Shown here: one piece after another, positions 1 to 64,000 of the stretch
Numbering within the stretch: position 1 is the first letter of the stretch
Layout: every line of letters starts with the position of its first letter
DNA from: Trichoplax sp. H2
Taxonomy: Eukaryota
DNA length: 64,000 nt
Direction: 5' to 3'
Assembly (NCBI GenBank): GCA_003344405.1
Contig: NOWV01000012.1
Location: 1 to 64,000 of the forward strand
The notes under the pieces: model-generated
What the model saw: the letters and a program-made list of their open reading frames with translations, nothing else
What the model was told of the DNA's origin: nothing
Database searches by the model: none
Made by a program: the position numbers and the translations under genes

Positions 1-395
1 GAAAAAATTGCGAAATTATAAAATTAAAAATAAAAATAATTTGGATAAGTTGAGGATGGAACTTGTAGAGTACTGTAAGTAAAAGGGCGAATCTTGATAC
101 TGTAGCAAGATGTGAGGACAGCATGAACGGATGAGGATCTTGGTACAGAATATATGTGTAAAGTATACATTAACACATACAACTTAACTTAGTATTTCAT
201 GTTTAGAAATGAATTTTATTATTTTTTACTTTTATTCCTCGGGTAACCCTTACGTAATTAAATCCTGAGTATGAAACATTAATTACAAAAATAAGAGGAA
301 ATTCACTTGAAATTTTCAATCCTTAAAGTCAAATTATAATTGAAAGATTATACAATACTACAGTCCATAAATGTCTTCGCCATTTCAACACTACC

Positions 396-648
396 GTACA
401 GTACAGTACAGTACGGTATTTCCCTCTAGGAATCCTTGACTACTGTACAGTACTGTACACTGTACAGTACAGTACAGTAGTGTACAGTACAGTGTACAGT
501 ACAGTACAGTGTACAGGTACAGTACAGTACATTACAGTATTTTACACTGTAACGCTAAACCTACAGTACAGTACTGTACACTAGTGTACAGTATAGTACA
601 ATACAGTACAGTACAGTACTACTGTATACTGTACACTTGTACAGTACA
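396..648. repeat. Degenerate TACAG/CTGTA pentamer tract with ACTGTACAGT-type palindromes, upstream of NME5
   Basis: Directly visible runs such as gtacagtacagtacagtac, tactgtacagtactgtacactgtacagtacagtacagtag. Confidence 0.9.
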
Positions 649-680
649 TCAAGTTATCAACTATCAACATATCGAAACGG

Positions 681-694
681 GTTGCTAAGGCAAC
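681..694. promoter_or_regulatory. RFX X-box candidate GTTGCTAAGGCAAC at the NME5 5' end
   Basis: Matches the X-box consensus (GTTGCCATGGCAAC type). It lies just before a likely non-coding exon (donor AAG/gtaatt near 757) of a motile-cilia gene. Confidence 0.75.
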
Positions 695-1124
695 GCCAAA
701 GTTTATCGACAAATTGATATCAAGACGATTCTACGCTGATCGCATAGGCTACTAAGGTAATTGTCACAAATATCTCAGTTACGTCCTACTGTACAGATAA
801 TCTAATAGACATCCTAGTCATTTATACATACACAGTCGCGGATCATATGTATTGATACTTTGCACTATTGACTATCCCGCATTCGCACTGATCACTTTGT
901 GGAGTCGTCGTTTTACCTTACATCGGAGCACAACAACTGGCTGAAGATAGATAAATTCGTTAGGACTAATCATATCGCTTTAAAATCATCTGTGTTCATA
1001 TCTAAAATATACTTAGTTGTAACTCAGAGTTATCATTGAAACAATTTCGTGAAATTTTTAAGTTCCGACACCATAGGTACTATAGTAAATTTTCTTATCC
1101 GCTAAGGAGTTTTGCTAATCGATA

Positions 1125-1923
1125 ATGACTAGTGACAGTTATCAGTGTACCCTCGCTATTATTAAGCCCAATGCAGTTAGGAAAGAAGATGAGATAGTAG
1201 AATTATTGGAAAAGCAAGGATTTTGTGTACTTCAAAGACGCTGTGTCCGACTCACTTCAGAACAGGCCAGTGAATTCTATACAGAGCACTATGGGAAAAT
1301 GTTCTTTCCAGCATTGGTTACATTTATGAGTAGCGGGCCAATTGTAGCTTATATCTTGGCTAAGAATAATGCAATTGAGGATTGGAGAAATTCCATGGGA
1401 CCTACAAACTCGATGAATGCTCGAATTGCAGCTCCTGAAAGTCTACGTGCAAAGTATGGGATTGATGAGATGAGAAACGGCTTCCATGGTAGTGATGGTC
1501 CATTAACTGCTGAGAGAGAAATTCGATTTTTCTTCCCAGATTGTAAGTAGCTCTTACTAACTTTAAGATACTGTAGCTTCATTAGTATTACTTGAAGAAG
1601 TTTTCTTGATTGCTTATAAAATAGCAGAAAAAAGCTATGTTAAAAAGTGCGTATAGACATTATTTTACTAGGTATATATACTAAGGCATTTATCGCTAAA
1701 CTTTACTAATCGTATGTCTCCTATGTGAAAATCATTAGTCATATCCCATCCGGTACCAGATGGTCAAACAGCTACAGACTACTTACAAAGGAGAATCAAT
1801 CCAACTCTCTTGAAAGGACTAACAGAATTATGTAAGAAAAAGCCAGATGATGCAATTTTATGGCTTGCTAACTGGTTAATCGAAAATAACCCTAATAAGC
1901 CGAAAATAGAGGAGCCTTACTAG
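1125..1923 (+). CDS. NME5: Nucleoside diphosphate kinase homolog 5 (NDK + Dpy-30 domain), about 200 aa; exons 1125-1542, 1739-1923
   Basis: NDK motifs TLAIIKP, YGKMFFP, MSSGP, RNGFHGSD, EREIRFFFP. Spliced exon 2 reads INPTLLKGLTELCKKKPDDAILWLANWLIENNPNKPKIEEPY* (Dpy-30 motif, NME5-type C-terminus). GT-AG intron keeps frame. Confidence 0.95.
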
Positions 1924-3832
1924 CTAGCAATTATTACAATTAAGTAGATAAAGTTACCAATAGTCATCGCTTTTAATTCACAGTAATAACATGAATACGT
2001 TCATAGCGGTTTAAACTTGTAATCTGACTGAATATTAATCAGAAGTATAATAGAATGCTTCATCTCAGATCTGCAAACCTAACATGAAAAAATTTATTAC
2101 AGTATAATATGTTCCTGAAACTGACACTCGATGAAAGATTTTCTTTCAAATAAACATTAATCATTTCTGTACTGATTAGATAAACTGCATATGTATAGTT
2201 CATCTATACCTGATTATTTGTATTCATTAATTATTTCATTTTCACTGTAATTTAAAAATGGTACATTGTTCATCCTTCTCATAATATTGGTATGTAATAT
2301 TTAAGATGTCTATAACTCTATTCGATAACGCTAAAGTGAAGATAATTTATCGTAATTATGTGATCTGGTGGCGAAATTATCGTAGCTTCACTCCAATAAA
2401 GTGTATTTTGCATAATTACCGTATAGTTAAATATGCATTTTTATGGATAATTTCATATAATTGTTATTCTTTGCTTATATGTGATATTTATATCGCAAAA
2501 TAGTAAATTTCAAGAGTTATTTACAATGAATGGCTGTAAGAATAACATTATAGTTGTCTAGCATACTACTACAAGCAGAAATATAGTCCAGTAATAGCTA
2601 TATCACATACAATGCCTACTGTACTACTAATCGATAATAATCGCTGATCAATAATAATAATAATAAGTGATCCAGTTACATGCTATAGAACATAAAGGTA
2701 TATTCTCATTAATAACCTAGATTTATCAAGCCATTTAACATAGCTGTAAGTAATTAAATTTTAATAGGTGTTATTAACATTGATAATTCTGTCACTTTCG
2801 AGTTCATAGCATAAATTATGTAGCACTTAAATTGCCAGCCTAAGCATCAGAGAAGGACTTTAATGCTTTCATTAAAGATTAACAAGTTACGTTACTGTAA
2901 TTGTAACTATATGCCCGGTAATTGGACTGGCAACTTCTAAGAAATCAATCGGAAAAAGTACCAGGTATGTCCAGCTACGTAGGAATATCCATAAAATCAT
3001 CACAGTAAATTTATTGAAGTTATGCGCGCATCATTATACAAGCACATGCATTAAAAAGCTTCATAGATTAATAAATTGTAAGCATTAATCGTGATGTCTA
3101 GTTGGCTTAACTGATTATTGCACGAAGTGGTCCAAATTTATATTATAACGAAATAAAAGTCTAAGCACTAAGATAAATTGATTTAGTAATTCAAAGAGTC
3201 TTCATAGTTTTAGTTTTAATTCTGTTTGTATAGCCATAGATATATAGATATTTTCTGTTAAAAGTACAGACTAATATGCTGTTTCTTATGCAACATTATG
3301 TCGTTAATCACCTAACAACCAATAATATTAATATTCATCTCTATAAAAATAGATAATATCGATACAATTTGATTATTATAAACTGAAATTTCAGAGCAGA
3401 ATAATTAGTATATTCGATACCGTAGCGCTTACGAAATAAGTATTGCATTATATTCGTATGTATAAGTACCTTGTCTACGTTAGAGACCACAATTTAGTAC
3501 TACAATAACTGTCTAGAGCATAGTACTTGCGTTAGACCAATTATTTAACAATCAATTCCTATAGTTGAATAAGTCTTGTATTTACATGGCATCTAAAATA
3601 TTATATAATCTCGGTGATACAGGTAGCGTCTATATTAACTTTCAATACATTAAAACATGAACTTTACAAGAAATTACTTTAAAATACCTTATAACGTGAG
3701 CTACGGACTAAATAGTATAAGGTAATAGTGATCACATATAAATCATTTTGTAGAAGTCGTTTGTAAGAAATGCGCAAGTTTAATACATTACATATATCGC
3801 CAGGCAACATGCAAAATACAATATCAGCATTA

Positions 3833-6800
3833 CTAATTGCGTAAAAGACTGCATGGTTTTGCATATATGAGGCAAAACATTTCATCTTTAGCGACATTGA
3901 ATCGATTAATATCTTTCTTAGCCTGACAATGTTCCATCTTTTCTATCTGCGCCAATACCCATTGCGGTCCGGTATTTCCTACTCCAGCAATGAAATGTTT
4001 AAAATAACCTTGACACGTTGGGTGCATTAAATAGAACTTTTGACGTGGTGTACAGATCTCGCATGATTGAGTTATTTTATTTAAAATCACAATAATGTAA
4101 TCATTTAAGTTAAAATCACAATATGCTACGTTTTTGACGTACGACAAATTAGTCGTTGATGAGCTGCTATTAAATCTCTCATTCAGCTTCTCTTTTAAAT
4201 AGTTATTTTCAGCTGTAAGTGCATCTAGTTCTGAAAGTGCTGACGGAGACTTACTATCATCGTCTAAGTTTGGAATTTCATTTTCATTCGATTTCCGGAG
4301 TTCTTTAACCACCTCATTTAATTCTTGGCTAATAGTCATGACTTGTGATTCTACCTTATCTAAAATCGTAGCCAAAGAGGTAATATCGTCTGCATTTCCA
4401 TTGTTCATAAATGATGAGCAGGATCGTTTACATTCACTTAGTGTAACAAATGCATTGCCTATTGATCTAGAAAGACTTGTCAAAGTCATGGAATCAGCAT
4501 TTTTAGTAAATACTTTACTGTCTAACTCATGTAGTGCTTGATATGAGGAAAGCATGGTAATTTGTTCCTTGAGACTGTCACATTCCTTTTCCTTAACTAT
4601 CAATTTCTCTTGCATTTCAATAATAGCTAAAGGTTCTCTAGTAGCTTTAACAGCGGCTAATTCTTCTTTAATTTTAGCTGATTCAAGCTTTTGTTCTTTT
4701 GAATATTTTATAACCTGAACTATATTATCGATCTTATTATCTATATCGTTGCCGTCAGATGTAATTATAGAAATATCTCGTATAATATCGCTATCCAACA
4801 CGATATCATCTACGGCCTTTAATAACGTTGTCAGCTTAATAGTATCTTCGTTACTTGCATTATCAATATTGCAGACATCGTCCGGCGAACAATCGGAGCG
4901 ATCAGCAACAATTTGGGATTGCTATAAGAATTAAGAACGCAAAACAAGCAAGTATTTAAGTTTCGAGAATGCAATTGTTAGGAAAATTGCTCACAATTAA
5001 ACCTTACCTGTTCATTAAATGAAGCCAGTACAACATTTAGCTTCTCATTTGTATCTGTGATGTAGTCGTCAATATCACGTTTACTTTTCTTAACCTCGTT
5101 TAAAATATCATTAAGTTCAGATTTTACAGTTGCTAAGTAACTTTCTTTCCATTGCTTAAACATTCGATTCGCTATCACTTTACTATCATAGTCTTTGCTT
5201 TCAAGGCCATCGGGCATTCGTGGGCTTGTTATAGTATCATCAATATTTGGACTTTGATTCTTATCTTTACCATTTCTTAAGAGGGTGTGATTAATGCTAT
5301 CAGTATTACTAGAAAAAATAAAAGGTTCGGAATCATCCGGATCATCAGAAAACAACCTAGGGCTGTTATTATTAAATGCTTTATTGGTGGGTACGACGGT
5401 TTCATCCATTGCAATGAACTCAAATCTATTACTTTTTGACGTTGGAGACAACTTTCCACTACAACTAAAATTACATGGTTTGACCAGTAAATCATCGGCC
5501 ATTTTCTTTAAAGATAGCTCCGATAATGCATTACCATTTAATTCATAATATAATCTTTGTAAATCATCTCGAGATATAGATGGCAAAGTAGTATTAATAG
5601 TTTTAGGTGGTTGATGGGAATATGTAATAGGGTACTCGCTTAAACCAGGGAAGAGTCGTAACAAGAAATGCTTGCCAATCCAATCTGCAAATTGCTTTCT
5701 TCGGGTAATTTCTTCTTGTAGCTCTTTTTGAGATTTTTCATATACTTTACTAGCCCAATGCATGACGTTAACAGAAAATTCCCATCTGTGCACAGTTTCA
5801 GATAGCAACCTCAAGTATACTTCTGGAGATGATCTAATTTGCTCCAGAATGGATAGTCTATGACGCAAATGTTTTAGCGTTTGATGATGGATGACTAACT
5901 TACTATCACATTCACAAATACTCCTTTCCATTACGATTAACCAACGAAGACGACCGTGTAAATTACTGGATAATTCCGTTTTGGAACGAAAGCAACGTTG
6001 ATAAATATCATTTAATTTTTTATGATTAGCATGCATAAGTTTCAGCTGTTCCGTATGGCCTTGCCAAAGATCGGACAAGACTGAACTATCCTTTAAACTA
6101 CTAATTCTATCGTTATTTTGTGCAAAACCTTGAGCCATTTCAGTCTGATTTTGGGCTATCTCTTGCCCACTAGAAACTAGTTGAGATAAATCGTTGAATC
6201 GATTTTCGATACCTTTTACCTCTATCATATCTGCATTATTAACAGCATCCGCAACAGCACACATTTCTCCAATCAGGTCTTTATAAAAGGCATCATTTAA
6301 ATGTTTTAACGCTCTACTACAATCTTCAATCATACTGTTCAAATTACTACCAGCATCTTGAGTAATAATCCAATCAAATAAGCTCATTTCGGTACTTTCT
6401 AGTTCATTATCGCTACTCGATAACAACCTCGGAATAACGGGAACGTATTTAAGCAATGGTAGGACGTGATCAAGCCTAGAAATATTGAATAGGATAGATT
6501 ATAGTATACGGATAATAATGCTGGATAGTATAGACTAAATGTGCGAATTTTTTAAATTCAGCAATAAAATTTTACAGATAGCTTTCTTTAAAGAATAGCA
6601 CAAAAGTTGTACAAGTATACCTGTCTAACGTTGTCAAATACTTCTCTCTTTTACTAACATAGTCATTACAATTATTGCTAAAAGCGTTCAACCGCTTTCG
6701 CAGTGAATCAGCTACAGATCCTAAATTAGTGAAAACCGCCTTCCAAGCAGCATACTGCAGCTGCTGATCGCGAACCAGAATCTTTAATTCTTCTATCATC

Positions 6801-7740
6801 CTATCGTCTGTAGCATAGTATAACAATTATAAAAGTTACATTTTGCTATCAATGAATGCAATTGAGATGTCAAATTGTGAAGGAGAGGAGTTATCACTAG
6901 CAAGTGCATTACGTACACAATCGGTAGTTAAAATACACTGAAGGAAATGCAGTTACAATAGAACTAAGTGTTACAAAGAATTGCAATAACACGGTTCTAG
7001 AGTAGTGATATGCATGCAAAGTGAAAGTAAAGTCCCTTTGACCTCATGTTGACATCTGTTTATCTGTTGCTGAAAATGAAATGGTCAAGGGAGCGACAAT
7101 TAATTTCGTGCACACTCCTAAATAGGAACTACTGCAAGTTACCAGCTAGATTTACCTTCTCTACTCAATTGTAACGCTAGATCTGTCCTAACTGCAACCG
7201 TTTTGATAGAGTTAGGCAAACTTAAGGCTGACTCTATTGCTTCTGTCCAGCGAATATTAGATGCATATGGCTTGATCGATGGAGGATTTGGCATTTCCAT
7301 GATCGACTTGTTGAAAAGATAGATAGGGTTAGACTCTACCGTGCCACACCTATTGGAAAAAAGTAACCGATTCTGCAGATTAGAAGAAATGATCGCGCAT
7401 TTATTGCAAGGACATTATACCGTAATAAGCATTACTACTGCTTAATGTGATACTCTGTGGAGTTATAATGATAAAAGATGACAACTGCCACAAGTATTGT
7501 AATATCGTAAGCAAGCCTAAAAGGCACTGACGACAACCACGGATTTACTTACCCATTGTAGAAACAGATTTTATTAGCAGAATTAAGAAGTTGTCCTCCA
7601 TTGACGAGTAGCACTTGATTGGCTATGCCAACATTAATCTTTTCAAATATTTCTTCCTTTAGCTTACTGACACTTTCTAGAGCAACCTCAACATCGAAGG
7701 TGTACAACGTACCACTATTAGCATAAAATACGAAAGCCAT
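3833..7740 (-). CDS. RB1CC1: RB1-inducible coiled-coil 1 / FIP200 (ATG11/ATG17 family), about 1041 aa; exons 7740-7553, 7349-7156, 6807-6621, 6475-5008, 4921-3833
   Basis: N-terminal ubiquitin-like region (QVLLVNGG..NPIYLFNK), ATG17-like segment (ELSSNLHGRLRW, HFLLRLFPGL) and C-terminal Claw domain (WVLAQIEKMEHCQAKKDINRFNV). All four introns are GT-AG and the phases are consistent. Confidence 0.93.
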
Positions 7741-10552
7741 AACTTTGTTTTAACAGCATTAAAATTCCTAAAAATATAAAGAATATACATATGTACAGGA
7801 TCAAAACCACATGCTTATTATGATGTTAAAAAACTAATGAAAACTCCATTAGGATCTATAACCAGACCAATTTGTTTCCGAACTTTTATTTGCTATATCT
7901 TTGAACCATATTTACGATAGTATTCTAGGATTGAATAGTTTTAAACTAACAAATTATAAGATAGCTGGTGAAACAATCTTCCACAGCCCTTAAATGCATC
8001 GTTTCATATTTATACAACTATAAATTGTAAATCTTCGTCGCAATAAGTATCTACCCGGATATTAATCAGAGTTAATAAAGAAAACTATTTATAGAAATTG
8101 GCCTACGCTCAGAATTAAAGCGTACTTTATTGGGAGACATCGAAATGGAATACTTTATTTAAGAACAGCAGCATGGCAGAAGATCCAGTGAGTCCTTGAA
8201 TGAATTGATAGATCATGGCAAAAGATATCTCAAATTGGACCTACTATATTTACAAGCGAGTTATAAATAAGAAAAACTCTTAGGAGTCTATGAGAATAGA
8301 CAGGCATTGTAAGAGTTTAATACTCGACTTCACATATGCATGAAAATACGAGTGTATTTGTATGCCTAGCACAAACTATTTCTGAAGCGGTCAATTTAGA
8401 GAATCTCAACCATCAAGTCTCCCACTAGTATTTATGTCCTGTCTATGGCTGTAATCCGATAACAAAATGATCTTCCGAAAAATATAAAAATGTCGCTAAG
8501 ATTTGCAATGCAAGCAAAGAGTTGTTCAAATAGTGCTAGCCTTAAAGTGAACCCAATGTTGACATCTTCAGTGGATAAAAGTATATGGACTATAGAGTTC
8601 AATTACGACGACATTCTACCAATAAAGCGACGAGCAACGTTATATGATGAGTTATCCTGTATGACTTTCTAATTAAGGGTATCTTCTATCCTTGCTAATC
8701 CTGCTATCGAAGTCACCACGAAAAGGTTTCATACTAATATCATCAATCCTACGTAGATATTTACTACCGAGTGTTACACAGTAATAGGATAGGATATTAC
8801 TCGGCTTACAAATACGATTACTTTAGACATTACGTAAGATTTTCCATCATCTGTCATAGAAGTATTTTGCTACATAATCAATCTTGATACAGACCAGTCA
8901 CTGAATTGGTCACGAACAGTGTAAGCGTAGTCGCGTACGCTAGATTGAGTAACATGTTGAGGATTGGATGTGATAGAATTTCGCAAGGGTATCACGTAAT
9001 ATTACTACTGTACTTCGTAATCATTGCCATTATAATGTAGTTCGCAGTATCATAACAATTTCAATCTTTATTATGGTGCTAAGAGATAAAATAATTCTAA
9101 TCAATAAGGTAAGCATAATTTAACGTGCGGATGTCCATTGTACTGTATAGATTCAGACATATTTCTGTCGGTAACAGCTTGACCGTATTTCTAGTTCAGA
9201 GGATATTCCTTCAAATCAGTATCAATTAGGTATCAGAAAATTGCTTCTATCACTGTTCAATCTATAATAGAAAATGTATAGCTCTATGCAAGCTTCCATT
9301 TTGGAATATTTCGCGGTATGCAGCCGGAAGTAATTGTACCTAACGTAAGGTTGTCTGAAATCGATTATAATATCATATCGAAGAGCATTTTTAAACTTTC
9401 TTAGCATATCGTTACTAGAAACGCAATCATACCTTACTATATTTAAAGTATGAGATTATCTATTCATTGTATCGATAGTACAGTATGTTAAAAAATTTCC
9501 TTTATAATATATTTGTGTATTATCCCATTCTAGTCTGTCGAAATTTGCAACCGAACAACACCAGTCCTCTTGGCAGAATGTCAAGTACAGATACGCCTAC
9601 ACTGATTGTATCACATCGTTACTGCAAAGTATTATTTTTAAATCACAACTGGCCTGACGTTAAGACTTCTTCTCAAAGTACAGAATATTTTTTACTCTAT
9701 CAACACATCAATCTTAGTAATCTTACCACTTTATTGAATCCAAGAAATGATTAATTCCGTGCACAACGACGTAAACTGCGCTAGTCAATCACTTCATTCC
9801 GAGTTGGAAGCGTTGAAAAATGTCCTCTTCCAGTGCTGTACTGTAGTGTGCTACCGCTCGTGTTCACTACCAGCGGCACCGAGAAGCCACTGATACAGTG
9901 GAAAGTAAGGATGGTACTGCGCAGAATCGGTGAATGTACATATGAAGTTATAACCGAGTGTTTAGTCCTATACAGTAGTTGCCTCTATGGTCAAACACAA
10001 GAGATTGTACCACGAAGAATGGTGGCGTATGGGGATTGCTGTGAGCTGATAATCTTTACTCTATACGATTACAACAAAAATGTGAGGAAAATCATTGGAA
10101 AATATCCTGATATTACACTCAGAAATCTCAAATGACTTTCCACACACCCTGTACACAGTGTACAGTCATCACTACAGTGGCCGAGGATATCACTATCTGG
10201 TGTTCGGTCTTATAGTAGCTACTATGGTCAAATACAAGATTCTTTTATGACTCCAAATCTCGCTATACTGTACATTGTGTACAGTACATTTGAGTGTACA
10301 ACGTAATAACATATCACGGTGTACACGGTTTGCAGTAGAACTTGAATTATGGAGAAATTAGATATCGTACGTGAATTCTGCCAATGGATTCTTATAATTT
10401 AACTCTTCCTCTATCGACTGATATGTATTTTATTGAAAATCGACAAAAATTTCAATTTTTTATTTTTAAAATTTATCGGGAATCAGTTCTGGGACAACTT
10501 GTACAGTATTTTGCATTTTGCTGTACAGTGTACAGTACTGCACAGCTTACAC

Positions 10553-10755
10553 TAGTGGCCACTGGACACTGGACAGTGGACAATGGATACCCACACAAGG
10601 TAAAAACTAAAAACTACTATGATGGACTTTGCCTAGTTCGCCGTTACAGTGTACAGTGTACAGTACACCAGTGGTCACTTGGACAGTGGATAATGGACAC
10701 CACACAAGGTAAAAAACTATGGTGGACTTTGCCTAGTTCGCCGTTACTGTGCAGT
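10553..10755 (+). repeat. Two-copy imperfect direct repeat (about 90-105 bp unit)
   Basis: ggacagtgga.aatgga.ac..cacacaaggtaaaaa...tggactttgcctagttcgccgttac occurs at about 10553-10657 and 10668-10755. Confidence 0.9.
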
Positions 10756-10920
10756 ACTTACTGTTAATGGTGAATGCTTGATTCTATCCATTCGACATGT
10801 AGCCATTTCTAAATTTGTATAATTAACGAGCAGAAAGTCCCCCTTGGTGATACTTTGCGTCAATGGATTGTGTTAATACTAAAGGAATAAATTTCCAATT
10901 ACTTTCCTTTTCTCTGTCAG

Positions 10921-11215
10921 TTGTGCACTGCACATTTACAGTACAGTACAGTACTGTACTGTACAGCCTACAGTGAAACTCTACAGTACTGTACTGTACA
11001 CTGTACTGTACAGTAGTGTAGCAAGAGAAGAGAACTACTGCGCCGTGTACTGTACAGTACAAAATTGAATTCGTCTCGCAATTTCATACACTTGTAGTCT
11101 ACTGTTGGTGCCGTACTCTACAGTACACTCTACTGTACTGTACTGTACCGTCAATTCCATCGATAGGGTACAGTACAATATACTGTAAGTCGCACTGTAC
11201 AATGTACTGTACGTC
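10921..11215. repeat. TACAG/CTGTA pentamer tract in the RB1CC1-nocturnin divergent promoter
   Basis: acagtacagtacagtactgtactgtacag, ctacagtactgtactgtacactgtactgtacagtag and similar runs; scattered copies begin at about 9830. Confidence 0.9.
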
Positions 11216-13304
11216 GCACTTTACCGGTGTTTACTTTTTTCCAATCGCTGGTACCGGTACCGATGCTCGCTACCAGAAAGAGGCTAGTTTTCCCTTTCAC
11301 ATTTTGGGTACCTTTGGTAATGTCTCCGCAATGCATACTGCAGGGATGGATGCCGCATCATCTCCAGTTTTAGAGGACACATTGCATACTTTAAAAAATT
11401 CGCCTTCCGTTATTAATAGACAATTTGTACGATGTGATCAAAACGATATCCTACAAGAAGTGCCCAGTCATCAGGCCCGTCATGACGAATGCTTCCGAGT
11501 GATGCAGTGGAATGTGCTAGCGGATGGTAAGACTGTCCTGTACAGTATTATGCAGGACCGATTAGGCGCAGTCAATTTCTCTATCAATAAAATCTCATCA
11601 TGCCTTAGTAATTCAGTGAACTGTACGCTTAGCAGTCACCTAGCATTTGAAAGAGAGAAATGTATAAAACTGCAATCTAAAATTTTGATAGACATGAGTA
11701 CATAGAACATTACTTTATCAAACACAAGCTTGAACCTAAAACTCCACTAGTTTCGTAAAATTGGATTTCCATTACCTTAGCCGATGTGCTAATATAACTT
11801 TCTTTATGCGACAGGATCAAGTGGAAATTTTTATTGACAGATATCGTACAGTAATTTGAACTTACGTTGCCAGTCATAGTGAATAGTCTACTAATCAACT
11901 TTCTTTTGCTTAGCCAAAGCGGGTAATGACTAGATTTTTTAAATTATAAAACCTAACTATATGCTCGCTCTGCCCCATAAGAATAAGAATAAACTTATCA
12001 AATCCAAAATGAGCATATAGACTATCCAGTTCATAACTTGGAGCAGAACAAATGACTTACAGTACAGTACAGTGGATCATATTTTTTACAGTGAGCAACA
12101 ACAAATATCTTTGCACTCTACCAGCTGGCTATACCAATACATTCTCGGTAGCATTTCATTTTACTACATGAAATTAAAATTTGAATTATTCTACAGAATT
12201 GAGTTGCTCAGTACACGATCAGATGACGTAATCATAATGAACTGTAATAACGAACATGGATGGCAAAAGAGTAATAACGCAACTTTCTATATAATTGCGA
12301 ACAAGCTCTTGCGAGTATTCTGTTGCATTGCGGCAAGGCAATTGCATATTGCACTCTACAGTAAAATAGGAGAATAGTGTACGCGTTTTAAAAATTACGA
12401 GTTCCATGTCATAATCGACAGCCATTTCTGTAAACCTGCAGAAGTTTAGAGACTAACTCTATAACGCTTTTTAATTACAGCATTAAGTAAATCAGGACCC
12501 AATGAAAACTTTATTAAGTGTCCACAGACTGCCTTAGCTTGGTCCTCAAGAAAGCATGGTCTGATGCAAGAAATTTTAAGGAGTAAAGCCGATATTATCT
12601 GTCTAGAAGAAGTTGACCATTATTCAGATTTTTTTCAACCTACCCTAGCATCTCTGGATTACATTGGTTTTTTCGTACCTAAACCTGATTCACCCTGTCT
12701 TTTATACGATGAAAATAACGGTCCAGATGGATGTGCATTATTCTTCTCAGCCAAAAAGTTCTCCTTAATTTTACACGACCAGTTCATCCTTCGGAAGAAT
12801 GATGGAGATACCAATCAAGTCGCAATCGTTATATTATTAGAGACTACCTTTTTACCTGAGTCAAAGAAAATTTGTATCGTCTGCACTCACTTAAAATCTC
12901 ATTCTAGCGAATGGTGTGAAAACATACGTAAGGAACAAAGTGCATTTTTGCTGAATAAAGTTGGTCAGCTAATTAACTTCGAATATATTCCTATTATCAT
13001 ATGTGGGGATTTTAATACCGATCCAAATACTCCAACTTATACAAACTTTGCAAACTTTCAACCATGTCATCTTAAAAGTGCTTATGCATTAAACGGTGAA
13101 GAACCTAAATTTACTACTTGGAAATTTCGCCCTAAATGTCAAGTGTGTCATACGATCGATTATATTTGGTTTTCTGATAAATTTTTAAAGCGCGTTCAAT
13201 TCCTTGCCATACCAACAATGTCGGAAATTGGCCCAAACGCTTTGCCAGCTGAGCATTACCCATCAGATCACATGTCACTGGTTGCTGAATTTAAGTATAA
13301 TTAA
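11202..13304 (+). CDS. NOCT: Nocturnin (EEP-family NADP(H) phosphatase); exons 11202(or 11331/11346)-11526, 12481-13304
   Basis: FRVMQWNVLAD|ALSKSGPNENFIKCP..W..RK..MQEIL, ICLEEVDHY, FVPKPDSPCL..ENNGPDGCALF, THLK, CGDFN, FTTWKFR, TIDYIW, YPSDHMSLV. The start codon is uncertain. Confidence 0.93.
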
Positions 13305-16204
13305 GAAATCCTTTTGACGCTATAAATGTATAGACGTTAATAAATTTCATCTATTTAAATTTATCAAATCCTAATAATTCATGGGTATGATCATATTCGA
13401 TGCCTTGAACATTTTTACTGTATTACAAAAGTTTTTAAATTACTTCCTTATTTTAGGATTGCTTTTATTAGAGTAATGTGGAATCTATGTCTACGTACAG
13501 TACTGTACATAGATATAAATTTAGATCTTCAGAAGCAAAATGAAGTAAACATCTGACTTTTCTTATGAATTTTATATGATTATTATATAACCGGTCATCA
13601 TATTCAGGCGCTGATGGATTATTTATAAATATATAACATATATAACATATATATATATGTATTTAGTATTTTTACTTGTTAACTCGCTAGCTAAATGGTA
13701 CTACATTGTTTATTTTGTTTCATCTAAATGTAAAGTATTTTTAAATTTTACATAATAGTTTGCCTATAAAAGGTTAAACGTCAAAATAATTGGATAAGGT
13801 CAAGACCCGTGATTGTTTCGATACAAACATTGCTAATATGCTATATAGTACAAGAAGTTTCTTTTTTGTTCAGAGTAATCCTAATGATTTATTGTTGAAT
13901 CTAAAATTGCTTGCGATGGTTCTAGAATTATGACAAGTGAAAACGTGAATCCGCAGCTAATGGTCTTTTTTTGATTTCATCTCAAAATTTCAGGGACTTG
14001 AAATGTTTTGACGCCAGATCGACTGGAGCCCTAACCCTTGTTTCAAGTTATCCTGCTCTAATATTTTAATCAATTTAAAATTTACCTTGAAGCATCATTA
14101 TTCGTTTATTATTATAAAGCTTGCCTGTTTTTTTTCCTAATTAACGGAACTGCAACTTTATTGTCACAACTCGCAAGTGCATTTAATGCAATGAGCATAT
14201 TGATGGTAATATACAGTGTATACAATCGCTATATGTTTATAATATCCGTACAAAAACTAATAAAGTTGTTTGGATTTAACCCAATCAGCCAACCACAAGC
14301 GCAATATATCCAATTACGCATGTAAGTGATTCTTTATCTTTTTACTGCAGTAGCCCTTAGCAATGCATACTACGTTATATGAATACTGCGAATGACAAAT
14401 TAAATTCATTTTAACGGATAAAAGTATAGTAAATTAATGTCCCATATTGTAATATGCCACAAAATTTTCGAATTTTCCCTTGATTCACCTAGATAATAGT
14501 TCAATTTTTGATTTTTCTTATGCACTTCATCACTAGCGACTTGAAAAGGGTTCTTGATTATTGCTACAATGTTTTATTAATCGCTTTTCCGGCCTAACCT
14601 TACAGGCATAGTCATATTTAGAAAAATGATACTGCATTCTTTACTTATTTGATATTATCGTACTTTAAATATAGAGGCTTCACGTAGGAGGCCCTTGGGG
14701 GGAGGGGGATGATGAATAGTCCTGATCCAACGAAAAGTTTTCAATGATTACTAAAACGAATCATAATACCTCATACTGTCCCTAGTATCATAGTTAATTT
14801 CAATTAATGCTTATAGTCACCTATAAAAATTAAGCAACGTTATGACGATTTAATATCCAATCAGTTAATTGAAATTATTCCATGCCCGTATGCCTTTAAC
14901 ATCTAAAGACGTACAGTACAGTGTATAACTGTAGTGCGTTAAAATCAAAATTTTAATTATTTAATACCACAGTATTTATGATAGGCTTAAAAGAGCAGAT
15001 AACTATAAAAGTATGTAGATTAATGGTACAGACACGTTATTCACCTACTCTATTTGTTTGCATTTTGCAGTTTATAAGCGATAGAATACATGAACCTCAG
15101 TTTATTACCCTTTATTACCGACGGGTGAATTACAGCTTCGACTAGGTAGAAAATGATTGGATTGGATGAATAATATGTCTGTAACATACGAGTATACACG
15201 GATAAAATGTTTTATGCAACATAAGGAGATTAAAGTTAACCGTCCGAAATATTGCGTGTAATTCCAATAGAATCAGCAACTACACTACATGCCTAAACAC
15301 AAGATGTTGAAAACTTGCATTCACTTTTGACAGCTTGAAAAAGTTCAAAACGTTGGTTCTCCTATGTATACAGCATGCAAATATATAAGCCTGGAAACTT
15401 GCTATAACGGCTACACAGCTATTTTAAAAAATTAGGCCGAATAGCCATTGATAAGCGCTAACCTAAAAAGTGGTAAAGTAATAGCGCAATCAATAGTATA
15501 ATAAATTGTAATGTAATGAGAAGAAGTTATAAAGTATTGCTATTTATTTGATATGGACTATAACAAAACTATCATCATCCTGGAAATGACTAATTCTAAA
15601 ATTAAACTTTATTAATGGTATTTACTTTCACTGGGGTATAGGAGTTGCGCCTCTAATAATGTACGCCATTTATTTTTATATCGAATCTATAAACACGTGT
15701 AAACAAACTCGGACTATCATGCAAGGAACATAATTTTGATCAACCATGTGATATTTATTACATTTCCTTCTGAATCAGGTAAAAAGGTAGTCGTGTGCAA
15801 TAATTATATGACAATATTTTGAAAGAAATTAGAACCTTGTCTGAGGTTATTCCGTTAACCTAAATCAAACTTCAACATTAGAAACGGTAGTAATTTATAA
15901 TGTGCTAAAGTAGCAGTAAATTTAAGTCTAATTATATAGCTAGCATCATTAACTTATATACCAATTTTTAGTAACCTCATTGATTTGAAATGTATGATAT
16001 TACATATGCTATATCAGCATTAACTAGCACTAAGTTGTTTAAATCAACTAGTGTATAAAGAAATTATCAACGGTAATAAATAGTACGATAGAAGGGACAA
16101 CTTTCCAATTTTCAATATTTATTTATTTACTACAGTGCCGGTATGCATTGAACGGGTTCCGCTATGACATGTCAATTAAACTATTTAATGCTGTATAATA
16201 CCGT

Positions 16205-16897
16205 CTACTTGCGTTGAAATATATATTCAATAAAGTGATTCCATTTGGTTTCATCTGATTCACCATCATGACCAGCTCCACCAGCATGACTTGCAATTAA
16301 ATCGAAGCCCTTCTCAGCTAGCAAATCAAATGCTTTCTCTAAATGGCCATGCTTTAAGTAGAAACGACTAGAATAGCTATTATCACTTCGATCAGGATCT
16401 CGCGTTTCATTTAATGTATCTTCAAACACTTCACGGGTTAAAGTAACATTACCACAAACCAAAATTCGATGAATTTTACGAAATTTAACATCTGCCAATC
16501 CATCACGTCCAAAGGCGTAAGTCCCACGATAACTTAATGATAGAATGCCTTTTTGTCGCCCTATATTGGTTTTTTCGCGTAATGCTTCAATTAAGCCTTC
16601 AATTTTGTAATATTCAGCTTCACACAATAATCTTTCACGCTCAATAAATTCTTCCGGCAGACATAATTTCGAATTGCGTAAATAGTCTAATACGTAACGA
16701 AATAGTGCACCATCACGATCTATAAAATAACGGCCTCGCGCATCGCGCGCAATACGTTGTCTACCACTGAACATTGCACCTAACAATGATTTTGGATCTT
16801 TAACTAAGATTGATAGCGATGTTGTATATAGTTGGCCACCCACGTTTAGATCAATAATGGATGGAAATTGCTCAGAGCTAACTTGATTGACTTGCAT
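16205..16897 (-). CDS. KCTD8/12/16-like protein (T1/BTB domain + H1 domain, no H2), 230 aa, single coding exon
   Basis: FPSIIDLNVGGQLYTT, GRYFIDRDGALFRYVLDYLR (BTB). KFRKIHRILVCG..REVFEDTLNETRDPDR..YSSRFYLK..EYIFQR (H1). A splice acceptor and an in-frame TAA sit just upstream of the ATG, implying non-coding 5' exons. Confidence 0.92.
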   Translation of the reverse strand: MQVNQVSSEQFPSIIDLNVGGQLYTTSLSILVKDPKSLLGAMFSGRQRIARDARGRYFIDRDGALFRYVLDYLRNSKLCLPEEFIERERLLCEAEYYKIEGLIEALREKTNIGRQKGILSLSYRGTYAFGRDGLADVKFRKIHRILVCGNVTLTREVFEDTLNETRDPDRSDNSYSSRFYLKHGHLEKAFDLLAEKGFDLIASHAGGAGHDGESDETKWNHFIEYIFQRK

Positions 16898-19800
16898 CTT
16901 TTACTGCAGAAATTATGTTGAATAATAAAATATTTTTAGTTTAAAGTATATTAAGAAAGTAAGATCTATAAAGCAAACATTGTTATTGATTTCTTGAATA
17001 AGAAGAGTCTCATGGGTAAGAATAAATAAGATCGTTCCGTAGAATGTATTATTGATATGTATGATTAGGGTGTATCCATTGAGTATATTGCAAGTATTTA
17101 ACAACTTTAGTCGTAGACATTTATTCAACGAAATGAAAATCGGTATTAGTATTATATACATCGTGCGAGAGTGATGGAAAATGTGCAGTATGATATTCCA
17201 TAGGAGAAGAATGAAACTTGTAAATCATTAGCGTAGAAAGAAAATATTTTTTATATAGATATGGATCCTGCTTAAAATTTTAGACTGAATTCTAGTGGCA
17301 GACATTTAAATGCTAGAAGCTCCTTTACCATCGATTATATTTCGTTTAATTAATCGTTAGCGTTAATATAGCAAAAGCAAATGATTATATTATAGTTGAA
17401 ATACTGTAAAAACACAAGCGAAAGTCTTCTTACTTTTGAGATATCTATAGCCCAGCTCTCCATGATTATGATTATGGGTACTTATCTATACAATCTTATG
17501 CAGTAAACATTATTGATTACACGCAATTATACCACTCAAGATGTGAGTGAAAGAATATAGCTGCAACATAAAACCAATAAATTTGCCTCATTACCTTTGG
17601 TGGTAGAACTAGATTTTTTAAGCTGCACTTATAAAAGTATTATACAATAATTCTAAAAATGATTTTGTGTAAAGCTATGATGACCAAGAAGTCTAACCAT
17701 TAACTTGACAATTGAATGCAAGTCTTTTCAGAAATAATTAACTTCTGATACAGTATTCACTTAGCAGCATACGGACAAAACTTAAACTTCAAGTTTAGAT
17801 CTTGCTTTGAAACAGTATTTAAGAATAATGGCATCACATCTTAATAAACAGGGCATTTTAAATAGTATGATATCGAAGATTGACAGATAGCACTATGCTT
17901 TAATGAACAATATTGAAATGTATATCCTACTCCTATAACCTGATTTTAAAAATAAATTATTAAGCGAAAATTTATTCTCGATTTATTAGACTCAGTAATT
18001 GAACAACTTAAGTACTGGAAAGTACTACAATATGATAAAACTTAAAACATGATCTATTTAATGTCTCTTGTTATTAAAAAATTTTTATTAATCCCATTTA
18101 TATAATCTACGTATAAGGAAGAATGATGATGAATTTATTACATGAAAACGGTCATGATCAAGTAATATCCTTTTATTTCATACCCTGGGAAGTTGTTGCT
18201 GTAACCTTTCATTTTAGATTACTTTCTTATGTAAAAATAAATTTACTATTATCGGCTATATACGCGCAAATCTGTAACTATGACAATATATTGAATAAGT
18301 AAGATAACCACTACACAATAGCATTACTGTAGTTCAATATTGTCATATCATAGGAACTATAATAAACTATACTGAATATCGGAAAATATACATTTAGTTG
18401 AATTGGTTCGTACGTTTTACAAATATAATCGTATTAAATATGTTAAGATATTACTAATAGTTCACTGACTGATAAAATTCATGTTCTTGATGGATATAGT
18501 AAGATATATGGTCTAATTCAATGGTGTATTTATCAAACTCGTGATTATAAATAGGAGAATCTAGAATCTTTAGGCAGCTTTATTATTTACCATTCACTTA
18601 TGGTACAGTATTAATATAGTGATTGTTCTCCACACTTCTACCCGGAATCATACTATTGTAAGAAATGTTCGTGTATATGCACTACGTTTAAAATTAACTT
18701 AGAGAACGCTTCTGTTGAATATTTAGACTATGAACCTCCAACAAAACATACAGAGTAAACTGATAAAAACAACGGAAAAAGAAAAAATTAGGAATATCTA
18801 CTACTCACTTTGTTGTTCATGTGATCGTGTCAACTCTACGTGTTGTCATGGAAATAGAAGGATGAAAACAAGAGTGAGAAATATAGAGAATGTATGTGTA
18901 GGAGAGAGACATTGCTCGAAGGAGCCAAGACTAAAATACGGATTAATAAACTAAAGCAATCCTGCATCGATATGATCGGAAAATTGGACATTTAAATTTA
19001 ATTTAAATGATAATAACTGTGTTATGATAGAATATCGATTCTTCATTTGCCAGTATAGTTTATGAGTATTAAGCTAAACTATAAGTTTAAATGTCAATCT
19101 AAGAAGGAACAGCTTTCTGCCAATAACTATCTGTATTAGGAGTAGTTGACGGTCGTCTTAACGTTAGCAAGAGTTATGAGTTATCATTCAGCCTTATTTG
19201 GCTAGCACTCATTAAGTTAGCAACAAAGATGGTGCGCCCCTTCATGATAGTATGTATAACGGGGTACATCGTTTAAGAAGGCGTAAATACTATTTATATC
19301 ATTTCCATGTAAAAAATTTCATGTTTTAATGCGACAACAATTATATCATGCATGAGTCAAGAAATTTACGAACATTACCATAAAAAAAGATCCACATTGA
19401 TTAACTTGCTCTAAATTAATTCATATCATAGCTTACCTGATATGTAAATATATATATATTTGCCAAATTAGCGTTTTGGAAGAGATAATTTATCTAGTTA
19501 CCAACTGCAATAATTAAGATAGCCGCGCTGGTATATATGATTTATTTTCAACCTTGGCTTTAAAATTATTAAGCTTTAGAATGGGTAAGTGATATCAAGA
19601 GTTAGAAATTAAAACAATCTTGAGCCGCCTATATCCACACACATACATATATACGCATATGCATATATATACTATACGTAGACTATTTAATTGTACTCCC
19701 AACCTTTAAAGTATCCTTTGTACCATAAAATAATAATTACGTGTGTGTAGGACCTTCTACTAGTAATAAACTAGAGATAATGATGAACTTTTGTCTCAAA

Positions 19801-22800
19801 ATTATTGTTTAGTTGATTGCTTTTATTTAAATAGGATATTGGCACTCAGATTGAGATAATGAGAACAGTTTTCCTTTCGCTATTATTGATTGGCCACCCC
19901 CACCGTAGTTCTCAATTGATTTTGTCGCATTTTTGACTTTCTTCTATTCTCAAACTTCAATTATTGTTTTTCTCTTTCCATCTGTGTCTATGCCATTGTC
20001 TTTAACAAAATCTATTTTTCAGTATACATTTCCTCTAATATACGTTTTTTCTGACCAGACAAAAAGAATATGACTAGGTTCGTTGATTTAGAACAAAACG
20101 TGAACTGAATACTTATATTTAGCAAACATGTTTATCGGATTTTCGCATAATTTATTTTATTACAAGCGATTTCATCTGGCTATATTATTACAAAACCAAA
20201 TAAAACTTTTTTTACGATTTTTTAGAGAATATTTTAATAATTAGTATGGTATAAGATATAAAGCAAATAAGAATAGAATAATCGTCTATTATCACGTTAG
20301 TTTATTATGAGTATGATACCTATTGGAGTCATATATTACAATATCCAAAGCTAGAATGTTATTTTTATACTATTCAATACATTTTAAAAATTTTATTAGC
20401 CATCGAACAAGTAACTATCAGTCAGTCTAAAAATATATATCGAACATTTGAAAAGATACATGTTCTATGCCGCAAATGTAATAAGAAAAAGGTATTCAAT
20501 AAATGGTTCATCGGTAAAATATTGAAACCTTAGAAATGCCAATTGTAGGGAATTGAGGCTCCTTTGACATTTCAATTTTGCCAATTACAGTAGATTTAAT
20601 TATGCATTATGGCTATCTAGACAAAATTTAAATATTTGTACTGTAGTAAAGAATCATTCAACTATACAATTGTGCACGTACGTCGCTAAGCCAAAGAAAC
20701 TGCTAGTGTTAACAGATCATTGCAATACGAGAACGGTATGAAATGTTACTCATGTCTATGATCTACTTGCAAGTTTTACATTTTTATCTGCTCATTGGAA
20801 ACTATAATATTAAAATTTAATAACATGATATTTATTAAAGAATTTTTATCATAGATTGTTAATATACAAAAACACTATTTACTGCAGAACTATCTTTATG
20901 GTAGCAGATGTAATAAAGCTAAAACAAACAGTATAGGCCATTCGAAGAGAATAAATGATCATGGCTAACGTCCAATTATGAACAACACTTATTGACTTCA
21001 TATTTAATCTTAACAAAAATTGGCCGTTCTATCCCATAGTATGGCATTATAACCTTATTGAACATTCCACTTTACCGTACTTTGATTCGTGTCGTAACCA
21101 CTGCGTTAAGCTAGGCAAAGGGTATGACCGCAAAATTTATAGATTAACTAATCTTTTATTTGATATTTTAGTGGTATTAATGTAAAATTTTATAGCTTTG
21201 TTCTCTTTCCTTTTAATTACGATCGCTACATGAATTTATCTCGCTAATGATAGTATCTAGTATTTAACGTTCACATATCGACTAAAGTTAAGGAATCCTG
21301 ATTTAAAGCCCAAATCTGATAATTACAATTTATATTATCAAAAAGCGATCAGAGTATACTTGCGCAAATATCTATGTTATCTGTCCTAACATAGCTTTTT
21401 TAGTCAGCTCTTACATGTACTTTAACTTGTTGGTGTCTTACACTTACTACTATTTCTCATTTTTCAACCATAGAAATTATTTGATGAGCCTGAAGGAAAT
21501 TACTCCATTCTAATTATAACAGTTATTTAATAAAAGGTTTACATGCTGTTTATGTCTCAAACTGTACAATGTTATCGGGATATATTTCACAACAATAATA
21601 CTAATCCTCTTAGATAAGCAAAAAGTAATTAAAATTAGAGTTTAGGCTTCCACTTTTTTTGTAGTATTATCACTACTATGGCTTAGCTAATATGCTTGTA
21701 TAAGAGGACAGATTCGACAGAATCCAATTTACCTATGGCGTGGACTCGATCATTAATTTTAAAAGCTGTATAAAAGTAGATCAAGTTCTATTTCGAAAAG
21801 TGAGATGATCGAACAGTATTAATGCTTATATTCCTAATTTATTACACTTAATTGGAATTACTTCTATATGGAAATTAGGCTATACTACAGGTAAAGTAGT
21901 AGGCCTAATTTAAAATGAAATATGATATCAATTTTCAAAAAGTATACACGTAATGTATATTTAGAAACCAAATTTTTAACCTTAATACTAACATTTACTA
22001 TCCAGATATTGACGATATTAGCCATATAAATTTACATTCTGCTACTATAGAAAGTCATTTACAGCTAAATATAAATAGTGGTCGCTATGAGTTAAACAGA
22101 ATTTTAATTCTCACCAATGCATAATTTACAATTTCCATTAACACATCATCGAAGAGTTATTTAAGCGAAAGAAAGATATTCCATTAAAATTAATCAGGAT
22201 AACAATTAAAGTACTATTTATATAACACTACATCGTAACAGAACAGCAAATAATAAATAAGAGTAGCGTCTAGTAAATGTCATATCGCTGATCTATTTAA
22301 TATAGCCAGGGAGAAACCAAACTAACGAAATATATTTACTTTTTACTTAAAATTACAATAGGTAAAAATATCATGCAGCACGGTCTTCAATACGTGTGTT
22401 TCTAGCTATTTCATTATGTAGTAGGTTATCGTGTAAGAATGCCTTAAGAATTAGACATTGATCTGTAGTGAAAGGTACGCTTAATCATTAAATTGATACA
22501 GCCTTTCAGAATTTAAGAATATTTACGGTTGTTTCAAGGTGTATCGGTTGGGTAAATTTCGCATTATAATGCTAATTTATGGAGAATGAACGATGAATGC
22601 AATGAATATAATATTTTGGAGCATAGTATCTGACTTGTAAAATGATTTAAGCTCTTCATGCAGAAGTATAGATATTGAGATACTTCATAATAGAATTACA
22701 TATGAGAAAATTAACGAAGAGATTTCTTAAAGCAACTTCATAATCAAAAGCAGCCAATATATGACGTTTATAAGTGATCACATTCGCGAAACAAATCGAT

Positions 22801-25800
22801 AAGCTCAATATGTTCAATTATAAAATTGATATAATCGCCGAAATATATTACTATGCTTTTCTATATTTAAGTTTTATATTGAATGCTCCAAATGCCGATT
22901 TATTTTTAAGCGTCTATATGCTGTTCTTTTAAAATTATAGCCATATCTTGAATGTATTCTTAAAATATCATATCTCAGCTGCAATATTATTAGAAGAATA
23001 TCATTATCTATTAAGTACTATGCTGTAATGTATTGCTTATAATAAATGTAGACATTATATTCACTCAATAGTGTCACATTATTCAGGAAATATTCTCTAG
23101 TGAGAATGTTTCCTGAGAATGCTATAAGTTTACATGGAAAACTTAGTAGGTAAATGAATTAAAATATTTTACACTATATCATAATTCTACTTCAATACCG
23201 GCGGATTTTATAAATTGTTTGTAAGAAAGGTTTTCAAAAACTGTTTACTTTGAATCTCAGAGTAGTTGAATATTATAATGCTGTTGCGTTTACACTACTA
23301 CGTGATATGATCTCACAAAATTGAGATCATACTTGCCTTCGTGTTTATACGTCGTCCGTAACAATGCCATGCTCAGTAGTTCATGGTTTATTGCAGCTAT
23401 AGAGCTAAAATAAATCCTGAAATGCTGATAATATGTTACATTTTATATAACAAATATGCTACGATTATATTATGAATGGGCTTCTACTCTATGTCAGAAA
23501 TAATTACGGATATTTAAAATCAATAAAGTTTAAAATTTAGGCGTAAAGAGATCAACGTTCTAAACTGCATCTCAATTAGTAGATTGAGTTTATATTTATA
23601 AGATACGATTTAATCGGCATTCAAAGATGATATATTGCTCCAGTGTTAATATAATTTTAACATTAACTTTATGTACCTTAAAAATAAAATAAAATAAAAG
23701 AATCAGGTTATGACCTTATAGGAACGCGTCACACATTTGTTGTTGAGCAAAATAATATCGAAAGAGATTAAGGGAATCAATACATTTTGTTCCCATATTA
23801 GTCAGGTTTTAAGTACCATGGTAACAGTATTGGCTAACTGTTACAACTTCCAAATTTTGTAACAAGTACTAGATCTGCCTCAGCAAGGAGACCCAGTAAT
23901 TAAGTTGAAGAACTAACTTCATTGTTAAATTAAAGAGTTTATATACTTTCTTTATTGTGACCTTTGATCTACTGACGTAGATCACAAGATCATCACTAAC
24001 AGAAAGGTTTCCCTAGTTTAGACATTACAAATAGAATATCATACCAAGTATGGCAACATGAGAATACATATATAGATAACCTTAATATAGTACCGTAACT
24101 ACATCTATATACGCATGACGTGATAACATCGTGATATTTAACCATATATAGAAAGAAGGTAACATACTAGTTATGTAACTATTACAGAACGTGACACTAA
24201 CTGAAGTATGAAGCAAATTAAGTTCATAAATTTGTATATCATATCTTTATAGTATTTGCGATTATTTACCTCATACAGTATATAGAAGTATCAACTGACA
24301 TTAATAAAAACTAGTAGGCAAAAATTCTTCCAGATGTACGTGTAATCAGAAAATCTTCATAAGTAAGGAACAGTTTACGCTAGTTAACTATTCAAACATG
24401 TATCTCTCATTATTGCTCAGAAAGGGTAGTTATAGTCTATTTTTTTATATAATATACGTGTGTGTCGATCGATATTGAGGAATTACTTAATCTAATAGTC
24501 TGATTTATGTCTCAAGACAAATTAATAACTTATGATACCTGTAACTATAAGTACCATATAGCATTGCTGTGTGTAGTTCACATAATATAACAGATTATCA
24601 TCAGTTAGGGTTATCTTTCAAAATCTATGATATAATCCCGATAAAGTAATGCGCTATAGCTACTAATAATGTATATTAACAATCTATTTTCATTAGTTAA
24701 ATTATCTTTCACGTTAGTAATGATTGAATGTAATAATTTGCAAGGTCATTTACATATTAAGAATCGATAATTCTTATAACGATTACAATATCATTGAAAT
24801 CTAGCGAAAAATACGATCGATCCCTTATTTAATTGTAATAAAATAAATTTCAATCGCTTTTATGCTCTGACCTCGGTGGTTTTCTTTTTATGTTTTAATT
24901 TACGTCAGCAAGATGGTATGTGTTTATCTAATTTTCCTTTTTAACCTGTTGAAAAATAAAAAATAAATTAATAATACCTCAACACGTTAATGGAGGACTT
25001 CTTATTCCGTAAATTATATTATATTTACCTAAAGGTCAATTTATACATTACAATAAACAAGAAGAATACTAAATTTCTTTAGCTTACATCAACAGTATAA
25101 TCTTTATACGATCTTAGTAATAAACTAACAGAGCAGTTAATGCTGATCTAATATCGATTTGTAAGTATGATATTGATTGAAATACGATCTGTCATTTTTT
25201 TATTGCTATTGAATTTTGTATACTATATGGTATAGTAATCATCATTTGGAGTCTCTAATATATCAAATGAATATAAGATAATTATGGCCTCATTAATCTG
25301 AAGGAAAATTACCCTCAAGCTTTCTAGCAAAATAGGTGTCAAGTGATGCCTAGAACTGTCAAATTAATCATTAACACCTTGATATTATATCTACCTCAAG
25401 TGAAATTGACGTCATTACAAGTCAATGATGTAAGTTTCTTATTATTCTCGTTTTCTACTAAGAAATATTATTATTTAAAGTTATGAAACTCCTTATTAAT
25501 TGAATCCACAACAATCTAAATGAACTTAGACTACATTTGACCTTGTATGATCTTTTGAAGTTGACTAACAATTTTAACTCAGCCTAAACCTATCACAACA
25601 AAATAAAAAACAATAACAACTGCAATGAATTAATCTAAAATTAAGCATAGATACATTATAAAGCAATAGCTTGAAACTTCATATGATTATTACTTTAGTA
25701 TGGTATAGATTAAAAGAAAATATGTTATCATCTTCATGCTATACGCGTATAGTGTAGTATTTTTTAAGGTATATTTATCGTTGATTTTGTTTAGCGGAAA

Positions 25801-26408
25801 TAGTATAGTTAAATTAACAGATTTTCATCTTATTGTATGCTGAACAATTATCATAATAGCCTACAGAAGATGAAATGTAGCGAAATATTATTGATATTGA
25901 AATCAATAAAATGCTATACACAGAAAATAACGTCATTCCGTACAACTCTTCCCTTAGTAGCATTTTTTCTAACCAAAATATAACACGATGAGATTGCTAC
26001 CTTCTAAAGCCTTTGATCATATAGTTTGAATTGAATATAATTAACTTGAATACAACAAATATTTGCACATTATTTAATAAATGGCACGAATCTCTGATAT
26101 AAATACGTAACGATAATCTAAATTAGATCATAAATTCAAAACGTTTTTGTCCGAACCGAATTGAACTATTGGTATAACTTGTCGTACGTGGTACATTGTG
26201 TATGCAAAAAGTGCAATAAAAGTCTAAGCGATCACTTTTCTACCTGATATTTCAGAACATAAATAGTAAGCGATAACATACGTAACAGTATAATATACTG
26301 TATAACTTCGTAGATACTAAAGTATTGCAAATTTCAATTTTAGTTTAAGATTACATAGGAGCTTAATTAAATTTTTACTAATTATATCGTAATGATTTTC
26401 GACAGCGA

Positions 26409-28966
26409 ATGGAGCACTACAGCTTGATGGTCCTAATATTCATGACCATTATAGTACTTCCTAGCGTCCAGCTAGCATTAATTCATTCACATGATTCTAA
26501 GGTTGGCTATTGTATTAATTAATATTTTTAGAGATAAAAGTTAAAATTTGATTTGATGATTTCGATCAAGTCAGGTTAATTTGCAGTATGAGTAAAAGCG
26601 AGCTCAAAATATGTGCTATCTGCTGCGTTTATTAAACTGATAATGAATTCTTATTGAGATAACCCAAAGTCAAATGTAACTAAAGCTTTGTCTGTTATTC
26701 CAAATTTAAATGGAGAAAGAGAGAAAAGAATAAGCAATTATGGTCTAAGCCCATCATTATCTCAAAGATTAATTAAATTAAGACATGCTTTATTCGACAT
26801 TTTCATTAATTTGATAATATATTATTTTATTGAAATAATCTCAAGTCAAATGTAGCTGTTAATAATATCTATCTTTTTTTAGAATGTATCCAATCCAATC
26901 ATAAACAACCAGCAAAATTCAGCTGAAAGTGATCCAGGCGAAAAATTTTTATACTGTAAGCACTCTGATAGCTACATGCCGTATTTACTGCAATTTGCAT
27001 TATCATTACAATAACAGAATTCTTGATATATGTATTGTATAAGTTATTTACTACAAGTTGTAATGTGTTCGTTAATAATGCAACTGTAATATGCTAATTG
27101 AAAGATCGTAACTTTTCACCTCATTTAATATAATAATTACACAATACCTCTAAGCTGGCTAAAATCTCGCGGTATTCAGTTGCAGTATTCTTTTATAATA
27201 TCTAGTTTGCGGTGGCCGTTTCAAAAGGTCAAAAGGATATATTAAATCACCCCGCTTTCCAAGGCGCTATCCTGATAACAGCTATTGCATCTATCAAATT
27301 TTAACTCGTCGATATCGAAGAATCTATCTTAAGTTTACACATTTTGATCTGGCCAATCCTAAGCCATATTGTACTGATTCTGTACGAATTTATAGTGGGA
27401 GATCAGCCTATAGTGGTTCATTAATGGCAGCTTACTGTGGTGGTGATCAAAGTTATGCCAAGAATCGGACGCTAGTTTCAACAACCAACATTGTCACTAT
27501 CTATTTCATCGCTAAAAATGATGGTTATCGTGGACGTGGATTTCGCATAGTTTACAAAGCAGCTAGGCCACCAACAGGTAAAGTCATTATTTTACAAATT
27601 ACGTTGATTTTGATATAGACATTTTTGATATGGCTTACTTTTCAAGTAAATTGATTAACAAGAGAAACTCTTGCGATTTAATTTTTTTTAGTTTTAAATG
27701 CAACTATTTTATTATCTTAATATAAAACTCTTTACCTTAGGCACAACAAGTCCTCCATCTACTACACAGTCTACACCAATGCCAACAACTCAATGGAATG
27801 ATAGTACAACTGCTGCAACAACGCAACCTCCGCAAACGCAAACACCATCGCAGCCAACAAGTACTTTAGAATCGACAACCATTTCAGCAAGCTCAATAAC
27901 AATACCAACAGTAGCTGCTACACTGCCAACTAATGATAGCACTACACAACAAACTGAACCACCAACGTTGCTGCCAAATACAACCACTACGACTATACCC
28001 GATAGCAATTCCACAGGTTAAAATTAATTTTCATGTTTCGTTGGTATATAACTTTATTAGTGGATGCAAACCGATATTTGCTCTTAGTAGATGGTGGAAA
28101 TTAGCTAATAAAAATATTGTAAATAGTAATATTTTAAAGTATGCTAATATAAGATTCAAGAATAATCTTCCATTCATATCCTTCACCTCGTTACCTTAGA
28201 TGCACCCAACCGCTGTGGAATACCTGCAATCGATGGCAATTTATTATCTAGAATTGTAGGCGGCGTTGAAGCTAAAAAACATTCTATTCCATGGCAAGTC
28301 ATGGTATCTAAAGGAAATAGCCTTTGTGGTGGTAGCCTATTAAATAAATTCTGGGTAGTTACTGCTGCACATTGCCTGCCATCATCAACATCCAGTGCTA
28401 ACACTGTTACTGTCAGATTAGGTAAACATAAGCTTATCAGTGAACCTAATCAACAAGATATAGTGGCGGCGGCTATCTATATCCATCCTCAATATTCAAC
28501 CTCAAGTAAAGACATCGGATTGATTAAACTATCACGAGCAGCTACTCTATCTGATCAGGTTACCTCAATATGTCTGCCGAAATCTACCGATAATTTTCCA
28601 CCAAATGAAAACTGTGTTGCGTCTGGTTGGGGTAGCATGGCTTTTGGTGGGAATTTGCCTACTGCATTGCAAAAAGTTGTCGTCCCTATTGTTAGCAATC
28701 CCATTTGTAATCGACCAGAATCTTATAATGGTGGTGTTGCTAGTCACATGTTATGTGCAGGTTTCGGTAATGGCGGTAAAGATGCATGCCAAGGTGACAG
28801 TGGCGGACCTTTATTCTGTAAAACACCTAATGGACTTCATAACCAATGGTCATTAGTTGGTCTTGTCAGCTGGGGCGATGGATGCGCTAAGCCAAATAAA
28901 TATGGCGTTTATACAAGAGTTACCGATTTTGTCGATTGGATTGGACAAACTATCGCAGCAAATTAA
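26409..28966 (+). CDS. Secreted CUB + Thr/Pro-rich linker + trypsin-like serine protease, about 526 aa; exons 26409-26501, 26883-26955, 27206-27577, 27741-28016, 28200-28966
   Basis: Signal peptide MEHYSLMVLIFMTIIVLPSVQLA; CUB domain (CGG..GYIKSPRFP..YP..C.Y..YCG..GFRIVY); activation site LSR|IVGG; catalytic motifs TAAHC, DIGLIKL, DACQGDSGGP. Exon phases are consistent. Confidence 0.9.
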
Positions 28967-30973
28967 TGAAAGCTTTAATAGAATTGGGTTCTAGTCTCCA
29001 TACCATTGTCTTACTACTTTATAACCAAGAGCTTTCAATATACGTATAAAATATCGATGCAGATTTCATTGAATAACCGTTAGCTTTTATATCTACATAT
29101 CTTCGCAATTCTCAAAAATAGCTTACAATTTTAATGCACGTTATTTTATTACAGTCAGTCTAGTCTTTTCTACCAACATCAAGTCAGTTGAACATGAATG
29201 TCATACATTATACTTTATTCTCATTTTGCTACTCTTGACATATATTTTTTAGCTACATAATTTCTACTTTTATTGTAATACGAGTATCTATAGCAAGAAT
29301 AAAGTTTGTAACATCAACTTCTGACCATATTTTAAATGAATGATACAATTATTAATAATCACAGCTGATACTGAGTTACCATCAGCTGCTGATAGGATTA
29401 GTAATCCTTCTAGAATAATATATGTACATCGGCTCGTTCAAAAAAATAAATATGCATCGCACCATTATCTACTAAAAAATCTGATTGGAGAATCGACTCA
29501 GGGTCTAATGAACCTTAAAGATATACGTAATAAATGATTAGGACTTGAATTGCCTTGCGGAAATGATGATAACAGTATTGAATTAGAGAGAGTCTGCATT
29601 GTAAAGATCATATGATGACATCTAATAAAGTTAATTATAGTTTTAATGAGTAAGCATACTATAAAGTAAGCATAAGATTTTATTTATAATCAAAGTATTA
29701 GATTCTTTAATTCTTTCTTAGTTAATTACCTAATGTTGCTATAACAGTTTTGTATTACTGTTGATTATTATAATGGATTCATTGAGAAATAAAGAATAAA
29801 TTATTCTAGTAGTAATCAATAAACCCGTAATATATAATTTTGATCAACAAGTTGTTGACAGCCTTGTATTAACTGATGATCTTACCAATTTATTCATGTA
29901 AACAGAAAGTTAATCTATGCTATCTAACATCACGAAAAGTTTTAGTATCTATAGACATTGTATTTGTAAAAAATAACTTTTCCAATAATAAATACTTATA
30001 TAATAGATAAATGAAGTTCCAGTCATTTCTGAATGTACATGTATGCTAATATCATTTTAATATACGCATATTATTTTGCCCTTATTCGTTTTATTTATCT
30101 AGCTAATTGAAAGAATTGCAGTTCCAGCACATTATTTTCGAATTGATGTAATAATCATCATGGTAACATCATACGCCATCCATATTCACAAAATTTCAGA
30201 AAAGAAAGTTAGATCAAAAATAGTGCAATATACTTTATGCAAATCGTTTACGCTTAAAGGGGAGGTCAAATTGACATTTTTTAAGACGTAAACAACGGTA
30301 ACAAGCGTTGATAGTGAGCAGCTATGCACTCATCACTTAGCCGCAGGGCATGAACAGTCAACATTATATCGATAAATTAATATTGTAGCTATAGATATAT
30401 ATAACAAATATAATTCGGATGTTTAATAAATTAAGTTATTTCGATTTTTAAACCTTAAAATGAAAAATTTGTTACTCTAGACGATAGAATCTTATCAGAA
30501 TACTTGAAAAATGTATAAGAAAATACTACCTCAGGCTATACCATCTTGTAAGTTTCCGTGTAAATTTTAGGGTGCATAATGCCTCAAAATATTTTTGTTA
30601 TTCGCTTCGTTTAGGACAACATAAACTTCTTCAATTTTATAAACAAAAAATACACAATAGGCTTAAGGAGCGGAATGCTCAAATCCATCATCATCACCTT
30701 GTCATCCATAAGTGTGAAAGAATTTAGATGAAACAAAGTTATAAATAAACAATTCATTAAAATTTTAACGTTGTTTATCAAATTTTTGCTTGCATTAAGA
30801 TATAAAATGATGCAAGATAACCCATTTTAGTTATAAATCTGTAACATTGGAAACTTCAATAACTTAAAATTGATATTCATTCTATAACCTTGATTATATA
30901 ATCATTTGCATACTATACCCTTTAGAGGAACCAATTGCAGACTAAGATCTCAATCAAATTCTGGTCTGATAAT

Positions 30974-33955
30974 ATGCAGGTATACGCGTAATGTCAGTTT
31001 AAAATGTTAGCCTAGATACTTTGCACTTGTTATTAAATTCATTTTTAATAACTCTTAAATTTATATCATCAGCTTACGCTACTTTAAATCCTGAGCTTTA
31101 GCCAGTATTTTGTCTTGATACAATGCGCTAATCTTACGAAAGAAGAATTTAAAATTTAAATGTCCATTTATTATTTTATTTTAAAACAGAAATTTAGTCT
31201 GGATATCAAGTAATATATAGCGTTAATATTAGTTATATTTTATTGAATAAACAGAGAAATTCATTTATCTTAACTTATTCGAATTTAGCGGCTTATCGTT
31301 TTGTTTCTACAAGATTTACAACAATTTAGCAAAGTTAGTGTGGCATATGCAGCATATAGGCTGCTATGATTAAATTTTTTCTTTTGTATTCCACTATCTG
31401 AGAGTGTGACACGTACACCTAACTAATAGTCGAAAGTTGAGATAGAAGAATAATGATTTGAGAATATTGAGTATTATAAGTCAGTTACAATGTAATCATA
31501 TTGCTTAGACTAGGAATAACAAAAGATTACTATACTAGTTTTTAATATTTAAATATAGATTAGAAATTACATATTTGCCGGTATTAGTAAATTGCATTGC
31601 TTTCTTGAGATGATACATTGATAATAGTTTCGACCAAGAATTAGACTCCTAAAATTACTAATAAGAAATAATACCTTGATAACATAAATCATTTTGAAAT
31701 ATATGGAAATCATAAAAATACTGAACTAGATATAATGTACCAAATAAAATTTGTAAATATATAATTACTATTTAACCGTAATCCACTTTGCATAGCATCG
31801 TTTATATGTTTGGTATAATTTTCATTTGTAGTGCTACAAATATTTTCTGGTAATGCTTTTAATAGCTATTGCTGCAAATTGTGGAATGTCAAGAATGATT
31901 AATAGCCAGGTCAGATTTCGTTGCAGAGTCATTAATTAATGTGTTTAGGGTTAAGATAATATGTTAATACTTGTATCAGTGACTTAATTTGATCTAATGT
32001 TATGAATAAAAAGTTTTACCTTCAATATCAATTTTAATAAAGTTATACCGACTTGGCACACATTTCCTGAAATAGTAAGTTTGCAAGATTAAAATTTTTA
32101 ATGACACGTTCTTCATATACTTTATTCTAGCCTAAAAATGGCACTGACGCAAGAGTCTCTTCAAAAACTAACATAAAATGTATGTTTACTAAATAAGGGG
32201 TGTAATTCAAATCGAAAAGATAATCTCGGCAATTTATCACCAATTTTTCGTAAAGCCACTTAACATTCTTACAATTTCTCTCCTTATTCCTATACCAATA
32301 CTATAGTTTTATCTACATCACTAAGCGGTTTATAACAAATTTAGTCCGAATTTAGTAAATTTTATGACATTGAAATGATTTGCTATTATACAATAAAGGA
32401 TAGGACTGATTTACTTTACAGCTGGCAAATTAACGCTCTGGCAATTGCATTAATAAGCTTATAATTCATTCTTCTTAATATAGCCTGCGGAGGACACTTT
32501 ACTGGGCAAACTGGTATAATTACCTCGCCCAACTATCCAAATTACTATCCAGACCGCAGTAACTGCATATACAGGGTTACTGGACCTCAAGGCAGTAAAA
32601 TCAAATTAGAGTTTCTAGATTATCAACTCGGGTTAACATTACCGTTGTGCAAAGATGTTATAATCTTTTACGATGGACCTTCAACATCCAGTAAATTCTT
32701 AGCTGGATACTGTGGCGGAGATCCAGCAACTAGCTATCCTATTAAAGCAAGAGGAAATACCGTTACTTTTCGCTTTAAAACTGTAAACGATGGACGCGTT
32801 GGCAAAGGTTTCAAGATTAGATATACTGCAACTGGATCAGGTAAGTCAGGAAGTGCATAAGAACTTGATTAAGATTACTCTCTTAAAAAGAATTTGACAG
32901 TTTTAATTTACGTGCGAATTTAATGTTTATAAAATCTATTGTATCGGTATAAAGGTCATCAAGAATAGTCTTATTATTTTTTTCTCGCGGATGAGTCAGT
33001 TAATTCTAGTATCATTTGGGTCAGATTTAGCATTCGTTGTTTATTTCTCTGATTCAGGAGGTAATAGTCCCACGCCAACATCTGCTACTATCGCAAACCC
33101 CACTCCTTCCGATTCAGGTTATATCACTTTTGCATTACTTATCTGTATAATCTATTACGAACCTTTAATAAGTTTTAGAAAATGCTGTAAATAGGCCCAT
33201 CATGTGGCTTTACATCGACAAACTTATTTAGCAAAATAGTTGGTGGTGTGGAAGCAAAACGCAACTCTATTCCCTGGCAAGTAGCCTTGTTTAAACATAA
33301 TCGTTTTTTTTGCGGTGGCTCTCTGATAAATTCTCGTTGGGTCCTAACTGCTGCACACTGTTTGCCTTCGTCAAGTTCACAAGCTAGTAGTTTACATGTT
33401 CGACTAGGTGAGCATAATTTAATTAGTAATGACGGCTCTGAACAAGTAATCAGCGTTTCCGCTATATATCGCCACCCGCAATATTCTGGATTAAACAGAG
33501 ACGTTGGTCTGATGAAACTATCTCGTCCAGCTACGATTAATAGTAAAGTCTCGACTGTGTGTCTCCCCCAGACAACAGATAATTTCCCCTCTGGTACAAG
33601 TTGCGTTGTTTCCGGCTGGGGCTCACTTTCAGCGGGCGGTATTTTGCCAAATAAGCTACGAAAAGCAGTCAAACCTATAGTTTCAACTTCTGCATGTAAT
33701 CGACCTCAATCTTACGGCGGAGCGATTACACAATATATGATTTGTGCTGGCTTTCAACAGGGAGGCATCGATGCATGTCAAGGCGATAGTGGAGGTCCAC
33801 TAATGTGTCCGACCCCTAATGGCAAGCCTAACCAATGGACTGTTGTAGGAATTGTCAGTTGGGGAGAAGGATGTGCTTTTCCAAATAAATATGGTGTTTA
33901 TACTCGCGTAACTTCCGTGCTATCATGGGTTAACAAAATAATTGCCACTAAGTAA
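30974..33955 (+). CDS. Second tandem secreted CUB + short linker + trypsin-like serine protease, about 436 aa; exons 30974-30979, 31832-31909, 32131-32179, 32484-32840, 33058-33117, 33195-33955
   Basis: Signal peptide MQ|CYKYFLVMLLIAIAANCG (the 6-nt first coding exon is tentative); CUB domain CGGHFTGQTGIITSPNYPNYYP; FSK|IVGG; TAAHC, DVGLMKL, DACQGDSGGP. Confidence 0.88.
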
Positions 33956-35236
33956 TGATTGATTATCGCTTGTTGAGTCTTATTAATCACGTAGTTTTCT
34001 TTCTCTATTGCAGCCCATAACCGTTAAAAATCTATGATAGCTATCGAAATGCCATTAAGATGCTGTATCGTTTTATTAAAGTATTTTATCCTTGGCATTA
34101 CAGTAACTAGTGATAAAGTTGGAAATAGTTAAATTATAGTTGATCCGTTAATTGTATTTCACTTAAACATCATATTTGTAAAACTATTTCACTTTTTAGC
34201 ATGTAGTTATGGATTACGTGTACAACATAGTCTATCAGTGGCTGCCGTCATATTATGTTATGTTATCAATCACTAAATGATATCGTCGAAGGTAACTTCT
34301 TTTAAAATAATTCATAAACTTCAAAGCGAAGTTAGATATGAGGGATTAGCCAATTCGTTTATAAATAAAAGGATCTATTATTGAAAATCGGCATTTATTG
34401 GTAGTAGTACTTATTTACAATTATTTTTTGGTAATGATTCAATATCAAACAAGTAATAATGATGCATGCCAGTAACTGATATTCAAATCGATTATTTCTT
34501 ATGGTGCCATAACACCTGGTAACTATATGTACGTAAGATATTTTTAGTAATTTGCTCGAATTTCTGTCATTTCGCTTCATGCAACATCAGACTTCTAACA
34601 TAATATTGCTGTATGAAAGAAAAGCATAAAGAAGAAGATATTGTGAAACTTTTTTAGTCTTGAAGTAACATCATTCTAGGTTACCTTCAAACTCATAGAT
34701 CTGCATGCTTTGTAGAATGAGTATAGTAATTAGTTGACAGTCGAAGGCAGGCCAAAGTGCAGTATTACATGACATTCAGTTAATACCTTAGTAGCACCTT
34801 CAGAAAAAGTTAAGTTGGATCATGCATACACTATTGAATAATTGAGTCCTTAAACTCCACAGTACTGTAAAGTATGCGTATAGGCACCGCATAAATGGGT
34901 ATTACAATTATTTATTTACATCAATATCACTCGTTTTATTCTAACCAAATAAGATAAAAAAATATTGTCGAAGTACTGCATACGGGATCCATTTTGAAGA
35001 CAATTTTCAATTTTCGTATAAAAGCGGTGAAGCAGCAATACTTGGATATTTTCCCATTCTATCCACGCTACGTGTTACCGTAAGAACCAACGATTTAGGC
35101 ATGTAAATATTGGAAATCATTACTTGAATATAAAATAAAATGTACGACAATCTATTTGCAAAATTGCTATATTCATTAGATGATAATTTGGTTATCATTA
35201 AATTCATTCTGTACAAATTGATTTAGCTAAAGTTGA

Positions 35237-36384
35237 TTAGCTCCGGTTGTGTTTCTTTTTAAATTTAATTTCAAAGCAGGCATATATCTCTACTCGAATA
35301 TGCATGGTAGATAAGGCCGGTCGCTGAGATTGCGATTCTGTCGAGCTTTCAAATTCTTCATTTATGGGTCTATTCGATTCACCTAACCAATCGTCGGAAT
35401 GGACCTCTTTGATAAATATCGGTTGGCCAACTGTGCCACGAAATATATTAGCAATACCAGATGCCTTAGCCTGAGCACTTTTTACTGCAGCCACTAACGC
35501 TTGCTGTCTGTTAGTATCATTAGAAATTAATTCACAGTTAAGACTTAATTATAATTATCAGAAGGGAGTTAATTAAGCAATGAAATAATTATGAGAAGTA
35601 CCAAAAATTCCAGGATATGCGTTTACCACATTCGTACTACTACTGAACTTGACTACATTGTACATATGCGTATAAAGACGATATAGAATAATTTATTCCT
35701 TATGAAGGCAGCTAAAACATATTTAACAATTACAAAAGTCTATCGGAAGCGTAGATAGTAAGTACGTTAGCACAAAAGATATCTTTTTAATCAGAATTAG
35801 AATACCTGTTGATGTAAAGTAGGTAACGCGAATAATCCCTATGCTAGCTCAGTTACACTTTACCTCAGATTAGTGGCTTTAAACGAATCGTGTAGGTATA
35901 CGATCCTACTAACGTCTACACTTTCATCGAGTTTAGAAACGAAGAAATTTCTTAAGATTTCACACTTTTTAAAATCTGTCAAGTGGGCGACAATTTCCGT
36001 TTTGATTAAAAATTTGGATTTCTCTATTCTGTTAATATTGTTGGAAATATCGATACAATCATCTTTTAATCCGTTGTTGTGCAAAGTCTGAAGTACGTAT
36101 TCCAATCGCCTGTTGGTGCTAGTTTCTGCATCGGAAAAGTTGCCTTTACAACTACAGATGGTAATCTTGAATTGTGCCTTCGTAGGAGGAAGTGCGACCT
36201 GTCCAATTGCTGTTACTTGTAATTCTCCTTTTCTATCTTTAACATCATTGGCAATCATTCGGTTGCTTTTCAGTAGATCACGGTGGGTGGGAAATTTATT
36301 TCTGTCATCGGTTGAAGAATTTTTAGGATTTTCCAGTGTAGCATAGCATTTAATTGAGCTGTCAGTATATTGTCTATAATCCAT
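35237..36384 (-). CDS. IRAK1BP1: IRAK1-binding protein 1 (SIMPL/DUF541 domain), about 263 aa; exons 36384-35864, 35507-35237
   Basis: ELQVTAIGQVALPP.., TNRRLEYVLQTL, RNFFVSKLDESV, NLR|RQQALVAAVKSAQAKA..TVGQPIFIKE..W.GE and basic C-terminus FEIKFKKK all match IRAK1BP1. Confidence 0.88.
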
Positions 36385-37199
36385 ATCTTTCCTCGATAAA
36401 ATAAATAATGATTTTATAATCAATTGCTATACAGTATAACAACAGCTAAGCTAAGTTTTTCTTTCAGTTTTCAATCATAAAAGATAGACAATCGCCGTTT
36501 ATCTTTCCACTTTTAAATCTTTCAGAGTGGTTGTTAGATTAGATTAATCAATTTCCGTGCCCCTAGTAAATATTTAGGAATCTTCTATCGAAGTTATCTA
36601 TCTTACAGTAGCTGCGGCATTACAGCCAATCTTGAAATGGACAGATTTAGAGCTTCTCTTCCAAGCCTCTGGAAGTTATGGTTCGCGCCAAGAAGTTATT
36701 GCGCAATCGTAATGACTGACTCTTTACGGACAGAGTGACAGAGAAATAAGACGTCTCTTCGTCGCTAGCTCTTCCGACCTGCTATGTTGTACTGTATGCA
36801 GTAATGAGTACTAGACGAGGAGTACAATACAGTAGTGTATTGCATCGGAGTCAAGCGTTACTGGAACTCCGATCGGTATTTTTATGATTGTACACTGTAC
36901 AATAATTGATACAAGGTGCTAATTTTTCAAAGGATCAAGCAGCCTTTAGAAAAAATTTATGGTGTATGCAAATCGCCTTGAACATACAGCACTTGCCGTA
37001 TATAATTCCACACAGTAATAATTCACTGTACGTTTGTAGAACATAAAAGTCAATCCCATTCGGGCCTTAACCATAACAATCGTGTCAATCCCTGTCTGTT
37101 AATATTGAAGTCCCGTTAATAGTTTATAATCAGTGCACTGATTGGCTATAAGGCATCACATGACATATGTCAAATATGGTGTTTGACATGATACGAACA

Positions 37200-37700
37200 A
37201 ATACAGTACATACAGTACTACATACTGTACTATACTGTATACTCTACACTGTAGTGCACTATTCGTTGAAACTTGAAAGTTGAAACCAGTGGTTGCATAG
37301 TGATTAATTTCAAATCTTTCAGCTAAGTGCAGTTTGCACGATGAGTATGATTATATTGCAACAGTACTGTGTACAGTGCAGAAGTTGAGTGCACTGTATT
37401 CGTTAACTCGAAACTTTTTTTATTTATTTATTTTTTTTACATCTTTATGTGCTCGTAACACGTGGTAGCCATAGAGATATTTCTTTCTTTCTTGCAGTAC
37501 AGTACATGTAGTACAGGTGTACAGTATGTACAGTACAGTACATTGTACACAGTACTGTACACTGTACAGTACACTATTATACTGTGCATTTTGCTATCAC
37601 CATCACCTCGTCTCTTTTTTAGACTACTGTAACTGCAAATTTAATTACATTAAGTTTTCTGTAACAACGCGAAGTGTTGCAGACCTTCAGTACTGTACTA
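37200..37700. repeat. TACAG/CTGTA tracts in the IRAK1BP1-SLC35F divergent promoter
   Basis: atacagtacatacagtactacatactgtactatactgtatac (about 37200-37260) and gtacagtacagtacattgtacacagtactgtacactgtacagtac (about 37495-37590). Confidence 0.85.
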
Positions 37701-38863
37701 GGTGAACGCGATTCATCGATTGCCCAACGAGAAATTTCGGCATATCATTGGTTAAGGAGCTGAGCATCTAACGGTAAGTATGGAGTAATATTACTGACTT
37801 ATAATCAGCTTTCATTTAATAAAATCCTAGAGCAGCATATTTAAAATGAATTCAAATACTGCTAATAGTGTTCTAGCTAATACACGTGTGGTAAAATGAT
37901 TGGAAAAAAAGTCTTTGCATTAATGGTACGGTATTATAGAGTACTGTAGAGCAGTGTGAGTTAAGCGAAGTTAGCACTACGGTAAATCGTTTGAAAACAT
38001 GGAATGAGTAAAGGCCATGATAGGGCCCATCTTTGCTATCCGTTTTAGTGGTATATCCTCAACTGTGATTGATTCAATGTTCATCGTTTGAATAGCCTTT
38101 TATGTACTGTAGATACCGTATTTTGCCCATAAAGTCACCGGAGCTGACATGATATTCATTATACTGTACACTACTGCATGTATAATATAATTATTAGATT
38201 TGGAGAATTTTAAAATAATAAAAATTATTAAGTGTACTGTAGGTTTTTACAGCGGTCTCTGCGTACATGTTATTATGCACGGATCTTAATTTATCGTGAT
38301 GGTGTTATGTTGACTTATAAAGTATTAATGTACGGTAGTACACGTATACGATTATATATTTATATTTGAAGATCCTAGAAAACTTCATTGATAGATGCCT
38401 TAGTTCACATGCATGACCTATGAAATGAAGCTTTCTATTCTCAATGAATGTTGAATGTCCAAATTATGAAATACCGTTGAGCCATATACTGCACCTAAGT
38501 TACCAAACGAGATAGTGTAGGTTGCTGCAGTGGACACTGCGCACCAGCTGAAAGTTTCACAGTTGAATGATAGCAATTCGTATTGCTTTATAAATAAAAC
38601 TACATAGAATGGTCGAGCAGTTTTTGAAAAGACTCTCAGTTTTACGCTTACTGTAACTACCAGTGTACTGCATTTGGGGCTTACTACTATATAGTACATT
38701 GTACTTTAATTAACTTTTAATAATATATCCATGGGCCACAATTTTATGTAGGCTCAATATTAGTTTCCAACATGTTTATAAGCATAGTTTGCAGTAATGC
38801 TGAATAATTACATATAACATATTATGATATCATTGTTGTTGGTTCTTAATACCAGAGCAGAAA

Positions 38864-41457
38864 ATGCCACCTCCAGCATCTACAAAAGAAGACAATGTTA
38901 ATCCTGTGAGCAACGATAGCGTGAAGGTATACATACGCAGATATCGTTCTCCTCGTCTACGTAAGCTTGGCGAGGATATCATAAAATTTTGTAGCTTCAA
39001 ATTCGAGCCAAAAAAGGCTTGCAAAAAAATGTGGGAGCGTATGCACACTTGGTAAGTTGGTTTTTATATACTGTACAAAATAATTCGATACTGTATTATA
39101 ACCTAGGGATTACAATATTACAACGGAAAGTCCACGTACTGTATTACCGATAATTCTGATATATACGTACAAGTGCACATGCTGGGCTTAGTGTGCGGTA
39201 TAGTCGATTGTATTTTTGTAGTATGTAGTGCTATGTACATCATTTCGAACCGTAAAAAAAGAACGCTGATTGTTGCCCTAAAGTAATGTTAGCGATAGCG
39301 ATGTCGGATATTGTGTTGTCAATTTGCTGTAATTGCGCTTCGCGAATTCACATTGTATTGTAACATGGCTATTTCACCTACTGCACATACCCAAAATGTG
39401 TCTTTGCTACTGTCATTACTGGAGCAGAGCTATGTATGCTATTAAATTATTTTACCATGTCATAATGATGAACTTGCAACATCGCATGCACATTTATTGC
39501 ACAATCTTTCGGGCAGCTAAATCGTACTTGAATTTTAAACAGGCAATTTTGGAAAATTATATTACTTGGACAATTCTTAGCTTTTATGATTTGCGGGACA
39601 GCTGTCAGCAGTCAGGTTTTACAGGCTAGACATGGTGTAGACGCTCCAACTGCTCAGAGTTTTATTAATTATTTAGCCCTTGCATTCGTGTATATGCCTC
39701 TCTTCGTATTTCGTCCTAAGCGATTGCACAAGGTGCTGCGTTGGAGATCGTTAGGATACTTCTTGGTAGCTCTTGCCGATGTTGAAGCCAACTATTTACT
39801 GGTTAAAGCCTATCAGTACACAACCTTAACGAGCGTACAGGTAATTGCCTTTCGTCAATACATTAATTTACTTCTATCGAAAAAAGAGAATTGTCTACGT
39901 ATTTGGCATTTTACTATTTTAATTTCTATTTATTACAGTATAGATAGATATGATTTATATATCGCTAACACATCTTCGTCTCTTTTGTTTTTGATAGCTA
40001 CTCGATTGCATTACCATACCAGCGGTAATGATTCTTTCCCGTATATTTCTCAAAGTACATTATCGTATCGTTCATTTAGTTGGGGTGATTATTTGCATGA
40101 GTGGTGTAGGTGCATTAATTGGGGCAGATGCGCAAAACAACCATGCCCCTGGTAAGATGTTATACGAGTATAATAGTAAGATATAAAAATAAGTTCATGG
40201 GCCTTAAATTATCTAATGTACGACACACCATAGTTTTATCATATTGGCTAAGATTAACTTCTCAATAATCAGTATGCTGTCCATGTAGATTAATTCGTGA
40301 TATCGCAGTAAAAATGATTGGTGTTACATCTTCTCGTAGGTCAAAATCCTATCCTTGGAGATATGTATGCTCTTATTGGTGCTACGTTATATGCTGTGAC
40401 TAATGTCGCCGAAGAATATTCCGTTAAATTTTATACTAGATTAGAATTCCTTGGAATGATCGGATTCTTTGGTAGCCTTATTAGTGGAATTCAATTGTAA
40501 GTTTAAGATTGTTCATCAGCTTTCTCGGTAATACTTGAAAGCGATTTAGATACCTGAGATAGTGTTACACTAACCAATAAATTTTCATCACCGCTTTCAA
40601 AATAGTAGGAGTGTAGTCCCTTTATCTACCCTATGTATAAGGGATATAGATACCTCACTAACGTTGTACATTGTTTCTGTAAGAATTATTCTAGAAAGAC
40701 AGCAACTGGTATTAGCGGAATGGAATTCTGAAATAAGTAAGACGTTTTAACAATATAATTACGTCCCATGGGGCAGTTCGCTATTTAGACGTGCTTAATA
40801 AAATATAACGGTAGTTGAATATAAAATTAATAGACATCGCTGCATTATTATTTAGATATTGTAATTTAGATATCTATAATGTTACTTACCGGTACCGATC
40901 TTTTCATATTTCAGTCGGACTTTTTATTGGATTTGGCATCTGTATGTTTTTATTATACTCACTGGCACCTGTATATATGAGAATGAGCAGTGCAACGACT
41001 TTCAACCTATCGATATTAACGGCGGACTTTTACGTATTCATTTTCGGTCTGGCTTTATTCCATTTCAAGGTGAATATTTTATTCTATGCTTTGATTATTA
41101 GTTATTAAGGTTTCACCCTTTTTAGGGAAATCATCTGTTAAGCTTAATATCAAACTCATGCCACCTATTTATACTAATTATTTACACAAATATACTTTTT
41201 TCCCTTAGTTTTCTGGTCTATATATCTTGAGTTTTTGTCTGGTCGTTGTTGGTTTAATAGTGTACAATTACAAGGATCCTGTTATTAAGACGATTTATCC
41301 GAAATTACAGAAAAAAGAGGAAAAGACAACGACGAATGCACCTAGTAAAAGTAATCCACCCACCAGTTTCGACACTGTTCTTGCCTCTAATGAGACATCG
41401 ACTACTGATAAACCAAACACTAATATATTTCCCACAGCCCCAAGTTCAATGCTATAG
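38864..41457 (+). CDS. SLC35F2: Solute carrier family 35 member F1/F2-like transporter, about 417 aa; exons 38864-39051, 39543-39840, 39998-40151, 40340-40496, 40684-40736, 40915-41069, 41209-41457
   Basis: LGQFLAFMICGTAVSSQ, PTAQSFINY, DVEANYLLVKAYQYTTLTSVQ|LLDC, GATLYAVTNVAEEY, EFLGMIGFFG, SATTFNLSILTADFY. It is probably the pro-ortholog of both F1 and F2. Confidence 0.92.
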
Positions 41458-42982
41458 TCGCGCAGAAGAGCCTAACAAGGGCTCGCTGGTATAGGTCGTT
41501 CATACGTTATTTTAGCTACCGTTATATGAATATAGAATTGATACCGTTACTAGCATAATTGTGGCCGTCTCACATAAATAGCATCACATTTTACTGCTAC
41601 ATGGTAACTACTTTGTCAGATATCACGTAAAAATCATTTTATGAATCTTAGCAGGATATCGCAAGCGATATAAGATCTTATCTTAAGAGTACATGTTTCA
41701 AGTATAGTAAATGATGCGATGTATTACGTTTAATTCCGTGTTGTGTGTTCGTATTGTTCGATGGCTCAAAATCTAGCATACGGTAAAGCAAGTTAATACT
41801 AATTTGCAAAGATTGTTCAAATTGAATAAAGCCAACTTTGCTTATCATATGATATGTGCATCCTGCTAGTAAACCGGTGGTGTTTACCATTTCTGCGTTA
41901 AAAGTTACAAACTAATTGTTTCCTTCCAGAAAGCTGCCAAACGAGTGTGATTGGTTCAATTATGATTTATTAAACTTGCGTAACGATTAACTGTTACTGA
42001 TTCTACACCTAACAACAGATGCAGCTAATACAATGTCCGCACATGTCTAAAGCCATCTGAGACGGCTAACTGCCCGACTTTAGCAAGAATTTTTTCCTAA
42101 GCATTCATAAATTAATTTAACATATCTACGTACTACTTCTACTGCATGGCGTCCCAACGTAACTTTAGAGTTTAAGCCTTTGTAACCTACCGCTACTAAA
42201 CTGTTTACGTGCAAGGACGATGACATACGTATGATTCAGTAGCGTAAGCAATGAGAAATGCATACAGTACTTTATCTAAGTTCACATTTAGTGCTAAAGG
42301 TTTAAAACATTTAATCAACAATTAAAAATATTTAGTATGCCGTATAAAGTGCTTCGTCTTAATGTTTTACTGTACTGAACGTATTGAGACTCATACAGAG
42401 AACGCGATACGTATATTTTACAGATCTGTAATATCATTCAGTACTATGTTGCTACGTCACAGTTGTACAATTTCGTGAAATATGAATTTATTAACTATAA
42501 AATGGCGAATTACAATTTGTAGCTAGACTTTCGCAGAAGATATATTCAAGAATCATATTCCTGTTACTTCTGTAGCCTTTCGCGTCACTGAATGCAAAGA
42601 CGATTAATCTCATGCATTGAAGTGCGGTATCAACTTCAATGAGTATCACTTAACCTATGAACATATTATATACGTATATAGGTGCCGCTTTTGTAAATTC
42701 CTCCATTACTGTAGATATATATATACTGCATAGTAGTTTACGATGATTAGCATTTTAGTATAAAGTACAAGAAAAAATTGATCCATTTCAGATCCTAATC
42801 ACCTTTCTAAATTCAATTTTCAGTTGGTAGCTATCATATTTATTTATTTATTAATGTTTACATGGCATTACTTGTACACCGCTGTACAGTATATAACTGA
42901 CAGCACTTACAGCTTATTGTATATCCTTTGAATTTACATTTTGGGCATAAGAACGTAATGACATGGATTTACAGGTCACCGT

Positions 42983-43534
42983 TCAATCTAATTTCTTGGT
43001 CCTCCAAACACCACAAAGTTTAGCGCCAGTCCGTAGCGAAAGTATGTGAACTATAAATGCAATGACTATAAAGCTACAGCGTAGAATGATCGAGTAAGTG
43101 CCAAATACGGCAAACGTCGCAACTTTAACATCAGAAGGGGTACGGTCATTTATCCTTCGATACATGAGAAAACCATAATCTCGAGCACCTGCTATCAGTG
43201 GTCCAAGCCCAAGGCAGAGAGTACCAAATATGAATAATATCATCAAGCCAGAATTATTCCGAGATAACGCCAGTCGACCAATAAGAACGGGTACAATACT
43301 AAGCAGCCAAATATGCTGCCAGAGAGAGGCATTAATGCTTTGAGTAAGTGCATATGGTAAAATATACTCCACAACGATTACTCCTACGAGAAGAATCATG
43401 TAGATATCAGTAAAAAAGCTATAACTGCTTTTATACTCAACACTGCGTTTGTAATGATCGGCGACACGTTCACGATGTTTCCAGTCTGACCCATCGCTCC
43501 CTTTAATATTTCCGTGATGTCCACGACTCGCCAT
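42983..43534 (-). CDS. JAGN1: Protein jagunal homolog (ER membrane), 183 aa, single coding exon
   Basis: N-terminus MASRG..GSDGSDWKHRERVADHY..SVEYK, four hydrophobic segments, and a C-terminal KKLD dilysine ER-retrieval motif. Confidence 0.93.
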   Translation of the reverse strand: MASRGHHGNIKGSDGSDWKHRERVADHYKRSVEYKSSYSFFTDIYMILLVGVIVVEYILPYALTQSINASLWQHIWLLSIVPVLIGRLALSRNNSGLMILFIFGTLCLGLGPLIAGARDYGFLMYRRINDRTPSDVKVATFAVFGTYSIILRCSFIVIAFIVHILSLRTGAKLCGVWRTKKLD

Positions 43535-43965
43535 TACGATTGAGTATCTTTACTAAGGAAAAGGATACCACTAATTATAAGCTATAATTATTAATAAATA
43601 ATAATATTTTATAATAGCGTATCACCAATCAAAAGTGTACTCGATTGAAAACTGGAATTACTACAATTAACTCAATGCAGAAAGTGGGAACTGCGTTGGT
43701 ACTAGGTACTGTGCAATGCTGTTAATGCTGTTAAGCACAGTACAGTAATAATACTACAGTATGTATGATTTACAACAGTTCGCGATTGTACCATGCAGCC
43801 AAACAGATACAGAACCAGATTAGCAGTCCAGTACTATACGGACATTCGGAAATGCGGAGCCACAGACGCACGGACCGTCCGTCTTGTCACCTGGTCTAAT
43901 CTGTCCAATGACGGTGTCAAAGAACACGGACAGATGGAACTTGTAAACTACGCATGCCAATCGAC

Positions 43966-43979
43966 GTTACCATAGCAAC
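43966..43979. promoter_or_regulatory. RFX X-box GTTACCATAGCAAC upstream of the dynein heavy chain
   Basis: Fits consensus GTNRCC-N2-RGYAAC exactly; about 610 bp upstream of the dynein ATG. Confidence 0.8.
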
Positions 43980-44590
43980 TTTCTGCAATACAGTACACTA
44001 AAAACCGTTTGATCTAATCTAAACAGTCAGGAAGTCATTCAACAAATTTCGTTAGCTCTCTAGAAGTTCACTACATAGTAGTAATGTAACTACAGTTGTA
44101 GTACATATGATGTAATACTGTGTGCAGGCTTTTGCATCATCAACTGCATTGCCGTTGATTAATTTCAGTCAACTCTCACAAACATTATCGTCAGAAGAAT
44201 AGTACACCGCTTAATTAAGTCTGTATTCGGTGGTCACCCTGCATCAGGAATCAGTTAGAATACTGACTGCATCGTGCAAGAGTCTCAGACTAAGCATATT
44301 ACTCAGCGATCTGTCTCCAGCAACGCCTTCTATCATACTGTTGTTATTCGTTACTATCGGAAGAAGTGCATTTATGTAGTTGCTATTGTACGTTACAATA
44401 TATTCAGTGTACAGCTGAATTCAAGTATACGTATGTTTATGCATCATTAGCAAGTGGTGCTTAAATTCAATTTCGAAGACGTAAAACAGGGAAATAAAAT
44501 CGGCTTTTTTTTTAAATTATAATTAGATCAATTGCTGGAAATGAGCTTAGATCCTAAACTAAAATAGCGGACTTTTAAATCAGACAGAAG

Positions 44591-47500
44591 ATGGATGATC
44601 GACATTGGTGGTTTGCTACAAAACTGCAAGCCTCATTTCGTATTGGTGGATACGATAAGCCGACACTATTGGAGGATTTTATTTGTGAATCAAGTACCTT
44701 AGAACATATTGGAAACTTTCTCGGGCCAAATGGGGTTTCTGTTTTATTCTTTTATTGTGAAAAACTCGATGAGACAAGGCTATCATCCAGGCGTTTACAC
44801 GTATCTTATACAGTGCATAAAGATATCGATTTTAACGATATGTTGATCTTATACTTCTTACGGGATAGCAATGACGAAGAAATACTACCACATAATATTG
44901 CAGACGAAGTATGCTGTGGAGAGTTATCTAGTGCTATTATAGCTAGCTTACAGACATTATTATCTGATAGCTATGCCCCTCTATTAAGAGTACGTAAAGA
45001 TTGGGGTCAATGTAGTGAAGATAATATATCACAGTTATTCACCAACTTCGATAAATTGATTACTGCATTAATCGATTCAGCCGATATTCTATCGTCAAAT
45101 AAATATATGCTAAAACGACCTGAAGCATCTGTTACAAACGATTTTAAGCTGAATCGTGCTGCAGTTGTTAACCAAACTATTGTCAGTGAGTTTGAGATTC
45201 TTGTTGCTGATTGGATTTCAACTATCGAAACAGTTCTTCAAAATCAAGGCGATGACAGGTAAAATATAATTATTCTTATTTCGTTAATGATAGCATGCAG
45301 TAATTGGTACAACTATAGCCCCTTGCCTATACCTTAGTTTAATATTAAAAGTATACATAACAGCATAAATTATGAATATGTCCTTAAAATATACTTTTTT
45401 TTCCTTTGTGACAACTATATCAATTTCTGATATATCTTCTTTGAAATGATTTAGCGGTGTCGATACAAATGCTGGTCCGCTCTCAGAGCTATACCGATGG
45501 AGACGTCGACATAAAATTTTTACTAATATTACAGATCAGCTAAAAGGAAAAGAATGTAAAGCAGTGATTAGTGTATTAATTACAGCAAAATCCAAATTGC
45601 TAAAACGTTGGAAAAATATCGATGTATGGTGAGTTGATGCCTATTTTGATGTAATTTGAGACTGTATACTTTAAAGCATAGAATAATGCTACCTCATATT
45701 GAACGAGTTTTACAAACATGAATTAACATAACATATATTAATTATATATATAAATAGCTAATGTTGATCAGGAAAAAATTAATATCTAAATCTTTTAGCA
45801 TTAAACATTTTTTATACAATATTGGATAATTGTTGTTCAGTAAAAATTACAGCACGAACAAAATTGCATTGAAATTTTTATTACGTAGTAATTAATCATT
45901 TTCTAGAGATCAGTTTTAATTGGCTGAAATAATAGAATTATATACGCAATATTAGGTTAAATTTTATCGATAGGAAATTTTATTTTTAAATTCTGAAATT
46001 TACCTCCAATTTGATTCATTAGCATTACTGAAGCCGTTAACGAAACCAAAGATAAAGTAAAATACTTGGAGTCACTAAAAAAATATATTGATCAACTTTA
46101 CCACAACAATTCACCCACACAAATTGCAAGTAATGTCCTACCTATGCTTTTCAATAATATTCGTCAGATGGACTCAATTTCTAGGGCGTATGCTCGAAGT
46201 GGATATCTTGGCTTATTCTTATCGAAGGTACGTAAATTATGTATATTGCTATGATAGATTTAAGTGAAACATTAATGTAGTGCAATATATGAGTGTTATC
46301 CTACATAATTGCGATACTATAGGTAAAGTTTTTGGACTACTAGCTGAAAATTAATTGCGATTTATAATTTCCTAACAAATAATTTCTGATATGGCAAAAT
46401 CATAGCTATTATTGCATTCTGTTAATCGACTCACATTTCAAATAATTGAATTGCATACTTATTAAATTAAATCTGTTTGGTACTACTTTAGATTTGCAAT
46501 CAAATGGTTGCCTTGTGCAAGGAGTATATTAGTGGAATTTCACTTAATGAGATCGAAATAGACTATGAACATTGGAAAAATCTTGAAGACTTGAAGAAAA
46601 TTTACGACGATCCTAGAGCTAGTGGTAAAAAACAAGCAGGGCATAAAAGTGCGACGATCTCTACTACTGAGAACCAAGACATGTTAGATAAATATTTGCC
46701 ACATAGGTTGCTTGCCTGCTTAGCATTAGCTAAATCTATCCGCGATTCAATACGTAATCTTCGAGACAGCCTAGGTACAGCAGCTTTTAGTACTGTATCT
46801 TCGGCATCGCATTTATCATCAATGCAAAATCAGCATAACCAAAATGCGACACCTGCCAAGTGGAAATCATCTGGACAATCATTAAATACAGCGCTTAATA
46901 TTGTTAAACGACTTAATTCTGTTAGTGAAGGAGGAACACCGTCAAATCAAATGCCAAATAGCATTGGAGTATCACTAAATGATGAAGATAGCATTATGTT
47001 TCATTTTGACCGTTTTTGCATCCGAGTACGTCATATTATAGGAATTATCCAAACTCTTGCGCAGTTTTCTCAGCTTGCAAGTCTAACTACTGGATTACCT
47101 CGTCTGCACAAACAGTTTAACGTTTCTGCTAGCATTTGGGGTGAGCAAGGTGTCTACGGCCATTGTATTACTATATTACATACCGGTAAAGAATCTGTTG
47201 CCGCTGTTGGTCTAGCTTACCGACATGTGCCTGCTCCTCACCAGATTACAAGCGTTGTAGAAGAAGAAGAAGACGATAATAATAGTGAGCGCTTATCTAC
47301 TCATGGGCAGTCTAACCCCTTAGGCCGAATCAAAGTTACAATTCCAGACAGTGAAGCTGGTAAAATAGAGAGTGCAGACGGATCACTAGATGACGAACCT
47401 ACCGAAAGTACCGAAGAAGATCAAGACTTTGAAGAAGAATTAAGCATCACTGGTACAATTAAAACTGTTATCAAATTTGCGAAGAAGTTACTACGTGATA

Positions 47501-50500
47501 CTGTTACAACAGAAGTTCTGCTAGATGTTGACAGCATGTATCGAGAGAGATTTGATAAAGCTTACGAACACGTTATGGCTATGATCAAGCATTTAGAACA
47601 GTATGTCGCTAAATATATCGAGGTATTTCGGAGTAAATCTTATCTTATTGAATAATATTTTAATTAGTAATCATGGCTCCATTGTAGACTTTCTGAATAA
47701 AATGTACACATACGATGAGCTTTCTCGGCATTGATATTAAATTGTATTTTACAGACTGTTATGTCTAAAAAGATTACTACACAGCATGCACTGGACATCT
47801 TGACGAGGTTCGTTATGTAACTATTAACTTAAAAATACTGTATATGATTGAATGTGATATTTTTAATTGTAGGTTTAATACAGTACAAAACCGAATGCAT
47901 ATCAGTACGATGTTGAAAGAAAAATTTTATGAGGCTTTCAATTGGTACGAGGAAGAGTTAGAAGAAGTACAAGACTTATACGAAAAGAATAAGGTAGCAT
48001 ATCGAGGCTATTTAGTCGTTAGCTCTCAAATCGATATTTAAAATAATAAATCAGAATTGATTAACTTGCCCACGTAAATATGATTAATCATAGGAAGAGC
48101 CACATATTGTTCGACATGCTCCTCCAGTTGCCGGAGCTATTAATTGGATTCGTCAGTTGTTACGAAGACTTGAGGAGCCTATGAAGATTTTTTGCGATAC
48201 TAAATCCGTCATGGCTGTAAAGGCAAGATAATATTAGATAGCTTTAAAAATTAGTTTGTTAAATTGCAAACGCATTATACAATATACAGATAATTCATGG
48301 AATATTTTCAAACTTATAGGATTCTACAAGAGTCATCAAGAATTACAACCGAATCGCATCCACATTGATTAAATTTGAAAGTTTATGGTTTAGTCAATGG
48401 AAGGCGCACATTGATAGTGCTAAACATGGTCTTAAGGTACCACTTTTGCTTCGTCATCCTAAAACTGGTGATCTAATCGTTAATGCTGACGAAAGGTAAC
48501 TCTACTCTTAGATATCATAGAGTAGGAAATATATTCCAGCAATTTACTTTTTTCTGTTAATTAGAGTTTCTCAAGTTATCCATGAAGGAAGATGGATGGC
48601 CAGGCTTAATATTCAGTTACCAGAAAATGCTGTCGCAATCCTATCTCAGGTTTAGTTGATTTTCCTGCTTTTCCTATTCTATAATTTTATGAATTTAAAG
48701 AGTTAGCATATAATATTTTAATCTTCTTCGTACTTGCATAGCAAAATTTATAAATATGTGTATAATTATGTATGTATAATTTTCTATTCCGCTCAAGGAA
48801 TCTCGATTTAAAAAATACAAGCACAATCTTGAAGCGGTACTTCACGAATTCAAACGCGTATGTCAAGATATACCGTTACCACTGCAACCATTATTTGAGA
48901 AACATACTGAAACCGTTATGCGCTATTTGTTGCCGGGCCTATCGACAGTAACATGGAATAGTATGAATATCGACGCTTATTTACATCATATTCATACTTC
49001 TACCAATCATCTAAAAGAAATTGTAGTCAAAGTCAATAATATTTTAATAAGCCGAGTTGATTGTGGGATAGCATCGGTAAAAAACGCCATCCTTTTCGAT
49101 ATGGATTCTATGTTTTCTGAAGAGTGGGTAAGTAGATTGTTTTTAATAAAATTTTTAAATTCCATCTTAAATCTAGTATAAGGAAGATCATTTACTTATT
49201 CGCGCTATCTACATCCTTTCTCTAGAGCATTATCGCGTTTCCTAAGTTGCAAATAAAGAATATTGAAGCTCGTAAGCAGGAGCTACTTTCTAAAATTTAC
49301 GAGGTTGAATCTGCGCTCCGGGATATTGTTAACATCATTACTGAAAATAACATTAATTCTCAACCATCGTTACAATACCAAGTTAATGGTAAAGGAGTGA
49401 TATCGCAATTAACGAAATCGATCAATAAAAACTTGCAGAGTCAATCTTTGCAGGATAGAAATAAAAGTAGCAACTCTTCGAGTTCAGCCCCGAATTATAA
49501 AATTGGTCCATTTAATACTAAATCCTCCAATATGTTCGAGCATTACGGAAAATTAATGCATGATGCTATTCTACATAGCATTAGCAAATCACTTTTTACA
49601 TATGCTGAAGCTCTTGGTTGCAAAATTAATTTTGTTAAGCATCCTACTCAGCTCAATGGTGACGCTATCGATAATTTTGGAAATTTAAATAAGGTTCCAA
49701 CAGTAATAATCAAAGATGAAGCTTCTAATCAAGAAGATATGGTTCTCAAACTTGATAATGCATCGCAAATTGTGGCTTATTCTGGAGCAGGTAATTGCAA
49801 TGTACTTCTGAGAATGCATACTTAATATTATTACTCGTCTTACACGGAAGTAAGGAAGCCTTTAATTTTATCATTAAATCGCGCCATTTGGCTAGATCTA
49901 ATAGTCTTATTACGAACTGCTCAATAACGTTAAATCTAGTCATAAATTAATATTATAGTTTGCTCCAATTAATGTTCGTGTAACTTTCAAAATAACAGTT
50001 ATTGCATCAGTTTTAAATAAACTATTCTTCCTGTTGATCATTATAGAACTAAAGAATGAGGCTCTTTTGAGATTTAATGTGGATATTAAATTCTCCATAC
50101 CTGATCTCGTAGTTGAACCAAAGCTGGAAGATGTGCAAACTGCTGTAAATCAAGTAGCTCATGCAATAATAGCGATATCACAAGATATTAAATGGACCAC
50201 AACACAACATGAGGAAAATGCATTGGCATTCAATTTAATTAGTAACGATAAGATTGTAACTGGTATAACAAAATTGATCTCTTCTACAATAAGATCATAT
50301 CAGCAAACAGTTCGTGATAAACTGAATTCATTCCGTCGATTCAATTTCTTATGGGCCAACGATATCCACGCAACCTTTAACCAATTTGTTAAATCGGGTA
50401 TTAGTACATCAGATTGTATGTCGGAGGTTGAGCGATTGCAAAGGATAGAGCGAGAAGTTGAAGATATCGATGATAAAATTGTTGTTGGTGCTATTAGCCT

Positions 50501-53500
50501 TGGTACACTTCCTGTTAGGAACTCACTACGTGGATTCGCTGCGGCATGGAAAGTTCAGTACGCATCATATATGCACGATAAAGCGAAGGTAACCAGCATT
50601 ATGATACTGTATAGTTGGATTACTTGGTTGTGGTAGTTCTCTTTTATGCTGATATCTAATCATCAAGTTAACTACAAGTAAAACTACCTACAAGATAAAA
50701 TCATCCTATAATTACGTTATTGTTTTCAAGCTGTAATTTTGTAAGGTCCTTAATTTGATCTGATTGTATACGCGTATTATTAAACTATATAGGGAGAATT
50801 AGATAAAATTATTGCATACAGGATGCACATAACTGATCGGTTAGCAAAGGATGTTTTTACATTGGATCAACTTAATGAGGCTCAGAAGTTGCTACAAGAG
50901 TTAAGCGACATGGAAAACACTATAGATGATGTCTTCCTACCAGTTGAAAGAATGTATAGCTTATTAAGGTACAGTCTCAACCTTAAATGAAATTCATTGT
51001 CAATCATCGTGTTACAAAATCGCCTTTATTTCTTACTTCAAATGCAACTGCAGTAGCTAAAATTTTTTCTTGTATTGGATTTCCTAGACAATTTAACCTG
51101 CGATTGCCAAGATCTGAAGTACAAGAAGTAAGAAATTTAAGAGAAGAGTGGCAAAAATTATTACTTTTAGCTGAAAAGGTATGTTGCAATACTATACCGT
51201 ATTCACACAGACGATTAATGAGCATACGTATACGGGAAAAGATTCGGACTAATATCCTGTTTATGCACGATGCGCAGGTACGATATCAACTTATGGTTAC
51301 ACACAGGACAGCCTTTGAGCAAGAGCTAGATAAGCAGATCAAGGTAACAGATTAGTTTGCTATCCGTATATGGTGACTTCCTATTTATTTTGTAACTGTT
51401 TATATTGGCTAACTAATATCATTATGAAATTATTCAATAATATAATTAGCGAGAAACGAATAAATTTATTCATTTACTTACATAACAGGCATTCGTCGTT
51501 GATGTAATTCAATTCCGCAATAGTTTTGATGCTCAAGGCCCCGCTATTCCTGGCATTAGGCCAGCGGAGGCTGTTAAGAGATTAATAGAATTTCAAGACG
51601 AATTTCAAAAGTATGACGAAAAGCGCCGAATTTTAGATGCCGTACAAAAACTATTTGGAAAACCGCCAGTATCATTTCCGGACTTGGACAAAACCGGAGA
51701 GGTAAATATATTACATTAGAATGACGTATTTCTACAAGTAGTACAATAATTGATACTTTTCCATAATTTTGATCTCTTCACACCTTACGTTTCAGGAATT
51801 GCATTTACTGGATTTATTATATAGTTTATTTCAGCGATTCTTAGCATTTGATGCCGAGTAAGTATTAGAGAAGCTAAGCATCTTATTAATGTCTAGAAAT
51901 ATAATTGATAGTAATTAAGTCTACTTTTCCAGTGCTGTTGTACAGATTCCAATATTAAGTCAAAGCATGTTTCATTCGTAGGTTTCGAGAAAGATTATGG
52001 GCAAAGGCGGACTTAGATAACGCTCATCGACAGGTTAAAACATAAGTTGCTACTACAGCACTGCGATAGTACCAATTTATAATATACGCAAAATAGCATA
52101 ATCAATCTCTTACTTAACTAAACTAAACTCGTACGCGCTCTAATAGATGGAAGTCTTCTGGAACGAATGTTTAAAACTTCCAGAACAAATCAAGGGTTGG
52201 TCTTCTTACAAGGAACTGAAAGGATTAATTGACGGCTACTTGGCTCTTTTCCCAGTGCTACACCGTCTTGCATCTAAAGTAATATTATTAATATAATAGT
52301 CTAGATAGATTCAAAAACTTAATCTTTATAATTAGTAAAGGTATCTTGATCATCTACGGTGTTATAATTTAAATACATACTGCAGATATTGCTATATGCT
52401 GTAATTATTAATAGATACTGCAAATAGTAATGCAATTACTAAATGTTCGCATTTATGCATATCACAATCAGCATAAAAGAGCCTGATAGCAATAATATTC
52501 AAGTATACCATCTTTGTCTTCAATAATTAATGAATCCAAGTACAAACATATATAATAACCCAGCAACTATCACTTATGTACGATAGGAAATACGTAATCG
52601 TCATTGGTTAGATGTCATGGTTGCAACAGGTTCATCCTTTCAGCTGGAAGCAAACGTTTTTAAATTGAAGCATCTGTTAGATATTGGTTTACTCAGGTAC
52701 GAAATATTTCATTTAAAAATTCGAACGATGCACTTACGTGTGATTATTGTATTAAATTTGCAGTTGTATGATGCAATGAATAAATTATATTTAATATAGA
52801 CATCAGAATGAAATTGGCGAAATTACTCGATGTGCTAGTCGAGAGTTAGAAATTGAAGAAACATTGAGGAACATAGAAGAGGAATGGACAGAACAAGTTA
52901 GTTAATGAAGGATCATGTTATATTTCTTAAGAATAAGTGATACGGGTACTAAATTTTTTTGCAATTTATGATAGGTCCTTGCTTTTGATGAATTTAAGAA
53001 TCGTGGGTTCTTATGTTTAAGCGCTTCAAATACTCAGACGCTGCTTGAGCAGTTGGATGACTCTCAAGTTTCGCTGGCCTCTATGCTAACTTCTCGTCAT
53101 ATTGGTCCTTTAAGAGATGAAGCAGCTTCCTGGGCAACAAAACTAAATAGTGTATCTGAGATTCTAGAATTGGTGAGCATAAAACAATTTTGTTTAAACA
53201 GCGGTGTTATCTAATCAAATTTTATTACAAAAATAATAAACGATCACCTGTAAGAAGTTCTAGAGTTGAAATCTAATGTTTTCAGCTTCATCAGCCTTCA
53301 TGACATTGAATTTCTATGTTTATAGTGGTTATCCGTTCAAGAGTTGTGGCTGAATTTAGAAGCAGTATTTTATCAGGCGGAAACAATCAAGGTTATAATT
53401 GGCACATCGTTAATAGCCAATTGCTGTTCCTTTAAGACATCTAATAAAAATTAACTTTCACAGGAATTACCGCAGGAGGCAAGACGATTTAACAGGATTG

Positions 53501-56500
53501 ATAGAAGTTGGAGCAGGCTTATGAAACAAGCTTACGAAATTAGAAATGTTTTACAGGTATGATGTTTTGACGAAGCTTATACAATGTGCAGATGCCATAA
53601 TAAACCTTCTTAAAGATATCTAGATAATCTTTATACCGACATAAAGATTAGCGAATTAAAATCTTGTCTATCCTAGTAGCACCTCAATTCAAGTTTTTTA
53701 CTTGTTCTGACAAAACTAGCAGTTACATATCTCAGATACAACATAATACTATGACTTACTTAGTCTTAGTTTTCGGTAATACATGCAAGTGACCTGAGAA
53801 AATTTATTGTAACCACTGAGGGTTAAATTTGGAATAACATTCTGATTTCTAGTGTTGTTTCCGCGGCGATGTCCCTAAATATACCGTGCTAAAGCACTTG
53901 CTGGAAGAACTAGAATTATGCTTCAAATCGTTGCTCTCTTATTTGGATCAAAAGCGCAGGGTAAATATTATTTTGCTCAAGACATCCTTTATATTAGGTT
54001 ATTTACAATATTATGTTATTAATCAATTCTTACTTAAATGGATTATAATAACAGGAATTTCCAAGGTTTTACTTTGTTTCCGATTCTATCTTACTATCTG
54101 TATTGCGATCTGCGCGTACACTTGATTCTGTAAGGCCGCATCTAAGGTAAACCGGCAGCTAGCTATGCCTGATACGCATTTCGATATTCGTCCTTAGCTG
54201 TCGAGAAGCTATACCGTAACTAATTAACATTATTATTCGTCGTAGATCTATCTTTGGTAATATCTCCAACTTAAAAATTAATACTGCTGCTCCAATATCG
54301 CGTAATAAGAAAGTTTTAGCGCCCTTGGTAAGAATGCATTAATAATCGGTTGAAATGGGAATTGTTAACTAAGCTATTTGTCATTGTATTGGTAATAGGA
54401 TCATCAATCAGAGCACAGTAATGCTCCATCGGCCGCTACTTTTCGTAAAAGAAGTAGCATGGATTTTATTCCTATTTCGCTAAAACGGCGTAGCAGTCAA
54501 GATATGATAAACATCCCATTTCATAGAAGCTCACAAAATGCCATTTCATCCGGAGTATCCATCGCCAATTCTGTTTCTGATGCAGACGGACTATCTGATT
54601 CCATTAGTAAAATTTACGCCGTTGTTTCACCTGAATGTGAAACCTTACAATTGTCAACTCAGGTAATATTTACTTTGCCGTCATTTTTACGGATTTATTG
54701 TTTTATTACTGGATATTGGCGTTTTTTATATGCTTACATAATAAATATAAAATTTTATCCTTAAATTTCAGGTACCGCTATCTGGTGGTGTTCAAGCCTG
54801 GTTAAATGCTTTGTCGACTTCGGTTGAGAAAACACTACTGGAATTAATAAATGATCAAGTCGACGATGTTCTTGCAATGACATCTATCGATGAATGGGCT
54901 TATAAAGTATGCTTAAAGAATTAGAATTAAAATTTTTATAAGCCTACGAATTAGTATTGTACTCTTGCTTTTCAATTAATAAGATAATACTTACAGTACG
55001 CTTAGTTACGGAATGAGTAAAATTATTTTAATCAAAAATGCGATATTAAGTCATAAGGAGTTATAGTAAGAATTTTTTGATTACTAACAGATTTTAATTT
55101 TATTTAGTATCCAGCTCAAGTTGCTCGTCTTGGTTTACAATATTATTGGACTAAGGAATGTGAGCAGGTAAAATATTCATTTGCTTATATATAATATATA
55201 TATATATTACGTAGATAGATCAATTCCATGTTCTCAATGAGCTACCAAGAAAATTCCTTGCGCTCATAGCAGTCCTTAAAAATTTTGACAGGGCATTACT
55301 GAGATTAGAACTGAAAGGAAATCTTTGAGTAATACTTCCAGGCGATTTTGGTCCTTTTTAAGTAAAACTACAGTGACCATTTCAAGAGTAAACTGGAAGC
55401 ACGTTGATGAACCTGTAACAAACGTACATCGTCTCCGTCTGGAGACATTACTAGCGGTACTAGAACTAATGCTACTCTTTTTATTTTTTACTTTTGCTAA
55501 AGTATAACATTGGAATTACTATTTACGGAAGTCTTACAAATCTTCCTTATACCTATTTTGCTAGTAGACTTAGGTAACAATTTTTATCTTCTTTTGTAGC
55601 ATGGCCTTTATATGCGGGATGTTCTAGATGACTTAGCCAAGAAGAAACTGCGTGAGCAGACTGACTTTGAATGGAAGAAAAACTTAAGATTTTATCACAT
55701 GAAAGAAGATTCCCATAAAGGTAACATAGCCTTCTTAAGCGATTTTGTTACGATTTGAAGAATAATTTATTATTTCTTATAACATTTTAGCACTTGATAA
55801 TGAACAAATTTTGAACATGATACGCATTGTGTAATCTGTCTTTATTTCACTGTCACTGTTTAACATCATTAGAAGAAAAGGTCCCCCAAATTTGGGTTCT
55901 TGACACAAAATTTAACTATGGTTTTGAGTTTTATGGATGTATGTCTCCTATTATTATGACGCCTTTAACAGATCGATGCTTCCTATCACTTAGCCAGGTA
56001 TTCGAATATAATAACTTGGATTAAATAATGAAGAGTAAAGAAATCACTAAAGTTTCTTGAGTAAAAAATAAAATATATGCGTACATAATTATAAATTAAA
56101 TCATTAAATAATTCTATTAAGGCTGTTTCAAATCATCGAGGAGCAGCACTTTGTGGCCCTTGGGGCACCGGAAAAACGGAAACTATCAAGGTACAGAGTG
56201 GATACCTACTGCCTTCGTTTTATTTTTAAACATAACTTTGTTTAGAGACATTTTCGTAATATTTAAATTTTTACTCCATAGGGATTTGCTCATATGTTAG
56301 GTGTCTATCTAGTAGCCTTTAGCTGTTCTTTACAATCTGAACCATCCAGCTTAATTCGAATTATCCATGGTCTTGCACAGGTATATATATTATTATAGTA
56401 ACCAATTCTATCCAATTCTGTACAGTACACGTCAGTGTAGGGCCTAAATGAAAAGTATCATATTTCAGGATGGTTGTTGGGGCTGTTTCGATGATTTTCA

Positions 56501-59500
56501 TAGAGTTCAAGTCTCTACAATTTCTGTACTATCACATCACTTACAAATAATTATGAATGCACTGCGAACGAAAGAAATTTTTTGCACTATGCCGGGAGGC
56601 ATCGAGGTAAATCAGAATATTTATAAGTAATCCCATTATCAGGGCTTTTAGTACCTTATATTTCGTAAAATATATCAGTATGTTATAAATATAAATTTTT
56701 ATTTATTTTCTTAACTTAGATTACGATAAACCGAAAAGTTGCCTTCTTTATGACATATGATACTTCATATGGAAACCAAGGTGATCATCTATTACCGAGT
56801 GATATCCGAACCCTCTTTAGACCTATTGCCTTGACTGCTCCTGATGTTGGTTTAATTCTTCGAGCCTACTGCACTTCTAAAGGCTTCAAAGCGCCACGAG
56901 TTTTGGCAGATAGAATCAAACTGCTATTAAGTATTTCTAAGCATCTAGTGTAAGTATTATGACATATATTCGTTTTCAAGCTGATAGTTATAATTAAGTA
57001 AAGTATGATATTTCGTGCAATGCCTGATGCTTTATTTCGTACAATTTTCTTTAAATCTGACGAACATAACTCTGCAACCCTTACAGAAAAAGTAATAATC
57101 AACATAAGATTAGTTTATCATCCATTCTGTCATGTATCAGCTACGCAGCTAAGCGACGTGATGATTACCAAGCCTTGCAAAATAACCCTAAAATGGGTGA
57201 CATTGCTAGATCGAATAGCGCTTCTTCAACGCAGAATCTAGGCGCAAGTAAGCAAAGACATAACCATTAAAGTACAGAGATAATTATCTCATCACATTTC
57301 CTTTTAATATATAATTGCAATATATCCGATTTCAGGCGGTGGTGGATTAAGACCTCGAGCTGAAACTACCAGGAAGAATACTCCTTCACAACAATTGTCT
57401 CCAGCAATACGTGGAGAACATATGTTTGTTTCACACGCTATCCAAGATCTAATTGTACCTCAGATCTCTCCAGAGGTATTAAATACTGCTCTTATTAGAT
57501 AATGCTTCTAGTTAAACGTTTTCTAATAAATTAAGGCGATAATTATAAATTATGGGAAACACAGATGATTTCCAAACTTTGTATTGGATTAATTTTATCA
57601 TAATTGATTCAATTCACGAATAATTTTATGCATTGCAGTACACTATGCTTACATCGATATTATATAGATATTTCTATTGCACCTTTCCTAACATACCTAA
57701 CTTGGATGTATTATATGGAGTACTTGCATAAATATGAAAAATCTTGCTCTTCTGAAAGACTCTTAATTTGCTAATGTTGTGTTTAATTCTTCTTTCAATA
57801 TAAAATTAGAATTTCGCTGTTTTTAACAGCTTACTCCATGATATATTCTATTCTTCCTCTGATCCATACAAACTGGCTGGTTTCCATGACGGTAGTGGTA
57901 CTGTTGAAGAGGCATTCATGCAACAGACTCAAAAAAGCGGTCTACATTTTCACGCTCCGTGGGTATCAAAAGCTATGCAATTGCATAAACTATCGAAAGT
58001 TCATCATGGTATGTAAAGAATGTATAACAAATAAAATTTATTAAAGTAGTAAAACTAATGCATTGCAAGTATGAAGATGTGTACGATCATATAAACCATA
58101 ATTTTCAACCAGGAATAACCTCTATAATTCTAATTGCCTTGTTATAATTGCATAAATAGGAGTAGTTGTTGCTGGACCACCTGGTAGTGGAAAATCGACA
58201 ATGATTTCTACACTTATCGATGCGTTATCCCTATGCTCGAAAAATGATCAAGGAGATGGCAGTAAAAAGCATATCCATCGATTGCAAAAGATTAATCCAA
58301 CTGCAGTATCAAATTTATCGCTAATGTTCGGTCGGTTGAATGCATCTAACGATTGGGAAGATGGTATATTTACGGCGTTATGGAGAAAAGCCAATAAAAA
58401 TTTAGCAACAACAACGTGGTTATGTTTAGATGCAACGCTAGCACCGTATTGGGCCGATAATTTGAACTGCATTATCGGTAATGGCCGATCTTTGGATCTT
58501 TTAAATGGAGAACGCTTATTCCTAAGTGATAACGTCAAAATATTGTTTGAAACTCATGATGTTAGTAATGCTTCCCCGGCAGTATTTGGACGTACTGGCA
58601 TAGTCTACGTTGATGATGGCGTATTAGGTTGGGTGCCTTTATCACATGCGTGGTTAGCATCAAGAAACGATCAGGAGATTAAAGTCCTACAGCCAGTCTT
58701 TAGTGCAATTATTTCAGATGTAACCAATTTTATTAGTTACGACTGTCAAGTTATGGTTAAAGTATGTGAAATTGGCTTATTTCAAACGTGTTTATCGTTA
58801 TTAACCGCCTTATTAGAAGAACAAGCCGAGGTAATTGCCGATCTGCATATTGAACGATTATTTCTGTTTTCGGTTATATGGTCTTATGGTATGATTATGA
58901 ACGATCATGATCGTGGACGATTTAGTAATTTAATGAAAAGTCTATCGACAGCTTTACCAGATTACGATCTAGGAATATCAGTATTTGATTATTATGTAGA
59001 TGAATCAGGTGAATGGGATCCATGGACATCACGCGTGCCAGAATTTTCACCTGATTCAATGGATTTCTTGGGTGAAACTTTTATTGATACTGTTACAACA
59101 GTTAAAATTAGCCGTTTAATGGAATTGTCATTTAGTTCTGGCCGTAATGTTTCAATTATTGGACCACCAGGATGTGGTAAAACAGTGACTGTTAACCGTT
59201 TCTTAGATCAGCAAGATGGTTCAAGCATGGTTACAAAACGTATTGTTTTCTCTGGGACTTCCAGTGCCCACGATTTGCAACATTTTATAGATGAGAATGT
59301 TTATCATCGTCAAGGCTTCGTATATGGTGCTAAAGATGGCAAGAAATTATGTTTATTCGTTGATGATCTTAACCTACCAACATCCAATAGCGACAAAACA
59401 ATACAAGAGAGCCATGAATTATTGCGTCAACTATTGGATGATAAGTTAATTTTCAATTATAACAAAATTGGCGATTATCGAGTGATTGAAAATTTACAGG

Positions 59501-62500
59501 TGATTGCTACCGCTACGTCTTCATCATCATCCACTATTAACACTACAACATCAACTATGAAGTCTGTCTTACCAGATCGATTAAAACGCCATTTTTCTAT
59601 TTTTTATTTACAAGAACCAACTGGTAATGCTCTAAATAGTATTATGTCAGGCATAGTTCACGCTAATCTTTACCTCTATGAAAGTGTTCTGAATCCAGAC
59701 TTAATGAATACATTAACTCAGGCATCATGCGATGTTTTAGCACGCATAAAATCAGTTTTACGACCATCACCGGTACCTGGTCGATATCAGTATTCTTTTA
59801 ATTTACGTGATCTTAATAGAGTTATTCAAATGTTAAAAAGATTATCCAATCAACCCAGAATTGATGAATTATCAATTGTATCCTTATGGAAGCATGAACT
59901 TGATCGTACTATACGTGATCGTATTTGTCGCAACACTGATTTAAATTGGTATGACGGAACCGTTGTGAAAATCCTTGAGGAATACTTCCCTGATATTTCC
60001 AAGGATGAATTAATACAAGATTATATTACATTCAAATTGGAACCCATACGTAGTCGTACACATACAGGAGCTACCGTTAAAGATTATATTCAGCCAATCA
60101 CTAATATGAGTGAAATTATGGGATGGATTCGTGATCAAATGATTACTTACAATGAGGACTTTGGTAATCGCAATTTAAGCGTTATATTATCGGATTACAT
60201 CGTCGCTCATGTCGTTCGTTTATTACGAATTTTAAGCTTTAATAACAGGTTAGTTGCAGTTTACCTTTATTGGTATAATGTTAAAAATAATATTATGACT
60301 CATCTAATTTTTGTAATTTGTTATAGAAGTAATCTTATTAAGGGTGTCGTATAGACTTATCTCTTGTCTTAGATTAATTACTAAGTCGGGATAGTATAGG
60401 TGTAGTTTAGTTAAGTAATTTTTGTATAGTACTTTTATTCTACATTAAACTTTTATTGATAATTTAATTCTTTATGCATTTTCTTATGTGATATTAATTA
60501 ACTTTACAGAGGTAATGCTGTCTTAGTCGGACAGGTTGGTAGCCATCTTTCAACTTACGTCCGTTTTGCATTATATGTTTGTGGTATTCCACAACATCAT
60601 GTTGATACATCATCCGGAAATACGTTTTATGATGGATTACGCTCAGCTGTTCGATTAACTGGCGCAGAAGGAAAGCGATTAGCTATTGTATTAAAAGCTA
60701 ACGATTTAAAAAATAGTGTTATTATTGATGCCGTCAACAGCATCTTAATTAGTGGTGAATGCTCGAAATTATTTTCTAATGACGAATTAGATGGCTTATT
60801 GCAAGCACTGTCTCACACCTTGAAACGCAATTATTCCAATATGGATACTAATCCAATGGATTTCTTTATCTCACGCGTTAAATCCAATCTACATATTATA
60901 ATAACTATACCGCCAACCAACAATTTATTAAAAGTCGCCGCCAATCAATTTCCCGGCTTTATATCGTGTTGTCATATGGATTGGCTAATGGACTGGTCAA
61001 AGCCATCGTTAATAAGTGAAGCAACGCATTATATTGCTGAATATAGCATCATGGAACATAGTGCTGAAGATATACGAGGTAAGGTCGTCCATAGTATGGC
61101 CGATATCCATGTATTTATGTTGAAGGAGTGTGATCAACTTCCATGGGCGATGGATAAATACAACGCTAATCAAAGTAATGATCCTAAACAATGCTTACCG
61201 TTTGCTAAAAATGCATTAGTTGAAAGGATAACTACAAAATATGATAAAAAATGGCAGAATCGTAAAGACGTCTTTGTTGGGCCAAATACATACCGTCGAT
61301 TCATGAATGCTTTTAAGAAAATCTATACAACGAAACATCAAGAAGCTAATACAACTATACTTAAATTACGTAAAGCATTACAGACGCTAGAAAGTACGAA
61401 AATCGAAGCTGAATCAACGGCATCGGATATTGAAAAGATGAAATATAATTTACGCTTAGCGACTGATCGTTCTGCTTCATTACTACAGCAATTAACGATA
61501 CGAATAACACAATTAGAGAAATTGAAGGCTAAATTAGGTACAGGTGGCAATGTATTAGATGCATTCGCGACTATCAATGAGTTAGAGATGGCATCAGAAG
61601 TAGAATCAGTGCCGCTACCCTTAGATGATGAAATGGATGAGCTGGATACTGAATTTGAAAAATTACGTCAAATTAAATTACGTAAAAAGCATGATAAGTT
61701 AATGGAAGACATTACTCGAGCACAAGAAGAAGTCGATGAAGCGAAGAAAGCCTTAAGTGGTGCTAAAAATCAAATACGCCATTGGAGAAACAAAATTGAT
61801 CGTAGTTGCGTTGAACGTTTGCGTGTATTCCAAAATCCACCTTCGCTAGTCGGCACAGTTATGGAAATGACGATGGTATTATTAGGAAAGTTGGAACCAT
61901 CACCAGCTTACTCAATTAACTATAATACATCTAGCTCTAATATCGCTTCAAATACGGGCAATAATTACGACGACGCATATTCATCAATACCGCGTGGCTC
62001 TAGTTTTGTAGGAAAATCGAAACGTGGACGTGATCACACTAATAATGCATCCAATCATAATCGTGTCGACCGTGATCTATGGAAATCAATTCAATTAGCT
62101 ATGACTGATTCACAAAAATTTATTGATGCTCTATGGAATATACAGTGGGAAGAAGGTTTAAGTCCTGACAAGTTGGCCATTATGGAAAATTACTTAGGCA
62201 AAAAATCACCTACTAACTTAGCACAAACAAATAATCAATTAACGGGACTAAGCATTACTGAAGAAATGAATCAAAATCACCACCATCATCACCCCATTAC
62301 ATCAAATTTACTGGCATCGGGTAGCACATTTTCTCCACGTCGATTATCAAGCTCTACATCAGTAAGTTTTCAAACAGGAACACAACAAACAGGTGCTGTA
62401 CCACCTCCTAATATTACTATTGCAGCTGCTAAATATTCATCGGAAGATGCTGCTATCTTAGTTGCATATATTATGGCATTAGTTGAATATACATATCAGT

Positions 62501-64000
62501 ATTCACCTGTACGTGAGAAAATTGAGCGATTACAAGAATTATTGATTGAAAAAGACGAAGATGAAAGGCGTGCTGCGGAAGAAGAGGATGAAGTTGAACA
62601 AGAGGAAGAGCAACGAGAAGAGATACAAATTGAAGATGAATTGTCTATCGATGATTACGACCGTATTGAAGAAGAAGCACACCAGTTGCAGATTGAATAT
62701 GACCGCGCAGCTGTCGAAAAGCATATTTTACAAAAGGAATACGATATTAATACACAACGATTGCAAGCAGCTATGGAAGCCATCAATAGTCTTGAAACAC
62801 AAACAAAGTTATGGCAAGATCTAGTCGATGAGAATACATCATTAGATTTACTACTAGCTAATTGTGTTTGTGCTAGTGCATTTTTAGCCTATTTAGGACC
62901 GCTCGGTGCCGATGCACGATCAAATTGCGCTGCTGAGTTTATGCGAGCGTGTATGAGGAATAAATTACCAGTAGCTAAAAAAGCGATATTTACGGATGTT
63001 ACCCTAGCTGAATTTGTATTAGGCCAAGCTAATTTAAGGCGTATTGAAGTAAGTGAAAGGCTTCCTAAAGATATTTTATCGCAAGAAAACTTCTGCATCT
63101 TCAAATACCAAGTTTATTGTAATTCATGGATATTGTTATGTGATCCACAACGTATCGCATCCACATATGTCGCTGCTAATGTTGACGACATTACTATAGT
63201 TCGCTATAAAGAATTACGTAATCAACTAGATACATGTTTAAATGATGGTAAGGAAATACTAATTACTGACGTAGACACCAAGAGTATACTTGAAGATAAA
63301 CGCTTTTCGATACTATTGCGCCATGCTGATCTATTTGATAAAGAGCGTGAAACATTTAAAATGATGATTGGTGATCATGAAGTTGAATGTAATCCACAAT
63401 TTAGAATGACATTATCAACGTCTTGTCTGCCTATGAATGTACCAGATGAGTTGGCATCTCAATTAAGTGTAATTGAATTATCACATTCAACCCAAGGTCT
63501 CGAGGAGTTATTATTGGATTTCTTTATGCAAAAAGAGAAAACGCGCATTGATGAAGATAGCACACAAATCGCTGAAGAAATGATCGCTATCTATAATCGT
63601 TTGGAAACGATTGAGCAAAATATGCTAGAATTATTATCATGCAATAATAAATTACTCCACGATCTGACGATGACTAAAAAATTAACCTCATTAAAGAAAG
63701 CTTACGATGAAGCTATTGAAAATCAAGCTAGAGTCAAAGTTAACGAAGATAACATCATTAATACACGGCAGCATTATCGACCTGTAGCGAAACGCGGTGC
63801 AGTCCTATTTAATGTCTCCAAGCAAATGGCATTAGTAAATCCAATGTATCAGATATCATTAGATCAATTTTTGAACATGTATTCAACATCGATATTGCAT
63901 TCAGATAGAACTGTTGTTAAAGCAGTCGTTGATCGTCTAACACAATTAGTCTTCTTTTCAATCGCGCGTGGCTATTTCGAAATTGATCAATTTTTATATG
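44591..64000 (+). CDS. Divergent axonemal dynein heavy chain, DNAH5/DNAH8 (outer-arm gamma)-like; about 42 exons in the window, 3' end truncated
   Basis: Tail GPLSELYRW..KSKLLKRWK..ITEAVNETKDKVKYL and PPVAGAINW; linker EIRNRHW, WLSVQELWLNLEAVF, FPRFYFVSD; AAA1 GPWGTGKTET (56155); AAA2 GPPGSGKST; AAA3 GPPGCGKT..LFVDDLNLP..FNLRDL; stalk/MTBD FQNPP; AFLAYLGP; YRPVAKRGAVLF..NPMYQISL. The last exons are 58160-60248 and 60510 to beyond 64000. Confidence 0.93.

What the first reader, a model, noticed from the sequence alone, without database searches (positions are those of the whole stretch)
56122..57247. Dynein AAA1 lacks three core catalytic residues: candidate pseudo-motor
Seen: AAA1 keeps Walker A (GPWGTGKT). 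Walker B reads WGCFDDFHR (GAT at 56493-56495) instead of WGCFDEFNR. Sensor I reads FFMTYDTSYG (GAT at 56759) instead of FLTMNPGYA. Sensor II reads NNQHKISLSSILSCI (TCA at 57118) instead of QVHYDFGLRNILSVL. Established: AAA1 is the main hydrolytic site of dyneins and these Glu, Asn and Arg residues are near-invariant. Inference: the chain may bind nucleotide but hydrolyse it poorly, acting as a structural, brake or sensor dynein. The open frame, intact splice sites and X-box argue against a pseudogene. DNHD1 is a precedent for degenerate dynein-like genes, but this tail looks DNAH5/8-like.
Basis: partly seen in the sequence, partly recalled or inferred. Interest (0 to 1): 0.85.

Follow-up and report, generated by a model that had tools for sequence, protein, structure and literature searches.

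The report
Known non-motile dynein DNAHX ortholog
This is an expressed, intact copy of DNAHX, a recently described animal dynein heavy chain that has lost its motor chemistry, so the odd catalytic site is real but already explained.

Summary
The AAA1 exons at 56122-57247 keep the P-loop (GPWGTGKT). They carry Asp for the Walker B Glu (GAT 56493), Asp for the sensor I Asn (GAT 56759) and Ser for the sensor II Arg (TCA 57118). All 41 canonical DNAH5/8 rows have Glu and Arg, and 40 of 41 have Asn. Spliced RNA contigs from three runs reproduce the exons, and four runs show no difference at these codons.

The gene (44591 to the window end; 5245 aa in all) is not an odd DNAH5/8. It sits in a clade (SH-aLRT 100) with XP_041462850, the type protein of DNAHX. 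Chai et al. (2025 preprint) describe DNAHX as a non-motile offshoot of the DNAH5/8 outer-arm heavy chain, with degenerate AAA1, trapped ATP, a disrupted stalk/MTBD and an AAA4S insert. The window protein shows the sequence-level hallmarks.

Its three substitutions are common DNAHX states, in 29, 12 and 21 of 83 rows. The pseudo-motor reading is therefore supported, but it is already published for the family.

Small additions: the AAA4 P-loop Lys is absent in all 81 DNAHX rows, and DNAHX probably equals Kollmar's class-12 dyneins.

The parts
44591..64000 (+). DNAHX-type dynein heavy chain gene. It has 42 exons in the window, encoding residues 1-4432 of the 5245-aa protein P0175, and runs off the 3' end of the window.
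   Evidence: tblastn of P0175. Exact-match exon walk. The family N-terminus MDERHWW aligns at 44591.
43966..43979 (+). X-box-like site GTTACCATAGCAAC, 612 bases upstream of the ATG. It lies between a Jagunal-like ORF (42983-43549, minus strand) and this gene.
   Evidence: The consensus was recalled from memory. There were 6 strand matches in the window against 2.6 +/- 1.65 expected, and 5 of 100 shuffles reached 6, so the site is not significant on its own.
56122..56190 (+). AAA1 exon carrying Walker A GPWGTGKT (56155-56178). The P-loop Lys and Thr are kept.
   Evidence: (joints 55997|56122 and 56190|56282).
56469..56606 (+). AAA1 exon carrying Walker B CFDDFHR (56484-56504). Asp (GAT 56493-56495) replaces the catalytic Glu.
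56720..56949 (+). AAA1 exon carrying the sensor I loop FMTYDTSYG (56747-56773). Asp (GAT 56759-56761) replaces Asn, and the Arg of canonical GYAGR is also absent.
57087..57247 (+). AAA1 small-domain exon carrying the sensor II stretch KISLSSILS (57106-57132). Ser (TCA 57118-57120) replaces Arg. A family-specific insert starts here.
57160..57413 (+). DNAHX-specific insert in AAA1S (residues about 2431-2486, across the intron 57248-57335). It ends in the conserved motif RKNTPSQQLSPAIRGEH.
   Evidence: The motif pattern occurs in 39 of 64 long DNAHX rows and 0 of 41 canonical rows; the non-matching rows printed carry variants of it.
58174..58197 (+). AAA2 P-loop GPPGSGKS, intact. The conserved AAA2 Arg (VFGRTG, 58582-58599) is kept.
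59161..59184 (+). AAA3 P-loop GPPGCGKT, intact. Walker B FVDDLN lies at 59356-59373, as in canonical axonemal chains.
60529..60555 (+). AAA4 degenerate P-loop GQVGSHLST in place of GVGGSGKQS. Leu sits at the Walker A Lys position.
   Evidence: (Lys in 0 of 81 DNAHX rows; Lys in 35 of 36 canonical rows, Arg in the other).
61150..61258 (+). Insert in AAA4S at the site of the DNAHX pre-sensor-II insert (residues 3483-3519). The helix segment LPFAKNALVERITTKY is conserved, and the part before it is shorter than in sea urchin.
   Evidence: AlphaFold2 predicts a helix at model residues 231-243, but with pLDDT below 50.
61609..61708 (+). Insert interrupting stalk coiled-coil 1 (residues 3636-3669).
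   Evidence: Model residues 345-375 have pLDDT below 50 and lie between helices 260-342 and 377-428.
61912..62401 (+). Microtubule-binding domain with two low-complexity inserts (residues 3737-3799 and 3833-3900). The first MTBD helix, NPPSLVGTVMEM, lies at 61834-61869.
   Evidence: (no PF12777 hit). Model residues 469-516 and 565-631 have pLDDT below 50.

Best explanation
The gene is the ortholog, in a non-bilaterian-like lineage, of DNAHX. DNAHX is an animal-specific paralog of the DNAH5/DNAH8 outer-arm dynein heavy chain that has given up motor activity.

Shown here:
- It belongs to the DNAHX clade.
- It is spliced and expressed.
- It keeps the AAA1 P-loop and the Walker B Asp that binds Mg.
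- It lacks the Walker B Glu, the sensor I Asn and the sensor II Arg.
- It lacks the AAA4 P-loop Lys.
- It has interrupted stalk helices, two disordered MTBD inserts and the AAA4S insert.

Inferred from the sea-urchin cryo-EM work and from general AAA+ knowledge:
- AAA1 binds ATP as a fixed cofactor and does not turn it over.
- The head stays in the pre-powerstroke shape and binds microtubules poorly.
- The DNAH5/8-like tail lets it pair with another heavy chain in an autoinhibited phi-type particle. This may hold or carry axonemal dyneins during cilium assembly.
For: Family membership:
- Over AAA1-AAA3 of the Acanthaster family member used as query, family members score 739 bits or more and canonical DNAH5/8 597 bits or less. 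The window's own protein P0175 scores 1099 bits at 41% identity.
- P0125 in that set is XP_041462850.1, the type DNAHX.
- In a 53-row tree of the AAA2-AAA3 exon, all 31 DNAHX rows, including the window, form one side of a branch with SH-aLRT 100 and stem length 1.09. That branch sits in a 99-supported group with DNAH5/8.
- Length is 5245 aa, against a DNAHX median of 5264 (50 rows) and a canonical median of 4660 (30 rows).
- Inserts shared with five other DNAHX lie in the tail, linker, AAA1S, AAA4S, CC1, MTBD and C-terminus.
- Pfam finds AAA_8 and AAA_9 with 640 residues between them and no PF12777 stalk hit.
- The AlphaFold2 model has mean pLDDT 73 and breaks CC1, CC2 and the MTBD at the inserts.

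AAA1 states:
- DNAHX rows have Glu 43, Asp 29 and Asn 5 of 83 at the Walker B position.
- They have Asn 34 and Asp 12 of 83 at sensor I.
- They have Arg 5 and Ser 21 of 83 at sensor II.
- On the tree, the sensor II Arg is lost in 30 of 31 rows (2 changes). The Walker B Glu needs at least 5 changes and the sensor I Asn at least 4.
- AAA1 is the best conserved module in canonical chains (83% between a ray DNAH5 and an insect DNAH8). It is among the least conserved in DNAHX (36-41%), where AAA2 is the best (51-55%).

Expression and integrity:
- Three runs from two studies hold one contig each with 8 GT..AG joints at the annotated exon ends.
- All 5 exonic differences among the runs are synonymous third-position changes.
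- There are no alternative AAA1 exons in the window.

Mechanism in the family: PMC11785096, Results and Discussion read.
Against: - No enzymology, structure or localisation exists for this protein. The mechanism is carried over from one sea-urchin ortholog described in a single preprint, which is not peer reviewed in the library I could search.
- That ortholog keeps the Walker B Glu and the sensor I Asn, so its pocket differs in detail from this one.
- Asp at the Walker B position could still support slow hydrolysis.
- The AAA2 conserved Arg and the AAA2 and AAA3 P-loops are intact, so some nucleotide-driven change is not excluded.
- The AAA4S insert is about 20 residues shorter here than in sea urchin, and it is modelled with low confidence.
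- The tallies count database clusters, including partial models and isoforms of the same species. They are not independent lineages.
- The tree used a quick search on one exon's worth of sequence.
Confidence: 0.85

Rival explanations
1. A slow or specially regulated motor. AAA1 still hydrolyses ATP at a low rate, with Asp acting as a weak base, or AAA3 drives a cycle. The chain would then act as a brake or tension sensor on the axoneme rather than as an inert scaffold.
For: The P-loop Lys and Thr and the first Walker B Asp are kept. The AAA2 conserved Arg is kept, and the AAA2 and AAA3 P-loops are intact, with the AAA3 P-loop closer to the GxxGxGKT form than in canonical DNAH5/8. The DNAH5/8-like tail suggests an axonemal site (Kollmar 2016 passages).
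Against: Three hydrolysis residues are missing at once. Constraint on AAA1 is relaxed across the family. The stalk and MTBD are interrupted. Sea-urchin DNAHX showed only ATP at AAA1 and no post-powerstroke class in 3 mM ATP (PMC11785096).
Confidence: 0.1
2. A decaying gene (pseudogene, or on its way to one) whose AAA1 changes are neutral damage.
For: Key catalytic residues are lost and many low-complexity inserts are present.
Against: The frame is open over 4432 codons across 42 exons. Transcripts are spliced in three runs. All 5 exonic differences are synonymous. Orthologs of similar length occur from cnidarians to frogs, with 40-55% identity across the motor modules.
Confidence: 0.02
3. A lineage-specific degenerate copy of canonical DNAH5/8, or a sequencing or assembly error at the three codons, rather than a DNAHX member.
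For: The best solved-structure match is human DNAH5 (1.2e-96). Many public family members are labelled DNAH5-like or DNAH8-like.
Against: The tree and the bit-score gap place it with the type DNAHX. The three spliced contigs and the unspliced contigs of a fourth run, from three studies, cover the codons without any difference.
Confidence: 0.02

Closest known systems
DNAHX (Chai, Suchenski Loustaunau, Zheng, Yang, Zhang; bioRxiv 2025, PMC11785096; type XP_041462850 of Lytechinus variegatus)
   Same: It falls in the same clade and has about the same length. It has the same kinds and sites of inserts (tail, CC1, CC2, two in the MTBD, AAA4S). The sensor II Arg is lost, AAA1 motifs are degenerate, and the tail resembles DNAH5/8.
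   Different: The sea-urchin protein keeps the Walker B Glu and the sensor I Asn, has Val in the P-loop (GVGKT) and Lys at sensor II. The window protein has GTGKT, Asp for Glu, Asp for Asn and Ser for Arg. Its AAA4S insert is shorter. It branches outside the bilaterian DNAHX clade.
DNAH5 / DNAH8 (outer-arm heavy chain; called OAD-alpha in the preprint and gamma in Chlamydomonas and Kollmar's class 3)
   Same: It is the closest canonical class. The tail is alignable (28% identity), and the order of the six AAA modules is the same.
   Different: Canonical chains have invariant GPAGTGKT, DEFNR, MNPGYAGR and FGLR motifs. They also have an AAA4 P-loop Lys, a PF12777 stalk (precomputed lists), about 4660 aa, and AAA1 as their most conserved module.
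Class-12 dynein heavy chains of Kollmar 2016 (PMC5100056)
   Same: [quoted passage not shown] All of this fits this family.
   Different: The identity of the two groups is my inference. The preprint does not use the terms class-12 or DHC12. Kollmar's sequence lists are in supplements that I could not open.
DNHD1 (human orphan dynein heavy chain; Kollmar's class 11)
   Same: It is a dynein heavy chain with a poorly conserved AAA1 and many inserts, and it is thought to be non-motile and to act in cilium or flagellum assembly (PMC11785096 Discussion).
   Different: It is a separate lineage, and the preprint states there is no sequence homology with DNAHX. No DNHD1 sequence was fetched or compared here.

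Membership tests
DNAHX | Groups with XP_041462850 and apart from DNAH5/8 and the other heavy-chain classes | tested here: met
   31 DNAHX rows, including the window and the type protein, form one branch with SH-aLRT 100. Bit scores are 739 or more for the family and 597 or less for canonical chains. The type protein was identified.
DNAHX | Unusual length of about 5270 aa, caused by inserts along the whole chain, including the tail | tested here: met
   P0175 is 5245 aa. The DNAHX median is 5264 and the canonical median 4660. Tail inserts at residues 383-641 are shared with five other DNAHX.
DNAHX | Inserts in stalk CC1 and CC2 and two disordered inserts in the MTBD (pre-H3 and H5) | tested here: met
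   Alignment to DNAH5 leaves 256 query residues opposite 119. Insert blocks lie at 3636-3669, 3737-3799 and 3833-3900. There is no PF12777 hit. In the model, CC1 breaks at 345-375, CC2 at 693-708 and the MTBD at 469-516 and 565-631, all with pLDDT below 50. Assigning the MTBD inserts to pre-H3 and H5 is by position only.
DNAHX | Pre-sensor-II insert in AAA4S (beta-hairpin plus alpha-helix) that binds the C-terminal cap | tested here: inconclusive
   An insert lies at the same site in all six DNAHX aligned, and its helix segment is conserved. The window's copy is about 20 residues shorter before the helix and is modelled at pLDDT 34-45. Contact with the C-terminal cap was not modelled, because the cap lies beyond the window.
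DNAHX | [quoted passage not shown] | tested here: met
   The sensor II Arg is absent in 78 of 83 rows, and the window has Ser there. The window's P-loop differs from the canonical one (GPWGTGKT against GPAGTGKT) but keeps Thr where sea urchin has Val.
DNAHX | ATP trapped at AAA1, only the pre-powerstroke state, and a phi-particle heterodimer (dynein-X) | not testable with these tools
   These are known only from cryo-EM of sea-urchin sperm dynein (PMC11785096).
Canonical DNAH5/8 (outer-arm motor) | Catalytic AAA1 (DEFNR, MNPGYAGR, FGLR) and a standard stalk/MTBD | tested here: not met
Kollmar class-12 dynein | Class-3-like tail with a divergent head and a stalk lacking a typical MTBD | tested here: met
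   The tail is 28% identical to DNAH5 over 1603 aligned columns. Precomputed Pfam for P0175 lists DHC_N1 and DHC_N2. There is no PF12777 hit. A direct sequence match to Kollmar's class-12 set was not possible because the supplements are closed.
DNHD1 | Orthology to human DNHD1 | not tested
   No DNHD1 sequence was fetched. No listed hit or 9 is named DNHD1.

The most novel reading that the evidence does not exclude
DNAHX is the same lineage as Kollmar's class-12 dyneins. Its unidentified partner in 'dynein-X' would then be the class-13 heavy chain, whose tail resembles the beta outer-arm chain, as Kollmar suggested in 2016.

The loss of the AAA4 P-loop Lys (0 of 81 rows) and of the sensor II Arg would be the founding lesions of the family. 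The Walker B Glu and sensor I Asn decayed later and repeatedly.

In this early-branching animal the chain, now stripped of every AAA1 hydrolysis residue, is still expressed and under purifying selection. This would mean that the non-motile 'template' role is ancestral to animals and is not tied to sperm of external fertilisers.
Probability: 0.2. Interest if true: 0.55.

Novelty: already known. Interest (0 to 1): 0.28.

Why it matters
The same conclusion was reached experimentally for this family in 2025.

For the field, the value is modest:
- It gives a well-supported, expressed DNAHX ortholog that branches outside bilaterians.
- It shows that the Walker B Glu and the sensor I Asn were lost several times within the family, whereas the sensor II Arg and the AAA4 P-loop Lys were lost at its root.
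- It offers a likely link between the DNAHX name and the older class-12 classification.

Tried and rejected
- The whole genome of the window is not held. I therefore could not ask whether the same organism also has canonical DNAH5/8 or a class-13 chain.
- Earlier scan notes held nothing for this genome.
- The first AAA1 alignment used a sequence anchor that failed for 24 of 53 proteins. I replaced it with a BLAST-anchored alignment of 83 + 41 rows, in which one protein (P0007) had no AAA1 hit.
- A strict pattern for the AAA1S insert motif matched 34 of 64 long rows, and a looser one 39 of 64. The non-matching rows printed carry variants, so the pattern undercounts.
- The X-box was tested with a consensus recalled from memory and is not enriched. 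I do not use it as evidence.
- I looked for alternative AAA1 exons that would restore the motifs. tblastn with a canonical AAA1 found only the annotated exons, and other hits had E of 2.6 or more.
- The first structure job was too large and was not counted. A 15-row alignment was used instead.
- I did not fold AAA1 itself, because it is spliced from eight exons.
- RNA depth figures from contigs were not used to judge expression level.
Full report
**1. What is in the sequence**

The region 55800-58300 holds short exons with GT..AG borders. Read in frame they give AAA1 of a dynein heavy chain:
- ...TPLTDRCFLSLSQ | AVSNHRGAALCGPWGTGKTETIK | GFAHMLGVYLVAFSCS...GLAQ
- DGCWGCFDDFHRV... | ITINRKVAFFMTYDTSYGNQGD...
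- ...KSNNQHKISLSSILSCI...

Codon look-up places the motifs as follows:
- GPWGTGKT at 56155-56178.
- GAT (Asp) at 56493-56495.
- GAT (Asp) at 56759-56761.
- TCA (Ser) at 57118-57120.

A protein returned by the homology search with no source name, P0175 (5245 aa), is the window's own annotated product. Its residues 1-4432 map to 44591-63999, in 42 exons found by exact matching. It has exactly this AAA1 sequence.

**2. Are these the catalytic positions?**

I aligned the AAA1 region of 83 family rows and 41 canonical DNAH5/8-type rows. One further protein, P0007, had no AAA1 hit.

| Position | Canonical rows (41) | Window |
|---|---|---|
| P-loop | GPAGTGKT in almost all rows; Lys and Thr 41/41 | GPWGTGKT; Lys and Thr kept |
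| Walker B Glu | 41/41 | Asp |
| Sensor I Asn | 40/41 | Asp |
| Arg of GYAGR | 40/41 | Asp |
| Sensor II Arg | 41/41 | Ser |

The window also keeps the first Walker B Asp. The roles of these residues (Glu as catalytic base, Asn and Arg as gamma-phosphate sensors) are general AAA+ knowledge that I recall; I did not test them here.

**3. Is it real and expressed?**

Of the 21 public runs listed, 17 hold part of the stretch. I laid four of them.
- X8 and X9 are on record as RNA-Seq and come from one study. X4 comes from another study. Each holds one long contig (8424, 9836 and 7979 letters) that lies on the stretch in eight pieces.
- The eight joints are all GT..AG and sit at the annotated exon ends: 55997|56122, 56190|56282, 56380|56469, 56606|56720, 56949|57087, 57247|57336, 57475|57810 and 58008|58160, after the shifts the tool states.
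- X1, from a third study, is unspliced and covers the introns.
- All four runs cover the three codons and show no other letter there.
- Nine single-letter differences and one 1-base deletion are listed. Five are exonic and all five are synonymous third-position changes. The other four and the deletion are intronic.
- Contigs cannot give expression levels or exclude rare isoforms.
- tblastn with a canonical AAA1 finds no second set of AAA1 exons in the window.

**4. What family is it?**

- The large AAA2-AAA3 exon matches human DNAH5 best among solved structures (1.2e-96, 327.7 bits).
- It matches a set of invertebrate, fish and frog proteins labelled 'DNAH5-like', 'DNAH8-like' or 'gamma chain-like' far better (up to 739 bits and 47% identity).
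- I then searched with AAA1-AAA3 of one of them, among proteins of 1827-5814 aa. This gave 855 hits at E of 1e-30 or less, of which 120 were listed. There is a clean gap: the family scores 739 bits or more at 34-91% identity, and canonical DNAH5/8 scores 597 bits or less at about 28%.
- Family members are about 5150-5450 aa long. They come from echinoderms, hemichordates, molluscs, an annelid, nemerteans, a brachiopod, amphioxus, tunicates, cnidarians, an acoel, sturgeon, bowfin, coelacanth and many frogs.
[quoted passage not shown] Its type protein, XP_041462850, is my P0125.
- In a tree of 53 rows over the AAA2-AAA3 exon (714 columns, quick IQ-TREE, LG+G4), the 31 DNAHX rows, including the window and the type protein, form one branch. 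Its support is SH-aLRT 100 and its stem length 1.09. It lies inside a 99-supported group with DNAH5/8.
- The window protein lies outside the 99-supported bilaterian DNAHX clade, nearest to cnidarian members. The tool warned of long branches for the acoel row and one metagenome row.

**5. Does it have the DNAHX hallmarks?**

I read the abstract, the whole Results, the Discussion and the figure legends of the preprint. I did not read its Methods or supplements. It defines DNAHX by these features:
- a length of 5272 aa;
- origin from the DNAH5/8 chain;
- disordered inserts throughout the chain;
- inserts in CC1, CC2 and the MTBD;
- a pre-sensor-II insert in AAA4S that holds the C-terminal cap;
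- non-conserved AAA1 motifs with ATP trapped;
- a phi-particle heterodimer.

What I found here:
- Length is 5245 aa. The DNAHX median is 5264 over 50 rows, and the canonical median 4660 over 30 rows.
- Insert blocks relative to five canonical chains are shared with five other DNAHX. They lie at residues 383-641 (tail), 1948-1994 (linker), 2431-2486 (AAA1S), 3483-3519 (AAA4S), 3636-3669 (CC1), 3737-3799 and 3833-3900 (MTBD), and 4922-4969.
- Pfam finds AAA_8 and AAA_9 in the last exon, 640 residues apart, with no PF12777 stalk match.
- Against human DNAH5, CC1 and CC2 align, but 256 residues stand opposite 119.
- An AlphaFold2 model of that exon with 14 relatives has mean pLDDT 73.2 and pTM 0.53. 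Its low-confidence loops fall exactly at these inserts. They interrupt CC1 (345-375) and CC2 (693-708), and there are two in the MTBD (469-516 and 565-631).
- The AAA4S insert is present and its helix segment is conserved. It is about 20 residues shorter than in sea urchin and is modelled at low confidence, so I call that feature inconclusive.

**6. How typical are the three substitutions?**

State counts among the 83 DNAHX rows:

| Position | Counts |
|---|---|
| Walker B | Glu 43, Asp 29, Asn 5, other 2, gap 4 |
| Sensor I | Asn 34, Ser 16, Asp 12, others |
| Sensor II | Ser 21, Gln 17, Ala 11, Lys 10, Arg 5, others |

The window's three states are therefore each common in the family. For example, all frog, sturgeon, coelacanth and tunicate rows read DD at Walker B.

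On the tree the picture is as follows:
- The sensor II Arg is missing in 30 of 31 DNAHX rows. Two changes are needed, so it was lost once on the stem and is present again in one frog row.
- The Walker B Glu needs at least 5 changes.
- The sensor I Asn needs at least 4 changes.

Rows are 90%-identity clusters and include partial models and isoforms, so these are not counts of species.

Domain by domain, AAA1 is the best conserved module between canonical chains (83% between a ray DNAH5 and an insect DNAH8). In DNAHX it is among the least conserved (36-41%), and AAA2 is the best (51-55%). Of 90 AAA2-AAA3 columns that are nearly invariant in 22 non-DNAHX dyneins, the window keeps 59.

**7. Other nucleotide sites**

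- The AAA2 P-loop (GPPGSGKS) and the AAA3 P-loop (GPPGCGKT) are intact.
- The conserved AAA2 Arg in the ATVSRxG stretch is kept. I take it to be the finger acting on AAA1; that assignment is recalled, not tested.
- The AAA4 P-loop reads GQVGSHLST in place of GVGGSGKQS. Lys at the Walker A position occurs in 0 of 81 DNAHX rows (Leu 79, Met 2). In the canonical rows it is Lys in 35 of 36 and Arg in one.
- I found no mention of this in the preprint's Results or Discussion. The term 'AAA4 site' occurs 0 times in its main text. Its supplements may cover it.

**8. Mechanism**

Shown here:
- ATP-binding residues are kept at AAA1.
- Three hydrolysis or sensing residues are gone.
- The AAA4 P-loop is dead.
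- The stalk and MTBD are interrupted.
- The tail resembles DNAH5/8.
- The gene is expressed and shows only synonymous polymorphism.

Inferred from the sea-urchin structure and its authors' model:
- ATP sits at AAA1 without turnover.
- The head is fixed in the pre-powerstroke form.
- Microtubule binding is weak.
- The chain pairs with another heavy chain in a phi particle and may hold or carry axonemal dyneins during assembly.

A slow-motor or brake role is the main rival and is not excluded.

**9. Prior art and novelty**

- 'DNAHX' occurs in two records of the library, which are two copies of the same preprint. A search for 'dynein-X', 'non-motile dynein' and 'phi particle' from 2024 on finds nothing else.
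- Kollmar 2016 (PMC5100056) was read as passages plus one whole short section. [quoted passage not shown] They first appear in Holozoa, and he suggested that they pair with class-13 chains. This fits DNAHX.
- The preprint cites Kollmar but uses neither 'class-12' nor 'DHC12'. The equation of the two groups is my inference and needs his supplementary lists.
- The finding is therefore a correct rediscovery of a known family.

**10. Verdict**

- Novelty: already known.
- Interest is low to moderate.

Noticed in passing
window 60529-60555 (P0175 residues 3276-3284): The AAA4 Walker A Lys is replaced by Leu (GSGKQS becomes GSHLST). Lys is absent in all 81 DNAHX rows aligned and present in 35 of 36 canonical rows. 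This is a cleaner family marker than any AAA1 change. It is not mentioned in the preprint's main text as far as I read and searched.
   Followed up: yes
window 57160-57413 (P0175 residues about 2431-2488): The DNAHX-specific insert in the AAA1 small domain is mostly low complexity. It ends in a short conserved motif (here RKNTPSQQLSPAIRGEH; elsewhere RK..TPNPMT.A.K.EH), preceded by an SR.S..S stretch. A loose pattern matches 39 of 64 long DNAHX rows and 0 of 41 canonical rows. It could be a docking or phosphorylation site.
   Followed up: partly
P0171, P0173, P0174, P0177, P0178 (frog DNAHX rows): Five frog rows carry Arg again at the sensor II position (..FSLRSML), while the other frog rows have Gln or Lys. 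On the tree this needs a second change after the loss on the family stem.
   Followed up: partly
window 59161-59184 and family rows: The AAA3 P-loop of DNAHX (GPPGCGKT or GPPGSGKT) is closer to the standard GxxGxGKT than that of canonical DNAH5/8 (GEQGTAKT in 24 of 40 rows).
   Followed up: no
window 43966-43979: An exact match to a recalled X-box consensus (GTTACCATAGCAAC) lies 612 bases upstream of the start codon. It sits in the gap between a minus-strand Jagunal-like ORF (42983-43549) and the dynein gene. Two more one-mismatch sites lie at 681-694 and 48875-48888. The count is not above chance.
   Followed up: partly
window 1-43600: Other genes were seen as Pfam hits on long ORFs: an ATG11 / ATG17-like gene on the minus strand (3833-6498), an endonuclease/exonuclease/phosphatase family member (12465-13304), a KCTD8/12/16-type BTB protein (16205-16900, minus strand), two trypsin-like proteases (28166-28966 and 33191-33955), an SLC35F-like carrier (39532-40155) and Jagunal (42983-43549, minus strand).
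   Followed up: no
literature: PMC5100056 against PMC11785096: DNAHX looks like Kollmar's class-12 dyneins of 2016. He proposed a class-12/class-13 heterodimer. The preprint leaves the second heavy chain of 'dynein-X' unidentified and does not mention class 12 or 13.
   Followed up: partly
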